From an uncultured Desulfobacula sp. (GTDB taxonomy: Bacteria > Desulfobacterota > Desulfobacteria > Desulfobacterales > Desulfobacteraceae), in contig CAZLTD010000007.1 of assembly GCA_964562385.1 (NCBI GenBank), positions 8,799 to 72,798 on the forward strand: a DNA stretch of 64,000 nt, written 5' to 3'. Positions 1 to 64,000 of the stretch are shown here, piece by piece. Position 1 is the first letter of the stretch, and each line of letters begins with the position of its first letter. The position numbers were made by a program, and so were the translations under genes. Below the pieces are notes generated by a model, which was not told where the DNA came from, made no database searches, and worked only from the letters and a program-made list of their open reading frames with translations.

Positions 1-849
1 CCGCCGCTGTCAAATATATATGCCGCCCATAAAGTTAATGGAACCCGCATGAATGTGGCTGTTGCGCTGGGAGTAGATCCGGCCATTCTCATCGGATCCG
101 TTCTAACCCCTCAGGAGGGTGTGGACAAACTGGCGTCTGCAGGGGGGATGGTCCGTTCGGCCATTGCCACGGTCAAGGCCCAGACAGCGGATGTAGAAGT
201 ACCGGCGTATGCGGAAATCGTCCTGGAAGGTTATATTGATCCCAAAGAAGATGAACAAGACAATATCTTGGGAGAGGTGAGCGGCATGTACGTCGGGTTC
301 TCAAGTCCGACAATTCATGTTACCACCGTGACCATGCGGCGCAATGCCGTTTACCATGGTCTGCTGCCCCATGGGGCTGAAGTTGATCAGCTGCTGGCAT
401 TCATTTTCGGGCTCAAAATCATACCCAGAATGAAACAGGATTTCCCTTCGATCGTCGACATCCATTTTACCCCTGAAACTTTTGGTTCCCACATTGTCAT
501 GTCCATGGACACCGATGACAAAGGAGATATCCGCCGGGCAATGACCGCCATGCTCACCTTCTCCAACGTTAAAAAGGCTGTTGTTGTCAACAAAGATGTG
601 GATATTCGAAATCCTCTGGAAGTTGAATGGGCCATGGCCACCCGATTTCAGGCGGACCGGGACCTTATTATTATTCCGGGATTAAAAGGACCGGCCATTG
701 ATCCGTCCGCAGGCCCCGGATTCATGACGACAAAACAGGGAATTGATGCCACATGCCCGGCGCAAAAGGGATTTGGAAGAATCCGGTTTCCCGAAGAAAT
801 TCAAAACCGATTGCCATATAGTATCAACGAATTAAATATACAGGAATAA
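1..849 (+). CDS. UbiD-family (prenyl-FMN dependent) decarboxylase/carboxylase, C-terminal part; the 5' end lies outside the window
   Basis: Frame 1 is open from nt 1 (PPLSNIYAAHKVNGTR precedes the listed Met at 49). UbiD-type blocks are present: VAVALGVDP, VPAYAEIVLEGYIDP, EWAMATRFQADRD. The stop lies 2 nt before the ubiX start. Confidence 0.9.
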   Translation, partial: PPLSNIYAAHKVNGTRMNVAVALGVDPAILIGSVLTPQEGVDKLASAGGMVRSAIATVKAQTADVEVPAYAEIVLEGYIDPKEDEQDNILGEVSGMYVGFSSPTIHVTTVTMRRNAVYHGLLPHGAEVDQLLAFIFGLKIIPRMKQDFPSIVDIHFTPETFGSHIVMSMDTDDKGDIRRAMTAMLTFSNVKKAVVVNKDVDIRNPLEVEWAMATRFQADRDLIIIPGLKGPAIDPSAGPGFMTTKQGIDATCPAQKGFGRIRFPEEIQNRLPYSINELNIQE

Positions 850-851
850 TC

Positions 852-1478
852 ATGAAAAGACTTGTCGTAGGAATGTCAGGCGCAACCGGGGCCATCTATG
901 GTATCCGGCTTCTTGAAGTACTCTCGGAATCGGATGTTGAAACCCATCTGGTGATTTCAAAGGCAGCTGAAAAAACCATTCGGATGGAAACACCCTGGTC
1001 TGTAGACAAGGTAAAGTCCCTGGCACATACCTGCTACGATCCCAGAAACATCGGTGCCAATATTGCCAGTGGCTCTTTTCTCAATGAAGGTATGGTGGTT
1101 ATCCCCTGTGCCATCAAGACGCTGTCCGGAATTGCACACTCATACAATGACAATCTGCTGACGCGTGCCGCCGATGTGACCATTAAAGAAAAGCGCAAAC
1201 TGGTCATTGTTGCCCGTGAAACGCCTTTCCATAAGGGGCATCTGAAGCTGATGATGGAAGCGGCTGATTTAGGGGCAACAATTTTACCTCCGGTACCGGC
1301 ATTTTACTGCATGCCGAAAACCATTGACGACCTTGTCAATCATCTTGTGGGAAAAGTTCTGGATATGTTCGGCATCGAAAACAATCTGTTTCACCGCTGG
1401 GGCAGCGAAGAGATCGAAAAAGCACTGGCCCAAAAAGAGATCCAGGAGGGTGTCCTTGAAAAACACCTGGTCAAATGA
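852..1478 (+). CDS. ubiX: Flavin prenyltransferase UbiX (prenyl-FMN synthase)
   Basis: N-terminus MKRLVVGMSGATGAIYGIRLLEVL is the typical UbiX/Pad1 flavoprotein fold signature. Length is 208 aa and the gene is tightly coupled to the upstream UbiD gene. Confidence 0.93.
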   Translation: MKRLVVGMSGATGAIYGIRLLEVLSESDVETHLVISKAAEKTIRMETPWSVDKVKSLAHTCYDPRNIGANIASGSFLNEGMVVIPCAIKTLSGIAHSYNDNLLTRAADVTIKEKRKLVIVARETPFHKGHLKLMMEAADLGATILPPVPAFYCMPKTIDDLVNHLVGKVLDMFGIENNLFHRWGSEEIEKALAQKEIQEGVLEKHLVK

Positions 1479-1563
1479 AGTAACACCCAAACCTGGTGTA
1501 GTCTGATTTTTAAAAAATTTTACCGTCTTCCGGTGCTGGAAGGCCGAATCTTAAGGGGACGTC

Positions 1564-2436
1564 ATGACGGATCGTATTGTTTCTATTGAGCAGGCTGTAG
1601 AAGATATTCGCAACGGAAAAATGGTAATTCTGGTGGATGACGAAGACCGGGAAAATGAAGGGGACCTGTGTTGCGCAGCCCAGCTGGTTACGCCTGAAAT
1701 CATCAACTTTATGGCAACCCATGCCCGCGGTCTGATCTGCGTCTCCCTTACCGGGGACAGACTTGATGCATTGGGGCTGAACCCCATGGTGCAGGACAAC
1801 CAGTCACAGTACGAAACCGCTTTTACCAAATCCATTGATGCTGCCAAAGGAATCACAACAGGCATCTCCGCACAGGATCGAGCCCATACTATTCTCACTG
1901 TTGTGGATAAAGATATGGGGGCGGGCGACTTAGTCTGTCCCGGGCATACATTTCCCTTGCGGGCACGCAGCGGCGGGGTGCTGACGCGTCCGGGGCAGAC
2001 CGAAGGCTCGGTTGACCTGTCAAGGCTGGCAGGATTGAAGCCTGCCGGTGTTATCTGCGAAATCATGAATGACGACGGCACCATGGCACGGATGCCTGAA
2101 TTGATTGAATTTGGCGAGAAATTCGGGATTAACATTGTTTCTGTAGCCGCCCTGATCCAGTACCGTCTGCTCAATGAAACCCTGATCCACCAGACAGGGA
2201 AAAAGAGGCATCTGCCAAGGGAGCAGGGAGAACTAACCGTGGTGACATATGAATCGAATCTGACACCCGAGGCCTCATATATTGCGATGATCAAAGGGGA
2301 AATATCACAAAATGATCAAGTGCTGGTGAGGATTCATAAAGAGTGCTTCCTGGGTGATTTTGTCAACTCCTCTCTATGTGACTGCAGCCGCAAACTGCGT
2401 GACTCAAAACAGATCATCACTGAGGCGGGAAAATGA
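1564..2436 (+). CDS. ribB: 3,4-dihydroxy-2-butanone-4-phosphate synthase (RibB domain) fused to the start of a degenerate GTP-cyclohydrolase-II-like domain (RibBX-like); ends at an in-frame TGA
   Basis: DHBP synthase motifs are present: [29 protein letters not shown]. The ORF then continues with [21 protein letters not shown], resembling the RibA zinc-site block. TGA at 2434-2436. Confidence 0.88.
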
Positions 2437-2700
2437 ATTCTTTTGTATATCCGCCGGAAAGACGGCCTGTTCGATTTTGAGCATCATGACGGCGGCTGTA
2501 CAGCCGATCAAACAGATGTTGATGCAACCCAAAACCAGAATGAGATCGTGAAACGGCAGGAACTTTTCCATTGCGGAATCTGTGCAAAAATTTTGCTGGA
2601 TCTGGGTGTAAAAAAGGTCCGCCCCATCATCGGCAGACCGGATCATGGAATTAATTTTGAAGCGTACGACCTGAGGCTGGCAGAACGTGTGACAATATGA
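2437..2700 (+). other. Continuation of the degenerate RibA-like domain, in the same frame as 1564-2436 and separated from it only by the TGA at 2434-2436
   Basis: Same frame as the ribB ORF. ILLYIRRKDG and GICAKILLDLGVKKVRPIIGRPDHGINFEAYDLRLAERVTI align by eye to RibA VLLYLRQEGRG and [32 protein letters not shown]. The stop overlaps the fni ATG (ATGA at 2697-2700). Confidence 0.55.
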
Positions 2701-3710
2701 CAGCAAAAGACAAAACCATTTCCAACCGTAAGGACGATCACATCTCCATCTGCCTTAACAGCGATGTGACCTTTAATAAAACAAATGGTTTTGAAAAATT
2801 TGATTTGATGCACCAGGCAATGCCGGAACTCAGCCTGGCCGATATTGATACTTCAACAACTTTCCTGGGAAAACATTTTTCCTATCCTTTTTTTATTGAA
2901 GCACTTACCGGCGGGACAAAAAGGGCGCAAAAAATAAACCAGAACCTGGCCCGGGCAGCCGCCCAGTTCGGCATTGGAATGGGAGTCGGTTCCCAACGGG
3001 CCATGCTGGTAAACAAGGATGCAATCCGATCCTATCAGGTCCGTGATGTGGCGCCTGATATCCTGCTGCTTGGGAACATCGGCGCCACCCAGCTTCCGGG
3101 TCTTAAAACCGAGACTGTTGTGGATATGGTCAATCAAATCGGGGCAGACGGTATGGCTGTTCACCTGAATGCCGCCCAGGAGCTGTGTCAGCCCGAAGGG
3201 GATACGGACTGGTCCGATATCCGTTCCCATATTGAACGTATCTGCACTGAACTTCCATTTCCGGTTATTGTCAAGGAAACCGGCTGCGGCATTGATGGAA
3301 AGACAGCCCGGCTGCTGGCTGCTGCCGGCGTTGCCTGCCTGGATATTGCCGGGGCAGGCGGCACCTCTTTTACCAAGGTCGAATCTTATCGGGGACTTGA
3401 AAGCTGTGAGACATTTGCCGAATGGGGAATCCCGACGGCAGAGTCCCTGAGGCAGTGCCGGAAATCAACCAATATCCCATTGATCGCCTCGGGCGGTCTT
3501 CGCACCGGTGTCGATTGCGCCAAGGCTATTGCCATGGGGGCGTCTCTTAACGGATTTGCCCTGCCCCTGCTGGCTGCTGCTCAACAATCTCACCGGGAGG
3601 TGATTTTGAAACTGACCGCATTGGGAGATGAGCTGAAAAAAGCCATGCTGCTTGTGGGAGCAGGCACTATCGATGAATTAAAGAGTGTGCAGGTCAATCC
3701 CAGCCAATGA
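2697..3710 (+). CDS. fni: Type 2 (FMN-dependent) isopentenyl-diphosphate delta-isomerase
   Basis: RKDDHISICL near the N-terminus, FIEALTGG, GVGSQR and VKETGCG blocks match the IDI-2 family pattern. Length 337 aa. Confidence 0.88.
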   Translation: MTAKDKTISNRKDDHISICLNSDVTFNKTNGFEKFDLMHQAMPELSLADIDTSTTFLGKHFSYPFFIEALTGGTKRAQKINQNLARAAAQFGIGMGVGSQRAMLVNKDAIRSYQVRDVAPDILLLGNIGATQLPGLKTETVVDMVNQIGADGMAVHLNAAQELCQPEGDTDWSDIRSHIERICTELPFPVIVKETGCGIDGKTARLLAAAGVACLDIAGAGGTSFTKVESYRGLESCETFAEWGIPTAESLRQCRKSTNIPLIASGGLRTGVDCAKAIAMGASLNGFALPLLAAAQQSHREVILKLTALGDELKKAMLLVGAGTIDELKSVQVNPSQ

Positions 3711-3791
3711 GGGTTGCTTCACTTGCATCAGGGGCAACCGAGCGGATCTAAATTATAAGTTTAGTTTATGATTTCCATAAGTTAAATGATT

Positions 3792-3821
3792 TTGACAACC
3801 TAAGCTGCAAAAGAGTAAAAA
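3792..3821 (+). promoter_or_regulatory. Candidate sigma70-type promoter for the carboxylase genes
   Basis: TTGACA at 3792-3797 and TAAAAA at 3816-3821 (18-nt spacer), about 60 nt upstream of the strong SD (AGAGGAGGA) of the 3880 gene. Confidence 0.3.
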
Positions 3822-3879
3822 ATTCAGAAGATAGCGTTAAAAAGTTAATTTTTCATACATAAGACAGAGGAGGAAATTC

Positions 3880-5295
3880 ATGGATCTTAGGGACTTCATC
3901 GCCATGTGCGAGAAAGAAAATGACCTGAAACGGATAACCGCCGAAGTGGATTGGGATCTGGAAATGAGCCATATTTCCAAACTGGTTGAAGAGAAAGACG
4001 GCCGGGCTGTGTTGTTTGAAAATGTCAAAGGCCATAATGGTTCCGTTCTTTTTGGCGCCTACAGCAGCACCAAGCGGCTGGCCATGACTCTTGGCAAGCC
4101 AGCGCATTTGAGCATGGCCCAGTTGAGCCATGAATGGATGAAGATGTCCATCGGTGATGTAATCCGATCCAAAGAGGTCAAAGACGGACCGGTTTTCGAA
4201 AACATTATTGAAGAAGAAAATGTCAATGTTTTCAACCTGCCCTCGCCCAAATTTTATGACAAGGATGGCGGACGGTTCATCGGAACTGCCTGTTTTATGG
4301 TGGTAAAAGATATTGAAACCAATGAGATAAACCTGGGTACCTACAGAAGCCAGGTGCTGGATGAGAAAACCGTAGGGGCACAGATCTTAAAGGGCAAACG
4401 CGGTGACCGTATTCTGCAGAAATGGCGTAAAGCGGGCAAGAAAATGCCGATCTGTCTGGTGGTTGGCTGCGACCCTTTATTGATGCTGGCCGGAAGTGCC
4501 ATGGTGGAAAATGCCAGTGAATATGATGTGGTGGGAACGCTGCGTGGTGAGCCGGTGGAAATTGTAGAAGCACCGCTGACCGGCCTGCCGATCCCGGCCA
4601 CCGCCGAAATCGTTCTGGAAGGGTATATTGACGGGGATAACCTTCGACCTGAAGGACCCTTTGGCGAATATACAGGCTTTTACACGGATGAGCTCAATAA
4701 CATCGTGAAAAAGCCGGCCATTGATGTAAAACGTATTTATCATCGTAACGATCCCATCATGCTGGCCGCTTCTGTGGGCCGACCGGTGAATGACAACCAT
4801 ATGATGCTGGCATTTGTCCGTAATGCAACACTCTGGACCGAACTGACACGCATGGGAATGAAAGGTATCCAATCGGTTTATATGCCTCCTGAAGCCTGCG
4901 GCCGCTTCTGGGCCATCATCTCGGTCAAGCAGATGTATCCCGGACACTCAAACCAGATTGCAGCGGCTGTGATCGCCAGCCACACCTGCACATACGGTCT
5001 TAAGGGGTTGATCATTGTGGATGATGATATTGCAGCAGACGACCTGCCACGGGTATGGTGGGCTCTGGCCACCCGTTACGATCCTGCGCGGGGTACCCAG
5101 ATTATCAATCGCGGCCGGTCAACACCCCTGGATCCGGCCTTGAGCCATGATGAGAACAAATTTATCACCTCCCGCATCATCATGGACGCCACCTTTCCGT
5201 TCGAATGGGAAGAAAAACCGGTACAGGTCGATATGAACCAGGACGTTCTTGACCGCATAAAAGAGCGTTGGGGAGAGCTCGGGTTGGATGATTGA
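3880..5295 (+). CDS. UbiD-family carboxylase large subunit (phenylphosphate-carboxylase alpha/beta-like)
   Basis: 471 aa. UbiD blocks: DGGRFIGT..NLGTYRSQ, AEIVLEGYIDGD, GPFGEYTGFY, WWALATRYDP. Strong SD GAGGAGGA 6 nt upstream. Confidence 0.88.
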   Translation: MDLRDFIAMCEKENDLKRITAEVDWDLEMSHISKLVEEKDGRAVLFENVKGHNGSVLFGAYSSTKRLAMTLGKPAHLSMAQLSHEWMKMSIGDVIRSKEVKDGPVFENIIEEENVNVFNLPSPKFYDKDGGRFIGTACFMVVKDIETNEINLGTYRSQVLDEKTVGAQILKGKRGDRILQKWRKAGKKMPICLVVGCDPLLMLAGSAMVENASEYDVVGTLRGEPVEIVEAPLTGLPIPATAEIVLEGYIDGDNLRPEGPFGEYTGFYTDELNNIVKKPAIDVKRIYHRNDPIMLAASVGRPVNDNHMMLAFVRNATLWTELTRMGMKGIQSVYMPPEACGRFWAIISVKQMYPGHSNQIAAAVIASHTCTYGLKGLIIVDDDIAADDLPRVWWALATRYDPARGTQIINRGRSTPLDPALSHDENKFITSRIIMDATFPFEWEEKPVQVDMNQDVLDRIKERWGELGLDD

Positions 5296-5416
5296 TCTGG
5301 TGTGAAAAAATTGAGAGCCACATATCTTAAGTAACTGCGCCGTTAGCGGCAGCGCAGCGGTACAACCCCCATAATGATGACCATTATGGAGGTTAGAGGA
5401 GAGAAGGAGAAAAAAT

Positions 5417-5707
5417 ATGATTGTTAATCGAAGAACATTTATTGTCAAAAAAGGTTGTTCCGAAAAAGTGGTGGAACTGCTTAAGGATGCCACAAAAGGT
5501 GCCAGCGTTCCTAAAGTGGTAAGAATTTATCAATGGTCAATCAGCCCCAGCGACCAGGTGACCTGGGAGGCGGAATTTGAAGACATAGAGGAATATTCCA
5601 AATTCTCTACAGAATGGGTCGGCGATCCAAAACGGGCTGACCTGCTTGAAAAATTCAATGATCTTACGGTTCCTGGCGGCACCAGTGAAATTTTACGCCT
5701 GGCCTGA
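5417..5707 (+). CDS. Small (96 aa) protein between the two UbiD paralogs; possible accessory subunit, function unknown
   Basis: SD-rich leader (GGAGAGAAGGAGA). The composition is protein-like, with alternating beta/alpha pattern reminiscent of small alpha+beta barrel proteins. No family was recognised with certainty. Confidence 0.6.
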   Translation: MIVNRRTFIVKKGCSEKVVELLKDATKGASVPKVVRIYQWSISPSDQVTWEAEFEDIEEYSKFSTEWVGDPKRADLLEKFNDLTVPGGTSEILRLA

Positions 5708-5862
5708 TTGAACCGGACTTAAGAAAAGACAAGATCAAGTGGGAAGAGGCTATCACAAAGATAATAAAAACGGTTTGGATTGGTTCATAGGAAATGCGGA
5801 CTCATCTGAAACCGGATAATTTAAAAGTCGAATAAACCATTTTTTATAAAAAGGAGTGTTCA

Positions 5863-7302
5863 ATGGCGTACAACTGCCCAAAAGACAATCGTGAGTATAT
5901 CAAGAGGCTGGAAGAAAGCGGCGACCTTCGCATCATAGAGCAGGAGGTTGATTGGGATTTGGAAATGGGTGCGATCACCAGAAAGGTTTGCGAGGAGCAA
6001 GCACCTTCTCCCTATTTCAAAAACATCAAGGATTACCCGGGCTTTGAAAGCCTTGGGGCACCCATGGCCACCTGGCGACGTCTGGCCATTGCCATGGGAA
6101 TGGAAGCCGACGCTGCTGTCCCGGACATTTGTAGCGAGTATGTCAAACGGAACCAGGGTGAACCCATTGACCCTGTGGTTGTGGAAAAAAGTGCTGCTGC
6201 CTGTAAAGACAACATTCTTCTGGGTGATGATGCCAATCTGTTTCATCTGCCGGGACCTATGGTGCACGACGGCGACGGCGGCCGGTATCTGGCAACCTGG
6301 CATTTTGTCGTAAGCAAGGATATGGATACTGAGGAGATCAACTGGGGCATGTACCGGATGATGGTGTTTGACGAAAAGACCATGGTCGGACCAGTGTTGC
6401 CGTTCTCTGATATGGGTAAGATGTTTCACGGCAAATACGCACCCCAAAACAAGCCCATGCCATTTGCTGCCGTACTTTCTGCTGATCCGATGTCGAGTCT
6501 GGCATCATGTGCACCAACACAACTGCCGGAAGACCAGTTTGCCGGCATGCTCAAGGGAGAACCAGTGGAGGTTGTGCAGTGCGAGACCTGTGATCTGATG
6601 GTTCCGGCCAATGCAGAAATTATCATTGAAGGTGAGGTTATTCCTGGTATTGAAATTGAAGAAGCACCGTTTGGTGAGTATACCGGCTATCGAACATCCC
6701 CCAGGGAACCGAGAACCGTATACCGAATTAAGGCCATCACCTATCGGAATAATCCCGTCCTGATGATATCCAACATGGGTATGCCTGTGGATGAGGGGCA
6801 GTTGCTGCGCTCTTTCTCTTTAGCGCTTGAAATGCACAAGCTGCTGGAAAGCCAGGGTATTCCCATCACCGGTGTTTACATGCTGCCGGAGTCAACCCAT
6901 CACATAGTGGTTGTCGGTGTAAAAACAGCCTACACTGGAATTGCACAGCAGATTGCCAACCTGATTTACGGAAGCAAGCTGGCTCCATGGTTCCATATGA
7001 CCATTGTGGTGGATGAGGACACGGACATTTACAGTAAAGATGAGGTGATCCATGCGCTGGCTACCAAGTGTCATCCCATCCGCGACATCCACAAATATGA
7101 AAATGCACCGGGTACGCCTTTAAATCCGTATGCGTCGCCAGAGGAACGGAAAACAAGCACAGGTGCCAAGGTTCTTTTTGATTGCACCTTCCCGTTAGAT
7201 TGGCCAAAATCTGATCTGCCGATCAGGGTCTCTTTTGACAATGTATATCCTCAGGAAATTCAAGACAAGGTAAATGAAAACTGGAAAAAGTTCGGATACT
7301 AA
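5863..7302 (+). CDS. UbiD-family carboxylase large subunit (second paralog, phenylphosphate-carboxylase alpha/beta-like)
   Basis: 479 aa. Blocks: DGGRYLATWHFVVSKD..NWGMYRMM, AEIIIEGEV, APFGEYTGYRT, IHALATKCHP. SD AAAGGAG upstream. Confidence 0.88.
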   Translation: MAYNCPKDNREYIKRLEESGDLRIIEQEVDWDLEMGAITRKVCEEQAPSPYFKNIKDYPGFESLGAPMATWRRLAIAMGMEADAAVPDICSEYVKRNQGEPIDPVVVEKSAAACKDNILLGDDANLFHLPGPMVHDGDGGRYLATWHFVVSKDMDTEEINWGMYRMMVFDEKTMVGPVLPFSDMGKMFHGKYAPQNKPMPFAAVLSADPMSSLASCAPTQLPEDQFAGMLKGEPVEVVQCETCDLMVPANAEIIIEGEVIPGIEIEEAPFGEYTGYRTSPREPRTVYRIKAITYRNNPVLMISNMGMPVDEGQLLRSFSLALEMHKLLESQGIPITGVYMLPESTHHIVVVGVKTAYTGIAQQIANLIYGSKLAPWFHMTIVVDEDTDIYSKDEVIHALATKCHPIRDIHKYENAPGTPLNPYASPEERKTSTGAKVLFDCTFPLDWPKSDLPIRVSFDNVYPQEIQDKVNENWKKFGY

Positions 7303-7376
7303 ACCCATTGGGTGATCTATTGATTTAAGAATGTTTTGAAACCCATTATAAATGATTAATTACGGAGGTAATCCTG

Positions 7377-7637
7377 ATGCCACAAAAAGAATACGACACC
7401 TATATTCTTACAGATATTAACGCGGTACCAGATGATCAGAAGAACATTGAGTTGATCATCCGTGATTTGAATCCTCAAGACCCGCGATTCAAATACAACA
7501 GCTGTTTTGCCAAGGCAAATGTTTCCAAAGACAAATCCCGTTACCCGGACGCCCTGTGGGTCCGTCTTGGAAGGGGTCAGCTGCAGGATGAACCATGGTC
7601 CATTGAAGTTTTGGAAAAAGTGGACAAGTTCGCATAA
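7377..7637 (+). CDS. Small (86 aa, about 10 kDa) protein following the second UbiD paralog; candidate gamma-like subunit
   Basis: SD ACGGAGGT 7 nt upstream. Size and position match the 10-kDa subunit of Thauera phenylphosphate carboxylase. The sequence identity was not verifiable by eye. Confidence 0.6.
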   Translation: MPQKEYDTYILTDINAVPDDQKNIELIIRDLNPQDPRFKYNSCFAKANVSKDKSRYPDALWVRLGRGQLQDEPWSIEVLEKVDKFA

Positions 7638-7666
7638 TCGCATCTATTACAATCAAACACGGCCTG

Positions 7667-7700
7667 CCCGGGGGGATCTTTTTGCTCCCCCGGGTTTTGC
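7667..7700 (+). terminator. Rho-independent terminator-like hairpin after the 86-aa gene
   Basis: CCCGGGGGA (7667-7675) pairs with TCCCCCGGG (7686-7694) around a 10-nt loop, followed by TTTT. Confidence 0.6.
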
Positions 7701-7720
7701 TGATTCTTTTTTAAACCCGG

Positions 7721-7765
7721 TTAATATGGATCAGATTAATATGGACCCAATTAATATCGACCAGG
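7721..7765 (+). repeat. Three tandem 15-nt units: TTAATATGGATCAGA / TTAATATGGACCCAA / TTAATATCGACCAGG
   Basis: Read directly from the sequence. The units lie between the terminator and the SD-supported start at 7783, and would encode NMDQI-NMDPI-NIDQ if the gene started at 7726. Confidence 0.85.
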
Positions 7766-7782
7766 AGCAATGGAGAAACATT

Positions 7783-8292
7783 ATGGAGCAGGCAAAAAAC
7801 ATAAAGTTGTTGATACTTGATGTTGACGGGGTAATGAGTGATGGCGGTATTTATATGGATGAGAACGGACTGCAGCACCGCCGTTTTGATATCAAAGATG
7901 GGTTGGGGACCGTTGTTCTGCCGATGATGGGCGTCGAAGTTGCCATCATTACCTCAAAGAAGTCGGGTGCTGTTCGATTTCGTGCAAAAGAGCTGAGAAT
8001 CAAACGTTTCTACGAAGGTATCAAAAAGAAGACCGAGGCTTTTGAAGAGATTAAGGCCGACATGGGTATTGAAGACCACGAGGTCTGCTATATGGGGGAC
8101 GATCTTGTTGATCTAAGCATGATGAAGCGCGTGGGTCTGCCTGTATCTGTTGCCGATGGGGTGGCCGAAGTGAAAGAGGCGGCAGCCTATATCACTCAGG
8201 CAAAGGGCGGCTATGGCGCCGTTCGAGAGGTAGCTGAGATGATCCTGAAGGCCCAGGGTAAATGGGAGAAGATCCTGGAAAAAGTGGGTTGA
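7783..8292 (+). CDS. KdsC-type HAD phosphatase (phenylphosphate-carboxylase delta-like, about 18 kDa)
   Basis: HAD motif I LILDVDGVMSDG, then ITSKKS and a MGDDLVDL motif. GGAGA lies 6 nt upstream of the ATG at 7783. Alternative in-frame ATGs at 7726 and 7741 lack an SD. The 7507 extension overlaps the previous gene and the terminator. Confidence 0.78.
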   Translation: MEQAKNIKLLILDVDGVMSDGGIYMDENGLQHRRFDIKDGLGTVVLPMMGVEVAIITSKKSGAVRFRAKELRIKRFYEGIKKKTEAFEEIKADMGIEDHEVCYMGDDLVDLSMMKRVGLPVSVADGVAEVKEAAAYITQAKGGYGAVREVAEMILKAQGKWEKILEKVG

Positions 8293-8371
8293 TAGGAAGC
8301 GTTATCTGTATCTAAAAAAAAGAGGGGCTTGTTTGTGAAAGGAAATATGTGCCCGGATTCCGGCCCAAAAG

Positions 8372-9043
8372 TTACCTGAACAATTTCAATGGAAATAAGA
8401 TGTTCGCCTCCGGGATACTGGCGTGCGGGCTTTTTGTGATTACATAATTTTCGCAACTTCCGACCGGATTGAAACGCTCTTTTTTTAGATAAAAAAATCC
8501 TTTAAGTGACCTGGCTGCGGATGCTGCAAATTTAAAAACAGCCATTTTCTGCACTGGTTGCTCTCCTTTTCTTTCACTGATCCGGAGCTTGCCCTGGGTT
8601 TTTGATGCTTCAGGCCGGGAGAGGCAAACGATATCTCCGTCCGTAAGATTAAGCTTTTGTTTCAAACTGCAGGATGCGATCACCTCAAGAATCCGGTCTT
8701 CATGGATACGTACCTCTTTACCGGGAATCACCACTGCAGCCGGAGTATCGTTCAACATTATTCTTTTAACACCGGCTGAACAAAAAGTGGGATCGTCCGG
8801 TATCAATTCAAAATCCGAAGGTTCAAGAAGACGGCTCAAACGGGCAAGGTCCCGGTCATTGATTCTCACATTCAAGGTTCCGGGAAACGGTTTATACCCC
8901 AGATTCTTCCTGCATTGCTCTACAACCCAGTCGATCTGGGTAAAAAAGGCGCCTTTGCCTGCGCCACTAAGAACGGTGCCTGAGATTTCCATTTCGTTTT
9001 TACCTTCTTCAAAAAAAAAATTATTTTCACCGACCGCCATCAA
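8372..9043 (-). CDS. Archaeal-type (CTP-dependent family) riboflavin kinase domain protein with an unusual C-terminal tail of about 80 aa
   Basis: GTVLSGAGKGAFF..LGYKPFPGTLNV...AAVVIPGKEVRIHEDRILEVIA...LNLTDGDIV matches the archaeal riboflavin kinase (MJ0056-type) pattern. The start overlaps the upstream HAD stop (ATGA). Confidence 0.78.
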   Translation of the reverse strand: MMAVGENNFFFEEGKNEMEISGTVLSGAGKGAFFTQIDWVVEQCRKNLGYKPFPGTLNVRINDRDLARLSRLLEPSDFELIPDDPTFCSAGVKRIMLNDTPAAVVIPGKEVRIHEDRILEVIASCSLKQKLNLTDGDIVCLSRPEASKTQGKLRISERKGEQPVQKMAVFKFAASAARSLKGFFYLKKERFNPVGSCENYVITKSPHASIPEANILFPLKLFR

Positions 9044-9753
9044 ATAAAATTGCTGACCACAAGCTGTGTAAGGTCTGCCACGCTGTCAAGGATCATGGTC
9101 GGGTTTTCCTTTTCAAGCGTTTCCCGGTCGTGAAGTCCGGTCAATACCCCGATGGTCATCATACCGGCTTTGCGGCCTGCCTGAATGTCAACATGACAGT
9201 CCCCGATAAAGATACAGCGGGACGGCTGCACCGAAAGTTTCCGGGCACATGCAAGCAGTGGATCAGGCGCCGGTTTCTTTTTTGGGGCATCTTCTGTTGC
9301 TATCACTGACGCCAGCGATGCTTTCAGGCCTTTGCGGGCCAGGGGTGTCAACTTTAAATCCATATAGGCCCGATGTGTGGAACTGACAACGCCAATGGGT
9401 ATCTTTCTTAAGGTGATCTCTGAAAACAATTGTTCCACCCCCGGTATCAATTCAACTTCCTTCTGAAAGGTGCTCCGCAGCTTTTGGCGTCCCAAAGAGA
9501 GAAACTTTTTGATCAGCTCTTCTTTTTGGTCATGCATTTCCTGAGGAATCATGTTTTCAAAGGCCGGCAGCCCCTGGATCATAAAATCAGCAATCCGGGA
9601 TCTGGGCGCCGGCGGCAGACCGAGGGTCTCCATCATCCATGCCATCACTCGAAAATATGAGGGTATGGAGTCGATCAGCGTGCCATCCAGGTCAAACATG
9701 ACGGCCTGGACCGTCCATTTTTTCTCCTTAAAGGGAATAATCGTCTCCATCAT
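9040..9753 (-). CDS. HAD-IA family phosphatase (phosphoglycolate-phosphatase-like)
   Basis: Motif I MFDLDGTLIDS, motif II VVSST, and a KKKPAPD..FIGDCHVDIQAG motif III/IV. Confidence 0.85.
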   Translation of the reverse strand: MMETIIPFKEKKWTVQAVMFDLDGTLIDSIPSYFRVMAWMMETLGLPPAPRSRIADFMIQGLPAFENMIPQEMHDQKEELIKKFLSLGRQKLRSTFQKEVELIPGVEQLFSEITLRKIPIGVVSSTHRAYMDLKLTPLARKGLKASLASVIATEDAPKKKPAPDPLLACARKLSVQPSRCIFIGDCHVDIQAGRKAGMMTIGVLTGLHDRETLEKENPTMILDSVADLTQLVVSNFI

Positions 9754-9897
9754 TTAGTTCAGTGGAACATGGTAACTGATATCAGCCTCACCCGAATATT
9801 TCACGAACGTGTAACCTCTTGAAGCTTAAACAAGTGTCTGATCCTTGTATCACTAAGTATTCGGGTATCATGAAATATCCGGGCCGCAAGGCCTTAA

Positions 9898-11226
9898 TTA
9901 ATGCTTTCTCAAATCCTTAAACCGTTTAGCCTTAACATCATATCGGGGCAGGCGGCCGTAATCGTAAAACTCGATGCGGTAACCCAGGTTTGTTTTTAAC
10001 CGGAGACTATCCTTGAGCTGGTCTTCGACGGCTTTGGCGCGATCTTCCTGGCCGGGAATCAGCTCAACCTTTAATTTAATTCGGTCCACATCGCCAAGCT
10101 TGTCCACAATGACTTCGTATTCATCACCCAGACCATCAATACTCCTGACCACCTCTTCGATGGCTGATGGTGCCAGCAGAACGCCTTTGACCTTTGTAAT
10201 GTCATCGGCCCGTCCGACAACCCCGCCCTTGATCAAACGGAATGTCCGCCCGCAGGAGCAGGTAGCGCTGTCCCATTCAATGATATCCTTGGCATCAAAC
10301 CTGACGCAGGGCTGGGCAAACCGGTCCAGGGCGGTGATGATCATTTTGCCTCGACGCCCGGGCTCTTCTATAATTTCACCGGTATCCACGTCTTCAATTT
10401 CCACCAGGAAAAATGCATCATTGACATGCATCCCACCGGGCTGCGCCTGGCATTCAAAAGACCACGCCCCGATTTCCGTTGCACCGGCGTGATCATAAAC
10501 TTTTGCGTTCCACGCATTCTGCATCCGTTTTTTAGTACTGGGTATGCTGGCTCCGGGCTCTCCGGCACAGGTAATTTTTTGGATACCCAGGGCGGACGGG
10601 TCAATGTCCATTTTCTGTTTTGCCGTATCTGCCATACCCAGTACATAGGTGGGAGTGGCCATCATGGCCGTGGCATTCAACTCCTGGATTTTTAATATCC
10701 TGGCCTGGGTATCGAGCACACCTCCGGGCACCACTTCACACCCGACCTTTTCGGCCGCGTAATGACCGGCCCAGAATGCAACAAAGATATTATACCCGAA
10801 CGGGATGAATACCCGGTCGGAGGGTCGGTACCCCTGGGCCCACAGTATATATGCCCAGCACTCGGACCACCATTCCCAGTCCTGCCACGTATCGGCCTGA
10901 TATACCGGCTGCCCGGTGGTTCCGCTGGTCTGGCGGAATGCGGTGACGTCATCCAAAGGGACGCACAGGGCATCACCGTAAGGAAACGGATCCTTGCGCT
11001 GGATGTCACGCATCATGGATTTTTCTACTTTGGGTACCTTTTGAACGTCGGCCATCGTGCGAATATCCCCGGGAGCTATCCCTGCCTGGTCATAGAGCTT
11101 GCGATGAAATTTAGAATTATCATAGGCCCATTTAAAAATTCTTTTAAATTTATGGAGTTGCAGGTTCCTCAATGCTTCACGGTCCATTGTCTCTAATACA
11201 GGATTCCAAAAAGGTGTATTGTCCAT
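9898..11226 (-). CDS. Phenylacetate-CoA-ligase (PaaK)/coenzyme F390 synthetase family adenylate-forming ligase; candidate aryl-carboxylate-CoA ligase
   Basis: 442 aa. FRQTSGTTGQP AMP motif, YDHAGATE, GRADDITKVKG; PaaK-type length and organisation. Confidence 0.85.
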   Translation of the reverse strand: MDNTPFWNPVLETMDREALRNLQLHKFKRIFKWAYDNSKFHRKLYDQAGIAPGDIRTMADVQKVPKVEKSMMRDIQRKDPFPYGDALCVPLDDVTAFRQTSGTTGQPVYQADTWQDWEWWSECWAYILWAQGYRPSDRVFIPFGYNIFVAFWAGHYAAEKVGCEVVPGGVLDTQARILKIQELNATAMMATPTYVLGMADTAKQKMDIDPSALGIQKITCAGEPGASIPSTKKRMQNAWNAKVYDHAGATEIGAWSFECQAQPGGMHVNDAFFLVEIEDVDTGEIIEEPGRRGKMIITALDRFAQPCVRFDAKDIIEWDSATCSCGRTFRLIKGGVVGRADDITKVKGVLLAPSAIEEVVRSIDGLGDEYEVIVDKLGDVDRIKLKVELIPGQEDRAKAVEDQLKDSLRLKTNLGYRIEFYDYGRLPRYDVKAKRFKDLRKH

Positions 11227-11252
11227 TTTTATATCCCCACTATAACTTTTCG

Positions 11253-11435
11253 TTATGCGTTTTTGCCATACTCTTCAGGTTCGGTAAAATTGAGTTCCAG
11301 CATCTTGATAGCAGCCTTTATCCGCTGCAGATTGCTTTTCAGTGCCGGGAGTTCATTGCTGTATTCCTCAAGGCAAAGCGCTGATTCATTCAGCTTTTTA
11401 ATTTCGCGGCATATCTCTTCAATGGCTATATTCAT
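11253..11435 (-). CDS. Small (60 aa) helical protein upstream of the CoA ligase
   Basis: ATG at 11435 is preceded by GGGAGGTAAA (perfect SD, 4-nt spacer). The longer 120-aa track ORF has no SD and runs into a repeat element. Predicted sequence MNIAIEEICREIKKLNESALCLEEYSNELPALKSNLQRIKAAIKMLELNFTEPEEYGKNA. Confidence 0.5.
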   Translation of the reverse strand: MNIAIEEICREIKKLNESALCLEEYSNELPALKSNLQRIKAAIKMLELNFTEPEEYGKNA

Positions 11436-11551
11436 TTTACCTCCCATGAAAAATGCATATATCAATGGCCGGTCTGCCATTGGCATGATGCTTTTTTTGT
11501 TAGCGTTAAAAAGATGACATCTTTCATCCCGTGTGGCACTCGTGACAATGT

Positions 11552-11698
11552 AAATGAGGAATCGTACCAAAATAACTTGATCTAAATTGTTTCCAAAACC
11601 CCTTAAAAGACTCACTGCTTACGGGTATTTTAAAAACAAAAGTTCAAGTAAGGCAATGCACAGCTTTGCCCCTAAGTAATTTTGGAGCCGATCCTAAG
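11552..11698. repeat. Intergenic repeat family 1, copy A (about 145 nt); second copy at 32457-32593
   Basis: Aligned by eye. A 31-nt identical core CAAGTAAGGCAATGCACAGCTTTGCCCCTAA lies at 11645-11675 and 32540-32570. Shared blocks are AGGAATCG, ACTTGATCTAAA.TGTTTCC and GAGCCGATCCTAA, in the same orientation. Confidence 0.8.
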
Positions 11699-11995
11699 CC
11701 TTAAGATTCGTGGCTGTGCTATTATGAAAAATGGCTGCGGAACATGTCAATTTTATTATTCTTATGCCATATATAAACTAATATTATAAGTCCTTTTTGG
11801 GATGTAAATATCCACAGCTGCCGAGCGGCCTGGAAAAATTAAAAAACAGGCCAAAACCCTGTAAAACCATCTAATCTTTCAGTCTATAAGTATTTATAAT
11901 AGAACAAATAAGATAAAATAATTTGAAATTCATCACCGGCCTAAATAGATTTGGTAAATACGCTGATTTGTGGATTAAAAAAAGGAAATTTTTTA

Positions 11996-12673
11996 ATGGG
12001 CACCGCCATCCAGACCTACCAGGCACTGCTATTTGATCTTGAGGGAACACTGACAGATTTCCAATGGAATCTAAAAGGCGCAGCTGTCGAGATTCTGGAC
12101 CTGCTCTCAAAACATGGGATCGATCCTGACACTTTTGGTGAGAAACCGGACTATGCCCGTCTATTCAACACCACTCAAAAACTGATCACAACCTGGCCGC
12201 AGGATCGTGCCAAAGAACTGACCGGCAGACTGAATATCATTTATAACAGATACGATGCTGATGCCTTAAGCCGGTGGCAGCTATACCCGGATACGGTTTC
12301 GACTCTTAAGAAGCTGTTCAAAAACGGATACCGGATGGGTGTGGTCAGCAACTGCGGCAGGATAGCGGTGGATAAGGCTCTTAAAAAATTTAATCTGACC
12401 TCAGACTTTGACCTGATCATTTCCAGAAATGAGGTAGCCTTGGTTAAGCCTCACCCTGAGGGACTGCTTACCGCATGCCGGATACTTGACCTTCCACCGG
12501 AAGATATCCTGTTTGTCGGCGATTCCGTCAATGACATCCTGCCGGCCAATCAGATCGGCATGTGGTCGTGCTTTCTTTGCGGCGGGGAAAGCAGACTTAC
12601 CGGTGTGACTCACCATGGGGCCACCCACGAAATCGCAACTCTTTCCGATCTTTTCCAACTGCATCATCAATAA
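11996..12673 (+). CDS. HAD-IA family phosphatase
   Basis: Motif I LFDLEGTLTD, VVSNCG, and KPHPEGL..FVGDSVNDILPA. The start at 11996 (MGTAIQ) is preferred over 11951. Confidence 0.82.
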   Translation: MGTAIQTYQALLFDLEGTLTDFQWNLKGAAVEILDLLSKHGIDPDTFGEKPDYARLFNTTQKLITTWPQDRAKELTGRLNIIYNRYDADALSRWQLYPDTVSTLKKLFKNGYRMGVVSNCGRIAVDKALKKFNLTSDFDLIISRNEVALVKPHPEGLLTACRILDLPPEDILFVGDSVNDILPANQIGMWSCFLCGGESRLTGVTHHGATHEIATLSDLFQLHHQ

Positions 12674-12863
12674 AACCATATTCCATACACCGCCCCCACA
12701 CAAAGATATACCCGGTTAATTTTTCGTGAGAATTTTATAAATTTGCTTCGATATCATATTTTAAATATATAGTATTTATTTCACTCCTGCGGTATATTTG
12801 TTATTCAGGATGAATTAAAAAGCCGATTTTGTTCTTTATTAAAAAAAAGGAAAACTGATATCC

Positions 12864-15800
12864 ATGAAACGTTTATCATTTCTTAAGACTGTCCTTGTCA
12901 TTTTTTTGGTGCTTTTCATCAGCACACCGGCATTTTGCGGGAAACCCATCCTCACTATTGATACCGGCGGCCACAAATCAATTGTCAAAGAGCTTATTTT
13001 CACCAAAGACAACCGTTACCTGATATCCACCGGGTACGATAAGACCATCCGGGTGTGGAATGTCCAGACAGGGCAGATCGACCGTATTATCAGGGGGCAG
13101 ATCGGCGACGGCCATGAGGGCAAACTCTATGCTGCGACATTATCACCGGACAACAGGTGGCTTGCAGTGGCCGGGTTTACAAAGGACAATGATATCCGGC
13201 TCATTGATTTTGGGACCGGGGAAATCGAAAAACTCTTTCTAAAACATAACGATGTGATCCGGGATCTGGCCTTTTCCAGGGACGGCCGCTATATCGTATC
13301 ATCCAGTTTTGACAAGACAGCAAAAATCTGGAACGTGAGTTCCGGAAAGGCCCACACGGTTTTAAAAGGTCACACCAAAAGCGTGAATACCGCTGTTTTC
13401 TCCCCGGACGGCCGTACCATTGTCACCGGCAGTGATGACAAAACCCTGAAGCTGTGGGATGCGCGAACAGGCAGGCTGCTGTCCACCCTGTCAGGTCACA
13501 CAGACCGAATCCGCTGCGTGGAGTATACGCCCAACGGAAGATACATTCTTTCAGGATCCAATGACAAAACCATACGGCTGTGGGACGGCAGAACAGGGAG
13601 TGCGATCAAGGTTCTGGTCACCCAGAACCGTGCGCCCATAAAATTTTCCATCTCCCCGGACAGTACCAAGGTGGTCACGGGCCACTCCAGCGGGTCCGGA
13701 TCCAGGACCAACAATATTTTTTCCATTCCTTCGGGAACTAAAGTGTCATCCATCACCAAACACACCAATATTGTCATTGCCACAGCCATCTCGCCGGATG
13801 GCAGACTGGCCGCCACCGGCGGTGGTGATAATCGCGAAATTTATATCTGGGAGGTTGCCACGGGCAAAATAAAACACAAACTGGCCGGCAGCGGCGGTTC
13901 CGTCTGGGCTGTCGGGTTTGGCAAAGACAGCGGATCATTTGCATGGGGAACTGTTTTCAATAAAAGCAGCCTGACAAAACGCGGCGATGTCCAGCACTCC
14001 ATCTCCTTTAAACACGGCCGGGAATTCCAATTGTCCTATAATGCCCAGGAAAAAAATAAGAACAATTATGTTTACGGTACCACCTCTGTGGGATCCCGCT
14101 CCATAAAAACGCTGAACGGCCATATCCATAAAACCCTGCAGATTCTGAACAATGGCCAGGTCCAGCATAAAATCACGCGAGATTCCACCAATGGGTTTAC
14201 CCACCGCAGCCTGACCATGACACGGGACGGCCGCATTATTATCAGCGGCGGCGGCAGCGGGCAGATCACTTCCTATAATGCAAGTACAGGCCAGCAGATC
14301 CATCAGTTTGTCGGCCACCTTGGGGATGTATGGGGGGTTGCCTGTTCCCCGGACAGCCGCTTTCTTGTTTCAGGATCGGCAGACCAGACTGTTCGGCTCT
14401 GGGAAATCGATACCGGCAAACTGCTGCTGTCTGTTTTCAGAGGCACGGACAATCAGTGGGTGGCCTGGACACCGGAAGGGTATTATTCCGCATCCATCAA
14501 GGGGGATGATTATATCGGCTGGCACATCAACCAGGGATATGACAAGTCCGCCCTGTACTATCCGGCATCCCGTTTTGCCCATAAGTTTTATTCCCCGGAT
14601 ATCGTTGCCCAGTATATCGCCACCGGCGGCAACCTTGAGCGGTCCATCGAACTTGTCAACCAGTCCAAACCCAAGCAGAAGCAGATCAGCCAGACCAACA
14701 TCAATGATATCCAAAACATCCTGCCCCCGCTGGTTTTCATCCAGACACCGGTCAACCGGGACGTTATTGTCCGGGAAAACAAAGTCAGGATCAAGGCTTA
14801 TGCAAAGTCGGTGACCAAGGATCCGGTCTCCGACATCTGGGTATTGCTGAACGGCCGGAAGCTTGACACCCGTGCCATCAAGGTGGCGCCCAGGAAAAAG
14901 ACAGGCAGCCTGTCGGCTGAACTGGATATCGTGGTGCCTTTAACGGAAAAAAGCAACTCGATTTCAGTGGTTGCCTCTAACAAACACGGGCGATCAGAAC
15001 CGGAAAGCATCAATGTTACCTGGCAACCGAAAAAGACAGCGCCTGCCATAAAAAAACAATACAAACCCGATCTCTATCTTCTGTGTATCGGGGTATCCAA
15101 ATACAAAAACCCGGCCTACAACCTTGATTTTGCCGACAAGGATGCCATGGGGGTCGAAAAGATCTTTAGTACCCAGCACGGCGGCCTGTACAATAACGTG
15201 TATGCCAAAACCCTGACCAATGAAAGGGCCACCAAGATGAAAATCCAGGAATCCCTGGAGTGGCTCTACCAGGAGTCTACCCAGAAGGATCTGTCCGTCA
15301 TTTTTATCGCCGGCCACGGCATTAAAGATACCCGGAACAACTATTATTTCATGCCCTATGACGGCCATCCGGATAAATTAATGTTCTCTGCCGTCAAATG
15401 GTTTGATTTCCAGGACATCATCTCCAGTTTGCCCTCAAAAGTTATTTTAATGGCAGACACCTGCCACAGCGGCGCCTTAACCGGTAAACGCAGGGGCTTG
15501 TCCGATATTACCCAGGCGTTGCGGGACCTGATCTCTGCGGACAGCGGGGTGGTGGTCATGACGGCGTCCACCGGAAAAGAGTTGAGCGTGGAACATCCGG
15601 ACTGGGGTCATGGCGCCTTTACAAAGGCCCTGATTGAAGGGTTGAATGGGGATGCAGATTATGACAGCGACAACATCATTGACATGAAAGAGATTGACCT
15701 TTTCATTACCAAGCGCGTCAAGGAGCTTACCGGCGGCAGTCAGCATCCGACCACGGAAATTCCCAAGACAATGCCCAATTTTCCGCTGGTGGTAAAATAG
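12864..15800 (+). CDS. Secreted multi-domain protein: signal peptide, WD40 repeats (two propeller-sized blocks), beta-sandwich-like spacer, and C-terminal caspase-like (peptidase C14) domain
   Basis: N-terminus MKRLSFLKTVLVIFLVLFISTPAFCG. There are many WD repeats (DKTIRVWN, DKTAKIWN, DKTLKLWD, DKTIRLWD, DQTVRLWE). C-terminal block LLCIGVSKY...FIAGHG...LMADTCHSG carries the caspase His/Cys dyad context. Confidence 0.85.
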   Translation: MKRLSFLKTVLVIFLVLFISTPAFCGKPILTIDTGGHKSIVKELIFTKDNRYLISTGYDKTIRVWNVQTGQIDRIIRGQIGDGHEGKLYAATLSPDNRWLAVAGFTKDNDIRLIDFGTGEIEKLFLKHNDVIRDLAFSRDGRYIVSSSFDKTAKIWNVSSGKAHTVLKGHTKSVNTAVFSPDGRTIVTGSDDKTLKLWDARTGRLLSTLSGHTDRIRCVEYTPNGRYILSGSNDKTIRLWDGRTGSAIKVLVTQNRAPIKFSISPDSTKVVTGHSSGSGSRTNNIFSIPSGTKVSSITKHTNIVIATAISPDGRLAATGGGDNREIYIWEVATGKIKHKLAGSGGSVWAVGFGKDSGSFAWGTVFNKSSLTKRGDVQHSISFKHGREFQLSYNAQEKNKNNYVYGTTSVGSRSIKTLNGHIHKTLQILNNGQVQHKITRDSTNGFTHRSLTMTRDGRIIISGGGSGQITSYNASTGQQIHQFVGHLGDVWGVACSPDSRFLVSGSADQTVRLWEIDTGKLLLSVFRGTDNQWVAWTPEGYYSASIKGDDYIGWHINQGYDKSALYYPASRFAHKFYSPDIVAQYIATGGNLERSIELVNQSKPKQKQISQTNINDIQNILPPLVFIQTPVNRDVIVRENKVRIKAYAKSVTKDPVSDIWVLLNGRKLDTRAIKVAPRKKTGSLSAELDIVVPLTEKSNSISVVASNKHGRSEPESINVTWQPKKTAPAIKKQYKPDLYLLCIGVSKYKNPAYNLDFADKDAMGVEKIFSTQHGGLYNNVYAKTLTNERATKMKIQESLEWLYQESTQKDLSVIFIAGHGIKDTRNNYYFMPYDGHPDKLMFSAVKWFDFQDIISSLPSKVILMADTCHSGALTGKRRGLSDITQALRDLISADSGVVVMTASTGKELSVEHPDWGHGAFTKALIEGLNGDADYDSDNIIDMKEIDLFITKRVKELTGGSQHPTTEIPKTMPNFPLVVK

Positions 15801-15807
15801 AATTCCC

Positions 15808-17460
15808 ATGCCGGAATCCGTTGCCACACGATTTGCCCAGTGCCTGAAATCTTTGGGCATCCGCTATCTCTTCGGGGTGCCCAGCGGCTCCATGATCGAT
15901 TATATCCAGGCCATCCATGATACAAAGGGCATTGAATTCATCCTGTGCTGTCATGAGGCCAATGCCGCCTTCATGGCAGGGGTCTGCGGCCGGCTTACCG
16001 GGCTGCCGGGCGTCTGTTTCGCCACATTCGGCCCCGGCGCCACCAACCTTGCCACCGGTGTCGGAGCCGCTCTTTTAGACCGGGCTCCGCTTCTGGCCTT
16101 CACCGATGAGATGCCGGATGATCTGAGAAACCGGACCGTCCAGATGAATATCGATCACCAGGCATTGTTTGCTCCCCTAACCAAGGCCACCTGCCGCCTG
16201 ACACCTAACCTTGTGGAAAAAACCCTGGCCGAATCTGCAGCCCATGTCATGTCAGGTGTCCCGGGCCCCGTTCATATCGGTGTGCCTTCGAATATCAGCC
16301 TTGTGAAAACACCTAAGGCAACAGTTGCAAAGGATGTTATCCAACTTCCTGACCTGCGTTTCCCCACAAAAAATGGATCACCTCCCCTTGCAGCAGATGC
16401 CATAAAAAAAATCCAGGCGCTGTTATCTGACGCAGACAGGCCTGTTCTGGCGCTGGGGTTGTCTGCGGCCCGGCCGGGGATAAAACCCCTGATTCTTCAG
16501 TTTTTAGACACCTTTAAAATACCGGTTGTACTGACCCCCATGGCCAAGGGCCTTGTGTCCGAAGATCATCCCTGTTATGCAGGGGTGCTCAACCATGCGT
16601 TGTCCGACCGGGTGGCCCAAACCCACAAAAGTGCCGATCTGGTCATCTCAATCGGTTATGACCCTGTCGAGGTGAACTACGAAGAGTGGGTATCAAATCA
16701 ACCTATTATCCATATAGACAGAAAACCGGCTGATATCGATCCGGAAGAACTGACCCTGGCATGTGACATAACTGCCGATGTTAAAGAAGCTGTAGAAGGC
16801 TTGCTGACGATTGAGCCCCTGGTCTTTGACTGGGATCTGACCGAGGTCGAAAAAAGAAAAAACCGGATGTTCCTGAATCTTAAATCTGATACGGATATGT
16901 TCGGACCGTCATCCGTTCTTGATGAACTGAGAAAAAAACTGCCTGCCAGCGGGATTCTAACCTGTGATGTAGGCGCGCATCTCCACCTGATCGGCCAGAA
17001 ATGGATTACTCCCGATCCTGACACCCTTTTAATGACAAACGGCTGGTCATCCATGGGGTTTGCCATCCCTGCGGCTATTGCCGCAAAGCTGTGCCGTCCG
17101 GATAAAAAGGTCGCCTGCGTGATCGGAGACGGCGGCTTTTTAATGTCCGCCGGAGAACTTGCCACGGCCCAAAGGCTTGCGCTGAATATCGTATTTATTC
17201 TTCTGGTGGACCATGACCTTTCCCTGATCCGGATAAAACAGGAAAAAAAAGGCTTGGCCGAAGGATACGGCACACGCATTTCCAATAGTGATCTGTTTGA
17301 TGTACCTTCCATATTCGGTGTTCCGGTGTGGGATACCGGATCTGTACAAGCATTCTCATCCGCCCTAGAAAAGGCGTTTCAAAAAACAGGACCCATCATA
17401 ATCAAAGCCATGATTGATCCGGGTGAATATAAGGCGTTGCTGTTAAGGGGAAACAGCTGA
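15808..17460 (+). CDS. Thiamine-diphosphate-dependent enzyme, acetolactate-synthase large-subunit family
   Basis: N-terminal FGVPSG...HEANAAFMA...GPGATN block, and a C-terminal GDGGFLMS ThDP-binding motif. 550 aa. Confidence 0.85.
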   Translation: MPESVATRFAQCLKSLGIRYLFGVPSGSMIDYIQAIHDTKGIEFILCCHEANAAFMAGVCGRLTGLPGVCFATFGPGATNLATGVGAALLDRAPLLAFTDEMPDDLRNRTVQMNIDHQALFAPLTKATCRLTPNLVEKTLAESAAHVMSGVPGPVHIGVPSNISLVKTPKATVAKDVIQLPDLRFPTKNGSPPLAADAIKKIQALLSDADRPVLALGLSAARPGIKPLILQFLDTFKIPVVLTPMAKGLVSEDHPCYAGVLNHALSDRVAQTHKSADLVISIGYDPVEVNYEEWVSNQPIIHIDRKPADIDPEELTLACDITADVKEAVEGLLTIEPLVFDWDLTEVEKRKNRMFLNLKSDTDMFGPSSVLDELRKKLPASGILTCDVGAHLHLIGQKWITPDPDTLLMTNGWSSMGFAIPAAIAAKLCRPDKKVACVIGDGGFLMSAGELATAQRLALNIVFILLVDHDLSLIRIKQEKKGLAEGYGTRISNSDLFDVPSIFGVPVWDTGSVQAFSSALEKAFQKTGPIIIKAMIDPGEYKALLLRGNS

Positions 17461-17474
17461 CACGGCTATTGTGA

Positions 17475-18383
17475 TCATACCGGATCCGTCACCTTTTTTT
17501 TATGCCGTACCTTCAGGGCAACGATGAGGGCGGAAAAAAGGATCAGGGCGACGCCTGAAATCTGAATCCATTGAATATGCTGCCCGAAAAAGACAGCTGC
17601 CAGCACCATGGTGGTCACAGGCTCAAAGGTTGACAGCATTGAGGCATTGACAGCTCCCGCATACTTGACCCCGTAAAAATAGGTAAAAATCGCGATCACG
17701 GTACAGATCAGGGCAATGGCGACGATATTGAGTATTGCCGGGACTGTGTGGGGAATAAACAAACCGGTTTTAATATTTACCAGACCGTATGTGCAGCAGG
17801 CTGACGCAATCACCACCAGGGATGCGGTAAACACATCATTTCTGGCCATGACCCTGGCGCCGGCTATATTGTACACCGCATATATCACGGCTGCACTGAC
17901 ACCGAAAAAGATGCCTTTCGCATTCCCGTTCGCCTCAAACCCGATGACCAGCACTGTTCCTGTTATGGCCAAAAACAGTGCCCCAAGCTTATCTGCGGTC
18001 AGTTTTTCATTCAAAAAAAATATTGATAACACCGCCACGATCACCGGATACAGGTAGAGCAAAATCGCCACCAGCGGTGCCGGGATCAATGTTAATGCCG
18101 TAAAAAAGCAATAGGACTGGCCAGCATACCCAAGTCCTCCCATGACAATGAGAACAGCCAGATCCTTTCCTTTGGGAAACCTTCTTTTCTGAATCAGTGC
18201 AATGGGCAGCATGATCAAAAAGGCCAGCAAAAACCGGTAAAACAGCAGAGAATAGGTGTTTATTCCTGACTTGTAGGCATAGGTGGCAAATATCGCCATC
18301 GTCCCGAAAGCCGCTGCCGAGACCAGGACAAGGATAATTCCGATATACTGTTTTCTCATATTATAATCTTTGCTGTTTTCCAA
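17475..18383 (-). CDS. EamA/DMT-family transporter
   Basis: About 10 predicted TM helices in two EamA-like halves. 302 aa. Confidence 0.8.
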   Translation of the reverse strand: MENSKDYNMRKQYIGIILVLVSAAAFGTMAIFATYAYKSGINTYSLLFYRFLLAFLIMLPIALIQKRRFPKGKDLAVLIVMGGLGYAGQSYCFFTALTLIPAPLVAILLYLYPVIVAVLSIFFLNEKLTADKLGALFLAITGTVLVIGFEANGNAKGIFFGVSAAVIYAVYNIAGARVMARNDVFTASLVVIASACCTYGLVNIKTGLFIPHTVPAILNIVAIALICTVIAIFTYFYGVKYAGAVNASMLSTFEPVTTMVLAAVFFGQHIQWIQISGVALILFSALIVALKVRHKKKVTDPV

Positions 18384-18429
18384 TGGTGATAAGTCAATCC
18401 GAACAAATTGCGCCTTTCCATGGGAAAAA

Positions 18430-19392
18430 TCAAGAATTATCTGATAAGCATGACTGTTTTTCTATGGTTTGATTTTGGGCCACCTGTTCCATGATAAATT
18501 CTTGAAAAACAGATTCTGTAAGAGTGGGTTGTTTCTGACGCAGCTGAATCAGGGAGATCTGGTTGATCACCTTGTCTTTACCCGGGAATATGGGGACAAT
18601 AAGGCCTTGTTCCGCCTCTTTTTGAATCAGATGATACGCAGTGATGGCAAGCCCCATATCAAGGCGGATACACTCTAAAAGGGCTGGATGGCTTTCAATA
18701 GCCATGACGATATTGACCTTTGGGATCGGTTTTTTAAAATAATGCCAGAACCAGTGTCTTAAAATATGGGGTTCATGCTCGTCCGTTAAAAAATCCTGGG
18801 TTACCAGGGAGTCAAAAGAGGTATCGTTGTTCAGGCGCATTTTAAAATATTTTTGGCTGCAGGCAAGCACAAAAGTTTCCTTTGCCAGGGGGCGTATCCG
18901 GTATTGTTCCGGGGGACCTATAAACTGGTCTTTGGCACTGAAATAATCCAGGACACAAAAATCAATATCATTGCTGTTCATCATCTCCAGCAGCCGGTCC
19001 GGCTCCTCAAAAATAATCTTAAACCGGACCTGGTTATATGTTTTGCGAAAATCACTACAGATCCCGGGCAGATAGGTTTTCCCGAACTCAAGGGGAGCAC
19101 CGACTCTCAAAAGCCCGAACGGCTGGTTCATGGGTTTTGAAATGTGATCGATCCGTTGTGCCAGATCCTCCATAAAAGGTTTTACAAATAAAAAAAGGGT
19201 ATCTGCGGCCCGGGTGGGGATGATCTTTTTATGGCGCCTTATAAACAAGGGTGTATTAATTTCCGACTCCAGCTTCTGAATGTGCCGGCTGATCCCGGGC
19301 TGGGTGAGGAACAGGGTGTCAGCCGCCATCTTGATGCTGTTCAATCGGTAGACATGATAAAAGACTTTCAAACGGTTTAAATCGGGTAGCAT
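18430..19392 (-). CDS. LysR-family transcriptional regulator
   Basis: N-terminal wHTH (LNRLKVFYHVYRLNSIKMAADTLFLTQPGISRHIQKLE) followed by a substrate-binding domain. Divergent from an EamA transporter gene. Confidence 0.9.
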   Translation of the reverse strand: MLPDLNRLKVFYHVYRLNSIKMAADTLFLTQPGISRHIQKLESEINTPLFIRRHKKIIPTRAADTLFLFVKPFMEDLAQRIDHISKPMNQPFGLLRVGAPLEFGKTYLPGICSDFRKTYNQVRFKIIFEEPDRLLEMMNSNDIDFCVLDYFSAKDQFIGPPEQYRIRPLAKETFVLACSQKYFKMRLNNDTSFDSLVTQDFLTDEHEPHILRHWFWHYFKKPIPKVNIVMAIESHPALLECIRLDMGLAITAYHLIQKEAEQGLIVPIFPGKDKVINQISLIQLRQKQPTLTESVFQEFIMEQVAQNQTIEKQSCLSDNS

Positions 19393-19510
19393 AAGCTTAA
19401 GGCATCCAAATCATGATTAAGATTAATTTTATTTATTTATAAATTTATTTTACCTTAGATGCAAGATTAATAAAAGATGCCCCTTTCACAGGGCCTGTTA
19501 AGGAATAATT

Positions 19511-20350
19511 ATGCTGCCCGTAACCTTATCCATCATTGCCTGCTTCGGCTGGGGAATTGCCGATTATATCGGTGGTTTTAAAAGCCGCACCCTGCCCATT
19601 TTGGGCATTTTATTTATTTCCACCTTCACCGGGGTCATCCTGCTGATGCTGGTCACCTTCGGCATGGGTGTCCCCCTGCCCCGGGATGCGAATCTTTTTT
19701 GGGCCGTGCCGGCAGGCCCCATTGGATTGGCCGCCATGTACCTGCTTTACAAAAGTCTGTCCGTGGGAACCATGTCTGTTCTGGCGCCGATCTCTGCCAC
19801 CGGTGTTATCATGCCGGTGGTCTGGGGACTTGTCTGCGGGGATGCCATGTCCGGTTTAAGTTTTGTGGGTATTGCTATTGCGATTTTCGGTAGCCTTCTG
19901 GCAGTGATGGAAAAAACACCGGGCCAGGAAACAAAGCAATTAACCAGAGGAGTTGGACTGGCTGTCGGATCTGCCTTTTTTGTAGGACTTTACTTCATTT
20001 TCATGGACACCGCCAGCACCCATCACCCGGTGTGGGCCTCGCTGATCATGAGAAGCACCACCCTTGTTTCCCTGATCCCGGCACTTTTAGTGACCCGGAC
20101 CGCCATCAAAATGGGACGGGGTAGTTTTTTAACCATCCTTTTTATGGGAATGGCCGACACCCTTGCCGCGTTTAGCTTCGCTCTGGCAACCAGCAACGGC
20201 ATGCTCAGCCAGGTCGCGGTGATCAGTGCCATGTACCCTGTTATCACCGTATCTTTATCCACCTGGTTTCTTCGGGAACGCATGGCCGGAACCCAGGCCG
20301 CTGGTGTCTTTTTTGCCATAACCGGAGTCGTCTTGATTTCAGCATTTTAG
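19511..20350 (+). CDS. EamA/DMT-family transporter
   Basis: Polytopic membrane protein, 279 aa, with the EamA repeat pattern. Divergent from the LysR gene. Confidence 0.75.
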   Translation: MLPVTLSIIACFGWGIADYIGGFKSRTLPILGILFISTFTGVILLMLVTFGMGVPLPRDANLFWAVPAGPIGLAAMYLLYKSLSVGTMSVLAPISATGVIMPVVWGLVCGDAMSGLSFVGIAIAIFGSLLAVMEKTPGQETKQLTRGVGLAVGSAFFVGLYFIFMDTASTHHPVWASLIMRSTTLVSLIPALLVTRTAIKMGRGSFLTILFMGMADTLAAFSFALATSNGMLSQVAVISAMYPVITVSLSTWFLRERMAGTQAAGVFFAITGVVLISAF

Positions 20351-20484
20351 AGGCTTTGTCAACTTTTTGTCTTATCCCCAATCCCTATTGCTTTTTTTTA
20401 TCAAACAGGATAATTTTTAATCTGTTTGTCAAACAACCTTGACAATTTGTGCCATAATAAAAACACTAAGGATCTTACAATACG

Positions 20485-21369
20485 ATGAACCGCTGCACAG
20501 GCAATCGTTTCAACCCCTTCATCAAAGCACTGCTGGTTCCTTTTTTCATTTTGACCACCCTGTCGGGATGTTCGGTCATCATGTCCTCGGCCACCTCGGA
20601 TATGATGTCCCATCTGTCCAAATCCATGTTGAACAATGATGACTTAAAACTTGTGGAAACCGGGGCACCGGCCTATCTTCTCATGGTGGACAGCCTGATC
20701 AGCAAGGACCCGGACAATGAGGACACCCTGGCCACGGCATCCATGCTCTATGCCGCCTATGCCGATGTCTTTGTAAAAGACAAGCAGCGGGCCCGTAAAA
20801 TGTCGGCCAAAGCCTTTGATTACGCCAAAAAAGCAGTCTGCCTGACCCAAAACGATGCCTGCGGCATTCAGGCCGTGAAATATGATGCATTTGAAAATGC
20901 CCTGCTCTCCTTTGAAAAAGACGATTTAAAGGCCCTGTTTGCCCTGGGGCAGTCCTGGGGCGGGTGGATCATGGCGAACAAGAGCGATGCTGCGGCCATC
21001 GCAGATCTCTCCCGCATCGAGGCTATCATGAAACGGATCATTGCCCTGGACGAAACCTTTAAAGACGGGGCACCCTTTGTTTATCTGGGGACCTTGTCAT
21101 CCTTTCTGCCGCCTGCGCTTGGCGGCCGGCCTGAAGAGGGCAAAGCCTATTTTGAAAAAGCCATTGATCTATCACAGGGAAAAAGCCTGACCGCCAAGGT
21201 AGCCTATGCCAGATTTTATGCCAGAAACATCTTTGACCGCGAGCTTCATGACCGGCTTTTAAATGATGTGATTGCGGCCAGTCCCTACGTTGACGGCCAT
21301 ACCCTTGTCAACGTCTGGGCACAAAAGCAGGCCAAACAATTATTAAACGAGGCTGATGATTACTTTTAA
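20485..21369 (+). CDS. TatT-type TPR lipoprotein associated with a TRAP transporter
   Basis: Lipobox LSGCS. Helical repeat protein immediately upstream of the DctP/Q/M genes, the same organisation as TPR-protein-associated TRAP transporters (TPATs). Confidence 0.65.
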   Translation: MNRCTGNRFNPFIKALLVPFFILTTLSGCSVIMSSATSDMMSHLSKSMLNNDDLKLVETGAPAYLLMVDSLISKDPDNEDTLATASMLYAAYADVFVKDKQRARKMSAKAFDYAKKAVCLTQNDACGIQAVKYDAFENALLSFEKDDLKALFALGQSWGGWIMANKSDAAAIADLSRIEAIMKRIIALDETFKDGAPFVYLGTLSSFLPPALGGRPEEGKAYFEKAIDLSQGKSLTAKVAYARFYARNIFDRELHDRLLNDVIAASPYVDGHTLVNVWAQKQAKQLLNEADDYF

Positions 21370-21390
21370 CACACATTTGCGGAGCCATCC

Positions 21391-22422
21391 ATGATACTGA
21401 GACCCTGCAGGTTTTTGTTTACCCTACTGATCCTTTTACTTGTCTTTAGCCAGACCGGCCAGGCAAAACCGATGAAATTTAAAATCGCCACCCTGTCACC
21501 GGATGGCTCCATGTGGATGGAAAAAATGCTGGAGGGCGCTGCCAGGGTGGCAGAACTCACCGACAAGCGGGTGACCTTTAAATTTTATCCCTCCGGCCGG
21601 ATGGGCAACGATAAAATGGTTTTAAAAAAGATCCGCATCGGCCAGCTTCACGGGGGGGCCGTTGTTACCGGAAGCCTTTCCCAGTATTTCAAGGCCAACC
21701 AGCTCTATGCCCAGCCCATGAAATTCAAGTCCCTGGATGAAATCGATTATGTCAGAAAACAGATGGACGACTTCATTATCAACGGGCTTGAGGATAAGGG
21801 GTTTGTCACCTTCGGCCTGATCGGCGGGGGCTTTTCCTATATCATGTCCAAATACCGTATCGAAACGGTCCAGGACTTAAGACAACAGAAAGTCTGGATT
21901 CCGGATAACGAAACGATATCCCAGGACGCCATCAAGGCTTTTGGCATCAATCCCATTCCGTTGCCCATTGCCGATGTCAGGATCAGCCTGCAGTCCGGCC
22001 TGATCGACACCGTGGCCACATCCCCCATGGGGGCGCTGGTGCTGCAGTGGCACACCCGGGTAAAATATGTCACCCAGATGCCGCTGATCTATCTTCATGC
22101 TGTGCTGGCCATCAGCAAAAAGCAGTTTTCAAAAGTAGGGGCGGCTGACCAGAAAATCGTCAGACAGGTCATGGGCCAGGTGACAAAACAGATCCAGGCC
22201 CAGAACCGGATTGATGATGAAAAAAACATTGAAGTCTTAAAATCCCGGGGCATTGAATTTATCCAGCCCGGCCCAAAGGCCATGGTGGAATGGGAACAGG
22301 TGGGAAAGAACGCCTCCCGAAAAATGGTTGAAACAGGAGTTTTGCCCCCCCACATCGCGGATGAGTTAGACATGCATCTAAAAAACTTTCATAAAGAAAA
22401 ACAGACCGCCGATGCCCAGTAA
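21391..22422 (+). CDS. TRAP transporter substrate-binding protein (DctP family)
   Basis: Signal peptide, then KFKIATLSPDGSMW... in the DctP-like pattern. 343 aa. Confidence 0.85.
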   Translation: MILRPCRFLFTLLILLLVFSQTGQAKPMKFKIATLSPDGSMWMEKMLEGAARVAELTDKRVTFKFYPSGRMGNDKMVLKKIRIGQLHGGAVVTGSLSQYFKANQLYAQPMKFKSLDEIDYVRKQMDDFIINGLEDKGFVTFGLIGGGFSYIMSKYRIETVQDLRQQKVWIPDNETISQDAIKAFGINPIPLPIADVRISLQSGLIDTVATSPMGALVLQWHTRVKYVTQMPLIYLHAVLAISKKQFSKVGAADQKIVRQVMGQVTKQIQAQNRIDDEKNIEVLKSRGIEFIQPGPKAMVEWEQVGKNASRKMVETGVLPPHIADELDMHLKNFHKEKQTADAQ

Positions 22423-22906
22423 TTCACCTGTGATTAAATTTCTTCATAAAATTGAAGATACCATCCTTATTGGGATGCTGCTGGCCATGATCATCATGGC
22501 GGTTCTCCAGATTGTGCTGCGCAACCTGTTTGACTCCGGAATTTTCTGGGGGGACGGGCTTGTCAAGGTCCTGGTGTTGTGGATCGGCCTTGTGGGTGCC
22601 ATGATCGCCAGCCGAAATAACCACCACATCAGCATTGACGTGATCTCAAGGTTCCTGCCGCCTGGCTTGAAAAAGCTGTCCAACCTTATCATATCCATAT
22701 TTACCACAGCCATCTGCTGGATCATGACATGGTACAGTTTCTCTTTTGTAATGCTGGAAAAAGAGGACAACATGACCGCATTTGCCGATGTGCCGGTCTG
22801 GATCTGTGAAAGCATCATCCCCGTCGCCTTTGGCATTATCGGCCTAAGATACCTGATATTCTCATTTCAGAGCCTTATCCTTCTGTTTAAACGGCAGGTT
22901 CCATGA
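22412..22906 (+). CDS. TRAP transporter small permease (DctQ family)
   Basis: 164 aa, 4 TM helices. Overlaps both the upstream and downstream genes. Confidence 0.85.
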   Translation: MPSNSPVIKFLHKIEDTILIGMLLAMIIMAVLQIVLRNLFDSGIFWGDGLVKVLVLWIGLVGAMIASRNNHHISIDVISRFLPPGLKKLSNLIISIFTTAICWIMTWYSFSFVMLEKEDNMTAFADVPVWICESIIPVAFGIIGLRYLIFSFQSLILLFKRQVP

Positions 22907-24183
22907 TCTATCTGCTGATTGCCATACTTATCCTGCTGGCGCTTTTGGGTGCCCCGCTGTTTACCGTTATTATCGCAGGCGCCATGATGGGGTTTTATGC
23001 CTCGGACATAGATCTGTCCGTCATGGCCATTGAGCTTTACCGCATTGCAGACACCCCGATTCTTTTGGCCCTGCCGCTTTTTACCTTTGCCGGATATCTC
23101 CTGGGAGAGAGCAACACATCGGCCAGACTGGTGCGCCTGACCCGTGCATTTTTCGGGTGGATGCCCGGCGGTCTTGCCATTGTGGCCTTTATTGTCTGCG
23201 CCCTTTTTACCGCCTTTACCGGCGCCTCCGGCGTTACCATCGTGGCCATGGGGGCTCTTTTGTATCCTGCATTAAAACAGGCCGGCTACAAGGATCGTTT
23301 CAGTCTCGGACTTGTGACCACCTCGGGCAGTTTAGGATTGCTGCTGCCCCCCTCTTTGCCCCTTATCCTGTACGGCGTTATTGCCCAGCAGATGAGCCAG
23401 GGACAAGACATCTCCATTGAAAAACTGTTTATTGCAGGAATTTTGCCTGCCCTTTTAATGATCCTTTTGCTCTCTTTATGGAGCATCTGGGCCAATCGGA
23501 AGCATCCTATCCCGCTGACACCGTTCTCGGTTAAAAACGCCATGTCTGCGATCCGGGAATCCATCTGGGAAATCCCGCTGCCGATTTTTGTATTCACCGG
23601 GATCTATTCCGGGTACTTTGCTGTTTCCGAGGCAGCCGCCGTTACCGCCATGTACGTATTAATCGTGGAAGTCTTTATCTACAAAGAGATCAAATTCTCA
23701 AAACTTACCGCCATTATCAAGGAATCCATGGTCATGGTGGGGGGCATCCTTTTAATTTTAGGCGTATCCCTGGCATTTACCAACTACCTGATCGATGCCG
23801 AAGTCCCGGTGAAACTGTTTGAAATCTGCCAGACCTTTGTATCCAGCAAACTTGTCTTTCTCATTCTGCTTAATGTATTTCTGCTGCTCCTGGGCGCCAT
23901 GCTGGATATCTTTTCCGCCATTATTATCATGGTGCCGCTGATGCTGCCCGTGGCCCTGCAATACGGCGTTGATCCCATCCACCTGGGCATCATTTTTCTG
24001 GCCAACATGCAGATCGGTTATTTCACCCCGCCGGTGGGCATGAACCTGTTTATTGCAGGATACCGGTTCAATAAACCGATCATGGTTATTTACAGGGCCA
24101 CCATCCCCTTCATGCTGGTACTGCTTTTAGCTGTCATCATCATCACCTACTGGCCCTGGTTGTCACTGGTGTTCATACGGTAA
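22903..24183 (+). CDS. TRAP transporter large permease (DctM family)
   Basis: 426 aa polytopic protein with DctM-type motifs (FTAFTGASGVTI, GYFTPPVGMNLF). Confidence 0.9.
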   Translation: MIYLLIAILILLALLGAPLFTVIIAGAMMGFYASDIDLSVMAIELYRIADTPILLALPLFTFAGYLLGESNTSARLVRLTRAFFGWMPGGLAIVAFIVCALFTAFTGASGVTIVAMGALLYPALKQAGYKDRFSLGLVTTSGSLGLLLPPSLPLILYGVIAQQMSQGQDISIEKLFIAGILPALLMILLLSLWSIWANRKHPIPLTPFSVKNAMSAIRESIWEIPLPIFVFTGIYSGYFAVSEAAAVTAMYVLIVEVFIYKEIKFSKLTAIIKESMVMVGGILLILGVSLAFTNYLIDAEVPVKLFEICQTFVSSKLVFLILLNVFLLLLGAMLDIFSAIIIMVPLMLPVALQYGVDPIHLGIIFLANMQIGYFTPPVGMNLFIAGYRFNKPIMVIYRATIPFMLVLLLAVIIITYWPWLSLVFIR

Positions 24184-24557
24184 ACAACCAGCGTTTAAAG
24201 CCATCTATCACTTCCCAAAAGACTTTTGATTCTTTTATCCGAGAATGACAAGAAATTGAATCTGCATATTTAATACATTTGTAAAACGGCACCGCAAAAA
24301 TACGTCAGCAGAATCTCAAACCAGCATTTTCAAAATTATGAGTTTTCCCTTATTGCGCAAGCACAAATAAAAGTGTACGAAAAAGAGACGGTACGTTAAA
24401 TACTCACCGGACGATATCTCTGAACTATAATGATAACCCGGCAAGGCTATCTGCAACATAACATGCTCCAGGTTGGCTGATCAGTTTTCCCTGCTACCTG
24501 TGTTGTTGTTCTCAATTGATACATCAGCCACATCACCAGGGCAGAAAAGGAGGATCT

Positions 24558-25425
24558 GTGGAAATCGAAGCCAGAATACGCCGGGCTGAGCTGTCCCGGC
24601 TGGAAGCCGAAAGGCTAAACCTTGCTCTGGAAGCAAAAGAGATCGAAAAAAGACTGAACACACGGTGGTGGGAGCCGGTATCTTCTGGCCATTGTCATCA
24701 CAGCCGCCCTCCTGTTCGGGTGGACGCGGGTCTATTTAGAACCCATCCTCAGAAAAGAGGCTGAGGTAAATTCACTTGCCCAAAAACGGAACGCCACTCT
24801 CAATGAACTGCTCGATGCAAAGTACAAAAAAGCCCAACAGCAGCGGATCGAGATATCCACAAAAAAAGATGCACTTGAAAAAGAAGCTGAAAGCCTGCGG
24901 ATTAAAAAATCAAAACTTATTGAGGCGCAGGAAGAGCTGGGATATATGCAGCACGCTCTGAAATCCAATGTAGCCGGTCTCAAGCTGGCCGTTGACATGG
25001 CGGCGGAGGGAGAGAAAAAGTTTTTCTCCATATTAAACCGGGATGACCCCATTAATAAGCTCACATCCTACGGGTGGCGTATGCACAGTGACAACTATTT
25101 CAGGCAATTAGGATACTATTTGATTATCCAGCACGATGATGTCCTGGCCGGAAGGAAGATCATCGTTGGCCGCGCATTGGAGACAGACAAATTAAAAAAG
25201 GATAATCCCGAAAAATGGCAAAAAACGGTTGCGCAGATATATGATTCCACCGGCCCGTTACTGGCCCTGGATTACAGTTACCTGAGCCTTTTGGCAGATG
25301 AAAGCGCACCTGCCGGGGGTGTCATTTACATGCCGGATAAAAAAGCGGTTGAATTCTATTTTCCGCTCAGCCAGTGGAGCAACCGGCTGTCTGCACTCTT
25401 TAAAAAGCAGACGCCTGCCCCGTAG
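24558..25425 (+). pseudogene. Coiled-coil single-pass membrane protein, reading frame broken by a +1 shift near 24672
   Basis: GTG at 24558 follows AAGGAGG. Frame 3 gives VEIEARIRRAELSRLEAERLNLALEAKEIEKRLNTRWW. Frame 1 is open from 24658 with no start codon and continues SRYLLAIVITAALLFGW (TM), coiled coil and a 150-aa C-terminal domain. The junction is in GGTGGTGGG. Confidence 0.6.
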
Positions 25426-25529
25426 AGAAAATCTGCGGTCTCTCTCATCGCAGCGTTCAATGTCAGGCGCATCCACTCATCGCAGATGAGCCTGATAAAG
25501 GATAAAGAGACCTGCCCCGGATATCCGGG

Positions 25530-25841
25530 TTAACAACTGCCGGCAGAGCCGCAGCCGCCACAGTCTGATTCCGGCATAACCATATTTGTATCGATCTTAT
25601 ATCCCATTTGTGTGAAATCAATTGTCACAGGGGATGCCTGGGCATAAAGTTCCTTGTCTATCACATAGGGATGATTTCCAACTTCAAAGATTTCGTCACT
25701 CTCTTTAGACTCATCCAGAGCCATTGCAAAGGAAGGGCCCCCTCAACCGCCTGAATTAAGAAAAATCCTTATGGGGGTTATCTGTTTATCTTTAAAATAT
25801 CCTGCTATTTCCTGCTGTGCTTTTTGTGTAACGTTTAACAT
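25530..25841 (-). CDS. HesB/IscA-like selenoprotein (in-frame TGA = Sec at 25745-25743)
   Basis: ATG at 25841 follows AGGAG. Translation: MLNVTQKAQQEIAGYFKDKQITPIRIFLNSGG-U-GGPSFAMALDE...DCGGCGSAGSC. The TGA sits exactly where IscA/HesB proteins have the first cluster-ligand Cys (GGCxG). The track lists only the part downstream of the TGA. Confidence 0.75.
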
Positions 25842-26038
25842 CTTATAGGCTCCTGTATAAATTTAAGGTGTCTGGGTGAAAAACTGCTTTAATTAGTATT
25901 GATCACATTATACAAGAACGTAAATTGAAATGGTTTGACATAGATCAAGAGTGTGAAATTAAAAAATGCGTCTTATGAGGTAACACCTACTTCTGGACCG
26001 GGCAGGTGCTGCATTTGACATTTTAAACCCGACAGCTT

Positions 26039-26404
26039 ATGACTCAGGATATGAACACAAAGGAAAAAGAAAAAATCAGACAGGCCATTGTAGAAAAAAT
26101 ACGCACCCTGAAAAAGAAGGTGGCAACTTACAGGGACCTGTCAAAGCCTGTGGCGCCGGACAACGCCATTGGCAGGATTACACGCATGGAGGCTATCAAC
26201 AGCAGAAGTATTAATGAAGCTTCCCTTGCAAAGGCAACACAAACCTTAAAAGATCTTAAAAAATCCCTTGGGCTCATTGACGATCCGGATTTCGGATACT
26301 GCAGGCATTGCGAGGAGCCCATTTCCTATAAAAGGCTGCTGATTATGCCTGAGGCCACCTTGTGTGTGGCATGTGCCCACAAGATTCAAATGAACCGTAC
26401 CTGA
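26039..26404 (+). CDS. DksA/TraR-family C4 zinc-finger protein
   Basis: C-terminal CRHCEEPISYKRLLIMPEATLCVAC four-Cys finger preceded by a coiled-coil region. Confidence 0.85.
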   Translation: MTQDMNTKEKEKIRQAIVEKIRTLKKKVATYRDLSKPVAPDNAIGRITRMEAINSRSINEASLAKATQTLKDLKKSLGLIDDPDFGYCRHCEEPISYKRLLIMPEATLCVACAHKIQMNRT

Positions 26405-26572
26405 ACAAACCAGCCTGACATTCAAAACAACATCGCCTCGTGAAATGTTGGGGTTAGTATGGTATGGTGGCCGGACAAAGCTGCAGAGCGGCACGGCCAT
26501 GTCTGGCAATGGGTATGAACCGTATTCGATCTGTTCGGGATTTCTGTCAATGCACAAAAAAAGGCGAATAAA

Positions 26573-27298
26573 ATGAGTGTGATGTACGAGGAATTGGATT
26601 TTCAGCCGACCCCTATCGGAGATTTGATGCTGCGGCGCCGCCGTTTGATTCAGCTTGGGGGTCTTGATATCTATGAAATAAAGCTTGGGGAGTATTTTTT
26701 AATGACCAGCCTGTTTCATGAGGCGGAAGTTCAGCTCTCCAGGCGTGGGCTCGGCGATCTGGATAAAGACAACCTCGACGTTGTGATCGGGGGCCTTGGC
26801 CTGGGATACACTGCGGTTGCCGCACTGGAAGATGAGCGGGTAAGCTCTCTGGTGGTTGTGGAGTATTTAAAACCGGTGATCGAGTGGCACCAAAAAGGGC
26901 TTGTCCCGCTGGGAGAGATCTTGGCAAAAGATCCTAAGTGCCAGCTGGTGCATGGCGATTTTTTTGCCCTGTCCCGGGATGTGGCACAAAGCTTTGACCC
27001 ACAGGATCCTGTAAAAAAACATGACGCCATTCTATTAGATATCGATCACTCTCCAACCAATGTACTGCACCAGACCAATACACGTTTCTATACGGAAGAA
27101 GGGCTGACAGAACTTGCCCAACACTTGAAACCCGGCGGGGTGTTTGGCCTGTGGGCAGACGGTTTCCCCCAAGAGTCCTTTACCAGCCTTCTGGGCAGGG
27201 TTTTTGACAGCGCACAGGCGCACACCATTGAGTTTGACAATCCTTTAACCGGGGGCTCGTCCGAAGGTGCTGTTTACGTGGCAAAAGCGGGAGTGTAA
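26573..27298 (+). CDS. Spermidine-synthase-like (class I SAM-fold) protein
   Basis: [11 protein letters not shown] glycine-rich motif, [11 protein letters not shown], and GGVFGLW. Confidence 0.7.
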
Positions 27299-27317
27299 CA
27301 AAAAATTGGAACATGAG

Positions 27318-27770
27318 ATGAAAATATGGGTGGATGCTGATGCCTGCCCCAGGGTGATTAAAGAAATTTTATTCAGGGCTGCCCAGCGAACCGGTATCCA
27401 GCTGACGCTTGTTGCCAATCAAAAGATGGCGGTGCCACGACTGCGCTGCATTAAAACGGTTCAGGTTTCATCCGGTTTTGATGAGGCGGACAAAGAGATC
27501 CTTAAACGCCTTGACCCGGGAGACCTTGTCATCACAAGTGATATCCAACTGGCAGCCCAGGTATTGGAAAAGGGCGGTGATGCACTCAATCCCCGGGGGG
27601 ACCTTTTTTGTGAGGATACGATCCGGGATCGGTTGAACATGAGAGAATTCAAGGATACGTTGCGGGCGGGCGGGATCGATACCGGGGGACCTGCGGCACT
27701 GAACCAGAAAAACCGGAATGCCTTTGCCGGTCACTTGGACAGGTTGTTATCCCGGTATCAGGGAACCTGA
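27318..27770 (+). CDS. YaiI/YqxD family protein (UPF0178/DUF188)
   Basis: [22 protein letters not shown] is the family signature N-terminus. The start at 27318 is preferred over 27267. Confidence 0.85.
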
Positions 27771-27775
27771 TTTTT

Positions 27776-28252
27776 ATGGCCACGTTGCGACTGTTTATAG
27801 ATGGGAGTGTCAATCCCAGATCAAAGATTGGATATGGGGCCTTTTTATGCGTCCCGCAGAAAGAGCCCTATTCTGAGTCACTGGAAACAGATGTAAAAGT
27901 GAAACAATTTGAACTCACAAGTTCAACCCGACTGGAACTGCAGACCTTGATCTGGGCGTTAACCTCGATCAAAGAGAAAGGGTGCAGGGTATCGATTTTT
28001 ACAGATTCTCAAAATATTATCGGGCTCCCCAGAAGGCGTGGCCGGTTGGAGCAGAATAATTATCAATCAAAGAAGAACAGGCGCATTAAAAACGCTGAAC
28101 TCTATCAGGAATTTTTCAAATTAGTTGATCAACGCGATTGTGACTTTATAAAAGTTCAAGGCCACAAGCCGTCACGACAAAAAGATGAAACAGACAGATT
28201 CTTTGCACTCGTGGATAAAGCGTCGAGAAAGGCCTTAAGGCTTTTGGGATAA
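27776..28252 (+). CDS. RNase H-like protein (RNase HI family)
   Basis: FIDGS, ELQTLIWAL, FTDSQ and KVQGHK..D acidic-residue pattern. Confidence 0.7.
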   Translation: MATLRLFIDGSVNPRSKIGYGAFLCVPQKEPYSESLETDVKVKQFELTSSTRLELQTLIWALTSIKEKGCRVSIFTDSQNIIGLPRRRGRLEQNNYQSKKNRRIKNAELYQEFFKLVDQRDCDFIKVQGHKPSRQKDETDRFFALVDKASRKALRLLG

Positions 28253-28401
28253 CTCCAAGCCATCTCAAAACGCCGATGCATTGCCGTGGACGGGAAGGTA
28301 CCATCAACGTTTTATAACCCTGATGATACCCCCTTGGTTGTCCAAAGTGTCCACGTCAAATTAAGGATATCCAACCCTTTTTCTACGTTGCAAACGCGGG
28401 T

Positions 28402-28902
28402 CTATGCTTTTTCGGCCACAGATTTGCGCGTATATGACCCGCCAAGCGCCGTAATCTCTTCAAGGACTTTGTTGGTGAATGCCTCCAGTTTTGATGCGAC
28501 CACCTTTGTCATGGTGTCATCCAGGGTTTCGATATTCTCGGGTTCAATGCCGATAATGGTGGTCTGCGGAACATGGTCCAGTGCATTACACAGGGTCAAC
28601 GCTTCTATCAGATCTACCTGGTGAAGGGACTGTTTGGCCAGGATCCGGTTGGGGATCTGATCATGTTCAAGCCGGTGAAAATCGCCTGGCTTGCCATTAT
28701 TTATAACGGTGTCCACCACAATAAGACGTCCTGCATTGGAGATAATTCCCAGAAGGTTGATCCCCAGAACCCCGCCGTCAACAATGGTGACATTGTCGGA
28801 AAAATCATAAGCATCGTTCAATTTTTCCACCACACGGATACCGACACCATCGTCCTTGTAAAGGATATTTCCCACGCCCAGTACTGTAATATTATCTTTC
28901 AT
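28402..28902 (-). CDS. [NiFe] hydrogenase maturation endopeptidase (HybD/HynC family)
   Basis: VLGVGNILYKDDGVGIRVV...DGG...HQV signature. Lies directly downstream of the large subunit. Confidence 0.9.
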   Translation of the reverse strand: MKDNITVLGVGNILYKDDGVGIRVVEKLNDAYDFSDNVTIVDGGVLGINLLGIISNAGRLIVVDTVINNGKPGDFHRLEHDQIPNRILAKQSLHQVDLIEALTLCNALDHVPQTTIIGIEPENIETLDDTMTKVVASKLEAFTNKVLEEITALGGSYTRKSVAEKA

Positions 28903-28922
28903 AAGCCTTCCTATTTAAGAAG

Positions 28923-28954
28923 CCGTGCTCCGCTTTAAACAAAGCGGAGCACGG
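28923..28954 (-). promoter_or_regulatory. Perfect 14-bp stem-loop between the hydrogenase large-subunit stop and the protease RBS
   Basis: CCGTGCTCCGCTTT-AAAC-AAAGCGGAGCACGG. No U-tract on either strand, so it is more likely an mRNA processing/stability element or attenuator than a full terminator. Confidence 0.6.
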
Positions 28955-28960
28955 GACAGA

Positions 28961-30598
28961 TTAAATAACCTTTACCTTGTAGGTCTCATTGGTGTGCGGA
29001 TCAATAACATGAACGGCACAGGCAATACACGGGTCATAGGAATGAACGGTTCTTAAAATTTCCAGGGGCTGCTTGGGATCGGCTATTGGTGTTCCGATCA
29101 GTGATTTTTCCACCGGGCCCTTCTGATTCTTGCCGTCGCTGGGGCCGAAATTCCAGGTGGAGGGTACCACGTACTGGTAATTCTTGATCTTGCCGCCGTC
29201 AATTTCGATCCAGTGGCCCAGTGCGCCCCTTGGGACGTCATTAAGGCCGTATCCCATACCCTTGTCCGGCATGGTCCAGGGCTGGTATGTCCTTTTATCG
29301 CCCGAGGCAATATTGGATTTCAATCTGTCGATCCAGCCTTCCATGGCATTACCGATAACCACGGTTTCAACGCCTCTGGCAGCAGTTCTGCCAAGGGTGG
29401 AAAAAAGAGCATCCGTACCCACACCCAGGGTTTTAAGGACATGGCCGATCAGATTTTTAACATCTTCCTGGCCGCTGGTATATGCCACAAGATTCCTGGC
29501 AAGGGGGCCGACCTCTGCGGATTTGCCGTCATACCTGGGGGCCTTGAGCCAGGAATACTTGTCATCGGTATTATAGGTAACCTCGCCCTTGATCGGTTTG
29601 GTTTCGCCTTTATACGGATGTTTGGCGCCGCCGTCTTCATACCAGGCGCGGGTCACATCTTCGGTCACAAGGTTGGTATCCACACCTTTGGGCGTCAGAT
29701 CCCCCATGAGAGCCCCGGCCGGGTAAAGCAGGTCATCATTCAGCCCTTTTTGCGGAAAATCACCATAGCAAAGATAGGTGTCATTGTTACCGCCGATGGC
29801 GCCCCAATCCTTGTAAAAAGAGGCCACGGCAAGAAGATCCGGGATATAGACCTCATCCACGAACGCCTTGGTCTCCTTCCAGATATTGACGAATTCATCA
29901 ATTCTTTCCGGAGTAAGATCCTTTACAGATGTAACCCCGCCTACTACCAGGCTTTGGGGGTGGGGATTTTTCCCGCCGAAAATGGCGTGCATCCGGGCGG
30001 CTTTGGCCTGGAGCTTAATGGCTTCAAGATAGTGGGAGGCTGCCATCAGATTGGCTTCCGCCGGCAGGTTGTAAGCCGGGTGGCCCCAGTAGGCATTGTT
30101 AAACGGACCCAGCTGGCCGCTGTTAACAAATGTTTTCAGCTTGGTCGCCACCTCTTTGAAATAGGCGGCACTCTGCGGACGGCCGCTGACGTTTTCAGAC
30201 AGCTTGGCTGTTTTTACGGGATCTGCGGACAGGGCAGAGACAATATCCACCCAGTCAAGGGCGTGCAGATGATAAAAATGGACAATATGATCGTGCTGGT
30301 ACTGGGCGCCGTGAAGCAGGTTCCTGATAATCTGGGCATTTTCAGGAATCTCGATGTTGCAGGCCGCTTCAACAGCCCGAACGCCTGACAGGGCGTGGAT
30401 ATAGGTACACACTCCGCAGGAACGTTGAACAAAATGGTGAGCGTCCTGGGGGTCTCTTCCCTGGAGCATGATTTCAATGCCGCGGAACATCTGGCCCGAT
30501 GTCCACGCATCCACCACTTTTCCGTTTTCAATTTCAACTTCTATTCTTAAATGACCCTCAATCCGGGTGATGGGATCAACAATAATTTTTTTCCCCAT
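28961..30598 (-). CDS. [NiFe] hydrogenase large subunit (periplasmic uptake type)
   Basis: N-terminal RIEGH and RSCGVCTYIH, and C-terminal DPCIACAVH. The latter has Cys rather than Sec, so this is NiFe and not NiFeSe. Confidence 0.95.
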   Translation of the reverse strand: MGKKIIVDPITRIEGHLRIEVEIENGKVVDAWTSGQMFRGIEIMLQGRDPQDAHHFVQRSCGVCTYIHALSGVRAVEAACNIEIPENAQIIRNLLHGAQYQHDHIVHFYHLHALDWVDIVSALSADPVKTAKLSENVSGRPQSAAYFKEVATKLKTFVNSGQLGPFNNAYWGHPAYNLPAEANLMAASHYLEAIKLQAKAARMHAIFGGKNPHPQSLVVGGVTSVKDLTPERIDEFVNIWKETKAFVDEVYIPDLLAVASFYKDWGAIGGNNDTYLCYGDFPQKGLNDDLLYPAGALMGDLTPKGVDTNLVTEDVTRAWYEDGGAKHPYKGETKPIKGEVTYNTDDKYSWLKAPRYDGKSAEVGPLARNLVAYTSGQEDVKNLIGHVLKTLGVGTDALFSTLGRTAARGVETVVIGNAMEGWIDRLKSNIASGDKRTYQPWTMPDKGMGYGLNDVPRGALGHWIEIDGGKIKNYQYVVPSTWNFGPSDGKNQKGPVEKSLIGTPIADPKQPLEILRTVHSYDPCIACAVHVIDPHTNETYKVKVI

Positions 30599-30660
30599 AA
30601 CAATTTCCTTTCACTGTTTGATGTATTCTCGTTGCAATGTTTAACAATTGGGTTGTCCTT

Positions 30661-31605
30661 TTATGATTCTTCATAAAAAGGCGTCATGGTATCCCAGAAA
30701 TCAGGTTCGCTGCACCCGATGCAGGGGTGGCCTGCCTGGATGGGGAAACTGGTTCCGTCATTAAACTTAGCAGTGGGACAATTGTTATAGGTTTCAGGGC
30801 CTCTGCAGCCCAGTTGGGCCAGACAATACCCCATTTCCGCTTCCTTGGAACCGAATTCTTCAACAAAATTGCCTTCTTCATAGTGCTCAAGGCGGGGGCA
30901 GTTATCATGGACCGAATCTCCGTAAGCAAATATGGGGCGGCCCAGGTCATCCAGCTCAATGGCTTCCTTGTTGAGATATTTTAAAACCGTTGCAATGAGA
31001 TTCAACGGATTGGTGGGACAGCCGGGAAGGTTGATGGGGCTGATTCCCAATGCATCGCCCACACCCTTGTAGCCGCCGGGGTTGGGTGAGGCAGCCGCCA
31101 CACCGCCATAGCAGGCACAGGTTCCCATGCAAAGTGTTGCGGCCGCTTTGGGCACAACCTCTTTGGCAATCTCAAGAAAGGTCCTGTCGGCAACCTTGCC
31201 ATAGGCGCCGTTGTATTTTGTGGCAATGGCACCTTCCACCACACAGACAAACTTGCCTTTGTATTTTTCAACGGCATTGTGCAGATTTTCTTCTGCCTGG
31301 TGGCCGGATGCTGCCATGATGGTCTCATGGTATTCCACAGAAATGGTTTCCAGAATAATGGCGCCCACATCCGGTGTCCGTAAAAAGGCCTCCGAGCAAC
31401 CGGTACATTCACCAAAATGCAGCCATACCACCGGCGGCCTCTGGGCGGCTGCTGCTGTTTCAATCTGCTGCGCCACTTTGCCCACACAGGAATAGGAAAG
31501 TCCCATGGTGGCTGTCAGCGCTGTACAATACTTGAGAAATGCCCGTCGAGAGACACCCTTTTTCTCTAATTTTTCATAAAATCCATTTTCCTTTTTTGTT
31601 GTCAT
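30661..31605 (-). CDS. [NiFe] hydrogenase small subunit with Tat signal
   Basis: SRRAFLKYC twin-arginine leader, then HFGECTGCSE and C-terminal Cys clusters. ATG at 31605 follows AGGAGG. The 31650 start has no SD. Confidence 0.93.
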   Translation of the reverse strand: MTTKKENGFYEKLEKKGVSRRAFLKYCTALTATMGLSYSCVGKVAQQIETAAAAQRPPVVWLHFGECTGCSEAFLRTPDVGAIILETISVEYHETIMAASGHQAEENLHNAVEKYKGKFVCVVEGAIATKYNGAYGKVADRTFLEIAKEVVPKAAATLCMGTCACYGGVAAASPNPGGYKGVGDALGISPINLPGCPTNPLNLIATVLKYLNKEAIELDDLGRPIFAYGDSVHDNCPRLEHYEEGNFVEEFGSKEAEMGYCLAQLGCRGPETYNNCPTAKFNDGTSFPIQAGHPCIGCSEPDFWDTMTPFYEES

Positions 31606-32050
31606 TGCACCTCCTGATCTTTGATGATCATTGTCTGATGGTTCATACACTCATTTCACACTCACCGTTTTGTCCAGTCTATGGGCTTTTTCTTGAAAAA
31701 AGCCTATCTCAGTCTGATTTTGCACAATATATGCCACTTTTATCTCTTTTTAGAAAAGGCAATCCAGGCAAGACAGCTTACTCTTTAAAATCAACCGGTT
31801 AACTACTCCAAAACGGATTGCCGATTTTGGGAGACGCCTCTATTTTGTCACCCGACAGCTGTCTCACCAATACAATTATGTCTCTTGCCCGAGAGCCCAT
31901 CGGCACACAGATGAATTTCACATGATTTCACCAGCCGGACACTCCGCAATGACGGTCCTGTAACACGACATATGCTTCTCCTTAACGGATGGATCCGTTT
32001 CTATTAATTTCCTGTAAATTTCTTATAATTATTGCACAAAGGAGTACGAA

Positions 32051-32275
32051 ATGGCGGACTGTGAACTTCTTTCAAGGTGTATTTCTTTAAGGACCAGATG
32101 AACCGCGTGCCGGACATGGCCGATTACCAGAAAAAAATATTGTAAAGGGGACAATTCTCTTTGCGCCAGACACAGGGTGTTCAGGGCACCTGGCCCGGCA
32201 CGGGTCCCCGAGGACCTGTTTTTGATCCAGATGGAAAAAGCAGATGAGATTCTCAACACCGGGTCTGTGTCATAA
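32051..32275 (+). pseudogene. Small Cys-rich protein gene containing an internal TGA (32099-32101); either disrupted by two compensating frameshifts or a UxxC selenoprotein
   Basis: GGAG lies 6 nt upstream of the ATG. Frame A gives MADCELLSRCISLRTR-TGA-TACRTWPITRKKYCKGDNSLCARHRVFRAPGPARVPEDLFLIQMEKADEILNTGSVS. The segment 32080-32140 reads far more protein-like in the +2 frame (YFFKDQMNRVPDMADYQKKIL). Confidence 0.55.
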
Positions 32276-32456
32276 TCGCGACACAGAGAACGGGTGCGGG
32301 TTATATAGCAAATCGCAGAAACAGGTTCCGATACACGGATATGGTTTTCTATCACCCCAATTTTAAAGCCCGTTGAGTGACAATCTATTTGCCTTTGGGT
32401 GCTTCTTTTCTTATATGTTTTTTTCCAGAACATATTTTTGAGAATCACCATAGATC

Positions 32457-32593
32457 AAATAAGGAATCGGTACAAAACAACTTGATCTAAACTGTTTCCC
32501 AGAAACCTTAAAACATTGGATATTTTGAAAACAAAAGATCAAGTAAGGCAATGCACAGCTTTGCCCCTAAATATTTTTAGAGCCGATCCTAAA
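32457..32593. repeat. Intergenic repeat family 1, copy B
   Basis: See the 11552-11698 feature. Same orientation, 31-nt identical core at 32540-32570. Lies between the convergent ends of the small Cys-rich gene and glnE. Confidence 0.8.
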
Positions 32594-32605
32594 CAGGTGT
32601 GCCGA

Positions 32606-35521
32606 TCATCCGGTGCCAGCCAGGTATTTCCCATAGATCTCATTCACGTAGTTCTGGTGAACGGCAAATCGGTTGTCTGATACCTGCAGGCTCTTTTCCT
32701 GGAGGTTGCGGCGGTGGATGGCTTTTCTCATGGCAATATAGGCATTCTGGAGGCGCTCCGCTTCACACCCGGTGATAATCCCCTCCCCGTCAAGACTTTC
32801 CAAAAGCCGCATATTGTCGGTCCAGAAAGTAATGTCCTCACACCTGACGGCATGTTTCAGCACCAGGTATTGAACCAGGAACTCGATATCCACAATGCCG
32901 CCTTTTGACTGTTTCAAATCAAATTGATCCGGCGCTGTCTTGAGGCGTTCGGTCCGCATGCGTTCGCGCATGTCAGCCACTTCTTTTTTTAAAGAGATAT
33001 CCTGCCGCTTGACGGCAAGTGTTTTTTTGCGAATCCTCTCAAATTTTGCGCACAGGGAGCTGTCTCCGGCCACAGCCCGTGCCCGGATCAGGGCCTGATG
33101 TTCCCAGGTCCAGGCCTGTTCTTCAAGATACTCTTCAAAGGCCTCGATGTGGGATACAATCATACCGGAATTGCCGCCGGGCCGAAGCCTCATATCTGCG
33201 CCATAAAGGGTTCCTGCTGCCGTGTGCATGGTGAGAATATTGATGATCCGCTGGCCTAAATTGGAATAGAACCTTATATTATCAATGGATTTATCTTTTC
33301 CCCGGGTCTGACCGAAACCGGCATCATAAAGAAAAACAATATCAATATCGGATTTGTACCCCATCTCAAGGCCACCGACCTTTCCATAAGCTGCGATAGC
33401 AAACCCGCAATCGCTGACGCTGCTACCTGGGATGCCTTCGGGTATACCGTATTTTTCGGACACAATAGACCAGGACACCTGAAGGACACGGGCAAGAACG
33501 GTTTCCGCGATCCAGGTTAAATGATCACTGACTTTCATCAAGGGATAATTGCCGCTGACGTCGGCGGCAGATACCCGCAGCATATTGATCTGCCTAAAGA
33601 TGCATAACTCTTCTAGAATATATTCCAAATCGTCTTTGGGCACCCTGTCCATACGCGATCCCATCTCTTTTTCAAGGGCATGTCTGCCCGGCGGCGAATA
33701 AAGCGTGGCCGGATGCATCAACTCATCCATTAACGCCGGATGCCTGGACAAAAAGGTGATAATCCAGGGGCTTTTCTGGGCCAGGGTGATCAGGGTTTGA
33801 ATAGCCCCCTTATTTTCAAGAAGCAGCGACAGATAGGTGGTCCGTCTTTCAATGGTGATAACAAGATCAATCAGTTTTCCCAGGATAGTGTCCGGTTCAT
33901 CCTCTTTGCTGATTTTTTTCACAAGGACGGGCACCAGCCGTGACAATTTTTTCCGGCCGTTGGGTGTCAGGCGCTTTGTATTGGGGTGCTGTTCAAGGGA
34001 CCGTAATACAGACAACACCTTTTCCGGGTCTTTAAACTTACCAATGGAAACCGAAACAGCTGCAAACTGCGGATCGTTGATATTAATCCACATCTGCTTT
34101 AAATCCTGAATTTCACTGTCGGCCCTATCCTGGTCTTCTGCTACCAGAAGCTGCCTGAAGTGATGGTGCACCGTCTCAAGATGGGACTGAAGCTGTTTTT
34201 CAAATTCATCAACACGGGTCATTCCCATAGACAGGGCAAGAATCAACTTTTGCGCGTCTCTTTGCGGGATGTCATGGGTTTGAAGATCAGCATATTCCTG
34301 AAGCCTGTTTTCCGTCATCCTCAAAAAAACATAGGCGTTTTTCAAATCGTCCTTTGTTTTATGATCAATACACTGGTGGGTCTGCAACAGATCCAGCACA
34401 ATCAAAATCCGGCGTTCCTGAAGTGTGGGCTCCACCCCGCCCCGGATGAGCTGGAACAACTGCCCGAAAAATTCAATTTCCCGGATACCGCCGGCCCCGA
34501 GCTTGATATTGTTTTGCAACCGCTTGTTTTTTACCTGCAACGTGATTCTGTTTTTCATGTCTCTGAAAGAATCAAATGACCCGTAATCAAAATATCTGCG
34601 GTAAATAAATGAATTCAATGTTTTCAGCACTGCGTATCCGGCATCAATGTCCCCGGCAATGGGCCGTGCCTTGATCATGGCATACCGCTCCCATTCCCGT
34701 CCCTGGGCCTGGTAGTATTCTTCAAGGGCAGCACTGCTCATTACCAGGGGCCCCCCATCTCCGTATGGCCGCAACCGGGTATCAATCCGGTAAAAATTGA
34801 TTTCATGGGATCCTGCGGAAAAGAACTTTAAAAACTTTTGGCAGACCTTTGTGAAAAACTCCTCATTGGAAATCATGGCACTGCCATTGGTGAACCCCTC
34901 TTTGGGATAGGCAAAGATCAGGTCGATATCAGAGGAAAAATTGAGTTCCCCGGCACCCAGCTTCCCCATCCCCAGAACGATAAGACCCTGGAAATTGCCA
35001 TCACTGTCCACCGGCACCCCGTACTGATCGGCCATGGCGCTGTAAATGGCGTTCAGACTTTTGTCCACCACAGCATCAGCCAGGTTGGAAAGATCCGCCA
35101 GGGTCTCGGTAAGTTCTGCCTGCCCGGTCAGATCCCGCCAGGCAATCCGGACGCTTTCAGTCAGCTTTGTTTTTAAAAGCACCTCTTTTGTGGCTGCAAG
35201 ATCCATGTCCGGAGAAATAAGGGTGTCCAGACGGCTGGCAAAAGATTGCCGGGAATAGGATTTAAAAAGATCCTTTGATCCAACCAGGTCCTTGAATATG
35301 GCAGGATTCCGGGTGAGTGCAGAAAAGACAAATTCGCTGAATAAGAATACCTTTACCATGTCTGCGGCAAGGGCCGGCGCCACATCAAGTGTGATGCCTT
35401 GATCTTCTGCCTGTGTTTGAAAAGATGTCACACGATTGATCAAAAGATCATATAAAGGTTTTTCAAGATCTGGAAAAACTGAACTTATGATGGTGTGGTC
35501 CATAGACACCCTGCGGTTCAA
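32606..35521 (-). CDS. glnE: Bifunctional glutamine synthetase adenylyltransferase/adenylyl-removing enzyme
   Basis: About 970 aa with two nucleotidyltransferase halves (GMGKLGAGELNFSSDIDLIF and YGKVGGLEMGYKSDIDIVFLY). The start could alternatively be the ATG at 35503. Confidence 0.92.
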   Translation of the reverse strand: MNRRVSMDHTIISSVFPDLEKPLYDLLINRVTSFQTQAEDQGITLDVAPALAADMVKVFLFSEFVFSALTRNPAIFKDLVGSKDLFKSYSRQSFASRLDTLISPDMDLAATKEVLLKTKLTESVRIAWRDLTGQAELTETLADLSNLADAVVDKSLNAIYSAMADQYGVPVDSDGNFQGLIVLGMGKLGAGELNFSSDIDLIFAYPKEGFTNGSAMISNEEFFTKVCQKFLKFFSAGSHEINFYRIDTRLRPYGDGGPLVMSSAALEEYYQAQGREWERYAMIKARPIAGDIDAGYAVLKTLNSFIYRRYFDYGSFDSFRDMKNRITLQVKNKRLQNNIKLGAGGIREIEFFGQLFQLIRGGVEPTLQERRILIVLDLLQTHQCIDHKTKDDLKNAYVFLRMTENRLQEYADLQTHDIPQRDAQKLILALSMGMTRVDEFEKQLQSHLETVHHHFRQLLVAEDQDRADSEIQDLKQMWININDPQFAAVSVSIGKFKDPEKVLSVLRSLEQHPNTKRLTPNGRKKLSRLVPVLVKKISKEDEPDTILGKLIDLVITIERRTTYLSLLLENKGAIQTLITLAQKSPWIITFLSRHPALMDELMHPATLYSPPGRHALEKEMGSRMDRVPKDDLEYILEELCIFRQINMLRVSAADVSGNYPLMKVSDHLTWIAETVLARVLQVSWSIVSEKYGIPEGIPGSSVSDCGFAIAAYGKVGGLEMGYKSDIDIVFLYDAGFGQTRGKDKSIDNIRFYSNLGQRIINILTMHTAAGTLYGADMRLRPGGNSGMIVSHIEAFEEYLEEQAWTWEHQALIRARAVAGDSSLCAKFERIRKKTLAVKRQDISLKKEVADMRERMRTERLKTAPDQFDLKQSKGGIVDIEFLVQYLVLKHAVRCEDITFWTDNMRLLESLDGEGIITGCEAERLQNAYIAMRKAIHRRNLQEKSLQVSDNRFAVHQNYVNEIYGKYLAGTG

Positions 35522-35660
35522 AGTTTACGCCAGTGTTGGCGTAACCATAATATTGCTGAACAAAATTATCAAGAAAACAACGGGAATGCGCCGTCTTTTT
35601 TAAGACGTATCCACATCTGCTACCGGTCCAACCTAAAAAAAATGCGCGCTGCTTTTTAAA

Positions 35661-36311
35661 TTACAGAACAAGTCCCGGCAGCATTGTTTTTTCCAAAAGT
35701 GCCCGGTGCTCCTCGAAATCGGCCTGGGTACCGTTTTGCGGAAAATGCATCTCTTCACCAAACGTAATGGTTACCTTTGAAAAGGGCTTGGGCAGCATAA
35801 ACCGGTCCCAGGAGTTAAAAAACCAGGCCTTTGGGGCAGAAGCATAAAACGGGACAACCACGGCATCGGTATCCCATGCCATTTTAATGATACCGGATTT
35901 TACTTTCCCGATGGGTCCTGTGGGCCCGTCCAGAATGTGGGCACCAAACCCATGGGTTGAAAGATGGTCGATCATGGCGCCCATTGCTTTTCTGCCCCCT
36001 CTGGAAGAAGATCCTCTCGGGGTATGCCATCCTGACCGGTTCGCCACGCCGGAGATCAGATCCCCGTCACGGCTCTGGCTGATCATGAGGCCCGGGTTCA
36101 AATTGGAATAGGTTTTAAAGTGCCGGATGGCGGCAAAAAACTGCTGGTGCCAGGTGCATAAAAGAATGGTTTTTTTCTGGGCAAGCAATGTTTTCCATTT
36201 CTCTTCATTGACGATGTGAAGCCTGAAAGTCAGACTGTATACCCGGATCAGATAGTAGGCAAAGGCAATAAAAGGCTTTGTATAAATGAGAAACTTCAAT
36301 TTTTTAAACAT
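35661..36311 (-). CDS. DUF374/lysophospholipid-acyltransferase-like protein
   Basis: LLCTWHQQFF...ISQSRDGDLI...RGSSSRGG block is typical of the DUF374 family. An alternative start lies at 36323. Confidence 0.7.
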   Translation of the reverse strand: MFKKLKFLIYTKPFIAFAYYLIRVYSLTFRLHIVNEEKWKTLLAQKKTILLCTWHQQFFAAIRHFKTYSNLNPGLMISQSRDGDLISGVANRSGWHTPRGSSSRGGRKAMGAMIDHLSTHGFGAHILDGPTGPIGKVKSGIIKMAWDTDAVVVPFYASAPKAWFFNSWDRFMLPKPFSKVTITFGEEMHFPQNGTQADFEEHRALLEKTMLPGLVL

Positions 36312-36496
36312 GTTGGCTCGCATAAACTATTAATTTGTTCGAGCACTTTACCAGTTTTGTCGGATAAGGCAACCGGTTTGTTTAAATTCTTGGTTTCACA
36401 GCAAGTCAATTTTCTATTTTGAACAGATCCCAATAGTCCCAACCCGGATATTCACGAAATGATTTTGTGGGCTAAAACTGTTACGGATTAACTTTT

Positions 36497-36835
36497 TCAG
36501 GCCACACTCAGCTGTTCTTGCGTTTCTATATCAAGCCCGATGACATAGTGATCTTTGAATCCTGTGGAGCTGTCTTTTGTAATATATTTAATCGTCGTAT
36601 CCAGAGATTGGGCCGGTATGGTTTTGTCCAGGCAGTAATACCGCATATTGATTACATCGCCTTCGTTAAGGTTCTCCAGTGCCTTGGAACCTTCTTGTAC
36701 CACTGCGAACATCGGCTCTGTGTGGCTTTTGCGTATTTTAAACTGGTACAGAATGCGGGGGTGGTGTAATTTGAACTCCGCGCTGTAATACTCTTTTTTC
36801 CCCTGATTTTCATGGTCGCTGATGATCATTCCCAT
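36497..36835 (-). CDS. Hypothetical protein (112 aa)
   Basis: The ORF has protein-like composition, and GGGAGAAG lies upstream of the ATG. No family was recognised; a PilZ assignment was considered but the motifs do not fit. Confidence 0.5.
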   Translation of the reverse strand: MGMIISDHENQGKKEYYSAEFKLHHPRILYQFKIRKSHTEPMFAVVQEGSKALENLNEGDVINMRYYCLDKTIPAQSLDTTIKYITKDSSTGFKDHYVIGLDIETQEQLSVA

Positions 36836-37102
36836 CTATCTTCTCCCTTTTTTAAATCAAATATAGAGTTATGCCGTAATCTTTAGTATTCATTTTTTGT
36901 GCCATGCGCCAAATCGAACATCAACCTATTGTATTCATTGGAATAAAGCTAAAAATAAGCCTTTTAGACCGACAGAGCATTGCCCATCGGTTGACGGTAT
37001 TTCACCATGCTGTTTTATTTCACCAGTCAGTCTTCTGTATTCCTCGAGATCTTCTTGATTAAATCCCTCTTTGGTGGAATAAACAAAAAGGTATCTCGAA
37101 TA

Positions 37103-37165
37103 CTTAAAATTTTGTTTTGAGCTCAAGGCGCAAAAATCGGAACAAAGACAATCACTAGAGGTGCC
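37103..37165. repeat. Intergenic repeat family 2, short copy; long copy at 46330-46460
   Basis: Shared blocks: CTTAAAATTTTGTTTTGAGCTCAAGGCGCA vs CTAAAATTAGATTTTTGCCTTGAGTTCAATGCGCA, and AAATCGGAACAAAGACAATCACTAGAGGTGCC vs AAATCGGAACAAAAGACAATTATTAGAGGTAGC. Confidence 0.7.
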
Positions 37166-37212
37166 AAAAAAGATAACTCAAGCTTTTGCCAACACCAGCG
37201 GAGGAAATCATT

Positions 37213-37641
37213 ATGGACACTACAACATGGTGTGACACCTTAACCATTCACCAGCAGACAGGCCCTGGAATCAATGATATCACACCGGAAATCCGGCAGA
37301 TGATTGAGACCTCGGGCATTGTCAACGGCTGTGCCGCCATTACGGCCGTGGGATCAACAGGATCGGTCACAACCATTGAATATGAACCGGGCGTGGTTGA
37401 AGATCTTCAGGACGCCATCAACCGGATAGCGCCGCCAAATGCCGTTTACAAGCACGAATTGGCCTGGCATGACGGAAACGGGCACTCCCACGTTCAGGCA
37501 GCCATTATCGGACCTTCCATTGTGGTGCCGATCCGTGAAGGCGGCCTGCGTCTGGGCACCTGGCAACAGATTGTGATCATCAACCATGACAACCACGCCC
37601 GCAAAAGGATCATCGAGATAACTATTACCGGACAAAAGTAA
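37213..37641 (+). CDS. YjbQ/UPF0047 family protein (secondary thiamine-phosphate synthase family)
   Basis: TGSVTTIEYEPGVVEDL...HELAWHDGNGHSHVQA...GTWQQIVIINHD family pattern. GGAGGA lies 8 nt upstream of the ATG at 37213. Confidence 0.85.
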   Translation: MDTTTWCDTLTIHQQTGPGINDITPEIRQMIETSGIVNGCAAITAVGSTGSVTTIEYEPGVVEDLQDAINRIAPPNAVYKHELAWHDGNGHSHVQAAIIGPSIVVPIREGGLRLGTWQQIVIINHDNHARKRIIEITITGQK

Positions 37642-37763
37642 CTTGCCAAAATAACTCCAAATGTGCTAAGTAAACAGGTTCGATTTACAATGACTGAGAC
37701 ATCCATCCGGGAAAAAGATCCCGGATATTGAATAAACCTTTATGGTGAACAGGTGTAGACGTT

Positions 37764-38906
37764 ATGAAAGCATTATTGGCCCTAGAAGATGGGCGTATTT
37801 TTCCGTGTAGGAGCTTTACAGGCCCGGGGGAAGCAAAAGGTGAAGTCGTGTTTAATACCAGCATGACCGGATACCAGGAGATATTAACCGATCCATCCTA
37901 TTTTGGTCAGATGGTTACCATGACCTATCCTTTAATCGGCAATTATGGTGTCTGCCCGGAGGATATCGAATCCGGCAGAATCCAGGCCGAAGCACTTATA
38001 GTAAAGGAATACCAGGAATTTCCCAGCAATTTCAGATCCAAAGGCACGCTTGCCGACTACCTGATCAAAAGCCATGTCCTGGGTATTGAAGATCTGGACA
38101 CACGGGCATTAACCCGCCATATCAGAAAATCAGGAGCCATGCGGGCGGTGATTTCAACATCTGATCTTGATCCTGATTCTCTTGTTAAAAAGGCAAAAGA
38201 GATCCCCTCCATGCAGGGCAGTGACCTTGTCGAAAAAGTCACCACCAAAAAACCGTATTTCTGGCGATACAACCAGCCCGATTATATTGATCCGGACACA
38301 CTCAACAATCCTTTTATCTGGCGGTTTAAAGGTAAAAAACACTCGGTGGTGGCCCTTGATTTCGGAATAAAATACAATATTATCCGCTGCCTTGAAAAAG
38401 CCGGCTGTGAAGTGCTTGTCGTACCTGCCACAACAGACCCCCAAACCATTTTAGACCTGAAGCCTGAAGGCATCTTTTTGTCCAACGGCCCGGGCGATCC
38501 TGAGCCTGTGACCTATGCGGTTGAGACCATCCGGCAATTGCTGGGTATTGTCCCAATCTTCGGCATCTGTCTGGGAATGCAGCTTTTGGGCATTGCCATG
38601 GGCGGAAAAACGCTGAAAATCAAATTCGGACACCGCGGGGGCAACCAGCCGGTAAAAAACCTGTCCACCAACAAGGTGGAAATCACATCCCAGAACCATG
38701 GGTTTGCCGTGGATCTGAATACCATCGGCCAGGACAGCTCATCCATGACGCACATCAACCTGAACGAAGATTCCCTAGAAGGGTTGAAGAATGATGCTGT
38801 AAAGGCATTTGCCGTCCAATACCATCCTGAAGCCTCCCCGGGCCCCCATGATGCTTCCTATCTTTTTAACCAGTTTGCAAAAGTGATCCAAGATGCCAAA
38901 GCGTAA
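37764..38906 (+). CDS. carA: Carbamoyl-phosphate synthase small (glutaminase) subunit
   Basis: [11 protein letters not shown]...[21 protein letters not shown], the GICLGMQ catalytic Cys block, and [10 protein letters not shown]. Confidence 0.95.
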
Positions 38907-41900
38907 AGACATAAAAAAAATCCTGATTATTGGCGCCGGCCCGATTATTATCAGCCAGGCCTGCGAGTTTGATTATTCCGGCACCCAGGCCTGTAAGGCC
39001 CTGAAGGAAGAAGGATATGAGGTGATTTTAATCAACTCGAATCCCGCCACCATCATGACGGATCCGGAAACGGCCGACCGGGTCTATATAGAACCTGTGA
39101 CCCCTGAAACCGTGGTCAAGGTCATTGAAAAAGAAAGACCGGACGCCCTTTTACCGACCCTGGGAGGACAGACCGCCCTGAATACGGCCATTGAAGCGGC
39201 CAAAACCGGTGTTTTTGAAAAATACAATGTGGAGTTGATCGGTGCCTCGGAAGATGCCATCAATAAGGCCGAAGATAGAGAATTGTTCAGAAATGCCATG
39301 AACAAAATCGGGCTTCGGATTCCCAAGAGCGGATTTGCCACCAATATGCATGAAGTGGAAGACGTGGCAAAAAGAATCGGTTTTCCCATTATTGTCCGTC
39401 CCTCTTTTACCCTGGGCGGCACCGGCGGCGGTGTGGCCTATAATACAGAAGAGCTGAACAACTTGTGCAAAGCCGGCCTTGATGCCAGTCTCAATACCCA
39501 GGTCATGCTGGAAGAATCCGTTTTAGGATGGAAAGAGTATGAGCTGGAAGTGATGCGGGACCATGCAGACAATGTTGTTATCATCTGTTCCATTGAAAAC
39601 ATTGATGCCATGGGTGTTCACACCGGCGATTCCATCACGGTGGCACCGGCCCAGACCCTTTCTGACAAGGAATACCAGGAACTGAGAGATGCCTCTTTGG
39701 CCATTATCCGTGAAATCGGTGTTGACACCGGCGGGTCCAATGTTCAGTTTGCCGTGAATCCTGAAAACGGCGACATCATTGTGGTTGAAATGAACCCCAG
39801 GGTTTCCAGAAGTAGTGCCCTGGCCTCCAAAGCCACCGGGTTCCCCATTGCCAAAATTGCCGCCAAACTTGCGGTAGGATACACCCTGGATGAAATCCCC
39901 AATGATATCACCGGTGAAACCCTGGCCTGTTTTGAACCCTCCATTGACTATTGCGTGGTAAAAATTCCCCGCTGGACCTTTGAAAAATTCCCGGAAGCCG
40001 ACGATGTCCTGACCACGGCCATGAAATCTGTCGGGGAGACCATGTCCATTGGCAGAACCTTTAAAGAGGCGTTCCAGAAAGGGATGCGTTCCCTTGAGAT
40101 CGGCCGGGCCGGTTTCGGGGCAGACGGCAAGGATCCTTTACCGGGAAGTGTTTCCGGCAATGAGCTGGAATATAAATTATCCACACCCAACTCCCAGCGC
40201 CTGTTCTATATAAAATATGCCATTGAGCACGGCATGCCCATTACCATGATCTATGAAATGACCCATATTGATCCCTGGTTCCTCTTTCAGATGAAACAGA
40301 TTGTGGATCTTGAAAAACAGATTAAGCTGGCCGGCAAAGACCTGCCCCGGGATCTGTTTGAAAAGGCAAAAAAACAGGGATTTTCAGATAAGCAACTGGC
40401 CTTTTTGTCAGGCTTAACCGACAAACAGATTGAGCAGGCCAGAAAAGACATTGATCTGGTACCGGTGTACAAGCTTGTTGATACCTGTGCTGCAGAATTT
40501 CGGGCCACCACGCCATACTATTATTCCACCTATGAAACCGAATGCGAAGCCCGTGTCTCAGATAAAAAGAAAGTCATTATCTTAGGTGGCGGCCCCAACC
40601 GTATCGGCCAGGGCATCGAGTTTGACTACTGCTGTGTTCATGCTTCCTTTGCCCTGAAAGAAGAAGGGGTGGAGTCCATCATGGTCAACTCCAACCCGGA
40701 AACCGTTTCAACCGATTATGACACCTCTGACAAGCTGTATTTTGAGCCCTTAACCAGAGAAGATGTCCTTCACATCGTTGAAAAAGAAAAACCCTATGGC
40801 GTCATTGTCCAGTTTGGCGGGCAGACCCCGCTAAATCTGGCCACGGATCTGAAAAAAGCCGGGGTTCCCATCATCGGCACCAGCCCGGAAAGCATTGACC
40901 GGGCAGAAGACAGGGATCAGTTCCAGGAAATGCTTGACAAACTAGGACTGCTCCAGCCTGAAAACGGTATTGCACACAGCCTGGATGAAGCCAAAAAAGT
41001 TGCAGACGATATTGGATATCCCGTGATGGTCCGGCCCTCCTTTGTTCTTGGCGGCCGTGCCATGAAAATCGTTTTTGATGAAAGCGATATTCAGGAGTAT
41101 TTTGAACTGGCGGTCCAGGCCTCTCCTGACAAACCCGTTCTAATCGACAAATTCCTTGAAGAGGCCTTTGAGTTGGATGTGGACGCCATCTCCGACGGAA
41201 AAACCACCATTATCGGTGGGATGATGGAGCATATTGAAGAGGCCGGCATTCATTCGGGTGACTCTGCCTGCGTGCTGCCGCCATATTCCATTTCCCGGAA
41301 CCACATTGATGAAATGACCTCAGCAGCCAAGGCCATTGCCAAAGAACTGAACGTAAAGGGTTTGATGAACATCCAGTTCGGGATCATGAATGACAAGGTC
41401 TACATTATAGAGGTAAACCCCAGGGCCTCGCGGACCATCCCCTTTGTCTCCAAGGCCATCGGGATTCCCCTGGCCAAACTGGCCACCAAGGTCATGCTGG
41501 GCCAGACATTAGAGGAGCTTGGACTTACTAAAGAAATTATCCCGCCGTACTATTGTGTCAAAGAGGCCGTCATGCCCTTTGACCGGTTTTCCAAGGTTGA
41601 TCCGGTCCTGGGACCGGAAATGAAATCTACAGGCGAAGTCATGGGTATTGACAAGGATCTGGGCGCAGCTGTGGCCAAGGCCCAGTTTGCCGCAGGACAA
41701 AAGCTTCCCACAGAGGGCACTGTCTTCATTTCCGTCCAGGATAAGGACAAGATGGCAGCCCTGCCCGTGGCCAAAAATTTTCACGAGATGAGATTCACCA
41801 TCATGGCCACCCGCGGAACGTCCATGTTTCTTAAAGAGAATGACGTGCCAAACAAACTGGTTAAAAAAGTGTCGGCCGGCAGACCCCATGTGGTGGACGC

Positions 41901-42138
41901 CGTGACCAACAATGAAGTTCAATTGATCTTAAACACCGGCGCTTCCAGCCAGACCAAACAGGACGGGTATGAAATAAGAAGGGCGGCTATTAAGTATAAA
42001 ATACCCTATGCCACCACAACTGACGGAACCAAAGCGATCTGCAGCGCTATCCAGGCACTGAAAAAAGAGAGACTTCATGTCAAACCCATCCAAGATTACC
42101 ACCAGGAAAATAGCGATGCAAAATCAAGCGATGCATAA
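38893..42138 (+). CDS. carB: Carbamoyl-phosphate synthase large subunit
   Basis: 1081 aa. [24 protein letters not shown] is duplicated as [22 protein letters not shown]. There are two ATP-grasp halves and an MGS-like C-terminus. Confidence 0.97.
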
Positions 42139-42142
42139 TCAT

Positions 42143-43558
42143 ATGATTGAAAACGACCGGCCCAAAGATGAATGCGGGGTTTTTGGACTCTACCGTCATC
42201 CCGAGGCCGCCAAAATTACTTATTTCGGGCTGTACGCCCTTCAGCACCGTGGACAGGAAAGTGCCGGAATATCGGTGAACCGCGGGATCAACGATAAAAT
42301 TTTTTCTCATAAGGGAATGGGGCTTGTCCCGGATATTTTCAACATGGAAGATCTGGAACGCATCGAAGGCGGGTCCGCCATCGGCCATGTACGGTATTCC
42401 ACAACCGGGGATTCGGTGTTAACCAATGCCCAGCCCTTTATCGTCAATCACCGCCATAGATCCTATGCCCTGGCCCATAACGGCAACCTGGTGAATGCCC
42501 ACCTTTTGCGGGAGGAGCTGGAAGCGCAGGGATCTATTTTCCAGACCACCATGGATTCTGAAGTCTTTTTACACCTGTTCATCAAAAATCTGGTCAAAGG
42601 CGACTATGAAACCGCCATCTTAAATGCCGTATCTAAAATTGAGGGTGCCTATTCCATGATCCTTCTCACCTGCAAGGGAGAGATCATCGGGATGAAAGAT
42701 CCCAACGGCTTCAGGCCCCTGGCCCTTGGCAAGCTCAACGGCCACTATGTCCTGGCCTCTGAAACCTGTGCCTTTGATCTGGTTCAGGCCGAGTTTATCC
42801 GGGAACTGGAACCCGGGGAAATCGTGATCATCAATGAGGATGGAATTAAAAGCATCTATCATCCCAAAGCGGCGAAGAAAAAGTCGTTGTGTATCTTTGA
42901 GTATATCTATTTTGCCCGGCCCGATTCCACCATTGACGGCAAAAACGTTTATGAAATGCGAAAAGCCCATGGCCGGCGGCTGGCACAGGAATCCCACGTG
43001 GACGCCGATCTGGTCATGCCGTTTCCCGATTCAGGTAATTATGCCGCCATCGGGTATGCCAGGGAATCGGGAATCCCCTTTGAGATGGGCATGATCAGAA
43101 ACCATTATGTGGGAAGAAGTTTTATCCAGCCCACCCAGACCATGCGCGATTTTGCCGTTCGAATCAAACTCAATCCGGTTCGCCAGCTGATCAAGGGCAA
43201 GGATATTATCATTATCGAGGATTCCATCATCCGCGGCACCACGGCCAAAACCAGGGTCAAAGCTTTGCGGGAGCTGGGTGTTAAAAAGATCCACATGCGC
43301 ATCTCCTGTCCGCCCCATAAATTTCCATGCTACTACGGAATCGATTTTTCATCCAAGGGTGAGTTGATAGCAGCACAAAAGAGTGTCAAAGAGCTGGAAG
43401 AATACCTGGAGCTTGATTCACTGCACTATCTGTCCATTGGCGGCATGCTGGAGGCATCCGGGGTGAAAAACCCGGAACAAAACTTTTGCAAAGCCTGCTT
43501 TGACGGCAAGTATCCGGTGCCCTTCGATCCGAATTTCACCAAACAGTGCATGGGATAA
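42143..43558 (+). CDS. purF: Amidophosphoribosyltransferase
   Basis: Ntn Cys in ECGVFGL after a short propeptide, then HRGQESAGI, HVRYSTTG and DSIIRGTT (PRPP loop). Alternative starts lie at 42131 and 42077. Confidence 0.93.
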   Translation: MIENDRPKDECGVFGLYRHPEAAKITYFGLYALQHRGQESAGISVNRGINDKIFSHKGMGLVPDIFNMEDLERIEGGSAIGHVRYSTTGDSVLTNAQPFIVNHRHRSYALAHNGNLVNAHLLREELEAQGSIFQTTMDSEVFLHLFIKNLVKGDYETAILNAVSKIEGAYSMILLTCKGEIIGMKDPNGFRPLALGKLNGHYVLASETCAFDLVQAEFIRELEPGEIVIINEDGIKSIYHPKAAKKKSLCIFEYIYFARPDSTIDGKNVYEMRKAHGRRLAQESHVDADLVMPFPDSGNYAAIGYARESGIPFEMGMIRNHYVGRSFIQPTQTMRDFAVRIKLNPVRQLIKGKDIIIIEDSIIRGTTAKTRVKALRELGVKKIHMRISCPPHKFPCYYGIDFSSKGELIAAQKSVKELEEYLELDSLHYLSIGGMLEASGVKNPEQNFCKACFDGKYPVPFDPNFTKQCMG

Positions 43559-43570
43559 AACTTAAGAAAA

Positions 43571-44566
43571 ATGAAAAAACAGACTGTCGCATTTTCCAAA
43601 GATGCGTCCAATCTTTTCTTCCACATTTTAACAAAATGCAACCTGTCATGCGGCCATTGTTATATCAATCCGGACCAGCACGGTACCAGCACCCTTGATA
43701 TCGATACAATCACAGCCTGGCTTTCCATATTTGAAGACCAGGCCGCCAGAACCAATCTGGTCTTTTTAGGCGGGGAACCCACGCTGCATCCGGATTTGTC
43801 CATCGCTGTAAAGCATGCCAGATCCCTTGGGTTTAAATCCATCACCATAGATACCAACGGGTATCTCTTCCATGATATCCTGGACCGGATATCCCACACG
43901 GATATCGATTTCTTATCCTTTTCCCTGGATGGCGCAACAAGGGCTACCAATAATGCTATCAGGGGGAAAGGCAGCTTTGAAAAGGTTATAGAAGGCATTG
44001 AAAAGGCCAGGGATAAGAATTTTTCCTGCTCCATGATCTACACTGTTTCGGAAAAGAACATTCATGAACTTGAAATGATGCCTGATCTTGTCAAAAACCT
44101 GGGTCTTGAACGGTTTTTTATCCAGGTGATCGGAATACGGGGCCAATCCTCAAAAACCAGGGACACCCTGCAGGTTACCAAAAAAGTATGGCAGCAAACG
44201 ATTCCACGGGTTGCTGAAACAATTGCCCAACAGGGGATCATCGTCACCTACCCCAAGGTGTTTCTGGAGCGGGACGAGGCGTTTCAATGCGCAGGAACCG
44301 TGGCAGACAACTACTTTGTTTTTCCCAACGGCAGGGTGTACCAGTGTCCGGTGTGTGAAGATTTTGCCCTTCACGCCTTTGAAATTAAAAACAACCAATT
44401 GATCAAAACCCCGAAAATCAACGAAAAAGACCTGTTCGGCCTGACCATTCCGGAAGGGTGTGTGATGAACAAAATGATCCAGCCGCAGAACCTGTCCTAT
44501 GACAAAGAGGGGACACCTGTACACAAAATTGCCTGCTGCATGCTCAAACAGGAAATTTTACCATAA
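43571..44566 (+). CDS. Radical SAM protein with a Cys-rich (SPASM/twitch-like) C-terminal extension
   Basis: CNLSCGHCY CxxxCxxC motif at the N-terminus, FLGGEPTL, and a C-terminal CAG...CPVCEDF...CVMN...ACCM region. Confidence 0.8.
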   Translation: MKKQTVAFSKDASNLFFHILTKCNLSCGHCYINPDQHGTSTLDIDTITAWLSIFEDQAARTNLVFLGGEPTLHPDLSIAVKHARSLGFKSITIDTNGYLFHDILDRISHTDIDFLSFSLDGATRATNNAIRGKGSFEKVIEGIEKARDKNFSCSMIYTVSEKNIHELEMMPDLVKNLGLERFFIQVIGIRGQSSKTRDTLQVTKKVWQQTIPRVAETIAQQGIIVTYPKVFLERDEAFQCAGTVADNYFVFPNGRVYQCPVCEDFALHAFEIKNNQLIKTPKINEKDLFGLTIPEGCVMNKMIQPQNLSYDKEGTPVHKIACCMLKQEILP

Positions 44567-44784
44567 CCTTCCTGTTTACGGCAGGAGGTTAATCAATTCA
44601 AAGATAGCATCAAAAAAATCAAATAGTGTCTGTAAAAATTCAATTGAAAAATCATACGCCATTTTCAATCTCCGTTGCGGTTACCCGTTTTCTTTTTGGT
44701 CCACAGGGTGCCGGGAACCTCTTGATTGTCCCTTTGGTTAACCCGAAATTATTGTGCATGTCAGACCGGTAACAATGTCTACCT

Positions 44785-46299
44785 TTATATCAGGCGCTTT
44801 AGTATATCCTCTTGTCCGATGATCCCTAAAAGTTTACCGTCCTCAACCACCGGGATGGTATGAAACCTGTTTTCCACCATCAGGCTGGCAATCTCTGAGA
44901 TCGGTGTTTGCGGCCCTGTGGTTACAGGGTCATCCGCCATGGCCTGGGCAACAGTGATGGCAGATATCTTTTCAAACTCATGTTCCAGCTGCCGGGATGA
45001 GGCCAAAGGAATAAAACTGTCAAGCATGCTGAAAACAGGGGGCATGGATATATTTTTCTGTTGAAATATCAGATCGCTCTGACACAAAATACCCTTTAGC
45101 TGCCCCTGATCATCCAGCACCGGGACCCCGTTAATATGGTGATCTAAAAACAATTTCACTGCCGTGGCAATCTTGGTATCCGGTGTCACCGTTATCACAT
45201 TGGTTTCCATAATCTGTGCAGCGGTCAGTTTTTGTCTGTCATCCGTTACTATATCGTGCCCGTCTTGTTTTTTGTCATTTGCCGGCTCTACCTGTTTTCC
45301 TTCCTTTTTTCCGGTCTTAGGCTGGCGGATGGCAAGCACCGGGCAGGTGGCCCTGCTGATCACCCGGTCCGTGGTGGATCCCACAATAAATGTTTCTAAA
45401 AGACTGTGGCCGCGAACCCCCAATACAATCAGGTCCACCTGTTTTTGTTCCCCGTACTCTATAAGTTCCTGGTAAGGGGTTCCCTCAAGAACCACGGTGG
45501 CTGGAGTACACCAGCTTTGGCTGTCCTCGGGTACCATATTTAGCAATTGTCTTTCTATCCGCGCCAGAAATTTCGCTTTTTTCTCTTCAATTTCATGGCT
45601 GGTCTTTGCCTTGAGATTCAAAAATTCAGACCGGTTCCAGCCAATGTTATCCCCTTGTTGCAGCTTTAAGTAATCAAGCTCAGAGAATTGCACAGGCTCT
45701 TCGGGGCGGATGACATGGGCCAGGTAAAGCTGGGTCTGAAATTCCTGGGCAAGGCTCAATGCCCAGTCAAATGCCAGTTTTGAGTCCTCACTGAAATCGC
45801 AGCCAACCAGAATTCGGTCAAGTTTTATGGTTTCATTGTCTGTGCCCTGCAGGTTCTTATCTGTCGGGTGCAATACCATCAAAGGGCAGGACAGAATCTT
45901 TACCAGCCGGTCCGTCACCGAGCCCACCAGATATCTTTTAATGCCCGAACCGCCATACGTGGCTGTGACCACCATGTCAAACTGCTGATCGTGTGCCACC
46001 TGGGCGATCATCTCGGCAGGGCTGCCTGTTTCAACAATGATATCACAGTCAATATCCATTTTGCGGGCCATTTCCGCTAGGCTTTTGCGTGCCTGGTCCA
46101 GTCGTTCTGATTCTATACCGGTATAATCAACATACGGTGTAATGTGGCTGGAAACCATGTAAACGGCCGAGACCACATGGCATAGACACAATTTGCTTTC
46201 AAATTCATCTGCCAGGGATTTCCCATATTGCAATACCATGTCTGTAAAATCACTAAAATCGATGGCGCATAAGACCTTTTTGGGTTGTATTCTCATCAC
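44785..46299 (-). CDS. Tandem universal stress protein domains fused to a CBS pair
   Basis: Two UspA-like halves (KVLCAIDFSD...GSVTDRLV and ILVGCDFSED...GSTTDRVI), a linker, then two CBS motifs (IMETNVITV..., TVAQAMADDP...). Confidence 0.85.
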   Translation of the reverse strand: MMRIQPKKVLCAIDFSDFTDMVLQYGKSLADEFESKLCLCHVVSAVYMVSSHITPYVDYTGIESERLDQARKSLAEMARKMDIDCDIIVETGSPAEMIAQVAHDQQFDMVVTATYGGSGIKRYLVGSVTDRLVKILSCPLMVLHPTDKNLQGTDNETIKLDRILVGCDFSEDSKLAFDWALSLAQEFQTQLYLAHVIRPEEPVQFSELDYLKLQQGDNIGWNRSEFLNLKAKTSHEIEEKKAKFLARIERQLLNMVPEDSQSWCTPATVVLEGTPYQELIEYGEQKQVDLIVLGVRGHSLLETFIVGSTTDRVISRATCPVLAIRQPKTGKKEGKQVEPANDKKQDGHDIVTDDRQKLTAAQIMETNVITVTPDTKIATAVKLFLDHHINGVPVLDDQGQLKGILCQSDLIFQQKNISMPPVFSMLDSFIPLASSRQLEHEFEKISAITVAQAMADDPVTTGPQTPISEIASLMVENRFHTIPVVEDGKLLGIIGQEDILKRLI

Positions 46300-46329
46300 A
46301 CACCTCCTTTTTTATGTTACAGGGTGCCT

Positions 46330-46460
46330 CTAAAATTAGATTTTTGCCTTGAGTTCAATGCGCAGGAAAAATATAGCCGGAGCAATATATTCACTATTTT
46401 GAAGCATCAATCTTTCCTGCAACGCTGAAATCGGAACAAAAGACAATTATTAGAGGTAGC
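46330..46460. repeat. Intergenic repeat family 2, long copy (carries about 62 nt extra at 46365-46426)
   Basis: See the 37103-37165 feature. Its ends are imperfect inverted repeats (GCCTCTAAAATTA ... AATTATTAGAGGTAGC). Confidence 0.7.
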
Positions 46461-47077
46461 AGCTATTAAGGAATTATGAATAATAAGTTCCAGGAGTATT
46501 CAATGGGGAACACAACAGGCAGAATTTATAAATGATTCGATCGAATATTGATACGATAAAAGTGCCGTTCAACTGTTCATTATGAACTTCTTATAGTTTA
46601 ATCCTGTGCCTTCAAAGCGTCAAGTAATAACCCCAACTCTGCATAAAAAACAGACAACTAACCTTGTGATGGCAAGTCTGCAGCGCCGGCACTGCCTTGA
46701 AAAACATAATAAGAGACAGGTTTTACTCTCATTGTTACTTTTTTTTTCAGGCCCTGTGATCTTACCGGACTGCACGGGTCTGGCCTGTGTCAGACACCCA
46801 AAACCGGATAAAAAGCCAGGGTCTGTAAGCGATAACCTTACAGACTGTGAAGCGCTGCAACCACAAAGCCCTACAAAATTCCCTACGTGTAAAATCGGAT
46901 TTCTACCGATTGTAGAAAATTTTCAGCCTTATACATTAGAAATTGAGCTGCTCGACAATGCGGTACTTATAATAATGGGCTGGTTTTAATCTGAAATTCA
47001 ATCGAATGGTGAACAAAAGTAAATGAAGCGTTGTCTGGACAAAAACAACTTATAAACATCTTAATCGGAGGAAGCAA

Positions 47078-48835
47078 ATGTCGTTGGAAAGCATATACAC
47101 TGAAGCAATGGCTCTCAATGAGATTCAGGATATGGCCGAGCGTGAAATCGCGGCACAGGACTTTTTCGCCAAACTGAACAAATTCGATCTGCCTGAAAAG
47201 TTTAACTGGGCTGCCCAGATCTTTGAGGGAATCCAGGTAAAGGAACGTGGAGATCAAACAGCCCTGATCTGGACAGATCTGGACACGGATGCCGAGCAAC
47301 AGTATACTTATAAGGAACTGGCTGCCAACGGGAACAGGCTCTTAAACTTTTTGCGCAAAAAAGGTGTTGAAAAAGGGAACAATCTTTATATGCTGACCCC
47401 CATTGTTCCCGAGACATGGTTTGCCACATTTGCCGGCATCAAGGGGGGACTTGTAGCAGTGCCCACCGCCACCACCATGACGGAAAGAGAAATTCAGTTC
47501 CGGTTTGAGGCTTATAAGCCCGATGTCATTGTCGCCTTTGAGGGATTGACAGACCTGATTGACGACGCCCTTAAAAAAGCAGACTGCACCCCCAAGACCA
47601 AAATCGTTCTGGGCCAAAAAGAGGGATGGGTACCATATACTGAAATAGCGGCAGAATCAGACCAGGCAAATGCCGCGGACGTCAACAGTGACGATGTCCT
47701 TTTCTGCTTTTTTACATCCGGCACCACCGGCCTGCCCAAAAGAGTCGGACACAGCGCTGTCTCCTATCCCCTTGGACATTTGTCAAGCGCGGTCATTATC
47801 GGCCTGGAGCCCGGCGATGTTCACCACAACCTGAGTGCTCCCGGATGGGCTAAATGGACATGGAGCAGTTTTTTTTCACCCTTCAATATGGGCGCCACTG
47901 CCACGGGATTTAATTTTACCGTACTTGATATTAAAAAATACCTGGCCACGGTGGCCAGATTTAAGGTTAACTCGTTTTGCGCCCCCCCCACAGCCTGGCG
48001 TGCCTTTGTCGGCCTTGATCTGTCAGAATACGACTTAAGCGCCATGAAATACTCTCTAAGCGCAGGTGAACCCCTGAACCCGGAAGTCATTGACCAGTGG
48101 AGAGACGCCACCGGCACTGAAATTCGTGATTTTTACGGTCAGACCGAATCCACAGCCATGATCGGCAACCCCCCATGGATGGAAAAAAAGATGCGCCTGG
48201 GATCTTTTGGGTATCCCTCCTATATGTATGATGTGATCCTTGCCGATGATGACGGTAATGAAATTACACAACCGGATGTGACCGGCCACATTGTTGTCCG
48301 CCTTGACAACTGGCGTGCCATAGGGCTGTTCCAGGAATACATTGATAACCCTGAAAAAACCGCAGAAGCATTCAAACACGGGCTTTATTTCACCGGTGAC
48401 AAGGCAACGTTTGACAAAGACGGATACTGGTGGTTTGTAGGCCGTTCCGATGATGTGATCAAATCTTCAGATTACCGTGTCGGCCCTTTTGAGGTCGAAA
48501 GTGCCCTGATTGAGCATCCTGCTGTCATGGAAACAGCCGTTGTCGGTGTTCCTGACCCCAAACGCCATCAACTGGTAAAAGCTTTTGTGATCCTTTCTCA
48601 AGGTCAGGAACCGACTCGGGAGCTGGCACTTCAATTGTTCAAACATACCATTGAAGTATTGGCCAAATTCAAAATTCCAAGAATTATTGAGTTTGTGGAC
48701 GAACTGCCCAAGACCATCAGCGGTAAAATCCGCCGAGTTGAGCTGAGAGCCAATGAAGAAAAGAAGGACAGTGGAAAAAGCAACGAATTTTTCTATCATC
48801 AGTTCCCGGAATTAAGCTCTAAAAACAAAAAATAG
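47078..48835 (+). CDS. AMP-forming acyl-CoA synthetase (medium-chain/aryl type)
   Basis: FFTSGTTGLPKRV, YGQTE, YFTGDKATFDKDGYWWFVGRSDDVIK and ISGKIRR motifs. 585 aa. Confidence 0.9.
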   Translation: MSLESIYTEAMALNEIQDMAEREIAAQDFFAKLNKFDLPEKFNWAAQIFEGIQVKERGDQTALIWTDLDTDAEQQYTYKELAANGNRLLNFLRKKGVEKGNNLYMLTPIVPETWFATFAGIKGGLVAVPTATTMTEREIQFRFEAYKPDVIVAFEGLTDLIDDALKKADCTPKTKIVLGQKEGWVPYTEIAAESDQANAADVNSDDVLFCFFTSGTTGLPKRVGHSAVSYPLGHLSSAVIIGLEPGDVHHNLSAPGWAKWTWSSFFSPFNMGATATGFNFTVLDIKKYLATVARFKVNSFCAPPTAWRAFVGLDLSEYDLSAMKYSLSAGEPLNPEVIDQWRDATGTEIRDFYGQTESTAMIGNPPWMEKKMRLGSFGYPSYMYDVILADDDGNEITQPDVTGHIVVRLDNWRAIGLFQEYIDNPEKTAEAFKHGLYFTGDKATFDKDGYWWFVGRSDDVIKSSDYRVGPFEVESALIEHPAVMETAVVGVPDPKRHQLVKAFVILSQGQEPTRELALQLFKHTIEVLAKFKIPRIIEFVDELPKTISGKIRRVELRANEEKKDSGKSNEFFYHQFPELSSKNKK

Positions 48836-48849
48836 CATAACAACCTCTT

Positions 48850-48881
48850 TACCCCGGATATTCCGAGAAATATCCGGGGTA
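48850..48881 (+). terminator. 13-bp perfect stem-loop after the acyl-CoA synthetase gene
   Basis: TACCCCGGATATT-CCGAGA-AATATCCGGGGTA. No clear U-tract follows. Confidence 0.5.
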
Positions 48882-49013
48882 AAACACCTTGAACCCTATC
48901 ACACTTTTTTGGCACCCTATATTGCAAGTTTACAATTGACATCCCCGGTCTTTTTGCGGATAACCTGGCGTTATAATAATGTTGCATAACCTTTAACGCC
49001 GTTGGGAACTGCC

Positions 49014-51230
49014 ATGAATCCCTTTGAACTGATCAAGAATTTTAAAATCCGTTACAAGCTGTTATTTATATACTCCTTAACGTTTTTTGCCATTATCAGC
49101 CTCTCAAGCCTGATTATCTACTCCATTGTTAAAAAAAATGTGGAAAGAAATATTGAAAGCGAGCTTCAAAACTCTACCCTGGCCATTTTAAACAACGTCA
49201 AAACAGCTGTTGCAGTTTCCATTAAAAATCATCTGCGCGCAACAGCCGAAAAAAACCATGACATTATTGAATATCTTCACGCTTTGCAGGCCTCGGGCCA
49301 GATTTCACTTGAAGAGGCACAACAAAGGGCCGCTGAAATTATTTTATGTCAGAAAGTCGGTATTGAGGGGTATGTCTGTATTCTTGACAGCAATGGCAGG
49401 GTGCTCAAACATCCCAAAAAATCCCTTGAAGGGCTGGATATTTCCGACCACAAATTCGTACAGGAAATGATTGCCACAAAAAACGGATATATTGAATATG
49501 AATGGCAGAACCCCGGAGACGCCCATCCCAGACCCAAAGCGCTCTACCTGATCCATTTTGCGCCATGGAACTGGATGATTACCGTGTCTTCCTACAGGGA
49601 AGAATTTTTAAAACTGGTCCATATCAATGATTTCAAAGAGTCGATTCTAAGTCTTCGATTCGGCAAAACAGGTTACTCCTATGTCATGGACACCCAAGGA
49701 AACGTAATTATCCATCCGGAGCTGGCTGGGGTTAATGTGTTTGAAGGCAGGGCATTTTCATCCAAATTTTTCAAAAAAATGCTTGAAATGAAAAACGGTA
49801 AACTGGTTTACTCCTGGAAAAATCCCACAGACAACCACTTTAGAAAAAAACTGGTCCTGTTCAATTATATCCCGGAATATGAGTGGATCGTTGCCTCCTC
49901 CAGCTATCTGGATGAATTTTTCGCCCCGTTGACCTCCATTAAGAACCTGATCATCATCGTGGTGTTCGGCTCCTTGATCCTCTTTATTCCCATCAGCTTT
50001 ATTTTAAGCTCCACCATCACAAAGCCTTTACGCAACCTGACCCGGTTGTTCAACCAGGATATTGGCGGCGGGTTTTCCAACCGCCTGGCTAAAATGGACT
50101 CCCATGATGAAGTGGGACAGCTGACTTTCTATTATAACTCTTTTATGGACAAGCTTGAAACCTATAACGAAACCCTGAAAGCGGAAATCGCAGAGCGAAA
50201 ACAGATCCAGGGGGCATTGCAGGAGAGTGAGGAGAAATACCGCTCAGTGATGGAGGCGACACCGGATCCCATTGTTGTCTATGATATGAAAGGTTGCGTC
50301 ACCTACATGAATCCGGCCTTTACCCGAGTTTTCGGCTATACGCTTCAAGATTGCCTGGGGGGAAAAATGGATCACTTTGTCCCCAATGAACACTGGAAAG
50401 AGACCATGAAGGGCATTGACACCATCTTGCGGGGCAATGTCCTGCCCAGGACAGAAACCCAGAGAACCGCAAAAAACGGTACCCTGATAGATGTCACCAC
50501 ACGGGGATCGGTGTATAGAGACAAGGACGGTCTGCCCATTGGATCGGTGATCACCCATCGTGACGTATCACAGGTAAAACGGCTTGAAAAAGCGATCATG
50601 GAGATCGGGGAAAAAGAGCGCCAGAAAATCGGAAATGATCTGCATGATGACCTGTGTCCCCATTTAATTGGAATTGAAGGGCTGTCCAAGGTATTAAAGA
50701 AAAAAATAGAGCCTTTTTCCGACGATTCCGCCCAGCTGACAGAAAGCATAACACACTTGATAAAAGAGGCCATTTCCAAAACCCGGAGACTGGCCCGGGG
50801 ACTTTGCCCGGTATATTTTAATCACGGGCTCAAGTCGTCTTTGCAGGAACTTTCCACCAACACACAGATCATGCACAGGATCAGGTGCCGGTTGCGAGTC
50901 GAAACCGCAATCGGGTCTGAAAGCAGTATGGTGGTCATCAATCTTTACCACATCGCCCAGGAAGCGGTCTCAAATGCCGTACGCCACGGTAATGCCGACC
51001 AGATTGATATCCGGCTGAGTTCCCAGGATAATCATTACTATTTGAGCATCGAAGATAATGGATGCGGTATGTACGATACCCGGCCTTCAAACGGCATGGG
51101 ATTGAGAATAATGAAATACAGGGCCGGCCTGATCGGTGCCTCGTTAATGATCAAGTCCACCCCTGGAAAGGGCACAAGGGTTGCCGTAAGAATTACAGAC
51201 AAGGCATTGTCCTTTACCGGCGGACCTTAA
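49014..51230 (+). CDS. Sensor histidine kinase: TM, double-Cache periplasmic domain, TM, HAMP, PAS, HisKA_3 and HATPase
   Basis: Cache-like repeats (GYIEYEW.NP... and GKLVYSWKNP...), a PAS domain (YRSVMEATPDPIVVYD), H-box ERQKIGNDLHDDLCPHL, and an N/G box (NAVRHGNA, DNGCGM, GMGLRIM). Confidence 0.88.
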   Translation: MNPFELIKNFKIRYKLLFIYSLTFFAIISLSSLIIYSIVKKNVERNIESELQNSTLAILNNVKTAVAVSIKNHLRATAEKNHDIIEYLHALQASGQISLEEAQQRAAEIILCQKVGIEGYVCILDSNGRVLKHPKKSLEGLDISDHKFVQEMIATKNGYIEYEWQNPGDAHPRPKALYLIHFAPWNWMITVSSYREEFLKLVHINDFKESILSLRFGKTGYSYVMDTQGNVIIHPELAGVNVFEGRAFSSKFFKKMLEMKNGKLVYSWKNPTDNHFRKKLVLFNYIPEYEWIVASSSYLDEFFAPLTSIKNLIIIVVFGSLILFIPISFILSSTITKPLRNLTRLFNQDIGGGFSNRLAKMDSHDEVGQLTFYYNSFMDKLETYNETLKAEIAERKQIQGALQESEEKYRSVMEATPDPIVVYDMKGCVTYMNPAFTRVFGYTLQDCLGGKMDHFVPNEHWKETMKGIDTILRGNVLPRTETQRTAKNGTLIDVTTRGSVYRDKDGLPIGSVITHRDVSQVKRLEKAIMEIGEKERQKIGNDLHDDLCPHLIGIEGLSKVLKKKIEPFSDDSAQLTESITHLIKEAISKTRRLARGLCPVYFNHGLKSSLQELSTNTQIMHRIRCRLRVETAIGSESSMVVINLYHIAQEAVSNAVRHGNADQIDIRLSSQDNHYYLSIEDNGCGMYDTRPSNGMGLRIMKYRAGLIGASLMIKSTPGKGTRVAVRITDKALSFTGGP

Positions 51231-51333
51231 TCCCCTGTGCAATATTGTATCGGGATTAAATAATGGTAATCCCCATTGAATCACAATATGAAAAATGATA
51301 CCTTGGCCTGACTTTAATGCAAAACAGATGATC

Positions 51334-52005
51334 ATGACTGACACAAAAAAAATACTGCTGGTCGAAGACCACCCCATATTCCGGCTCGGACTTGCCGAGC
51401 TGATCAACCAGGAAGATAAATTCATCGCCTTTGGACAATCCAAGGATGTTGAACCGGCCATAAAAGAAATTGAAAAAGAAAAACCCGATCTGATTATCGC
51501 TGATATCACACTGAAAAATTCAGATGGTATCGACCTTGTCCGCCATGTTAAAAAGCATCACAAGGATATTCCGGTACTGGTCCTTTCCATGCACGATGAA
51601 TACCTTTATGCCCAGCGGGCGTTGCATGCCGGGGCCAGAGGGTATATCATGAAACAGGAGGCCATGGAATCGGTCGTCACGGCCATTGAACAGGTCCTGG
51701 CCGGGAAAATTTATTTGAATGAAAATGTAAAAGAACACATTCTTTCCAATATCTCCAACCCGGGAGAAGCGATAAAAAAGAGCCCCATTGACAGCCTGAC
51801 CGACCGGGAGCTGCAGGTGTTCAAAATGATCGGTAAAGGCTACTCCTCAAGAGACATTGCCGAACGCCTGTTTTTGAGTATCAAGACCATCGGCACCTAC
51901 CGGGAACGCATTAAAAACAAACTGAGTTTAAAGCATGCCAATGAACTGGTCCGTTGTGCGGTTCATTTTGAAAAAACCGGCCAGATTACGACCCAGATCG
52001 ACTAA
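51334..52005 (+). CDS. NarL/LuxR-family response regulator
   Basis: REC domain (ILLVEDHPIFRLGL...DLIIADITL) followed by a LuxR HTH (LTDRELQVFKMIGKGYSSRDIAERLFLSIKTIGTYRERIKNKL). Confidence 0.92.
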   Translation: MTDTKKILLVEDHPIFRLGLAELINQEDKFIAFGQSKDVEPAIKEIEKEKPDLIIADITLKNSDGIDLVRHVKKHHKDIPVLVLSMHDEYLYAQRALHAGARGYIMKQEAMESVVTAIEQVLAGKIYLNENVKEHILSNISNPGEAIKKSPIDSLTDRELQVFKMIGKGYSSRDIAERLFLSIKTIGTYRERIKNKLSLKHANELVRCAVHFEKTGQITTQID

Positions 52006-52462
52006 CCTTAAAATTCCATAAATTTTTGCATCCTGCCACCGATCTGCCGATGACCATAAACTGTTTCGAAAAACACCCTGCTTTTGTGTAAGTACTAAGA
52101 CTGACAAACCCGTGAGTCATCCAACCACATCCCATAAAGCATATTCCTACACTTAAAATCCGTTTTAGGCCGATTGTTTAAACCTGCCGCCTTTAATACA
52201 CCAATAATAATACGCTTTTATCTCATGTACGGAAAACTTTGAAGTTCCATAGCGATGGCCGGCAGATCATTGGGGCGGCCAAATAGAAAAAATATCCGGC
52301 AGATCATGCCGGCAACAGAATATGCACCAGAAAACAAAAAACGATTACAGATCCGGGTTCAAAGGATCTCTATAAATTGCTGAAAAGGAGGTGAGGATAG
52401 GCTTATACGGTTTTCGATCATGTAAACATTCACAACTTTATGACTTCAAAGGACGCCAAATT

Positions 52463-52750
52463 ATGAAGGAAAAACTGTACAAAAAAGAGATTACACTCAC
52501 CATTGTTTTTTCTGTTCTTCTACTTTTAGCAGGTCACTCCGCTTCGATTTTTGTTCTGTTTCCAAGCCTGCAGCAGGGCACATTATGGGGATTTCCCGTT
52601 CAATATATTGTCCCAATCCTATTGGGATGGTTCGGTATTGCCGCCATCTGTCTTGTTATGACGATCATGTGCAACAAGTTCGATGATGAAATGGAAGAAT
52701 ATGTCAACTCACTTGAGCCTGTTGAAGACACTGAAAAAGAATACGAATAG
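52463..52750 (+). CDS. Small 2-TM membrane protein preceding an SSF symporter (putative symporter small subunit, YjcH/DUF4212-like role)
   Basis: 95 aa with two hydrophobic helices and an acidic tail. The stop lies 12 nt before the symporter start. The start at 52463 (MKEKLY) is preferred. Confidence 0.65.
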   Translation: MKEKLYKKEITLTIVFSVLLLLAGHSASIFVLFPSLQQGTLWGFPVQYIVPILLGWFGIAAICLVMTIMCNKFDDEMEEYVNSLEPVEDTEKEYE

Positions 52751-52762
52751 GGAGGACAATTT

Positions 52763-54397
52763 ATGCCGGCTGAATATGCGTTAAGCGATGTATGGATAGG
52801 ATTGGGTGTTGTTTTTATTCTTTTTATCATTTTTTACGGGGTAGGGTATCTGGCCAACCGCCAGACCACGTCGGACGAAGATTTTTATGCGGCTGGATTT
52901 TCCATTGGCCCTGTGACCAACGGTCTTGGTATGGCCGCCACTTGGGCCAGTCTTGCCACCTTTTTAGGGGTCATTGCCCTGATTTTAAAACTTCAGGTGC
53001 CTTTTGTCTATTTATGGATCCAATGGGCCATTTCCATTCCGCTCTTAACCCTTTTGTACGGGACCAGCCTTAGGCGGATGAAAGCCTTTACCCCGGCCAC
53101 CTTTATCAGACAGCGGTATGGCAAACCCGCCACTGTTGTGATTGTCTGCTGGATGATCCTGATCATGGTTATGTATGCCCTGGGACAGATGATCGGTTTA
53201 GGCCGTGCATTTGAACTTCTTTTCGGTGTGCCCTACAACACAGCCATCGTTGTCGCCGGTCTTGCCACGGTGGGATTTATCACCATCGGGGGCATGTACG
53301 GTGCTACCTATAACGCCGCTTTCCAGATGGTGGTCATGAGCATTGCCATGATAGTTCCCATGGGCGCGATCATGAAAGCCATGGGGTCTTCAGGCTGGTG
53401 GTTTCCACCGCTTGCCTACGGTGATATGGTTCCGGATATGTTAAAATCGATCCCCACCTTTTTTGATATGAAATATGATTACAGATGGTATTTTGCCCTG
53501 ATCCCGGCCTTTACCTTAGGTCCTGTGGCCCTGCCTCACCTGGCCATGAAGGTCTTTACCTCATCATCTGTTAAAAACGCCCGCTGGGCTGTTGTATGGT
53601 TTGCCCTTTTTTTAGGTCTTCTTTTTTCCGGCACGTATGCTGTGGGGTTTGCCGGTAATTTTTTCACAGCCACCACTGGTAAGATAATTGCCAAACCGGA
53701 CCAGACTATTTTAATTTTAAATGTATTTTACAACCCGACCCTTGTTGCGGCCTTTGTCATGGGTGGTGCCCTGGCAGCAGGACTTTCCACCATCGGCGGG
53801 AACCTGATGGCCATCTCAGGACTTGTGGGTTCCGATCTTTTGGGGATCATCGCCCCGAACATGGATCCTTCCAAAAAAATCAAATGGGGGTATATAGCCC
53901 TTGCCCTTGGCGGCATTGCAGCCATCCTTATGGCCTTTAAGCCACCCAAATTCCTGGTTACCTCCATTTTGTGGGCATTTGGACTTTTGGCCACCACTGC
54001 CACACCGGCCATCCTTTTAGGTGTCTGGTGGAAGGAAGCCAATAAGCTTGCATTGATAATATCTTCGATCTTCTGCGGGTTTCTCTATATCCTGATATCC
54101 CCGCATGTGGTCCCTTCGGTATGTCTGGGATCCGGCCTTGTGGCGGCCCTTGGAATGTCCGGCGGAATGGTCACCATCCCGTTGAGTTTTGCCATGTTTA
54201 TTATCCTGTCCATTGGATTTAACAGAATGGCAGTGTTCAAATCCTTTGCCCCGACACTGGTGGACAAAAAAGTTATTGATAAAATCCATGGCTGGGGTAC
54301 CGATTATGAAGAGACCCGCTACAACGGCATTACCTGGCCCCTGGTTATTTCAGCGGTCTGCATTGCCATTTTTATATGGGGATTGCAACCCTGGTAA
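52763..54397 (+). CDS. Sodium:solute symporter (SSF) family transporter
   Basis: 544 aa, about 13 TM helices. N-terminal DFYAAG...G and SLATFLG patterns are typical of SSF/ActP-like carriers. Confidence 0.88.
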   Translation: MPAEYALSDVWIGLGVVFILFIIFYGVGYLANRQTTSDEDFYAAGFSIGPVTNGLGMAATWASLATFLGVIALILKLQVPFVYLWIQWAISIPLLTLLYGTSLRRMKAFTPATFIRQRYGKPATVVIVCWMILIMVMYALGQMIGLGRAFELLFGVPYNTAIVVAGLATVGFITIGGMYGATYNAAFQMVVMSIAMIVPMGAIMKAMGSSGWWFPPLAYGDMVPDMLKSIPTFFDMKYDYRWYFALIPAFTLGPVALPHLAMKVFTSSSVKNARWAVVWFALFLGLLFSGTYAVGFAGNFFTATTGKIIAKPDQTILILNVFYNPTLVAAFVMGGALAAGLSTIGGNLMAISGLVGSDLLGIIAPNMDPSKKIKWGYIALALGGIAAILMAFKPPKFLVTSILWAFGLLATTATPAILLGVWWKEANKLALIISSIFCGFLYILISPHVVPSVCLGSGLVAALGMSGGMVTIPLSFAMFIILSIGFNRMAVFKSFAPTLVDKKVIDKIHGWGTDYEETRYNGITWPLVISAVCIAIFIWGLQPW

Positions 54398-54506
54398 TCA
54401 ATTGACCTAAGCAGCATTTTACCACTGCAATAAGAATTTTTTAAAAAAACTGGGCCGCCCCGGGGAGGACTTCATCTTCCCGGGGCAATCCAGAAAGGAT
54501 GATCCA

Positions 54507-55055
54507 ATGAACTACTTTTTATCCATGAGTCGTTTGCTTCGATTTGACCCGGAACCGCTCACCGGTTTTAACCTTAAAAGCCGTCAGTATTCCTGCATGG
54601 CAAATGTGGCGGTCCTGGGTCTGATTTACGGTCTGTCAGCGGCCTTTTTCAGCCATGCTGTCCTGATCGGCAAGGGGCTTGACGCAGGCGGTGCAAACAC
54701 CTTGAAAATCATCTTTGCCGGGCTGCCGGCGGCTTTTTTAATGCATGCCGGGGCTGCATTGTTTGTCTGGGTATTTTTAAAAGCCATAGGTGGCAGGGCC
54801 AATTTTATCATGGCCTATTTTGATATGGGTGTGGCAGCCATTGCACTCTGGCCCCTGGCACCGGTTGCCGCGGCCATCCAGACCGGCATCCATTCGCCCT
54901 GGCTTTTGATTTTAGGCAGTTGTCTGTCATTTTACGGATTTTTCGTAAATCTGTTCATCTTACAAAAAACCTTTGATCTTTCCCATCCAAAGATGTTTAT
55001 TGCCACGTCGGTATCGGTAATTTATATCGGATGTTTTCTATACTTGTGGGTGTAA
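54507..55055 (+). CDS. Yip1-like polytopic membrane protein
   Basis: 182 aa, 5 predicted TM helices. The family call is tentative. Confidence 0.5.
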   Translation: MNYFLSMSRLLRFDPEPLTGFNLKSRQYSCMANVAVLGLIYGLSAAFFSHAVLIGKGLDAGGANTLKIIFAGLPAAFLMHAGAALFVWVFLKAIGGRANFIMAYFDMGVAAIALWPLAPVAAAIQTGIHSPWLLILGSCLSFYGFFVNLFILQKTFDLSHPKMFIATSVSVIYIGCFLYLWV

Positions 55056-55121
55056 CAAAAATAATTTTTAAAATTTCAGCCGTATTTTAAAAAATCCACA
55101 GGGACGAACGAAGACCCGTGG

Positions 55122-56360
55122 TCAGCGTCTCTTTTTTTTGTGTTTCTTCTTTTTCTCGAATGCCTCCTGCTCCTTTATCATCTGCACAAGGCCCTGCTTT
55201 TCATTGGAAAAGCCGATGGTGGTGTCATAGTCTTTTTTACTGACATCGATGGGTGTAATGGGTTTGGTTAAAAATTCCTGGATGGCCGCAAGTCTTTCCT
55301 GCTCTTCAGGACTGCAATAGGAGAGGGCGATTCCCTTTTTTGTTCCCCGGCCGGTCCTGCCGACCCTGTGAACATAGGTTTCATCTTTTTCCGGCATATC
55401 ATAATTGATAATAAATTCAATCCCGGGAATATCGATCCCCCTGGCACTGACATCGGTGGCAATCAAAATATGGCACTGGCCGCTTTTAAACTGCGTCAGG
55501 ACTTTTGACCGATCTTTCTGATCTTTTTCCCCGTGCAGGGTCACAGCGTTGATCTCCCCACGTTGAAGGGCTTTGGCAACCCGCTCCGCCCTTACCCTGG
55601 TTCTCACAAAAACAAGGATTTGCGATTCCGGGTGATCATAGATAAACCGCCGCAGAAAAAAACGCTTGTCATCCATTTCCACAAAAACAACATAATGGGA
55701 CACGTTTTTGGATACCGGGTCTTCCGGTGACAGCTGGATACGGATTGCATTTGATCTGACCTGGGAAAAGGCCAGTTTTTTGATTTTCTTATTGATGGTT
55801 GCGCTGAAAAACAGGGTCTGGTGTTTCTGCCGCAACTTTCTCTTGATGGCTTCAATATCATCAATAAACCCCAGATCCAGCATCTGGTCGGCTTCATCCA
55901 GCACCAGGGTATTGACGTTGTTTAAAACGATGGCTTTCTGACTGATCAGGTCAAACATTCGCCCCGGCGTTGCCACCAGGATATCAATCCCGTCAGCCAG
56001 TTTTTTGATCTGCCCATCCTGCTCCACACCACCGTGAAGGGCAAAAGGTTTTACTTTGGTATGTTTTGAAAGCGTCTCAAATACCCTGCCGATCTGTGAC
56101 GCCAGCTCCCGGGTGGGAACCATGACGATACATTTGATCCCCAGGGACCTTTTGGATTTTTTCTGCCGATGTATATTATCGATGATCGGGATGGCAAAGG
56201 CAGCTGTCTTCCCTGTACCGGTCTGTGCAACGGCCAGAACATCCTCGCCTTTCATGATAGAAGGGATGGCCTTGTACTGGATGTCTGTGGGGCGCTTGAA
56301 CCCCATTTTAGACAGGTTCTGCTTTATTTTCTGTGATATATGATATTTTTCAAATTGCAT
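55122..56360 (-). CDS. DEAD-box ATP-dependent RNA helicase (RhlE-like)
   Basis: Q-motif region (FKRPTDIQ), AQTGTGKT, PTRELA, DEAD (VLDEADQM), SAT, and HRVGRTGRG. Lys-rich tail. Confidence 0.95.
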   Translation of the reverse strand: MQFEKYHISQKIKQNLSKMGFKRPTDIQYKAIPSIMKGEDVLAVAQTGTGKTAAFAIPIIDNIHRQKKSKRSLGIKCIVMVPTRELASQIGRVFETLSKHTKVKPFALHGGVEQDGQIKKLADGIDILVATPGRMFDLISQKAIVLNNVNTLVLDEADQMLDLGFIDDIEAIKRKLRQKHQTLFFSATINKKIKKLAFSQVRSNAIRIQLSPEDPVSKNVSHYVVFVEMDDKRFFLRRFIYDHPESQILVFVRTRVRAERVAKALQRGEINAVTLHGEKDQKDRSKVLTQFKSGQCHILIATDVSARGIDIPGIEFIINYDMPEKDETYVHRVGRTGRGTKKGIALSYCSPEEQERLAAIQEFLTKPITPIDVSKKDYDTTIGFSNEKQGLVQMIKEQEAFEKKKKHKKKRR

Positions 56361-56587
56361 GGAGTTGTCTTTTAATTGAGGTTAAAGACGTCAAGATACA
56401 GCAAATCGGCAATAATTGCAAGGTTTTGCAATATCCCAGAGTAATTTCGGGTACCATCTCGATTCCCCAAACAATGTTCCTAAAAAAAATTATAGAAGGA
56501 TTTCTATATGATTCACTATTATGTTGAAGTTGCCTACAATCACCCGTTCCAGTCCGATTATCATGCTCCCGCCCGTTAGATGTTTTG

Positions 56588-56679
56588 GTAAGTTCTAAAC
56601 TTACTGCACTAAACAGCAAAAACTCCGGTCCGGTAGGTCCTCAAACAGTTTGCTGTTCTTAACGTTACGTTTCGTTAAG
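56588..56679 (-). ncRNA. Cluster of three adjacent stem-loops in the long leader upstream of the helicase gene (possible structured 5' UTR or sRNA)
   Basis: GTAAGT-TCTAA-ACTTAC (56588-56604); AACAGCAAA...TTTGCTGTT (56612-56657); GTTCTTAACG-TTACGTTT-CGTTAAGAAC (56655-56682). The strand was not determined from sequence. Confidence 0.3.
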
Positions 56680-56843
56680 AACTTATAGCAAAACGATCCA
56701 ACTTTATTGGCTCCCAGCAAGACAATCGACCTTCCACTGAACGCAATGCTGTTGAACCAACAATCTTCTCCATATTTCTATAAATATATACCAACCTGGG
56801 CTTACTCCAATTGTGATTTGTTTTCTTCCTGACGGAGTTTTTC

Positions 56844-56905
56844 TTGACATGACGGTTATTATCGATTATAGATATCGAAACTCAATATCTATAATCGATA
56901 ATAAC
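56844..56905 (+). promoter_or_regulatory. Promoter (TTGACA-17-TATAGA) overlapped by a perfect 21-bp inverted repeat, the probable PadR operator
   Basis: TTGACA at 56844-56849 and TATAGA at 56867-56872. The inverted repeat is GTTATTATCGATTATAGATAT (56855-56875), a 9-nt spacer, then ATATCTATAATCGATAATAAC (56885-56905). It lies 18 nt upstream of the padR GTG. Confidence 0.7.
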
Positions 56906-56922
56906 AAAAGGGACGGATATCA

Positions 56923-57243
56923 GTGAAAGACAAAATACTCCACAAACTTTATCACGGTTTTGTTCAGCTCCATATTCTGCACCACGCCGGGGAAAAACCC
57001 ATATATGGGACCTGGATGATGGATGAGTTGACCTCCCATGGTTATCATATCGGTCCGGGAACACTGTATCCCCTTTTAAAAAACATGGAAAAAAGCGGAC
57101 TGCTTCGCAAACAGGACCGGCTGGTTAACGGCAGAATCCGCAAATATTACGCCATCACCCCACTGGGGATCGAGGTGTTTCAAGATGCTGCTAAAAAGGC
57201 TTCCCAGCTTTTCCATGAAATTGAGGGCAGTGAAAATGATTAA
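56923..57243 (+). CDS. PadR-family transcriptional regulator
   Basis: LHILHHAGEKPIYGTWMMDEL...GPGTLYPLLKNMEKSGLL...RKYYAITPLG is the PadR wHTH signature. GTG start. Confidence 0.9.
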   Translation: MKDKILHKLYHGFVQLHILHHAGEKPIYGTWMMDELTSHGYHIGPGTLYPLLKNMEKSGLLRKQDRLVNGRIRKYYAITPLGIEVFQDAAKKASQLFHEIEGSEND

Positions 57244-57847
57244 ATTTGAATCCGTGCATTTAAAGCAAAAAGAAAAGACCATCTTCACCGCTCTGGATTT
57301 TGCTGTTCAAAAAAATGACAAAATCCTGATCCAGGGTAAATCCGGAACAGGTAAAACCACCCTGTTCCGAACCATTCTCGGTTTTGAATCAATCGACAAA
57401 GGAAGCGTCATATTTAATGGCCGCGCTGTTACCCGGAACCATATCCGCAACATCCGAAAAGAGATATTCTACCTGAGCCAGGATATTGATCTTAAAAATG
57501 AAAAGGTCGGTACACTTATAGACGAGGTCTGCGATCATAATTCAGTCAACGGCCGGGGCAATACCCGGTTTGCACAATGGTTAGCTTTTCTCGACCTGGA
57601 TGAAACCATTCTGGATCAATGGGTTGAACAGCTTTCCGGCGGGGAACGCCAGAGAATAGGGCTTTTGCTTGGTTTCCTTCTGGACCGCCCGGTATGGCTG
57701 CTGGATGAACCCACCTCCGCCCTTGATAACGGCATGAAAAAAAAGATAGCCGATTATATTCTGGATCTTCCCAAAACAATAGTGATCATCTCCCATGATG
57801 ATGTGTGGAATCACGATGAACGGTTGAAGATCAAAGGAGTGATATAA
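57236..57847 (+). CDS. ABC transporter ATP-binding protein (FetA/YbbL-like)
   Basis: Walker A GKSGTGKTT, signature LSGGERQR, Walker B WLLDEPTSALD. About 200 aa. Overlaps the padR stop by 8 nt. Confidence 0.88.
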   Translation: MIKFESVHLKQKEKTIFTALDFAVQKNDKILIQGKSGTGKTTLFRTILGFESIDKGSVIFNGRAVTRNHIRNIRKEIFYLSQDIDLKNEKVGTLIDEVCDHNSVNGRGNTRFAQWLAFLDLDETILDQWVEQLSGGERQRIGLLLGFLLDRPVWLLDEPTSALDNGMKKKIADYILDLPKTIVIISHDDVWNHDERLKIKGVI

Positions 57848-57850
57848 ACA

Positions 57851-58645
57851 ATGGGTGCCAAAGATTTAGAATTTTTATCCCTTGCGTCCCTGTGCCTGTT
57901 TCTGGTGCCGATTTTAATTATCAACCGCCGCCTGAATCTTAAGATCACCGGCTCTTTGCTCAAATCCATTTTCCGGATGTGTATCCAGCTTGGGTTTGTG
58001 GGGCTCTATCTTGAATTTTTATTCAGGCTGAACTCGCCTGGCCTGAACATATTGTATCTGCTGATCATGATCTGCATTGCCTGCCAGTCGATATTAAAAT
58101 CCAGTCAGCTTAAATTCAAACCGCTTTTTTTACCGGTTTTTTTATCGTTGCTGATTCCCTTTTCCATGGTTTTGTTTTTCTTTAACGCCTTTGTGGCACA
58201 GATTGACAACCTTTTTGAAGCCAAATACCTGATCCCCATCGGCGGTATGCTGCTGGGCAACTGCCTGCGAAGCATTATTATCGGGTTAAACAATTTTTAT
58301 TCAGGCATTCAAAAACAGGAAAAGGTATATCTGTATTCCCTGTCCCTTTTGGGGACACGGATAGCGGCACTCAAACCCTATTTCAAGGACAGCTTTATTG
58401 CCGCCATCACACCGACCATGGCCTCCATGGCTACCATCGGCCTGGTGTCTCTGCCCGGGATGATGACCGGCCAGATCCTTGGCGGTTCCATTCCGGTTGT
58501 GGCCATTAAATACCAGATTGCCATCATGCTCTCTATTTTTTACACTGAATATTTTTCCACGATTTTATCCATACTCTTTTCATTACGCATTGGTTTTAAT
58601 ATCCTGGATGTGCTCAACCAGGATATTTTTATTTCTAAAAAATAA
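57851..58645 (+). CDS. ABC transporter permease of the FetB/YbbM (UPF0014) type
   Basis: 264 aa polytopic protein directly after a small stand-alone ATPase, matching the FetAB-type organisation. Confidence 0.7.
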   Translation: MGAKDLEFLSLASLCLFLVPILIINRRLNLKITGSLLKSIFRMCIQLGFVGLYLEFLFRLNSPGLNILYLLIMICIACQSILKSSQLKFKPLFLPVFLSLLIPFSMVLFFFNAFVAQIDNLFEAKYLIPIGGMLLGNCLRSIIIGLNNFYSGIQKQEKVYLYSLSLLGTRIAALKPYFKDSFIAAITPTMASMATIGLVSLPGMMTGQILGGSIPVVAIKYQIAIMLSIFYTEYFSTILSILFSLRIGFNILDVLNQDIFISKK

Positions 58646-58678
58646 AACAAGTTACAGCCTGACTCACCCAGGTTTTGC

Positions 58679-58707
58679 TTGACACCGTGTGTTGTTGGGT
58701 TTATTCT
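58679..58707 (+). promoter_or_regulatory. Candidate promoter of the B12-riboswitch operon
   Basis: TTGACA at 58679-58684, a 17-nt spacer, then TATTCT at 58702-58707. Confidence 0.4.
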
Positions 58708-58714
58708 CCAGAAT

Positions 58715-58875
58715 GTTTCAGGTGCTGCTTTGTGCAGATAATAGGGAATCCTGTGGAAATCAGGAACGGACCCGCCGCTGTAACCGGTTATGAATGCTGT
58801 AATTGCCACTGGTAAAACGGGAAGGCTCAGCAAGTAAGTTGATCCGGTAAGTCAGAAAACCTGCCTGGAAATTGA
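58715..58875 (+). ncRNA. Cobalamin (B12) riboswitch
   Basis: Conserved core AATAGGGAATCCTGTGGAAATCAGGAACGGACCCGCCGCTGTAACCGG, B12 box GCCACTGG, GGGAAGGC, and GTCAGAAAACCTGCC. Lies upstream of the cbiK/btu-like genes. Confidence 0.9.
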
Positions 58876-59014
58876 TCGTGTTGCTTGCGAGGACTTTGGC
58901 AGATCAAACAAATGAGGAAAAAAACGGTTCCCACATCAAAAAAGTTTTGGTGTGGGTTTTTTTGTTTGCCTGTCCCGCGTTATTTTTTATTGTTTAAATA
59001 ACAAAGGAGTTATG

Positions 59015-59971
59015 ATGAAACGTTTTACAATTGCACTGTTCACTGTTGTGTTCACACTTGTCTTGTCATGTAGCGCTATTGCCAAGACCGCTATTATTAT
59101 TGCCAATTTTGGAACCACTGTACCCGAAGCCGTTAAGTCGATTAACAATATTACATCCCGGGTAAAGCATGCGTTCCCCAATGCGGAGGTTAGAGTTGTA
59201 TTTACCTCCAATATCATCCGGTCTGTCTGGGAAAAAAGAAGCCTGGAACCGGACGTGTGGATCAAACAGGGAATCAGCCGGGAAATCATCTTTACAAAAA
59301 ACCTTCTTTCAACCTTCGGAGACCTAAAAAGCAAAGGATTTAAGGATGTTATAGTACAACCAACCCATTTGTTCCACATGGAACAATACCATGATCTCAT
59401 GCAGTATGTGAATGCCATCCGATCCATCAAGACCATACGGGACAAATGGAAGCCGTTTAATAAAATAGCGTTGGGCCGACCGGCACTTGGCACAGTAGGC
59501 GACCAGTACCCTTATCACAAGGACCTTGATGAGGTTGTTCTGTCATTTCAAAAAGATGCTGCGCTTGCTAAAAAGAAAAACGCTGCACTGGTCTACATGG
59601 GGCATGGAAATGATTTCTGGTCAGCCGGTATTTATTCTGAACTGCAACACCGCATGCGAAAAGCCTATCCTGACGTAAAAACATTTGTCGGCTGTGTGGA
59701 AGGCTTCCCGGGCATCGAGCAGGTGAAAGAGAAGATAGCGCATAACCCGAAAATAAAAAATGTTCTTTTAAAACCATTGATGATTGTTGCCGGGGACCAT
59801 GCCACCAATGATATGGCAGGCCCTGAGGAGGAGTCCTGGAAATCAGTTTTGACCCGGTCCGGGTATAAAGTTGAAATAATTCTCCAGGGCCTAGGATCTA
59901 ATAACCAGTTCGCAGACCTCTTTCTTGATCACATAAGAGACGCGGCAAACGCTTCAGGCATCGACCTGTAG
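59015..59971 (+). CDS. cbiK: Sirohydrochlorin cobaltochelatase CbiK family protein with signal peptide (periplasmic CbiK type)
   Basis: Signal peptide MKRFTIALFTVVFTLVLSCSAIA. Also IIIANFGTT, VQPTHLFHMEQYHD and MGHGND..., KPLMIVAGDHATNDM. AAGGAG upstream. Confidence 0.82.
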   Translation: MKRFTIALFTVVFTLVLSCSAIAKTAIIIANFGTTVPEAVKSINNITSRVKHAFPNAEVRVVFTSNIIRSVWEKRSLEPDVWIKQGISREIIFTKNLLSTFGDLKSKGFKDVIVQPTHLFHMEQYHDLMQYVNAIRSIKTIRDKWKPFNKIALGRPALGTVGDQYPYHKDLDEVVLSFQKDAALAKKKNAALVYMGHGNDFWSAGIYSELQHRMRKAYPDVKTFVGCVEGFPGIEQVKEKIAHNPKIKNVLLKPLMIVAGDHATNDMAGPEEESWKSVLTRSGYKVEIILQGLGSNNQFADLFLDHIRDAANASGIDL

Positions 59972-59985
59972 GACATGAGGAGATC

Positions 59986-61032
59986 TTGAGCACACCGGTT
60001 GCCATAGCAAAGGGGAGATTTGGGATTCTGGTGGTCCTTTTCTCCCTTTTGCTCGTTATCATGATCCTGACATCGCTCTCCATGGGGTATATCCACATAC
60101 CGGTGAGCGAGATCATTCGCACCTTTATGATAAAGATGGGCAGTGCGTCGCCCGACATGCAGACGATCAACGAGACCTTTAGCGCCGTTATTTTTGATGT
60201 CCGTCTTCCACGCATCTTAACCTGTGTCGGCGTGGGGGCTGCCCTTGCCGCATCCGGAGTCCTTTTCCAGGGAATTTTGTTAAATCCTCTGGCCGATCCT
60301 TACACGCTGGGCGTTTCCGCAGGCGCCGCCTTTGGTGCAAGCCTTGCCATCCTTTTAAATTTGAGCGCCGCGTTTGTATCTGTACCGGCATTTGCCTTTA
60401 CAGGTGCCTGTATCACACTGGTGATGGTCATCTTTTTGTCCTACTCATCTAAGAACCCCATGGCAGGGCTCTCATCCAACAATCTTATTTTATCCGGTAT
60501 CATTATTGCCGCCATTTTGTCGGCCGGTATCAGTTTTTTAAAATTTATCGCCAACGAACAGGTGGCTGTCATAATTTTCTGGCTCATGGGAAGCTTTGCC
60601 TCCAAAACCTGGGCAGATGTCGGTGTTATATCTGTTTTCCTGGTTGCCGGGACTCTTATCTCATTGTATTTTGCCAGGGATTTGAACCTGATCTCCCTGG
60701 GGGGAAAATCCGCCAACAGTCTTGGTGTTGACATCAAAAAAGTTACCATCATCCTGCTTGTCACCGGTTCCATGATGGCGGCAATCTGCGTATCGGTGTC
60801 CGGGATTATCGGTTTTGTGGGGCTTTTAATCCCCCATATGGTCCGGCTTATAACCGGACCGGACAATAGAAAATTAATTCCGTTGTCCCTTCTGGCAGGC
60901 GCCATTTTACTATTGCTCGCCGACACGGTGACACGGGCGATTTTACCCCATGAGATACCCATTGGGGTTCTGACCGCACTGACCGGCGGTCCGGTTTTCT
61001 GCTGGATATTTAAAAAGAACAGGATGGGATAA
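59986..61032 (+). CDS. FecCD/BtuC-family ABC permease (corrinoid/iron-chelate importer)
   Basis: 348 aa, about 9-10 TM helices. RLPRIL, PYTLGVSAGAAFGA and IPIGVLTALTGGPVF motifs. Confidence 0.9.
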   Translation: MSTPVAIAKGRFGILVVLFSLLLVIMILTSLSMGYIHIPVSEIIRTFMIKMGSASPDMQTINETFSAVIFDVRLPRILTCVGVGAALAASGVLFQGILLNPLADPYTLGVSAGAAFGASLAILLNLSAAFVSVPAFAFTGACITLVMVIFLSYSSKNPMAGLSSNNLILSGIIIAAILSAGISFLKFIANEQVAVIIFWLMGSFASKTWADVGVISVFLVAGTLISLYFARDLNLISLGGKSANSLGVDIKKVTIILLVTGSMMAAICVSVSGIIGFVGLLIPHMVRLITGPDNRKLIPLSLLAGAILLLLADTVTRAILPHEIPIGVLTALTGGPVFCWIFKKNRMG

Positions 61033-61036
61033 AGCG

Positions 61037-61816
61037 ATGAAAGCCATTACCATTGAAAATTTATCCTTCAGTTATGGGCTGCAGCCCATCATTAAAGAGG
61101 TCAGCTGTAACTTTGATGCCGGTCAGTTTTATTCCATCCTCGGTCCCAACGGCAGCGGAAAAACAACCCTGCTTGACCTGATCTCAGGTTTTTTAAACCC
61201 TGAGAAGGGCAGTATCCTCATTGAGGATCAGCCCATTAAACAATTGACCAAAAAAAGAATTTCCCAAAAAATTTCCCTGGTATCCCAGGACTATGCCATT
61301 AACTTTCCTTTTCCGGTCAAAGACATTGTCATGATGGGTCGGCATCCTTACATTCCGCGCTTTTCCCAACCATCAGACCGGGATCATGAAATGGTGGCAG
61401 ACATTATGGACCAATGCGGTATCAGCCACCTTAAGGACCGGAAAATCACCGAATTGTCCGGAGGGGAAAAGCAACGATGCGTTTTCGCCCGGGCCCTTTG
61501 CCAGGACACGCCCATCCTTATTCTGGATGAAGCATTTTCAAACATGGACATCCGGCATACACTACAGATGCTGCGCATTGTTAAACACGCAGTGCAACAG
61601 GAGAACAGGATGGTTATCAGTGTATTCCATGATTTAAATATGGCCGCAGCATGGTCAGATGCAGTATTGATGTTAAAACAAGGTAAAATTCAGGCGTTTG
61701 GCCCGGTCCCGGATATTATCACACGTGAAACCATTCGGGATGTATTTAATATTGAATCCATTGTGGAGTTTAACCAGCATGTCAATGCCAATCAGATATT
61801 TTTTCCGTCCGCATAG
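61037..61816 (+). CDS. ABC importer ATP-binding protein (BtuD/FepC-like)
   Basis: GPNGSGKTT, LSGGEKQR, and ILILDEAFSNMD. Confidence 0.92.
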   Translation: MKAITIENLSFSYGLQPIIKEVSCNFDAGQFYSILGPNGSGKTTLLDLISGFLNPEKGSILIEDQPIKQLTKKRISQKISLVSQDYAINFPFPVKDIVMMGRHPYIPRFSQPSDRDHEMVADIMDQCGISHLKDRKITELSGGEKQRCVFARALCQDTPILILDEAFSNMDIRHTLQMLRIVKHAVQQENRMVISVFHDLNMAAAWSDAVLMLKQGKIQAFGPVPDIITRETIRDVFNIESIVEFNQHVNANQIFFPSA

Positions 61817-62726
61817 CCTGGCGTTTATAGTAGTGCTGCTGGCATTGCTGGCCACTACACATGCCATGGCAGCCCACACTATAAAGGATGCAAAAGACAG
61901 AACCATATCCTTTGACAAACCGTTTACCCGTATTATTTCCCTTTATGGTGCACATACGGAAAATCTTTTTTATCTGGGCTGTCAAAATAATATAATCGGG
62001 GTATCCGTTAATGACAATTTCCCTGAAGCTGTGCATAAAAAACAAAAATTTTCCTATCATGACGGTCTGGAAAAATTCATGGTGGCACGACCCGACCTGT
62101 TGCTGATCCGGCCAATGATCGATAATGGCTATCCACAACTGATCCAGCGGCTCGAAAAAACAGGGATTACCGTAATTTCCCTTCAACCGTCAAGTGTTAA
62201 CGATATGTATGATTACTGGCTTACGCTGGGTAAAATAACGGGCCATGAAATTGCTGCGAGAAAGATGGTGGCAGATTTTAAAAGTAAAACAGATAAAATT
62301 TATAAAATGACGCAACCCATTTCTCCCAAAAAAAAAGTCTATTTTGAGGCCATTCACTCAAGGATGAAAACATTTTCAAAAGGGGCCATGCCGCTGTTTG
62401 CACTTGAAACTGCCGGAGGAATTAATGTTGCGGTAGATGCTAAACCGTCCAGAAATACGAACATTGCCATTTACGGTAAAGAGCGAATTCTTGCCAAGGC
62501 CTCACAAATTGATGTGTTTCTCGCTCAAAAAGGAGTTATGAATGCAATTACTATTGACCGCATAAAACAGGAGCCTGGCTTTAAAATTATCAAAGCCGTT
62601 AAAGATAACCAGATTTTTTTAATTGATGAAAATATCGTTTCACGGCCTGTACCCAGGCTGTATGAGGGAGTTCTGACGATTGGCAGGCTTCTATACCCGG
62701 ATATTTTTTTAAAGGAAACAGATTAA
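61779..62726 (+). CDS. Periplasmic binding protein (BtuF/FhuD class)
   Basis: Signal peptide MSMPIRYFFRPHSLAFIVVLLALLATTHAMA, then the RIISLYGAHTENLFYLG pattern typical of cluster-A binding proteins. The start choice (61779 or 61785) is uncertain. Confidence 0.82.
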   Translation: MSMPIRYFFRPHSLAFIVVLLALLATTHAMAAHTIKDAKDRTISFDKPFTRIISLYGAHTENLFYLGCQNNIIGVSVNDNFPEAVHKKQKFSYHDGLEKFMVARPDLLLIRPMIDNGYPQLIQRLEKTGITVISLQPSSVNDMYDYWLTLGKITGHEIAARKMVADFKSKTDKIYKMTQPISPKKKVYFEAIHSRMKTFSKGAMPLFALETAGGINVAVDAKPSRNTNIAIYGKERILAKASQIDVFLAQKGVMNAITIDRIKQEPGFKIIKAVKDNQIFLIDENIVSRPVPRLYEGVLTIGRLLYPDIFLKETD

Positions 62727-62739
62727 TAAGGATACACCC

Positions 62740-63444
62740 ATGGAAGAATACGGAAAACTATACGGTGTGGGCGTCGGCCCCGGAGACCCCGAATTAATAA
62801 CAGTTAAGGCCGTCAGGGTCATCAAGTCCGCAGATATCATTTTTACAGCGGCCTCCACCAAAAATACCTACAGCCTTGCAGTTGAGATAGCTGCGCCATA
62901 TATCGCCGATGATACACGCATTGAAAAGCTGTCCTTTCCAATGACAAAAGATGAAAAAGAGACGGAAACAGCCTGGATTCAAAATGCCCGGCAGATTGCG
63001 GCTGTGCTCAAGGAGGGCAAAACAGCGGTTTTTTTAACCCTGGGCGATCCAACCACCTATTCAACCTTTGGTTACATTTTAAAAAAGATGGCGTGTATCA
63101 TGCCTGAGGCCGACATTGAAACCATTCCCGGTATCACCTCTTTTCACGCGGCTTCTGCCAGGATGAACCGGATCCTGGTGGAAGGGGAGCAGTCTCTGCT
63201 TATCACTTCCGGGGCTTATGGCGGGGACAGGATCCGACGCATCAACGGTGTCGAGAACGTTGCCATTGTGAAGGCGTACAAGAACATTCAAGATATCAAT
63301 GACGCCCTTAAAGAAACCGGACTGCACGATAAAAGCGTTGCCGTTTCCAGATGCGGCCGTGAAAACGAAAAGATCACGCAGGATGTTGACACTCTTGTGG
63401 ACAGAACCCCTGATTACTGGACATTGATTCTGGCCTCTAAATGA
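62740..63444 (+). CDS. cbiL: Precorrin-2/cobalt-factor-II C20-methyltransferase (CobI/CbiL)
   Basis: LYGVGVGPGDPELITVKA tetrapyrrole methylase N-terminus. 234 aa. Confidence 0.88.
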   Translation: MEEYGKLYGVGVGPGDPELITVKAVRVIKSADIIFTAASTKNTYSLAVEIAAPYIADDTRIEKLSFPMTKDEKETETAWIQNARQIAAVLKEGKTAVFLTLGDPTTYSTFGYILKKMACIMPEADIETIPGITSFHAASARMNRILVEGEQSLLITSGAYGGDRIRRINGVENVAIVKAYKNIQDINDALKETGLHDKSVAVSRCGRENEKITQDVDTLVDRTPDYWTLILASK

Positions 63445-64000
63445 AAAAGAGAAAACCAAATTTAAAAAAACTGGGATTTTCCCTTATCCTGACAACAGGT
63501 GTCCTGTGCATAAACCAGTTTGCAGGGGAACCGTTGAGTCACACCATTGGCATTCAAAAATTGGGATTCCCCCTGGCAAGACTTCTCTTTTTTATTTTTA
63601 TTGGACTTGTGGCAGGACAAATCATCGAAACACTTGGGTGGACACGGCAAATGGCTGTTGTTGCGAGACCGTTCTTTAGATTTTCAAACCTGGGTAACCG
63701 TTGCGGTGCGGCTTTCACAGCCGCTTTCATATCCGGAGTAACTGCCAATGCCATGCTGCTGGACTATTATGAAGAGAACCGTATAAATAAAATGCAGCTT
63801 TTCCTGTCCAATTATGTGAACCAATTCCCGGCGTTTTTTCTGCACCTTCCGACAACCTTGTTCATTATTCTGCCGCTTACCGGGCTTGCGGGCCTGCTGT
63901 ATCTTTTTATCACATTTATGGCCACTGTGCTTAGAACCTTGTGTTTTTTTATATTCGGGCACATGTTTTTACCATCAACCTCTTCCGGGAAAAACCTTTC
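63441..64000 (+). CDS. Polytopic membrane protein, likely of the nucleoside-recognition (gate) domain family; 3' end lies outside the window
   Basis: Not in the ORF track because no stop is reached. The ATG at 63441 overlaps the cbiL stop (ATGA), and the frame is open to nt 64000. Hydrophobic segments: LILTTGVLCI, LLFFIFIGLVAGQII, FLHLPTTLFIILPLTGLAGLLYLFITF. Confidence 0.6.
   Translation, partial: MKKRKPNLKKLGFSLILTTGVLCINQFAGEPLSHTIGIQKLGFPLARLLFFIFIGLVAGQIIETLGWTRQMAVVARPFFRFSNLGNRCGAAFTAAFISGVTANAMLLDYYEENRINKMQLFLSNYVNQFPAFFLHLPTTLFIILPLTGLAGLLYLFITFMATVLRTLCFFIFGHMFLPSTSSGKNL

Follow-up and report, generated by a model that had tools for sequence, protein, structure and literature searches.

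A probable facultative cofactor-supply module within a phenylphosphate carboxylase gene cluster of a Desulfosarcina-related bacterium

The genes for the flavin prenyltransferase UbiX, the DHBP synthase RibB' and the type-2 IPP isomerase IDI-2 at positions 852-3710 of the 64-kb stretch of DNA analysed here (the window) probably belong to a facultative cofactor-supply module, set, in an uncultured marine bacterium that resembles sulfate reducers and is related to Desulfosarcina, inside a cluster for the carboxylation of phenylphosphate (phenol); on comparative sequence grounds we give this reading a probability of roughly 0.65. ORFs and profile matches place all three on the plus strand, within a cluster that also encodes PpcB, PpcA, PpcC and PpcD, and the genes for the riboflavin kinase RibK and a HAD-IA protein lie on the opposite strand and converge on this cluster (Table 1). 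The adjacency of UbiX and IDI-2 recurs in Desulfosarcina variabilis, in D. ovata and in the MAG or metagenome contigs L019, L089, L090, L093, L046 and L121, usually in the company of RibK and HAD-IA, beside different UbiD enzymes and in varying gene order. Because the partnership returns in reshuffled order in cultivated Desulfosarcina species, the grouping of UbiX with precursor genes is best read as a real cofactor-supply module and not as accidental adjacency, and the UbiX-IDI-2-HAD-RibK linkage supports a role in supplying precursors of prFMN.

The sequences themselves show which genes are present, how they are arranged and that they recur together in other lineages. In the scheme that we infer, the Ppc carboxylase would depend on prFMN, the module would be co-regulated with it, and every enzymatic step is a predicted one. 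UbiX would convert reduced FMN into prFMN for the neighbouring PpcA and PpcB and for the UbiD encoded upstream of UbiX; DMAPP, which donates the dimethylallyl group, would be favoured over IPP in their common pool by IDI-2; riboflavin would become FMN through RibK, a monofunctional kinase of archaeal type; and RibB', together with the RibK-coupled HAD-IA, would raise flux through the flavin branch. RibB' would be a dispensable member in the process of being lost.

UbiD-family enzymes attract interest for activating phenol, phthalate, benzene and naphthalene under anaerobic conditions, for ubiquinone synthesis and for biocatalytic (de)carboxylation, and their heterologous use is often held back by the supply of prFMN and by maturation. 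The module (UbiX, IPP isomerase, riboflavin kinase, HAD and recurring proteins of unknown function) is a ready gene set for co-expression with UbiD enzymes, and its presence in the sequenced, named species D. variabilis and D. ovata provides concrete candidates for anaerobic prFMN feeding and maturation. Nothing is overturned here; genes for cofactor supply beside enzymes that require the cofactor are a familiar theme.

Table 1. Features of the carboxylase cluster and its flanking genes in the window
Feature	Position	Strand	Basis or remark
UbiD family, C-terminal 266 aa of a 452-aa protein, cut by window start	49..849	+	PF01977, PF20696
UbiX, flavin prenyltransferase, 208 aa	852..1478	+	NF004685 263 bits (cut-off 188); TIGR00421 250 (cut-off 109)
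RibB', DHBP synthase domain (about residues 1-205) and N-terminal part of degenerate GCHII-like domain	1564..2436	+	TIGR00506 245 bits (cut-off 177)
85-codon remnant ORF, C-terminal part of degenerate GCHII-like domain	2443..2700	+	same frame as RibB'
IDI-2, type-2 (FMN-dependent) IPP isomerase, 337 aa	2697..3710	+	TIGR02151 396 bits (cut-off 281)
PpcB, phenylphosphate carboxylase beta (UbiD family)	3880..5295	+	TIGR02724 643 bits (cut-off 469)
96-aa ORF between PpcB and PpcA	5417..5707	+	no Pfam/NCBIfam match
PpcA, phenylphosphate carboxylase alpha (UbiD family)	5863..7302	+	TIGR02723 664 bits (cut-off 565)
PpcC, phenylphosphate carboxylase gamma, 86 aa	7377..7637	+	PF09662 on identical gene in L001, L003
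PpcD, phenylphosphate carboxylase delta, KdsC-like HAD, 188 aa	7726..8292	+	TIGR02726 263 bits, just under cut-off 282
RibK, archaeal-type (CTP-dependent) riboflavin kinase	8372..9043	-	PF01982 94 bits (cut-off 25)
HAD-IA, candidate phosphatase	9040..9753	-	PF13419, PF00702
PaaK-like aryl-CoA ligase, probable 4-hydroxybenzoate-CoA ligase	9898..11226	-	phenylacetate-CoA ligase models NF041878, TIGR02155 about 230 bits, below cut-offs; PF14535
Second HAD-IA	11951-12673		not conserved with module

The carboxylase cluster

All four subunits of phenylphosphate carboxylase are encoded together (the UbiD-type alpha and beta, gamma, and the HAD-type delta), and the small ORF between PpcB and PpcA has a 73% identical homolog in L089. 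A preliminary description of this DNA had spoken of three neighbouring UbiD paralogs, which can now be named as PpcB, PpcA and the UbiD cut by the window start. The full gene of the latter is found at 6795-8153 of L001 (452 aa; TIGR00148 272 bits, cut-off 245), its stop codon lies 2 nt before the UbiX start, and it is the UbiD invariably placed directly 5' of UbiX, the same pair being present in L019, L087, L089, L093, L094, L095, L109, L112 and L121. On the minus strand the aryl-CoA ligase gene precedes HAD and RibK, and the phenol cluster listed for D. anilini includes a similar ligase (PMC6114531). Genes for phenylphosphate synthase (pps) adjoin Ppc in Thauera and in L089/L093, unlike in the window: no PEP-utilizer or PPDK_N protein was found among its annotated ORFs, which comprise nearly all those with 130 aa or more, or in the approximately 7 kb upstream that are visible in L001.

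In Thauera aromatica the Ppc cluster, which has further UbiD/UbiX-like ORFs, resembles the window in having PpcA, PpcB, PpcC, PpcD and an additional UbiD-UbiX pair, whereas the window and its Desulfosarcina relatives add IDI-2, an archaeal-type RibK, HAD-IA and, in some cases, RibB'. The open literature searched holds no mention of these four additions in UbiX-UbiD aromatic (de)carboxylase clusters. IDI-2 and RibB' are not fixed parts of the carboxylase locus. In the closest Ppc relatives, L094 and L095 (PpcB 93% identical), UbiX is followed directly by PpcB with neither RibB' nor IDI-2 between them, so the IDI-2/RibB' cassette is facultative and the carboxylase can manage without both in cis. 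This is at odds with the earlier suggestion that IDI-2 is hard-wired to ubiX. Nor is the locus the self-sufficient supply line first proposed, since RibB is the one member of the riboflavin pathway present and the 64 kb yielded no further gene for riboflavin or isoprenoids. Operon boundaries could not be drawn from scans for promoters and terminators: sites resembling promoters occur at chance level, a sigma-54 promoter was not found, and terminator-like sites show a modest excess (24 against 14.5, sd 4.3).

UbiX and its dimethylallyl donor

The identities first given to UbiX, the DHBP synthase and the type-2 IPP isomerase are borne out by scores above curated cut-offs, with the qualification that the GCHII tail of RibB' is degenerate. 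UbiX matches its curated models over the full length and aligns end to end with 1sbz, 6m8t, 6qlg and PaUbiX; the best solved-structure match is 1sbz (192 bits), with H164 aligned on H164. In the alignment this His164 occupies the position equivalent to F181 of PaUbiX and H164 of E. coli O157 UbiX. The O157 enzyme uses both DMAP and DMAPP, and H164 goes with this ability without being its sole determinant; UbiX strictly requires the dimethylallyl isomer, isopentenyl phosphate being no substrate (PMC6541611). Because the window UbiX has the residue of a DMAPP-accepting enzyme, a DMAPP phosphatase may be unnecessary for it.

The preliminary description also held that the bacterial source of DMAP is not generally settled, a statement that needs narrowing for E. 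coli. There the Nudix hydrolases NudB/F/I/J acting on DMAPP, or ThiM acting on prenol, are already described as sources (PMC12359138, citing Wang 2018). Those enzymes answer the same need, a dimethylallyl donor for UbiX, but the window links to UbiX an isomerase that acts one step earlier, together with a HAD protein, and a search of its cluster revealed neither Nudix nor ThiM genes.

RibB' and the start of IDI-2

RibB' begins 85 nt after UbiX and carries a complete DHBP synthase domain (PF00926 profile positions 1-191 of 191). It is ended by a premature in-frame TGA at 2434-2436, which aligns with a Gly of the conserved GKG in intact 378-aa relatives; the 85-codon ORF that follows is 41-47% identical to the corresponding part of these relatives. 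The TGA is real, since the same split into 290 + 85 aa is present in six other metagenome assemblies, in which the RibB region has no mismatch (five contigs) or one (the sixth). The GCHII-like domain lacks motifs of the EGRGIGL, DTV.AN and D.R.Y type, even in the intact relatives. A bifunctional RibBA was considered and rejected: every RibBA equivalog model stays below its cut-off (best 362, cut-off 569), and the TGA at 2434 truncates the GCHII domain. The protein may be of the RibBX type, a DHBP synthase with a catalytically dead GTP cyclohydrolase II domain whose solved form, 6mnz, is the second-best solved-structure match of RibB' (272 bits). Both pair an intact DHBP synthase with a degenerate GCHII-like domain, a likeness confined to architecture and degeneracy; RibB' retains a Cys-x10-Cys-x-Cys zinc motif that 6mnz does not, and the window copy is interrupted by a stop codon.

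Short or overlapping gaps had been part of the original case for an operon. The ATGA at 2697-2700 is indeed a stop/start overlap, but what it joins to IDI-2 is the 85-codon remnant and not an intact RibB. The same overlap is kept in L089 and L093, where RibB' is intact, and in L090, where an in-frame deletion has reduced RibB to a 78-aa remnant; in both Desulfosarcina genomes RibB is absent from the module. Of the ubiX-ribB-fni adjacency, the part that recurs across genomes is that of UbiX and IDI-2; RibB is the least conserved member of the module and is decaying, being intact, truncated, a 78-aa remnant or absent according to the locus. No obvious Shine-Dalgarno sequence precedes IDI-2, and its translation is probably coupled to the upstream ORF for want of a ribosome-binding site of its own. 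Such coupling is our proposed reason why the upstream ORF remains uninterrupted as far as its native stop, also in loci with a broken RibB. The L090 remnant and the open 85-codon remnant would both fit selection on the expression of IDI-2, not on RibB.

Recurrence and origin of the UbiX-IDI-2 partnership

IDI-2 itself, which ends 169 nt before PpcB, aligns over its full length with the enzymes of T. thermophilus and S. shibatae (1vcf, 2zru), including the motifs RKxxH (N-terminal), GSQR, HLNxxQExxQPEG, KExGxG and SGGxRxG. By these matches it appears to be a canonical family member and a predicted IPP/DMAPP isomerase.

The gene orders in which it recurs beside UbiX are diverse. D. variabilis has UbiD-UbiX-IDI2-orf193-HAD-RibK-orf111; in D. 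ovata, IDI2-HAD-RibK-orf114 adjoins a divergent UbiX-UbiD(VdcC-like)-CoA ligase unit; L019, L089 and L093 share PpcA-gamma-UbiD-UbiX-RibB'-IDI2; L046 has RibK-UbiX-IDI2-PNPOx; and L121 has flavin reductase-RibK-UbiD-UbiX-HAD-IDI2 behind a ParA/UbiD-rich, carboxylase-like cluster. The possibility raised at the outset, that IDI-2 has no conserved linkage to ubiX elsewhere, is contradicted by these loci. Among 80 sampled IDI-2 loci, a UbiX gene within 10 kb is found almost only in the closest relatives, and is essentially absent from the approximately 60 Chloroflexi, cyanobacterial and methanogen loci of that sample. On a rough neighbour-joining tree without support values, the bacterial IDI-2 genes linked to UbiX occupy at least three distinct positions, which argues for repeated recruitment of IDI-2 to UbiX.

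Could the linkage have been inherited instead? The nearest IDI-2 genes from outside the Desulfobacterales lie in archaeal mevalonate operons that also hold UbiX, so the linkage could in part be inherited and not selected. In its full form this explanation makes IDI-2, perhaps with UbiX and RibK, a leftover of an archaeal mevalonate cluster that serves general isoprenoid metabolism and has no dedicated prFMN role. The Desulfobacterales IDI-2 clade is nested among IDI-2 of DPANN and uncultured archaea, RibK belongs to an archaeal family, and the Ppc cluster of L094 and L095 works without IDI-2 in cis; the archaeal locus, polyprenyl synthase-mevalonate kinase-UbiD-AcnX large/small-UbiX-(SAHH)-IPK-IDI2, belongs to the archaeal mevalonate pathway (PMC9128505). 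A passive leftover would be scattered, however, whereas UbiX and IDI-2 stay together across gene orders, strands and UbiD partners, and two more bacterial IDI-2 lineages (L046, L121) are independently linked to UbiX. The window UbiX shares 52-54% identity with archaeal UbiX, no more than the 56-61% it shares with other bacterial UbiX, the bacterial module holds no mevalonate-pathway gene, and the nesting of the clade comes from the tree without support values. We therefore regard a purely inherited association as unlikely.

Comparison with the archaeal (Aeropyrum-type) operon bears on the same point. Both place UbiX beside a UbiD-family enzyme and an IDI-2, and their IDI-2 proteins are closely related (55-56% identical), but AcnX, mevalonate kinase, IPK and polyprenyl synthase are missing from the window cluster, whose UbiD partners are aromatic carboxylase subunits. 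Membership of such an operon was rejected, as AcnX, mevalonate kinase and IPK are present in L017 and absent from the window cluster and its bacterial relatives. IDI-2 is a pathway enzyme in archaea; it would be an accessory in the module-bearing bacteria, which presumably use the MEP pathway.

RibK and the HAD phosphatase

The riboflavin kinase and HAD phosphatases that had been noted nearby hold up in part. RibK is an archaeal, CTP-type enzyme, assigned at family level (NCBIfam equivalog NF040694 70 bits, cut-off 168), with a likely start at the ATG at 9040; its solved-structure match is MJ0056 (2p3m), with the GxGxG..F and PxxGTLN motifs aligned, and it shares 55-56% identity with its counterparts in D. 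ovata and D. variabilis. Among the HAD proteins one, whose stop overlaps the RibK ATG by 1 nt and so points to translational coupling, is conserved: the HAD of D. variabilis, with which it shares 47% identity, likewise precedes RibK. Its matches are all sub-threshold (phosphoglycolate phosphatase, PpaX and other models). The second HAD-IA is not conserved, and PpcD was rejected as a precursor phosphatase, being a carboxylase subunit (role from PMC6114531).

What does the conserved HAD do? The lead offered by the preliminary description was a dedicated DMAPP/IPP beta-phosphatase that, with IDI-2, supplies DMAP to a DMAP-specific UbiX. HAD-IA lies between UbiX and IDI-2 in L121, and directly 3' of UbiX in L109 and L112; in D. 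ovata and D. variabilis it follows IDI-2, either at once or after one intervening ORF. The HADs of the module match, below threshold, HAD-type pyrophosphatases that cleave P-O-P bonds (PpaX, BT2127-type). The phosphoglycolate phosphatase matches equal these, however, and all are below cut-off; L046 has RibK-UbiX-IDI2 without a HAD, and the His164 of UbiX is that of a DMAPP-accepting enzyme. The HAD also tracks RibK and not IDI-2: it lies within 1.2 kb of RibK in 44 of 80 RibK loci, in many of them with a stop that overlaps the next start, against 1 of 80 for IDI-2. We find the monophosphate route doubtful on this evidence. Known functions of HAD proteins include 5-amino-6-ribitylamino-uracil-phosphate phosphatase and FMN hydrolase, either of which would better fit the coupling to RibK; since the HAD follows RibK and not IDI-2, a flavin-branch role is at least as likely as DMAPP dephosphorylation.

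The flavin genes might be still less specific, with RibB', HAD and RibK raising FMN for many flavoenzymes of aromatic degradation, IDI-2 (itself an FMN enzyme) included, and with no particular relation to UbiX. About half of the longer loci with RibK-HAD-orf111 units have no UbiX or UbiD within 10 kb, for which reason the RibK-HAD pair may serve flavin metabolism generally. Against this, UbiD or UbiX is near 10 of the 27 bacterial RibK relatives with at least 6 kb of flank (37%, where a rough estimate gives a few per cent by chance), and in L046, L109, L112, L116-L119 and L121 the immediate neighbour of RibK is UbiX or the UbiD that partners it. A general boost of flavin as the whole explanation is very unlikely.

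The cofactor-supply module that we favour could also be extended into a portable 'prFMN factory', attached by sulfate-reducing and related anaerobes to whichever UbiD carboxylase each of them uses. Such a unit would comprise RibK with a flavin reductase or PNPOx/YhbP-like protein (for FMNH2 supply or O2-free redox maturation), the HAD as the dedicated DMAPP-to-DMAP phosphatase that has long been sought, an IDI-2 acquired from the mevalonate operon of an archaeon, UbiX, and a constant partner UbiD with the small orf111 protein as carrier or maturase. Taken jointly, these assignments are speculative and rather improbable; if true, they would name several missing players of anaerobic prFMN biosynthesis and maturation.

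In plants, an FMN hydrolase of the HAD type is fused to riboflavin kinase. The fusion shares with the window the tight coupling of a HAD to a riboflavin kinase, but the window kinase is of the unrelated archaeal CTP-type family, and HAD and RibK are separate genes. Over its last 60 or so residues, the window RibK is similar to the beginning of orf111, the small protein found after RibK in relatives.

Gene content of the catabolic cluster

Within the window, the first 13 kb make up a single aromatic-catabolism cluster, and several marine metagenome assemblies carry the identical locus. The preliminary description named genes for UbiX, a DHBP synthase of RibB(X) type (here RibB') and a type-2 IPP isomerase (IDI-2) as immediate neighbors. 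This gene content and adjacency are correct, since the family scores exceed curated cut-offs and IDI-2 can be aligned over its full length to solved IDI-2 structures, with both the N-terminal RKxxH motif and the HLNxxQExxQPEG segment matched. Among named species, Desulfosarcina cetonica, D. variabilis and D. ovata have the most similar IDI-2 proteins (61-65% identity), which points to an uncultured Desulfosarcina-related bacterium as the source. The proposal that the locus is a self-sufficient supply line for prenyl-FMN (prFMN) is too strong, because the annotated ORFs of the remaining 50 kb, which cover nearly all ORFs of at least 130 aa, include no further riboflavin or isoprenoid gene.

Features of the catabolic cluster in the window
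Feature	Position	Strand	Remark
UbiD-family gene, cut by window start	49-849	+	452 aa in identical metagenome contig L001 (6795-8153)
UbiX	852-1478	+	above NCBI curated cut-off
DHBP synthase with GTP-cyclohydrolase-II-like tail (RibB')	1564-2436, then 2443-2700	+	DHBP synthase domain above curated cut-off
Type-2 IPP isomerase (IDI-2)	2697-3710	+	above curated cut-off
Phenylphosphate carboxylase beta (PpcB)	3880-5295	+	above curated cut-off
96-aa ORF (orf96) between PpcB and PpcA	5417-5707	+	73%-identical copy in related locus L089
Phenylphosphate carboxylase alpha (PpcA)	5863-7302	+	above curated cut-off
Phenylphosphate carboxylase gamma	7377-7637	+
Phenylphosphate carboxylase delta	~7726-8292	+
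Archaeal-type, MJ0056-like riboflavin kinase (RibK)	9043 to 8372	-	converges on plus-strand genes
HAD-IA phosphatase	9753 to 9040	-	converges on plus-strand genes
PaaK-like aryl-CoA ligase	11226 to 9898	-	converges on plus-strand genes

Neither the annotated ORFs of window positions 1-64000 (which cover nearly all ORFs of at least 130 aa) nor L001 positions 1-6800 include phenylphosphate synthase (pps) genes near ppc. The related clusters L089 and L093 do contain PPDK_N and PEP-utilizer genes. Upstream genes in L001 (1-6800) encode a CoA transferase, an SDR, a thiolase, a sigma-54 activator and a LysR regulator. A search of the window and L001 for sigma-54 promoters (TGGCAC-N5-TTGCW, at most 2 mismatches) gave fewer matches than shuffled sequence did, with no match in the intergenic regions of interest. 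Across 1-12900, sigma-70 promoter-like sites occur at chance level and terminator-like sites modestly above it, so we claim no operon boundaries; a weak hairpin lies 3' of UbiX (1483-1499). Directly after the catabolic cluster, a 978-aa protein (12864-15800) combines multiple WD40 beta-propellers with a C-terminal EACC1-associated-type caspase domain (NF047832), and could belong to a conflict or cell-death system.

Conservation of the UbiX-IDI-2 linkage

The linkage of UbiX with IDI-2, on which the proposal had been staked beforehand, is conserved in relatives. From species-representative genomes, 80 IDI-2 loci, a sample and not a census, were screened by tblastn with the window's proteins. 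UbiX lies within 10 kb of IDI-2 in 10 of these, all from the closest relatives apart from L046 and L075, and in none of the sample's Chloroflexi, cyanobacterial and methanogen loci, which number about 60.

Gene order at related loci
Locus	Gene order	Remark
D. variabilis	delta-delta-UbiD-UbiD-gamma-UbiD-UbiX-IDI2-orf193-HAD-RibK-orf111	PNPOx-like gene convergent
D. ovata	IDI2-HAD-RibK-orf114	adjoins divergent unit: UbiX, VdcC-like UbiD, aryl-acid ligase
L019, L089, L093	PpcA-gamma-UbiD-UbiX-RibB'-IDI2	RibB' intact, 378 aa
L090	PpcA-gamma-UbiD-UbiX-RibB'-IDI2	RibB' only 78 aa
L046	RibK-UbiX-IDI2-PNPOx-like	behind XdhC-type maturation genes
L121 (1-14466)	UbiD x2, ParA/MinD x2, UbiD x2, flavin reductase, RibK, UbiD, UbiX, HAD-IA, IDI-2

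In D. ovata the module accompanies a different carboxylase or decarboxylase. The metagenome contig L121 holds five UbiD paralogs and two ParA/MinD-like NTPases, and presumably resembles the hydrocarbon (naphthalene/benzene) carboxylase clusters of sulfate-reducing enrichments. It offers a candidate enzyme for each prFMN precursor step (riboflavin to FMN, FMN to FMNH2, IPP to DMAPP). On a rough neighbor-joining tree the Desulfobacterales IDI-2 proteins form one clade and those of L046 and L121 fall elsewhere, so IDI-2 was probably brought next to UbiX several times. Contrary to what had been put forward, the isomerase is not "hard-wired" to ubiX. In the loci with the nearest relatives of the carboxylase, L094 and L095 (PpcB 93%, PpcA 88-89% identical), PpcB comes straight after UbiX, RibB' and IDI-2 are absent, and RibK-orf111(-HAD) stands at the cluster end. 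Together, RibB' and IDI-2 thus make up a facultative cassette.

Could the bacterial adjacency be a mere leftover of an archaeal-type arrangement? Outside the Desulfobacterales clade, the closest IDI-2 genes belong to DPANN and other uncultured archaea, and UbiX is nearby there too. On a complete Aenigmatarchaeota chromosome (segment L017), genes for polyprenyl synthase, mevalonate kinase, a UbiD-family decarboxylase and the large and small AcnX subunits are followed by UbiX, AdoHcy hydrolase, an amino-acid-kinase-fold protein (IPK) and IDI-2. This set is that of the Aeropyrum-type mevalonate pathway, whose anhydromevalonate phosphate is decarboxylated by a UbiD/UbiX pair (PMC9128505); a different and already known rationale thus underlies the linkage in archaea. 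Inheritance from such a setting is a rival reading of the bacterial adjacency, yet UbiX and IDI-2 have stayed together through many rearrangements, L046 and L121 are independent cases of the pairing, and the window UbiX has no special archaeal affinity: it is 80-86% identical to UbiX of close relatives, 56-61% to the more distant bacterial ones of loci L046, L109, L112 and L121, and 52-54% to archaeal UbiX. All three points argue against a leftover. A 7-kb contig binned as Aenigmatarchaeota (L007, DAOVFN010000035.1; also L008) encodes an IDI-2 61% identical to the window's that joins the Desulfobacterales clade in the tree; the contig is without UbiX, and its IDI-2 may reflect mis-binning or recent transfer.

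Degeneration of RibB' upstream of IDI-2

The ribB frame contains an in-frame TGA (2434-2436), after which the same frame is open for 85 codons to 2700. The ATGA at 2697-2700 that had been cited as a gene overlap is present, but it joins this 85-codon remnant, not an intact ribB, to IDI-2. The stop is real: six other contigs from different JGI/ENA samples match the region with no mismatch in five and one in the sixth, which rules out a sequencing error, and gene callers give the 290 + 85 aa split in every contig with the region. Selenocysteine is likewise ruled out, as no SECIS-like fold lies downstream of the TGA (z = -0.22) and the codon aligns with a Gly, that of a conserved GKG in the intact 378-aa relatives, and not with a Cys.

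Even intact relatives have a degenerate GTP-cyclohydrolase-II-like domain that keeps its zinc cysteines. Compared with M. tuberculosis RibA2, the tail lacks the catalytic-region motifs in the window and intact relatives alike. RibB(X) is a fitting descriptive label, and the RibBX-type structure 6mnz is the second-best solved-structure match of RibB'. Truncated in the window, reduced to a dead in-frame remnant in L090 and absent from D. variabilis and D. ovata, RibB' can clearly be dispensed with. In L090 (9768-10004) its first 63 residues are joined in frame to the last 15; because the deletion is in frame, the stop still overlaps the IDI-2 start. Even with RibB broken, then, in both the window and L090 the upstream ORF runs on as far as its native stop, which overlaps the IDI-2 ATG. 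Shine-Dalgarno sequences are recognizable for UbiX, RibB' and PpcB, and none for the window IDI-2, from which we infer that IDI-2 may be translated by coupling to the upstream ORF. Such coupling would explain why that ORF has stayed open after the loss of RibB function; the pattern suggests selection for it.

RibK and its phosphatase

Three HAD phosphatases had been proposed as precursor enzymes, of which one, HAD-IA (9040-9753), is a conserved partner. Another is the carboxylase delta subunit, part of the enzyme itself (for subunit roles see PMC6114531), and the third (11951-12673) is not conserved in related loci. One base is shared by the HAD-IA stop and the RibK start codon. A RibK-based scan that included metagenome contigs gave 80 loci, again a sample and not a census, with HAD-IA within 1.2 kb of RibK in 44 and an orf111-like gene within the same distance in 31. 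UbiD or UbiX is near RibK in 17 (10 of the 27 with at least 6 kb of flank), and about half of the longer RibK-HAD loci sampled have neither nearby.

Searches of NCBIfam and solved structures returned generic, sub-threshold matches for the HAD-IA substrate. HAD proteins are known to dephosphorylate the pyrimidine intermediate of the riboflavin pathway and to hydrolyze FMN. A place on the flavin branch fits HAD-IA better than DMAPP dephosphorylation, because in the sampled loci HAD tracks RibK and not IDI-2, the RibK-UbiX-IDI2 trio of L046 is HAD-free, and RibK-HAD loci occur without UbiX or UbiD. Pyrimidine-intermediate phosphatase and FMN hydrolase are the candidate roles.

A model for prFMN supply

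These observations are best read, with a probability of roughly two in three, as a gene set that would supply prFMN precursors, every enzymatic step being putative. During growth on phenol the cell would make large amounts of UbiD-family subunits, whose prFMN would come from UbiX. The MEP pathway yields mostly IPP, and IDI-2 would raise the DMAPP share. RibK would provide FMN without onward conversion to FAD, unlike the bifunctional RibF, and RibB' together with HAD would push the flavin branch.

Donor specificity bears on the IDI-2 step. The window UbiX has His164 at the position of H164 in E. coli O157 UbiX, an enzyme active with DMAP as well as DMAPP, and of F181 in the DMAP-specific P. aeruginosa enzyme, although this residue does not by itself determine donor choice (PMC6541611). 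Isopentenyl phosphate is no substrate of UbiX (PMC6541611), a chemical reason why an isomerase would help. For E. coli, routes to DMAP through Nudix hydrolases and ThiM have already been proposed (PMC12359138).

Searches of the open full-text literature on UbiX and on the anaerobic clusters for phenol, benzene, naphthalene and phenanthrene brought up no account of UbiX/UbiD clusters that include IDI-2, RibK or RibB, though a prior mention is possible. In line with the well-known pattern of cofactor genes placed next to the enzymes they serve, the gene set would extend the known UbiX/UbiD system with precursor supply. Its presence in sequenced, named Desulfosarcina species provides specific genes to test.

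Recurring partner proteins

Several small proteins recur around the module. None of orf96, orf111, orf193 and orf215 matched an NCBIfam family, and orf96, the one compared with Pfam, matched nothing there. The orf111-type protein (111-114 aa) adjoins RibK (L087 12893-13228; L091 12384-12728), downstream of it in Desulfosarcina-type loci, including D. variabilis and D. ovata, and upstream in many of the metagenome loci. It is apparently fused to RibK in L093, and in the window all that is left of it is a diverged short piece (VFKFAASAARSLKGFFYLKK), fused onto the C-terminus of RibK (8372-8560, C-terminal ~60 aa).

A PNPOx-fold protein of ~160-175 aa with a weak YhbP match adjoins the IDI-2/RibK module in five lineages (L087 13244-13747, minus strand; L091 12733-13257, minus strand; L092 1674-2153; L046 11066-11539; L093 ~20400-20880) and occurs in 9 of the 80 sampled RibK loci; a search of the 64-kb window gave no homolog. 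In L121 a flavin reductase (PF01613) takes a comparable place. Candidate functions of the PNPOx-fold protein are reduction of FMN or redox handling of prFMN.

The 452-aa UbiD paralog directly 5' of the window UbiX (2-nt gap) is distinct, being neither PpcA nor PpcB and matching the generic TIGR00148 only. It occupies this place in all other UbiX loci examined, with the exception of L046, D. ovata and L099, and in L109, L112, L116-L119 and L121 this UbiD type comes immediately after RibK. It might serve as a cofactor carrier or maturase and not as a catabolic enzyme.

Follow-up and report, generated by a model that had tools for sequence, protein, structure and literature searches.

A phenylphosphate carboxylase-type operon with one additional conserved small gene in uncultured Desulfobacterales

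Judged by its sequence, the region described here is a genuine phenylphosphate carboxylase (Ppc) operon that carries one conserved small gene, orf96, in addition to those of the textbook four-subunit enzyme. Ppc is the enzyme used for phenol breakdown by bacteria that live without oxygen. We consider it about 70% probable that the region is the Ppc structural operon of an uncultured, sulfate-reducer-like member of the Desulfobacterales, in which orf96 is a facultative accessory. The evidence established directly comprises gene identities, conservation, synteny, a predicted fold, a hairpin and the absence of phenylphosphate synthase (pps) genes nearby. The features are listed in Table 1, with positions counted in the window, that is, the whole 64,000-nt stretch of DNA analysed.

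The gene order, all on the plus strand, is ppcB, orf96, ppcA, ppcC, hairpin, 15-nt repeat and ppcD. This layout of UbiD, 96-aa, UbiD, 86-aa and HAD proteins had been proposed from the letters of the DNA (the sequence-only reading), and all five ORFs were confirmed. A Shine-Dalgarno motif was read 6-8 nt 5' of each, including the two small ORFs for which it had been claimed. As to the further suggestion that the subunit composition may differ from the described enzyme, differences in Ppc composition among lineages have already been published (PMC6114531, PMC7500099).

Table 1. Features of the ppc region and its flanks
Feature	Position	Strand	Details
Third UbiD-like paralog, 3' part	49..849	+	Pfam UbiD and UbiD_C; TIGR00148 match partial
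UbiX flavin prenyltransferase (makes prFMN)	852..1478	+	NF004685 263 bits (cut-off 188); TIGR00421 250 (cut-off 109)
ribB (DHBP synthase) fused to divergent GTP cyclohydrolase II domain	1564..2700	+	TIGR00506 245 bits (cut-off 177)
Type 2 isopentenyl-diphosphate isomerase, IDI-2 (supplies DMAPP)	2697..3710	+	TIGR02151 396 bits (cut-off 281)
ppcB, Ppc beta	3880..5295	+	471 aa, 52.8 kDa; TIGR02724 643.1 bits (cut-off 468.95), full length
orf96, divergent NIPSNAP/ABM-like dimeric alpha+beta-barrel protein (predicted)	5417..5707	+	96 aa, 10.9 kDa
ppcA, Ppc alpha	5863..7302	+	479 aa, 53.7 kDa; TIGR02723 664.1 bits (cut-off 564.6)
ppcC, Ppc gamma	7377..7637	+	86 aa, 10.1 kDa; PF09662 52.3 bits (gathering score 25)
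GC-rich hairpin with interrupted U-tract	7666..7712	+	Arms 7666-7675 and 7686-7695; between ppcC and ppcD
15-nt tandem repeat, 2.9 copies	7721..7763	+	Tandem Repeats Finder and L015 alignment
ppcD, KdsC-type HAD phosphatase, delta	7783..8292	+	169 aa, 18.7 kDa; TIGR02726 best match
Archaeal-type CTP-dependent riboflavin kinase-like protein (FMN supply)	8372..9043	-	PF01982 94 bits
HAD-IA phosphatase	9040..9753	-	Pfam HAD_2 108 bits; adjoins riboflavin kinase, conserved
PaaK-type aryl-CoA ligase, candidate 4-hydroxybenzoate-CoA ligase	9898..11226	-	AMP-binding and AMP-binding_C_2 matches

Ppc subunit genes

The Ppc-type assignment was upheld by profile search, in which the alpha and beta proteins pass the NCBI equivalog cut-offs. 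An identity as ordinary UbiD/VdcC decarboxylases was rejected, as the VdcC and UbiD equivalogs scored far under their cut-offs. The UbiD N..R and E-x4-E motifs are retained by PpcB, where the second reads E-GPFG-E, and by PpcA. The 86-aa protein is assigned as the Ppc gamma subunit by PF09662, as had been supposed; it reaches 47.5 bits with TIGR02725, under the cut-off of 135.55, its homologues carry the name 'phenylphosphate carboxylase subunit gamma', and its model is all-beta with no neighbour found in the PDB. The HAD protein has Ppc delta as its closest match, with TIGR02726 giving 264.8 bits, slightly under the cut-off of 281.95, and the KdsC equivalog giving 184 against a cut-off of 208. 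The Thauera aromatica subunits of 53, 54, 10 and 18 kDa (PMC6114531) are matched by the masses of PpcB, PpcA, PpcC and PpcD.

The phosphatase ORF could start at ATG 7726 (188 aa) or ATG 7783, and a further upstream start lies at 7741. The start at 7783 is favoured because the TIGR02726 match leaves out the first 19 residues of the 188-aa form and begins at residue 20, because the 96%-identical homologue in L015, the closest relative, has its start at the position corresponding to 7783, and because this ATG is preceded, at 6 nt, by a GGAGA motif.

Flanking genes and cofactor supply

The operon lies among genes for the supply of prFMN. The third UbiD-like paralog is complete (452 aa) in contig L059, which extends the window upstream, and is non-canonical, with the conserved Asn and first Glu of the UbiD motifs replaced. 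The ribB fusion is broken by an in-frame TGA at 2434-2436, so its translation reads GK*ILLY where L010 and L021 have GKGILLY/GKGVLLY. The riboflavin kinase-like protein scores 70.5 with NCBIfam ribK_Meth, under the cut-off of 168, and its gene is syntenic in related clusters, while homologues of the HAD-IA phosphatase (59-61% identity) occupy the corresponding place in L001, L004 and L007. The aryl-CoA ligase scores 230 bits with PaaK models, under their cut-offs, and is 82-84% identical to the ligase within pps-ppc clusters. The same accessory genes recur near ppc in L001-L011, L017, L021 and L056-L058.

Together, UbiX, the third UbiD-like paralog, RibB, the isopentenyl-diphosphate isomerase, the riboflavin kinase and the HAD phosphatases could enlarge the pools of FMN and dimethylallyl phosphate. 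The presence of such a module around ppc implies that the carboxylase would be prFMN-dependent, although the D. anilini carboxylase, a related enzyme, reportedly needs no more than FMN (PMC7500099), which counts against this.

Reaction and substrate

By analogy with Thauera aromatica, PpcD would strip the phosphoryl group from phenylphosphate, and the UbiD-type PpcA/PpcB/PpcC core would carboxylate phenolate with CO2 in the para position, giving 4-hydroxybenzoate, which the neighbouring PaaK-type ligase could then activate to its CoA ester. As the sequence-only reading had noted, the window holds no PpsA/PpsB homologue (tblastn). Its suggestion to look further upstream was followed in contig L059, whose sequence agrees fully (100% identity) with window positions 1-11478, and no homologue was found in the 8,862 nt 5' of the window either. 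The substrate is therefore one that we infer.

This absence of pps genes, from 8.9 kb upstream through the window end, would also suit an enzyme whose substrate is phenylphosphoamidate (derived from aniline) or some other phosphorylated phenolic, or a reversible 4-hydroxybenzoate decarboxylase. The same metagenome samples also contain a second type of ppc cluster, one that includes pps (L004 and L006 versus L059 and L061), and Ppc-beta-like proteins of D. anilini carboxylate phenylphosphoamidate (PMC7500099). We regard a different substrate as quite unlikely, however, as the alpha and beta proteins exceed equivalog cut-offs built for phenylphosphate carboxylase and share 92-94% (PpcB) and 86-89% (PpcA) identity with their counterparts in most ppsAB-carrying clusters. 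In addition, the aniline enzyme is without the delta phosphatase and gamma subunit (PMC7500099), whereas this operon has both, and D. anilini likewise has its pps and ppc genes dispersed (PMC6114531).

Conservation and predicted fold of orf96

On the evidence of its conservation at the sequence level, orf96 is a real gene. It gave no match to Pfam or NCBIfam in profile searches, but has homologues in 41 homologous clusters and a dN/dS of 0.05-0.19, indicating purifying selection. Its AlphaFold2 model (pLDDT 90.8) confidently predicts a NIPSNAP/ABM-like alpha+beta barrel; the best Foldseek matches are the NIPSNAP proteins 5k9f, 5ixu and 2ap6, with query-normalised TM-scores of 0.71-0.78, ABM structures are also among the top matches, and the structural neighbours include IsdG, LsrG and polyketide cyclases. 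Remote members of the family exceed the Pfam NIPSNAP threshold. The wider family, which is unannotated, comprises 571 representative clusters, tandem two-domain forms among them. The near-invariant family residues R5, G13, R36, E51, E53 and E91 are kept in orf96, and position 93, a Trp in 126 of 150 family representatives, is Leu.

In about ten distinct uncultured Desulfobacterales ppc clusters, orf96 lies downstream of ppcB, mostly immediately so. L015 shares the arrangement of the window, and in a variant seen in L010, L023, L024 and L027 additional genes separate ppcB from orf96. The position is kept despite rearrangement of the surroundings, in which HAD genes have moved, pps-like genes have been inserted and the flanks differ. 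The 96-aa ORF is thus conserved and syntenic in relatives, so the lack of conservation that the sequence-only reading had named as counting against it is not what was found. In relatives the gap from ppcB to orf96 can be anything from 30 to 282 nt long, and this variation speaks against translational coupling. Across most related loci orf96 evolves faster than the Ppc core, being 65-72% identical where PpcB is 92-94% identical.

A neighbour-joining tree groups the ppc-linked copies in a single clade. The sister clade (71-74% identity) adjoins a CBS-domain gene in housekeeping contexts, the nearest non-ppc relatives adjoin CBS, DksA and PLP-decarboxylase genes, and more distant ones adjoin transporters and NAD synthase; the wider family occurs mostly in contexts without UbiD or UbiX. 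Among ppc clusters, orf96 is missing from L056 (PpcB 83%, PpcA 85% identical), L057 and L058 (PpcB 65%).

Possible roles of orf96

We read orf96 as a lineage-specific Ppc accessory rather than a proven fifth subunit. One Desulfobacterales lineage probably acquired it as part of its ppc operon, directly 3' of ppcB, where it would be a ligand-binding or assembly helper on the PpcB side and not an obligatory fifth catalytic subunit. Small UbiD-associated helpers are diverse, with VdcD being a subunit and LpdD a prFMNH2 chaperone (PMC10865409), which provides precedent.

A stoichiometric fifth subunit, the small partner of PpcB (a part that PpcC would play for the core) in an alpha-beta-gamma-delta-epsilon enzyme of this lineage, would fit the place of orf96 between the large-subunit genes, its own strong Shine-Dalgarno motif, its position after ppcB at every ppc-linked locus and the clade-specific Trp93-to-Leu change. 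Small beta partners also have precedent, as the Thauera gamma subunit required co-expression with beta (PMC7500099). Such a role is nonetheless doubtful, since orf96 is missing from close ppc clusters, has close relatives with no ppc gene nearby, diverges faster than the core and lacks similarity to PpcC. The 'extra small subunit' of the sequence-only reading was therefore not borne out. Its idea of a separate small partner for each UbiD protein is no more than a hypothesis because comparison of orf96 with PpcC gave no relatedness in sequence or predicted fold.

It is similarly improbable that orf96 is a small general-purpose NIPSNAP-like protein that works independently of Ppc and merely happened to become fixed in this operon lineage, although the breadth of the unannotated family, the unrelated neighbours of its non-ppc relatives and its dispensability in L056-L058 could be explained in this way. 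The after-ppcB position kept through rearrangement, the monophyly of the ppc-linked copies and the strong purifying selection all speak against a mere passenger.

Planar aromatic compounds are the usual ligands of ABM/NIPSNAP-type barrels. The structural neighbours of orf96, its conserved Arg and Glu residues and the flavin and prFMN supply genes around it are consistent with a protein that, under anoxic conditions, would bind FMN or prFMN in reduced form or help it to mature and to reach PpcA/PpcB, and further diverse prFMN chaperones have been predicted from the work on LpdD (PMC10865409). This LpdD-like function is rather unlikely, however, because orf96 sits among the structural genes and not beside ubiX, its wider family is mostly found without UbiD/UbiX, and LpdD folds differently, as a Pba3/4-like beta-sandwich whose metal site is His-His-Asp (PMC10865409).

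Hairpin and tandem repeat upstream of ppcD

The GC-rich hairpin that had been noticed before the phosphatase gene was confirmed. Its stem has 10 pairs (8 G-C and 2 G-U) around a 10-nt loop. Its free energy is -25.2 kcal/mol (z-score -3.68), and none of 200 shuffles folded equally well. On its 3' side UUUU is followed, after 8 nt, by UUUUUU, a break in the U-tract that counts against a terminator. A simple terminator scan missed the hairpin because of the 10-nt loop. It is unique within the window and conserved in L015, where one G-U pair is A-U. The hairpin may be a leaky intrinsic terminator or a stem that stabilises the mRNA, and the most likely effect of either would be expression of ppcD below, or separate from, that of the core.

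The triple tandem repeat is also present but plays no conserved role: its 15-nt unit occurs as a single copy in L015, so the repeat is a strain-specific expansion.

The phenylphosphate carboxylase operon

All five ORFs that the sequence-only reading had placed between 3880 and 8292 were present on the plus strand in the order given there, each with a Shine-Dalgarno motif 6-8 nt upstream as read from the sequence, and the genes for the subunits of phenylphosphate carboxylase (Ppc) are adjacent on this one strand (Table). Both UbiD paralogs had been proposed to be of the Ppc type rather than VdcC or UbiD decarboxylases, and this was upheld by the profile searches, in which PpcB and PpcA exceeded the trusted equivalog cut-offs of the beta and alpha models, whereas the VdcC, UbiD and MqnL-type models stayed far under their own. 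The Pfam domains UbiD_N, UbiD and UbiD_C each matched both proteins. UbiD-family enzymes are recognised by a metal/cofactor motif, N-x-G-x-Y-R, and an acid pair, E-G-P-F-G-E, known from Fdc1 and UbiD; these were kept as NLGTYR and EGPFGE in PpcB and as NWGMYR and EAPFGE in PpcA.

For the smaller subunits the matches were less complete. PpcC scored 47.5 bits with the stricter model TIGR02725, under its cut-off of 135.55, and its homologues carry the NCBI name gamma subunit. The ppcD product matched TIGR02726 best (264.8 bits against a cut-off of 281.95), with 184 bits against 208 for the KdsC equivalog. The most likely start of this gene is the ATG at 7783, on which a GGAGA motif, the profile match and the homologue in the closest relative (metagenomic locus L015; 96% identity) all agree. 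Judged from these profiles, the assignment of the module to Ppc, defined by the oxygen-sensitive conversion of phenylphosphate and CO2 to 4-hydroxybenzoate and phosphate with K+ and Mg2+ or Mn2+, appears solid. The PDB sequence search returned nothing significant for PpcC or the 96-aa protein. Ppc has no solved structure, no subunit of it being among the PDB matches, and the all-beta model of PpcC had no PDB neighbour in Foldseek at an E-value below 1.

Features of the window discussed in the text
Feature	Position (nt)	Strand	Properties
Supply-type gene set	49-3710 and 8372-9753		flanks the ppc operon
Third UbiD-like gene	49-849		window begins within it
In-frame TGA in the ribBA-like gene	2434-2436		
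ppcB, Ppc beta	3880-5295	+	471 aa; TIGR02724 643.1 bits (cut-off 468.95), full length
ppcB-orf96 spacer	5293-5416		two small hairpins, z-score -2.1
orf96	5417-5707	+	96 aa; no NCBIfam or Pfam match
ppcA, Ppc alpha	5863-7302	+	479 aa; TIGR02723 664.1 bits (cut-off 564.6)
ppcC, Ppc gamma	7377-7637	+	86 aa; PF09662 (Phenyl_P_gamma) 52.3 bits (gathering score 25)
Hairpin stem	7666-7675 with 7686-7695		10 pairs; -25.2 kcal/mol, z-score -3.7
ppcD, Ppc delta (best match)	7783-8292	+	169 aa; KdsC-type HAD phosphatase
WD40-repeat protein	12864-15800		978 aa
Acetolactate-synthase-like TPP enzyme	15808-17460		
Usp-CBS protein	44785-46299		C-terminal CBS pair
Cobalamin riboswitch	58703-58882		RF00174, 108.9 bits; upstream of ORFs 58952-63444

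Ppc catalyses the key C-C bond-forming step in anaerobic phenol degradation and, as a CO2-fixing enzyme, is biotechnologically attractive. PpcABCD of Thauera aromatica K172 is the classical enzyme (Schuhle and Fuchs 2004, summarised in PMC6114531 and PMC7500099), with subunits of 53, 54, 10 and 18 kDa (PMC6114531), with CO2 exchange catalysed by alpha, beta and gamma, and with delta as the phosphatase (PMC6114531, PMC7500099). The computed masses in the window were 52.8 kDa for PpcB, 53.7 for PpcA, 10.1 for PpcC and 18.7 for the 169-aa form of PpcD. The window shares with T. aromatica two UbiD-type subunits of 53-54 kDa, a 10-kDa gamma and an 18-kDa KdsC-type HAD protein, here the candidate delta, encoded by adjacent genes, with a UbiX gene, a further UbiD-like gene and an aryl-CoA ligase nearby. 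Unlike in T. aromatica, a gene for a 96-aa NIPSNAP-like protein (orf96) stands between ppcB and ppcA, ppcD is set apart by a hairpin, ppsABC are not adjacent, and the supply set is far larger (RibB, IDI-2, CTP-type riboflavin kinase, HAD phosphatases). The extra gene and the supply set suggest that Ppc complexes of the sulfate-reducer type are composed differently from the one known from Thauera.

Deviating Ppc subunit compositions are already known (PMC7500099). The strict anaerobes Desulfatiglans anilini and Geobacter metallireducens have Ppc-type UbiD subunits and, like the window, depart from Thauera in composition (PMC6114531, PMC7500099). They lack gamma, and the aniline enzyme of D. anilini has two beta-like subunits alone (PMC7500099). 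Their genes are scattered, whereas the window holds all four classical subunits, delta by its best profile match, plus one extra gene. The benzene degrader BzS1 was rejected as a possible source, as its genome has no ppc genes (PMC13416013).

The window had also been said to contain no gene for phenylphosphate synthase (pps). This was confirmed by tblastn with PpsA and PpsB from the related locus L004, which matched neither the window nor the 8,862 nt that lie upstream of it in L059, a contig 100% identical to window positions 1-11478. A position of ppsAB near ppc is typical, not obligatory. Clusters of the window type without pps (L059, L061) and type-2 clusters with pps (L004, L006) were found in the same two samples (JGI 3300009008 and 3300009128).

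A conserved NIPSNAP-like protein encoded within the operon

That the 96-aa ORF is a genuine, conserved gene is borne out by its homologues, its selective constraint and its recurrent synteny. The homologues formed 41 clusters of 90-102 aa with 44-99% identity, along with one truncated fragment of 62 aa, and dN/dS against relatives was 0.05-0.19, the comparison with L015, which is unsaturated, giving 0.165. AlphaFold2, run on a 23-sequence alignment, predicted for the single chain a ferredoxin-like beta-alpha-beta-beta-alpha-alpha-beta barrel with a pLDDT of 90.8. The top PDB matches of this model in Foldseek were 5k9f, 5ixu and 2ap6 (E-values 1e-5 to 3e-5; query-normalised TM-scores 0.71-0.78), which are bacterial NIPSNAP-domain proteins with no assigned function, and proteins of the ABM family were next best. 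The predicted fold thus agrees with that of NIPSNAP/ABM proteins (5k9f, 5ixu, 2ap6, 1vqy). An origin of orf96 as a paralog of PpcC was rejected, as hhalign gave a probability of 0.1% and the predicted folds are an alpha+beta barrel and an all-beta structure, respectively.

At the sequence level, the window protein had no match above the gathering score of the Pfam NIPSNAP family (PF07978). Two of 23 close homologues did match NIPSNAP (best E-value 1.9e-5), and the remote family members P0046 and P0047 passed its threshold of 22.3 with scores of 33.8 and 30.3. Searching 1.84 billion representatives with a profile gave 571 family members at an E-value of 1e-3 or better, among them tandem forms about 200 aa long, and every named member is annotated as 'hypothetical protein'. 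The window protein keeps the near-invariant R5, G13, R36, E51, E53 and E91 of the family; its residue 93 is Leu, in place of the Trp found in 126 of 150 family representatives. Compared with its NIPSNAP neighbours it has a motif set of its own, an N-terminal MIVNRR followed by R36, E51, E53 and E91, and for none of these structural neighbours is a link to a UbiD enzyme known.

Spread of orf96 among ppc clusters

Among the metagenomic clusters, about ten distinct variants have orf96 downstream of ppcB, most of them directly so. The exact order of the window, ppcB-orf96-ppcA-ppcC-ppcD, is repeated in L015, and the majority order in relatives is ppcB-orf96-HAD185-HAD177-ppcA-ppcC, HAD185 and HAD177 being two HAD genes; ppsA, ppsB, a CoA ligase, UbiD and UbiX often precede the ppcB-orf96 block. 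The related Desulfobacterales pps-ppc clusters (L001-L011, L017, L025, L027) are in most cases 92-94% identical in PpcB and 86-89% in PpcA, and have in common with the window orf96 after ppcB, UbiD, UbiX, a CoA ligase, RibK and a HAD phosphatase. They differ from it in a pair of divergent KdsC-like HAD genes that separates orf96 from ppcA, and most have ppsA and ppsB.

In four loci a PpsB-like gene stands between ppcB and orf96 (L010, L023, L024, L027). This PpsB-like gene is divergent, with 39% identity to PpsB of L004, and in L027 a PpsA-like gene, likewise divergent, lies downstream of ppcC. Both L010 and L023 have a further gene between ppcB and orf96, for a 215-aa protein of no known family, whose membership in the orf96 family was rejected (hhalign probability 0.2%). 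These additional genes are located at 5874-7679 in L010, 1354-3137 in L023, 2702-3652 in L024, and 2954-3958 and 7578-9419 in L027.

Not every ppc cluster has the gene. Within 10 kb of the ppc genes in L056 (PpcB 83% identical) and in L057 and L058 (65%), neither tblastn nor a six-frame profile search found orf96. A sister clade, 71-74% identical to orf96, is paired with a CBS-domain gene and has no ppc genes nearby, its surroundings being DksA, a PLP decarboxylase and transporters. In a neighbour-joining tree, which carries no support values, the copies linked to ppc and those linked to CBS genes fall into two separate clades. From these sequence comparisons we conclude that one lineage appears to have recruited orf96 into ppc operons. 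The sister clade stands outside aromatic-degradation contexts; in five loci (L012, L026, L028, L030, L031) its gene is always followed by one for a CBS-pair protein of 155-163 aa, and the C-terminal CBS pair of the Usp-CBS protein of the window is related to this partner (54% identity).

Possible roles of orf96

The orf96 product is probably tied functionally to Ppc. It is a facultative accessory, not a demonstrated subunit, and its description as an extra small subunit in the sequence-only reading was not supported, since orf96 is missing from the ppc clusters of L056-L058 and its sister clade occurs outside ppc contexts. The candidate biochemical roles are a helper for a cofactor or ligand, a subunit, or a hitchhiker in the operon. 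UbiD enzymes have small helpers of diverse kinds, such as the integral subunit VdcD and the prFMNH2 chaperone LpdD (PMC10865409). Like these, orf96 is a small protein encoded beside a UbiD-family enzyme and outside the UbiX/UbiD pair (PMC10865409), but it has no relation to them in sequence or fold: LpdD forms dimers of a Pba3/4-like beta-sandwich in which a His-His-Asp metal site is conserved (PMC10865409), and no LpdD entry was among the 50 best PDB matches to the alpha+beta barrel of the orf96 model.

The most far-reaching form of the helper role is that orf96 founds a new class of UbiD-enzyme helpers, in which a NIPSNAP-fold protein would bind reduced flavin, prFMN or a phenolate intermediate and would be required for anoxic activation or assembly of the Ppc core. 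We regard this as unlikely, with a probability of roughly 0.15. If true, this would be the first biochemical function assigned to bacterial NIPSNAP-like proteins, and it would bear on how prFMN is matured without oxygen in strict anaerobes. In the literature searched, we found no paper joining NIPSNAP and UbiD and no description of a NIPSNAP-like gene in a ppc operon. The large unannotated family (571 representative clusters) gains a testable context here, and orf96, along with the dedicated flavin and prenyl supply set, is a candidate reason for the difficult heterologous reconstitution of such enzymes. Were orf96 a hitchhiker with no relevance to Ppc, the locus would merely be a well-preserved example of a known pathway.

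The delta gene, the hairpin and the spacers

The window and L015 have a single probable delta gene of the classical kind 3' of ppcC. The two HAD proteins of most other relatives are distant and low-scoring, with 104 and 129 bits to TIGR02726 (265 bits for window PpcD) and 37-40% identity to PpcD; therefore, the window lineage has a different, more classical delta, in another position and behind a hairpin. In L056, a contig of 7.66 Mb, no HAD-type delta gene was found within 10 kb of the ppc cluster, and the gene after ppcC, at 10619-11293, belongs to the histidine phosphatase family (alpha-ribazole-phosphatase-like, 152 bits). It may be a non-orthologous replacement of the phosphatase subunit.

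The hairpin before ppcD occurs once in the window, has UUUU, 8 nt and UUUUUU on its 3' side, and is kept in L015, where one G-U pair is A-U. Its 10-nt loop explains why a consensus terminator scan did not pick it up. It could plausibly be a leaky terminator or an RNA stabiliser. A 15-nt repeat near it has 2.9 copies in the window and one in L015; its expansion is thus strain-specific, and it has no conserved role. Reading the hairpin and the 15-mer as dispersed repeats was rejected, as both are local.

The length of the ppcB-orf96 spacer varies among relatives and is not conserved; the second of its hairpins in the window stops just 5' of the orf96 Shine-Dalgarno motif. Folding of the orf96-ppcA spacer showed no significant structure (z-score -0.4). 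No riboswitch was found near the operon in an Rfam scan, the sole match being the cobalamin riboswitch at 58.7 kb, and a tRNA search found none.

A putative cofactor-supply set around ppc

Three genes lie between the third UbiD-like gene and ppcB, for UbiX (above its model cut-off), a ribB fusion and a type 2 IPP isomerase (396 bits, cut-off 281). In the fusion, ribB is joined to a GTP cyclohydrolase II domain that is divergent in the window, L010 and L021 alike, and an in-frame TGA, also present in the identical contig L059, divides the ribBA-like gene into parts of 290 and 85 aa. Selenocysteine at this TGA was rejected because L010 and L021 have Gly at the position. On the minus strand downstream of ppcD are genes for an archaeal-type, CTP-dependent riboflavin kinase-like protein, a HAD-IA phosphatase and a PaaK-type CoA ligase. 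Relatives (L001, L004, L010, L017, L021, L056, L057) have these accessory genes beside ppc as well, and the ppc operons of this group are flanked by such a supply-type set.

These accessory genes look like a prFMN-supply module. The riboflavin kinase would provide FMN, IDI-2 with a phosphatase would provide dimethylallyl phosphate, and UbiX would prenylate FMN. No description of a prFMN-supply set around ppc was found in the literature searched. The third UbiD-like paralog adjoins UbiX and is complete in L059 (452 aa, 8353-9711), with a counterpart in L004 (6397-7743). In it the UbiD motifs read GRGLHR and NILGEVSG, without the conserved Asn and the first Glu. It may not be a canonical prFMN decarboxylase.

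Upstream, L059 adds genes for a CoA-transferase, an SDR, a thiolase, a sigma-54 activator, a DUF4202 protein and a LysR regulator, followed by this UbiD-like protein. The sampled rest of the window is not aromatic catabolism and includes EamA and TRAP transporters, a NiFe hydrogenase, GlnE and CarAB, besides the cobalamin riboswitch. Directly downstream of the ppc island lies the gene for a protein with many WD40 repeats, and the acetolactate-synthase-like TPP enzyme is encoded next after it.
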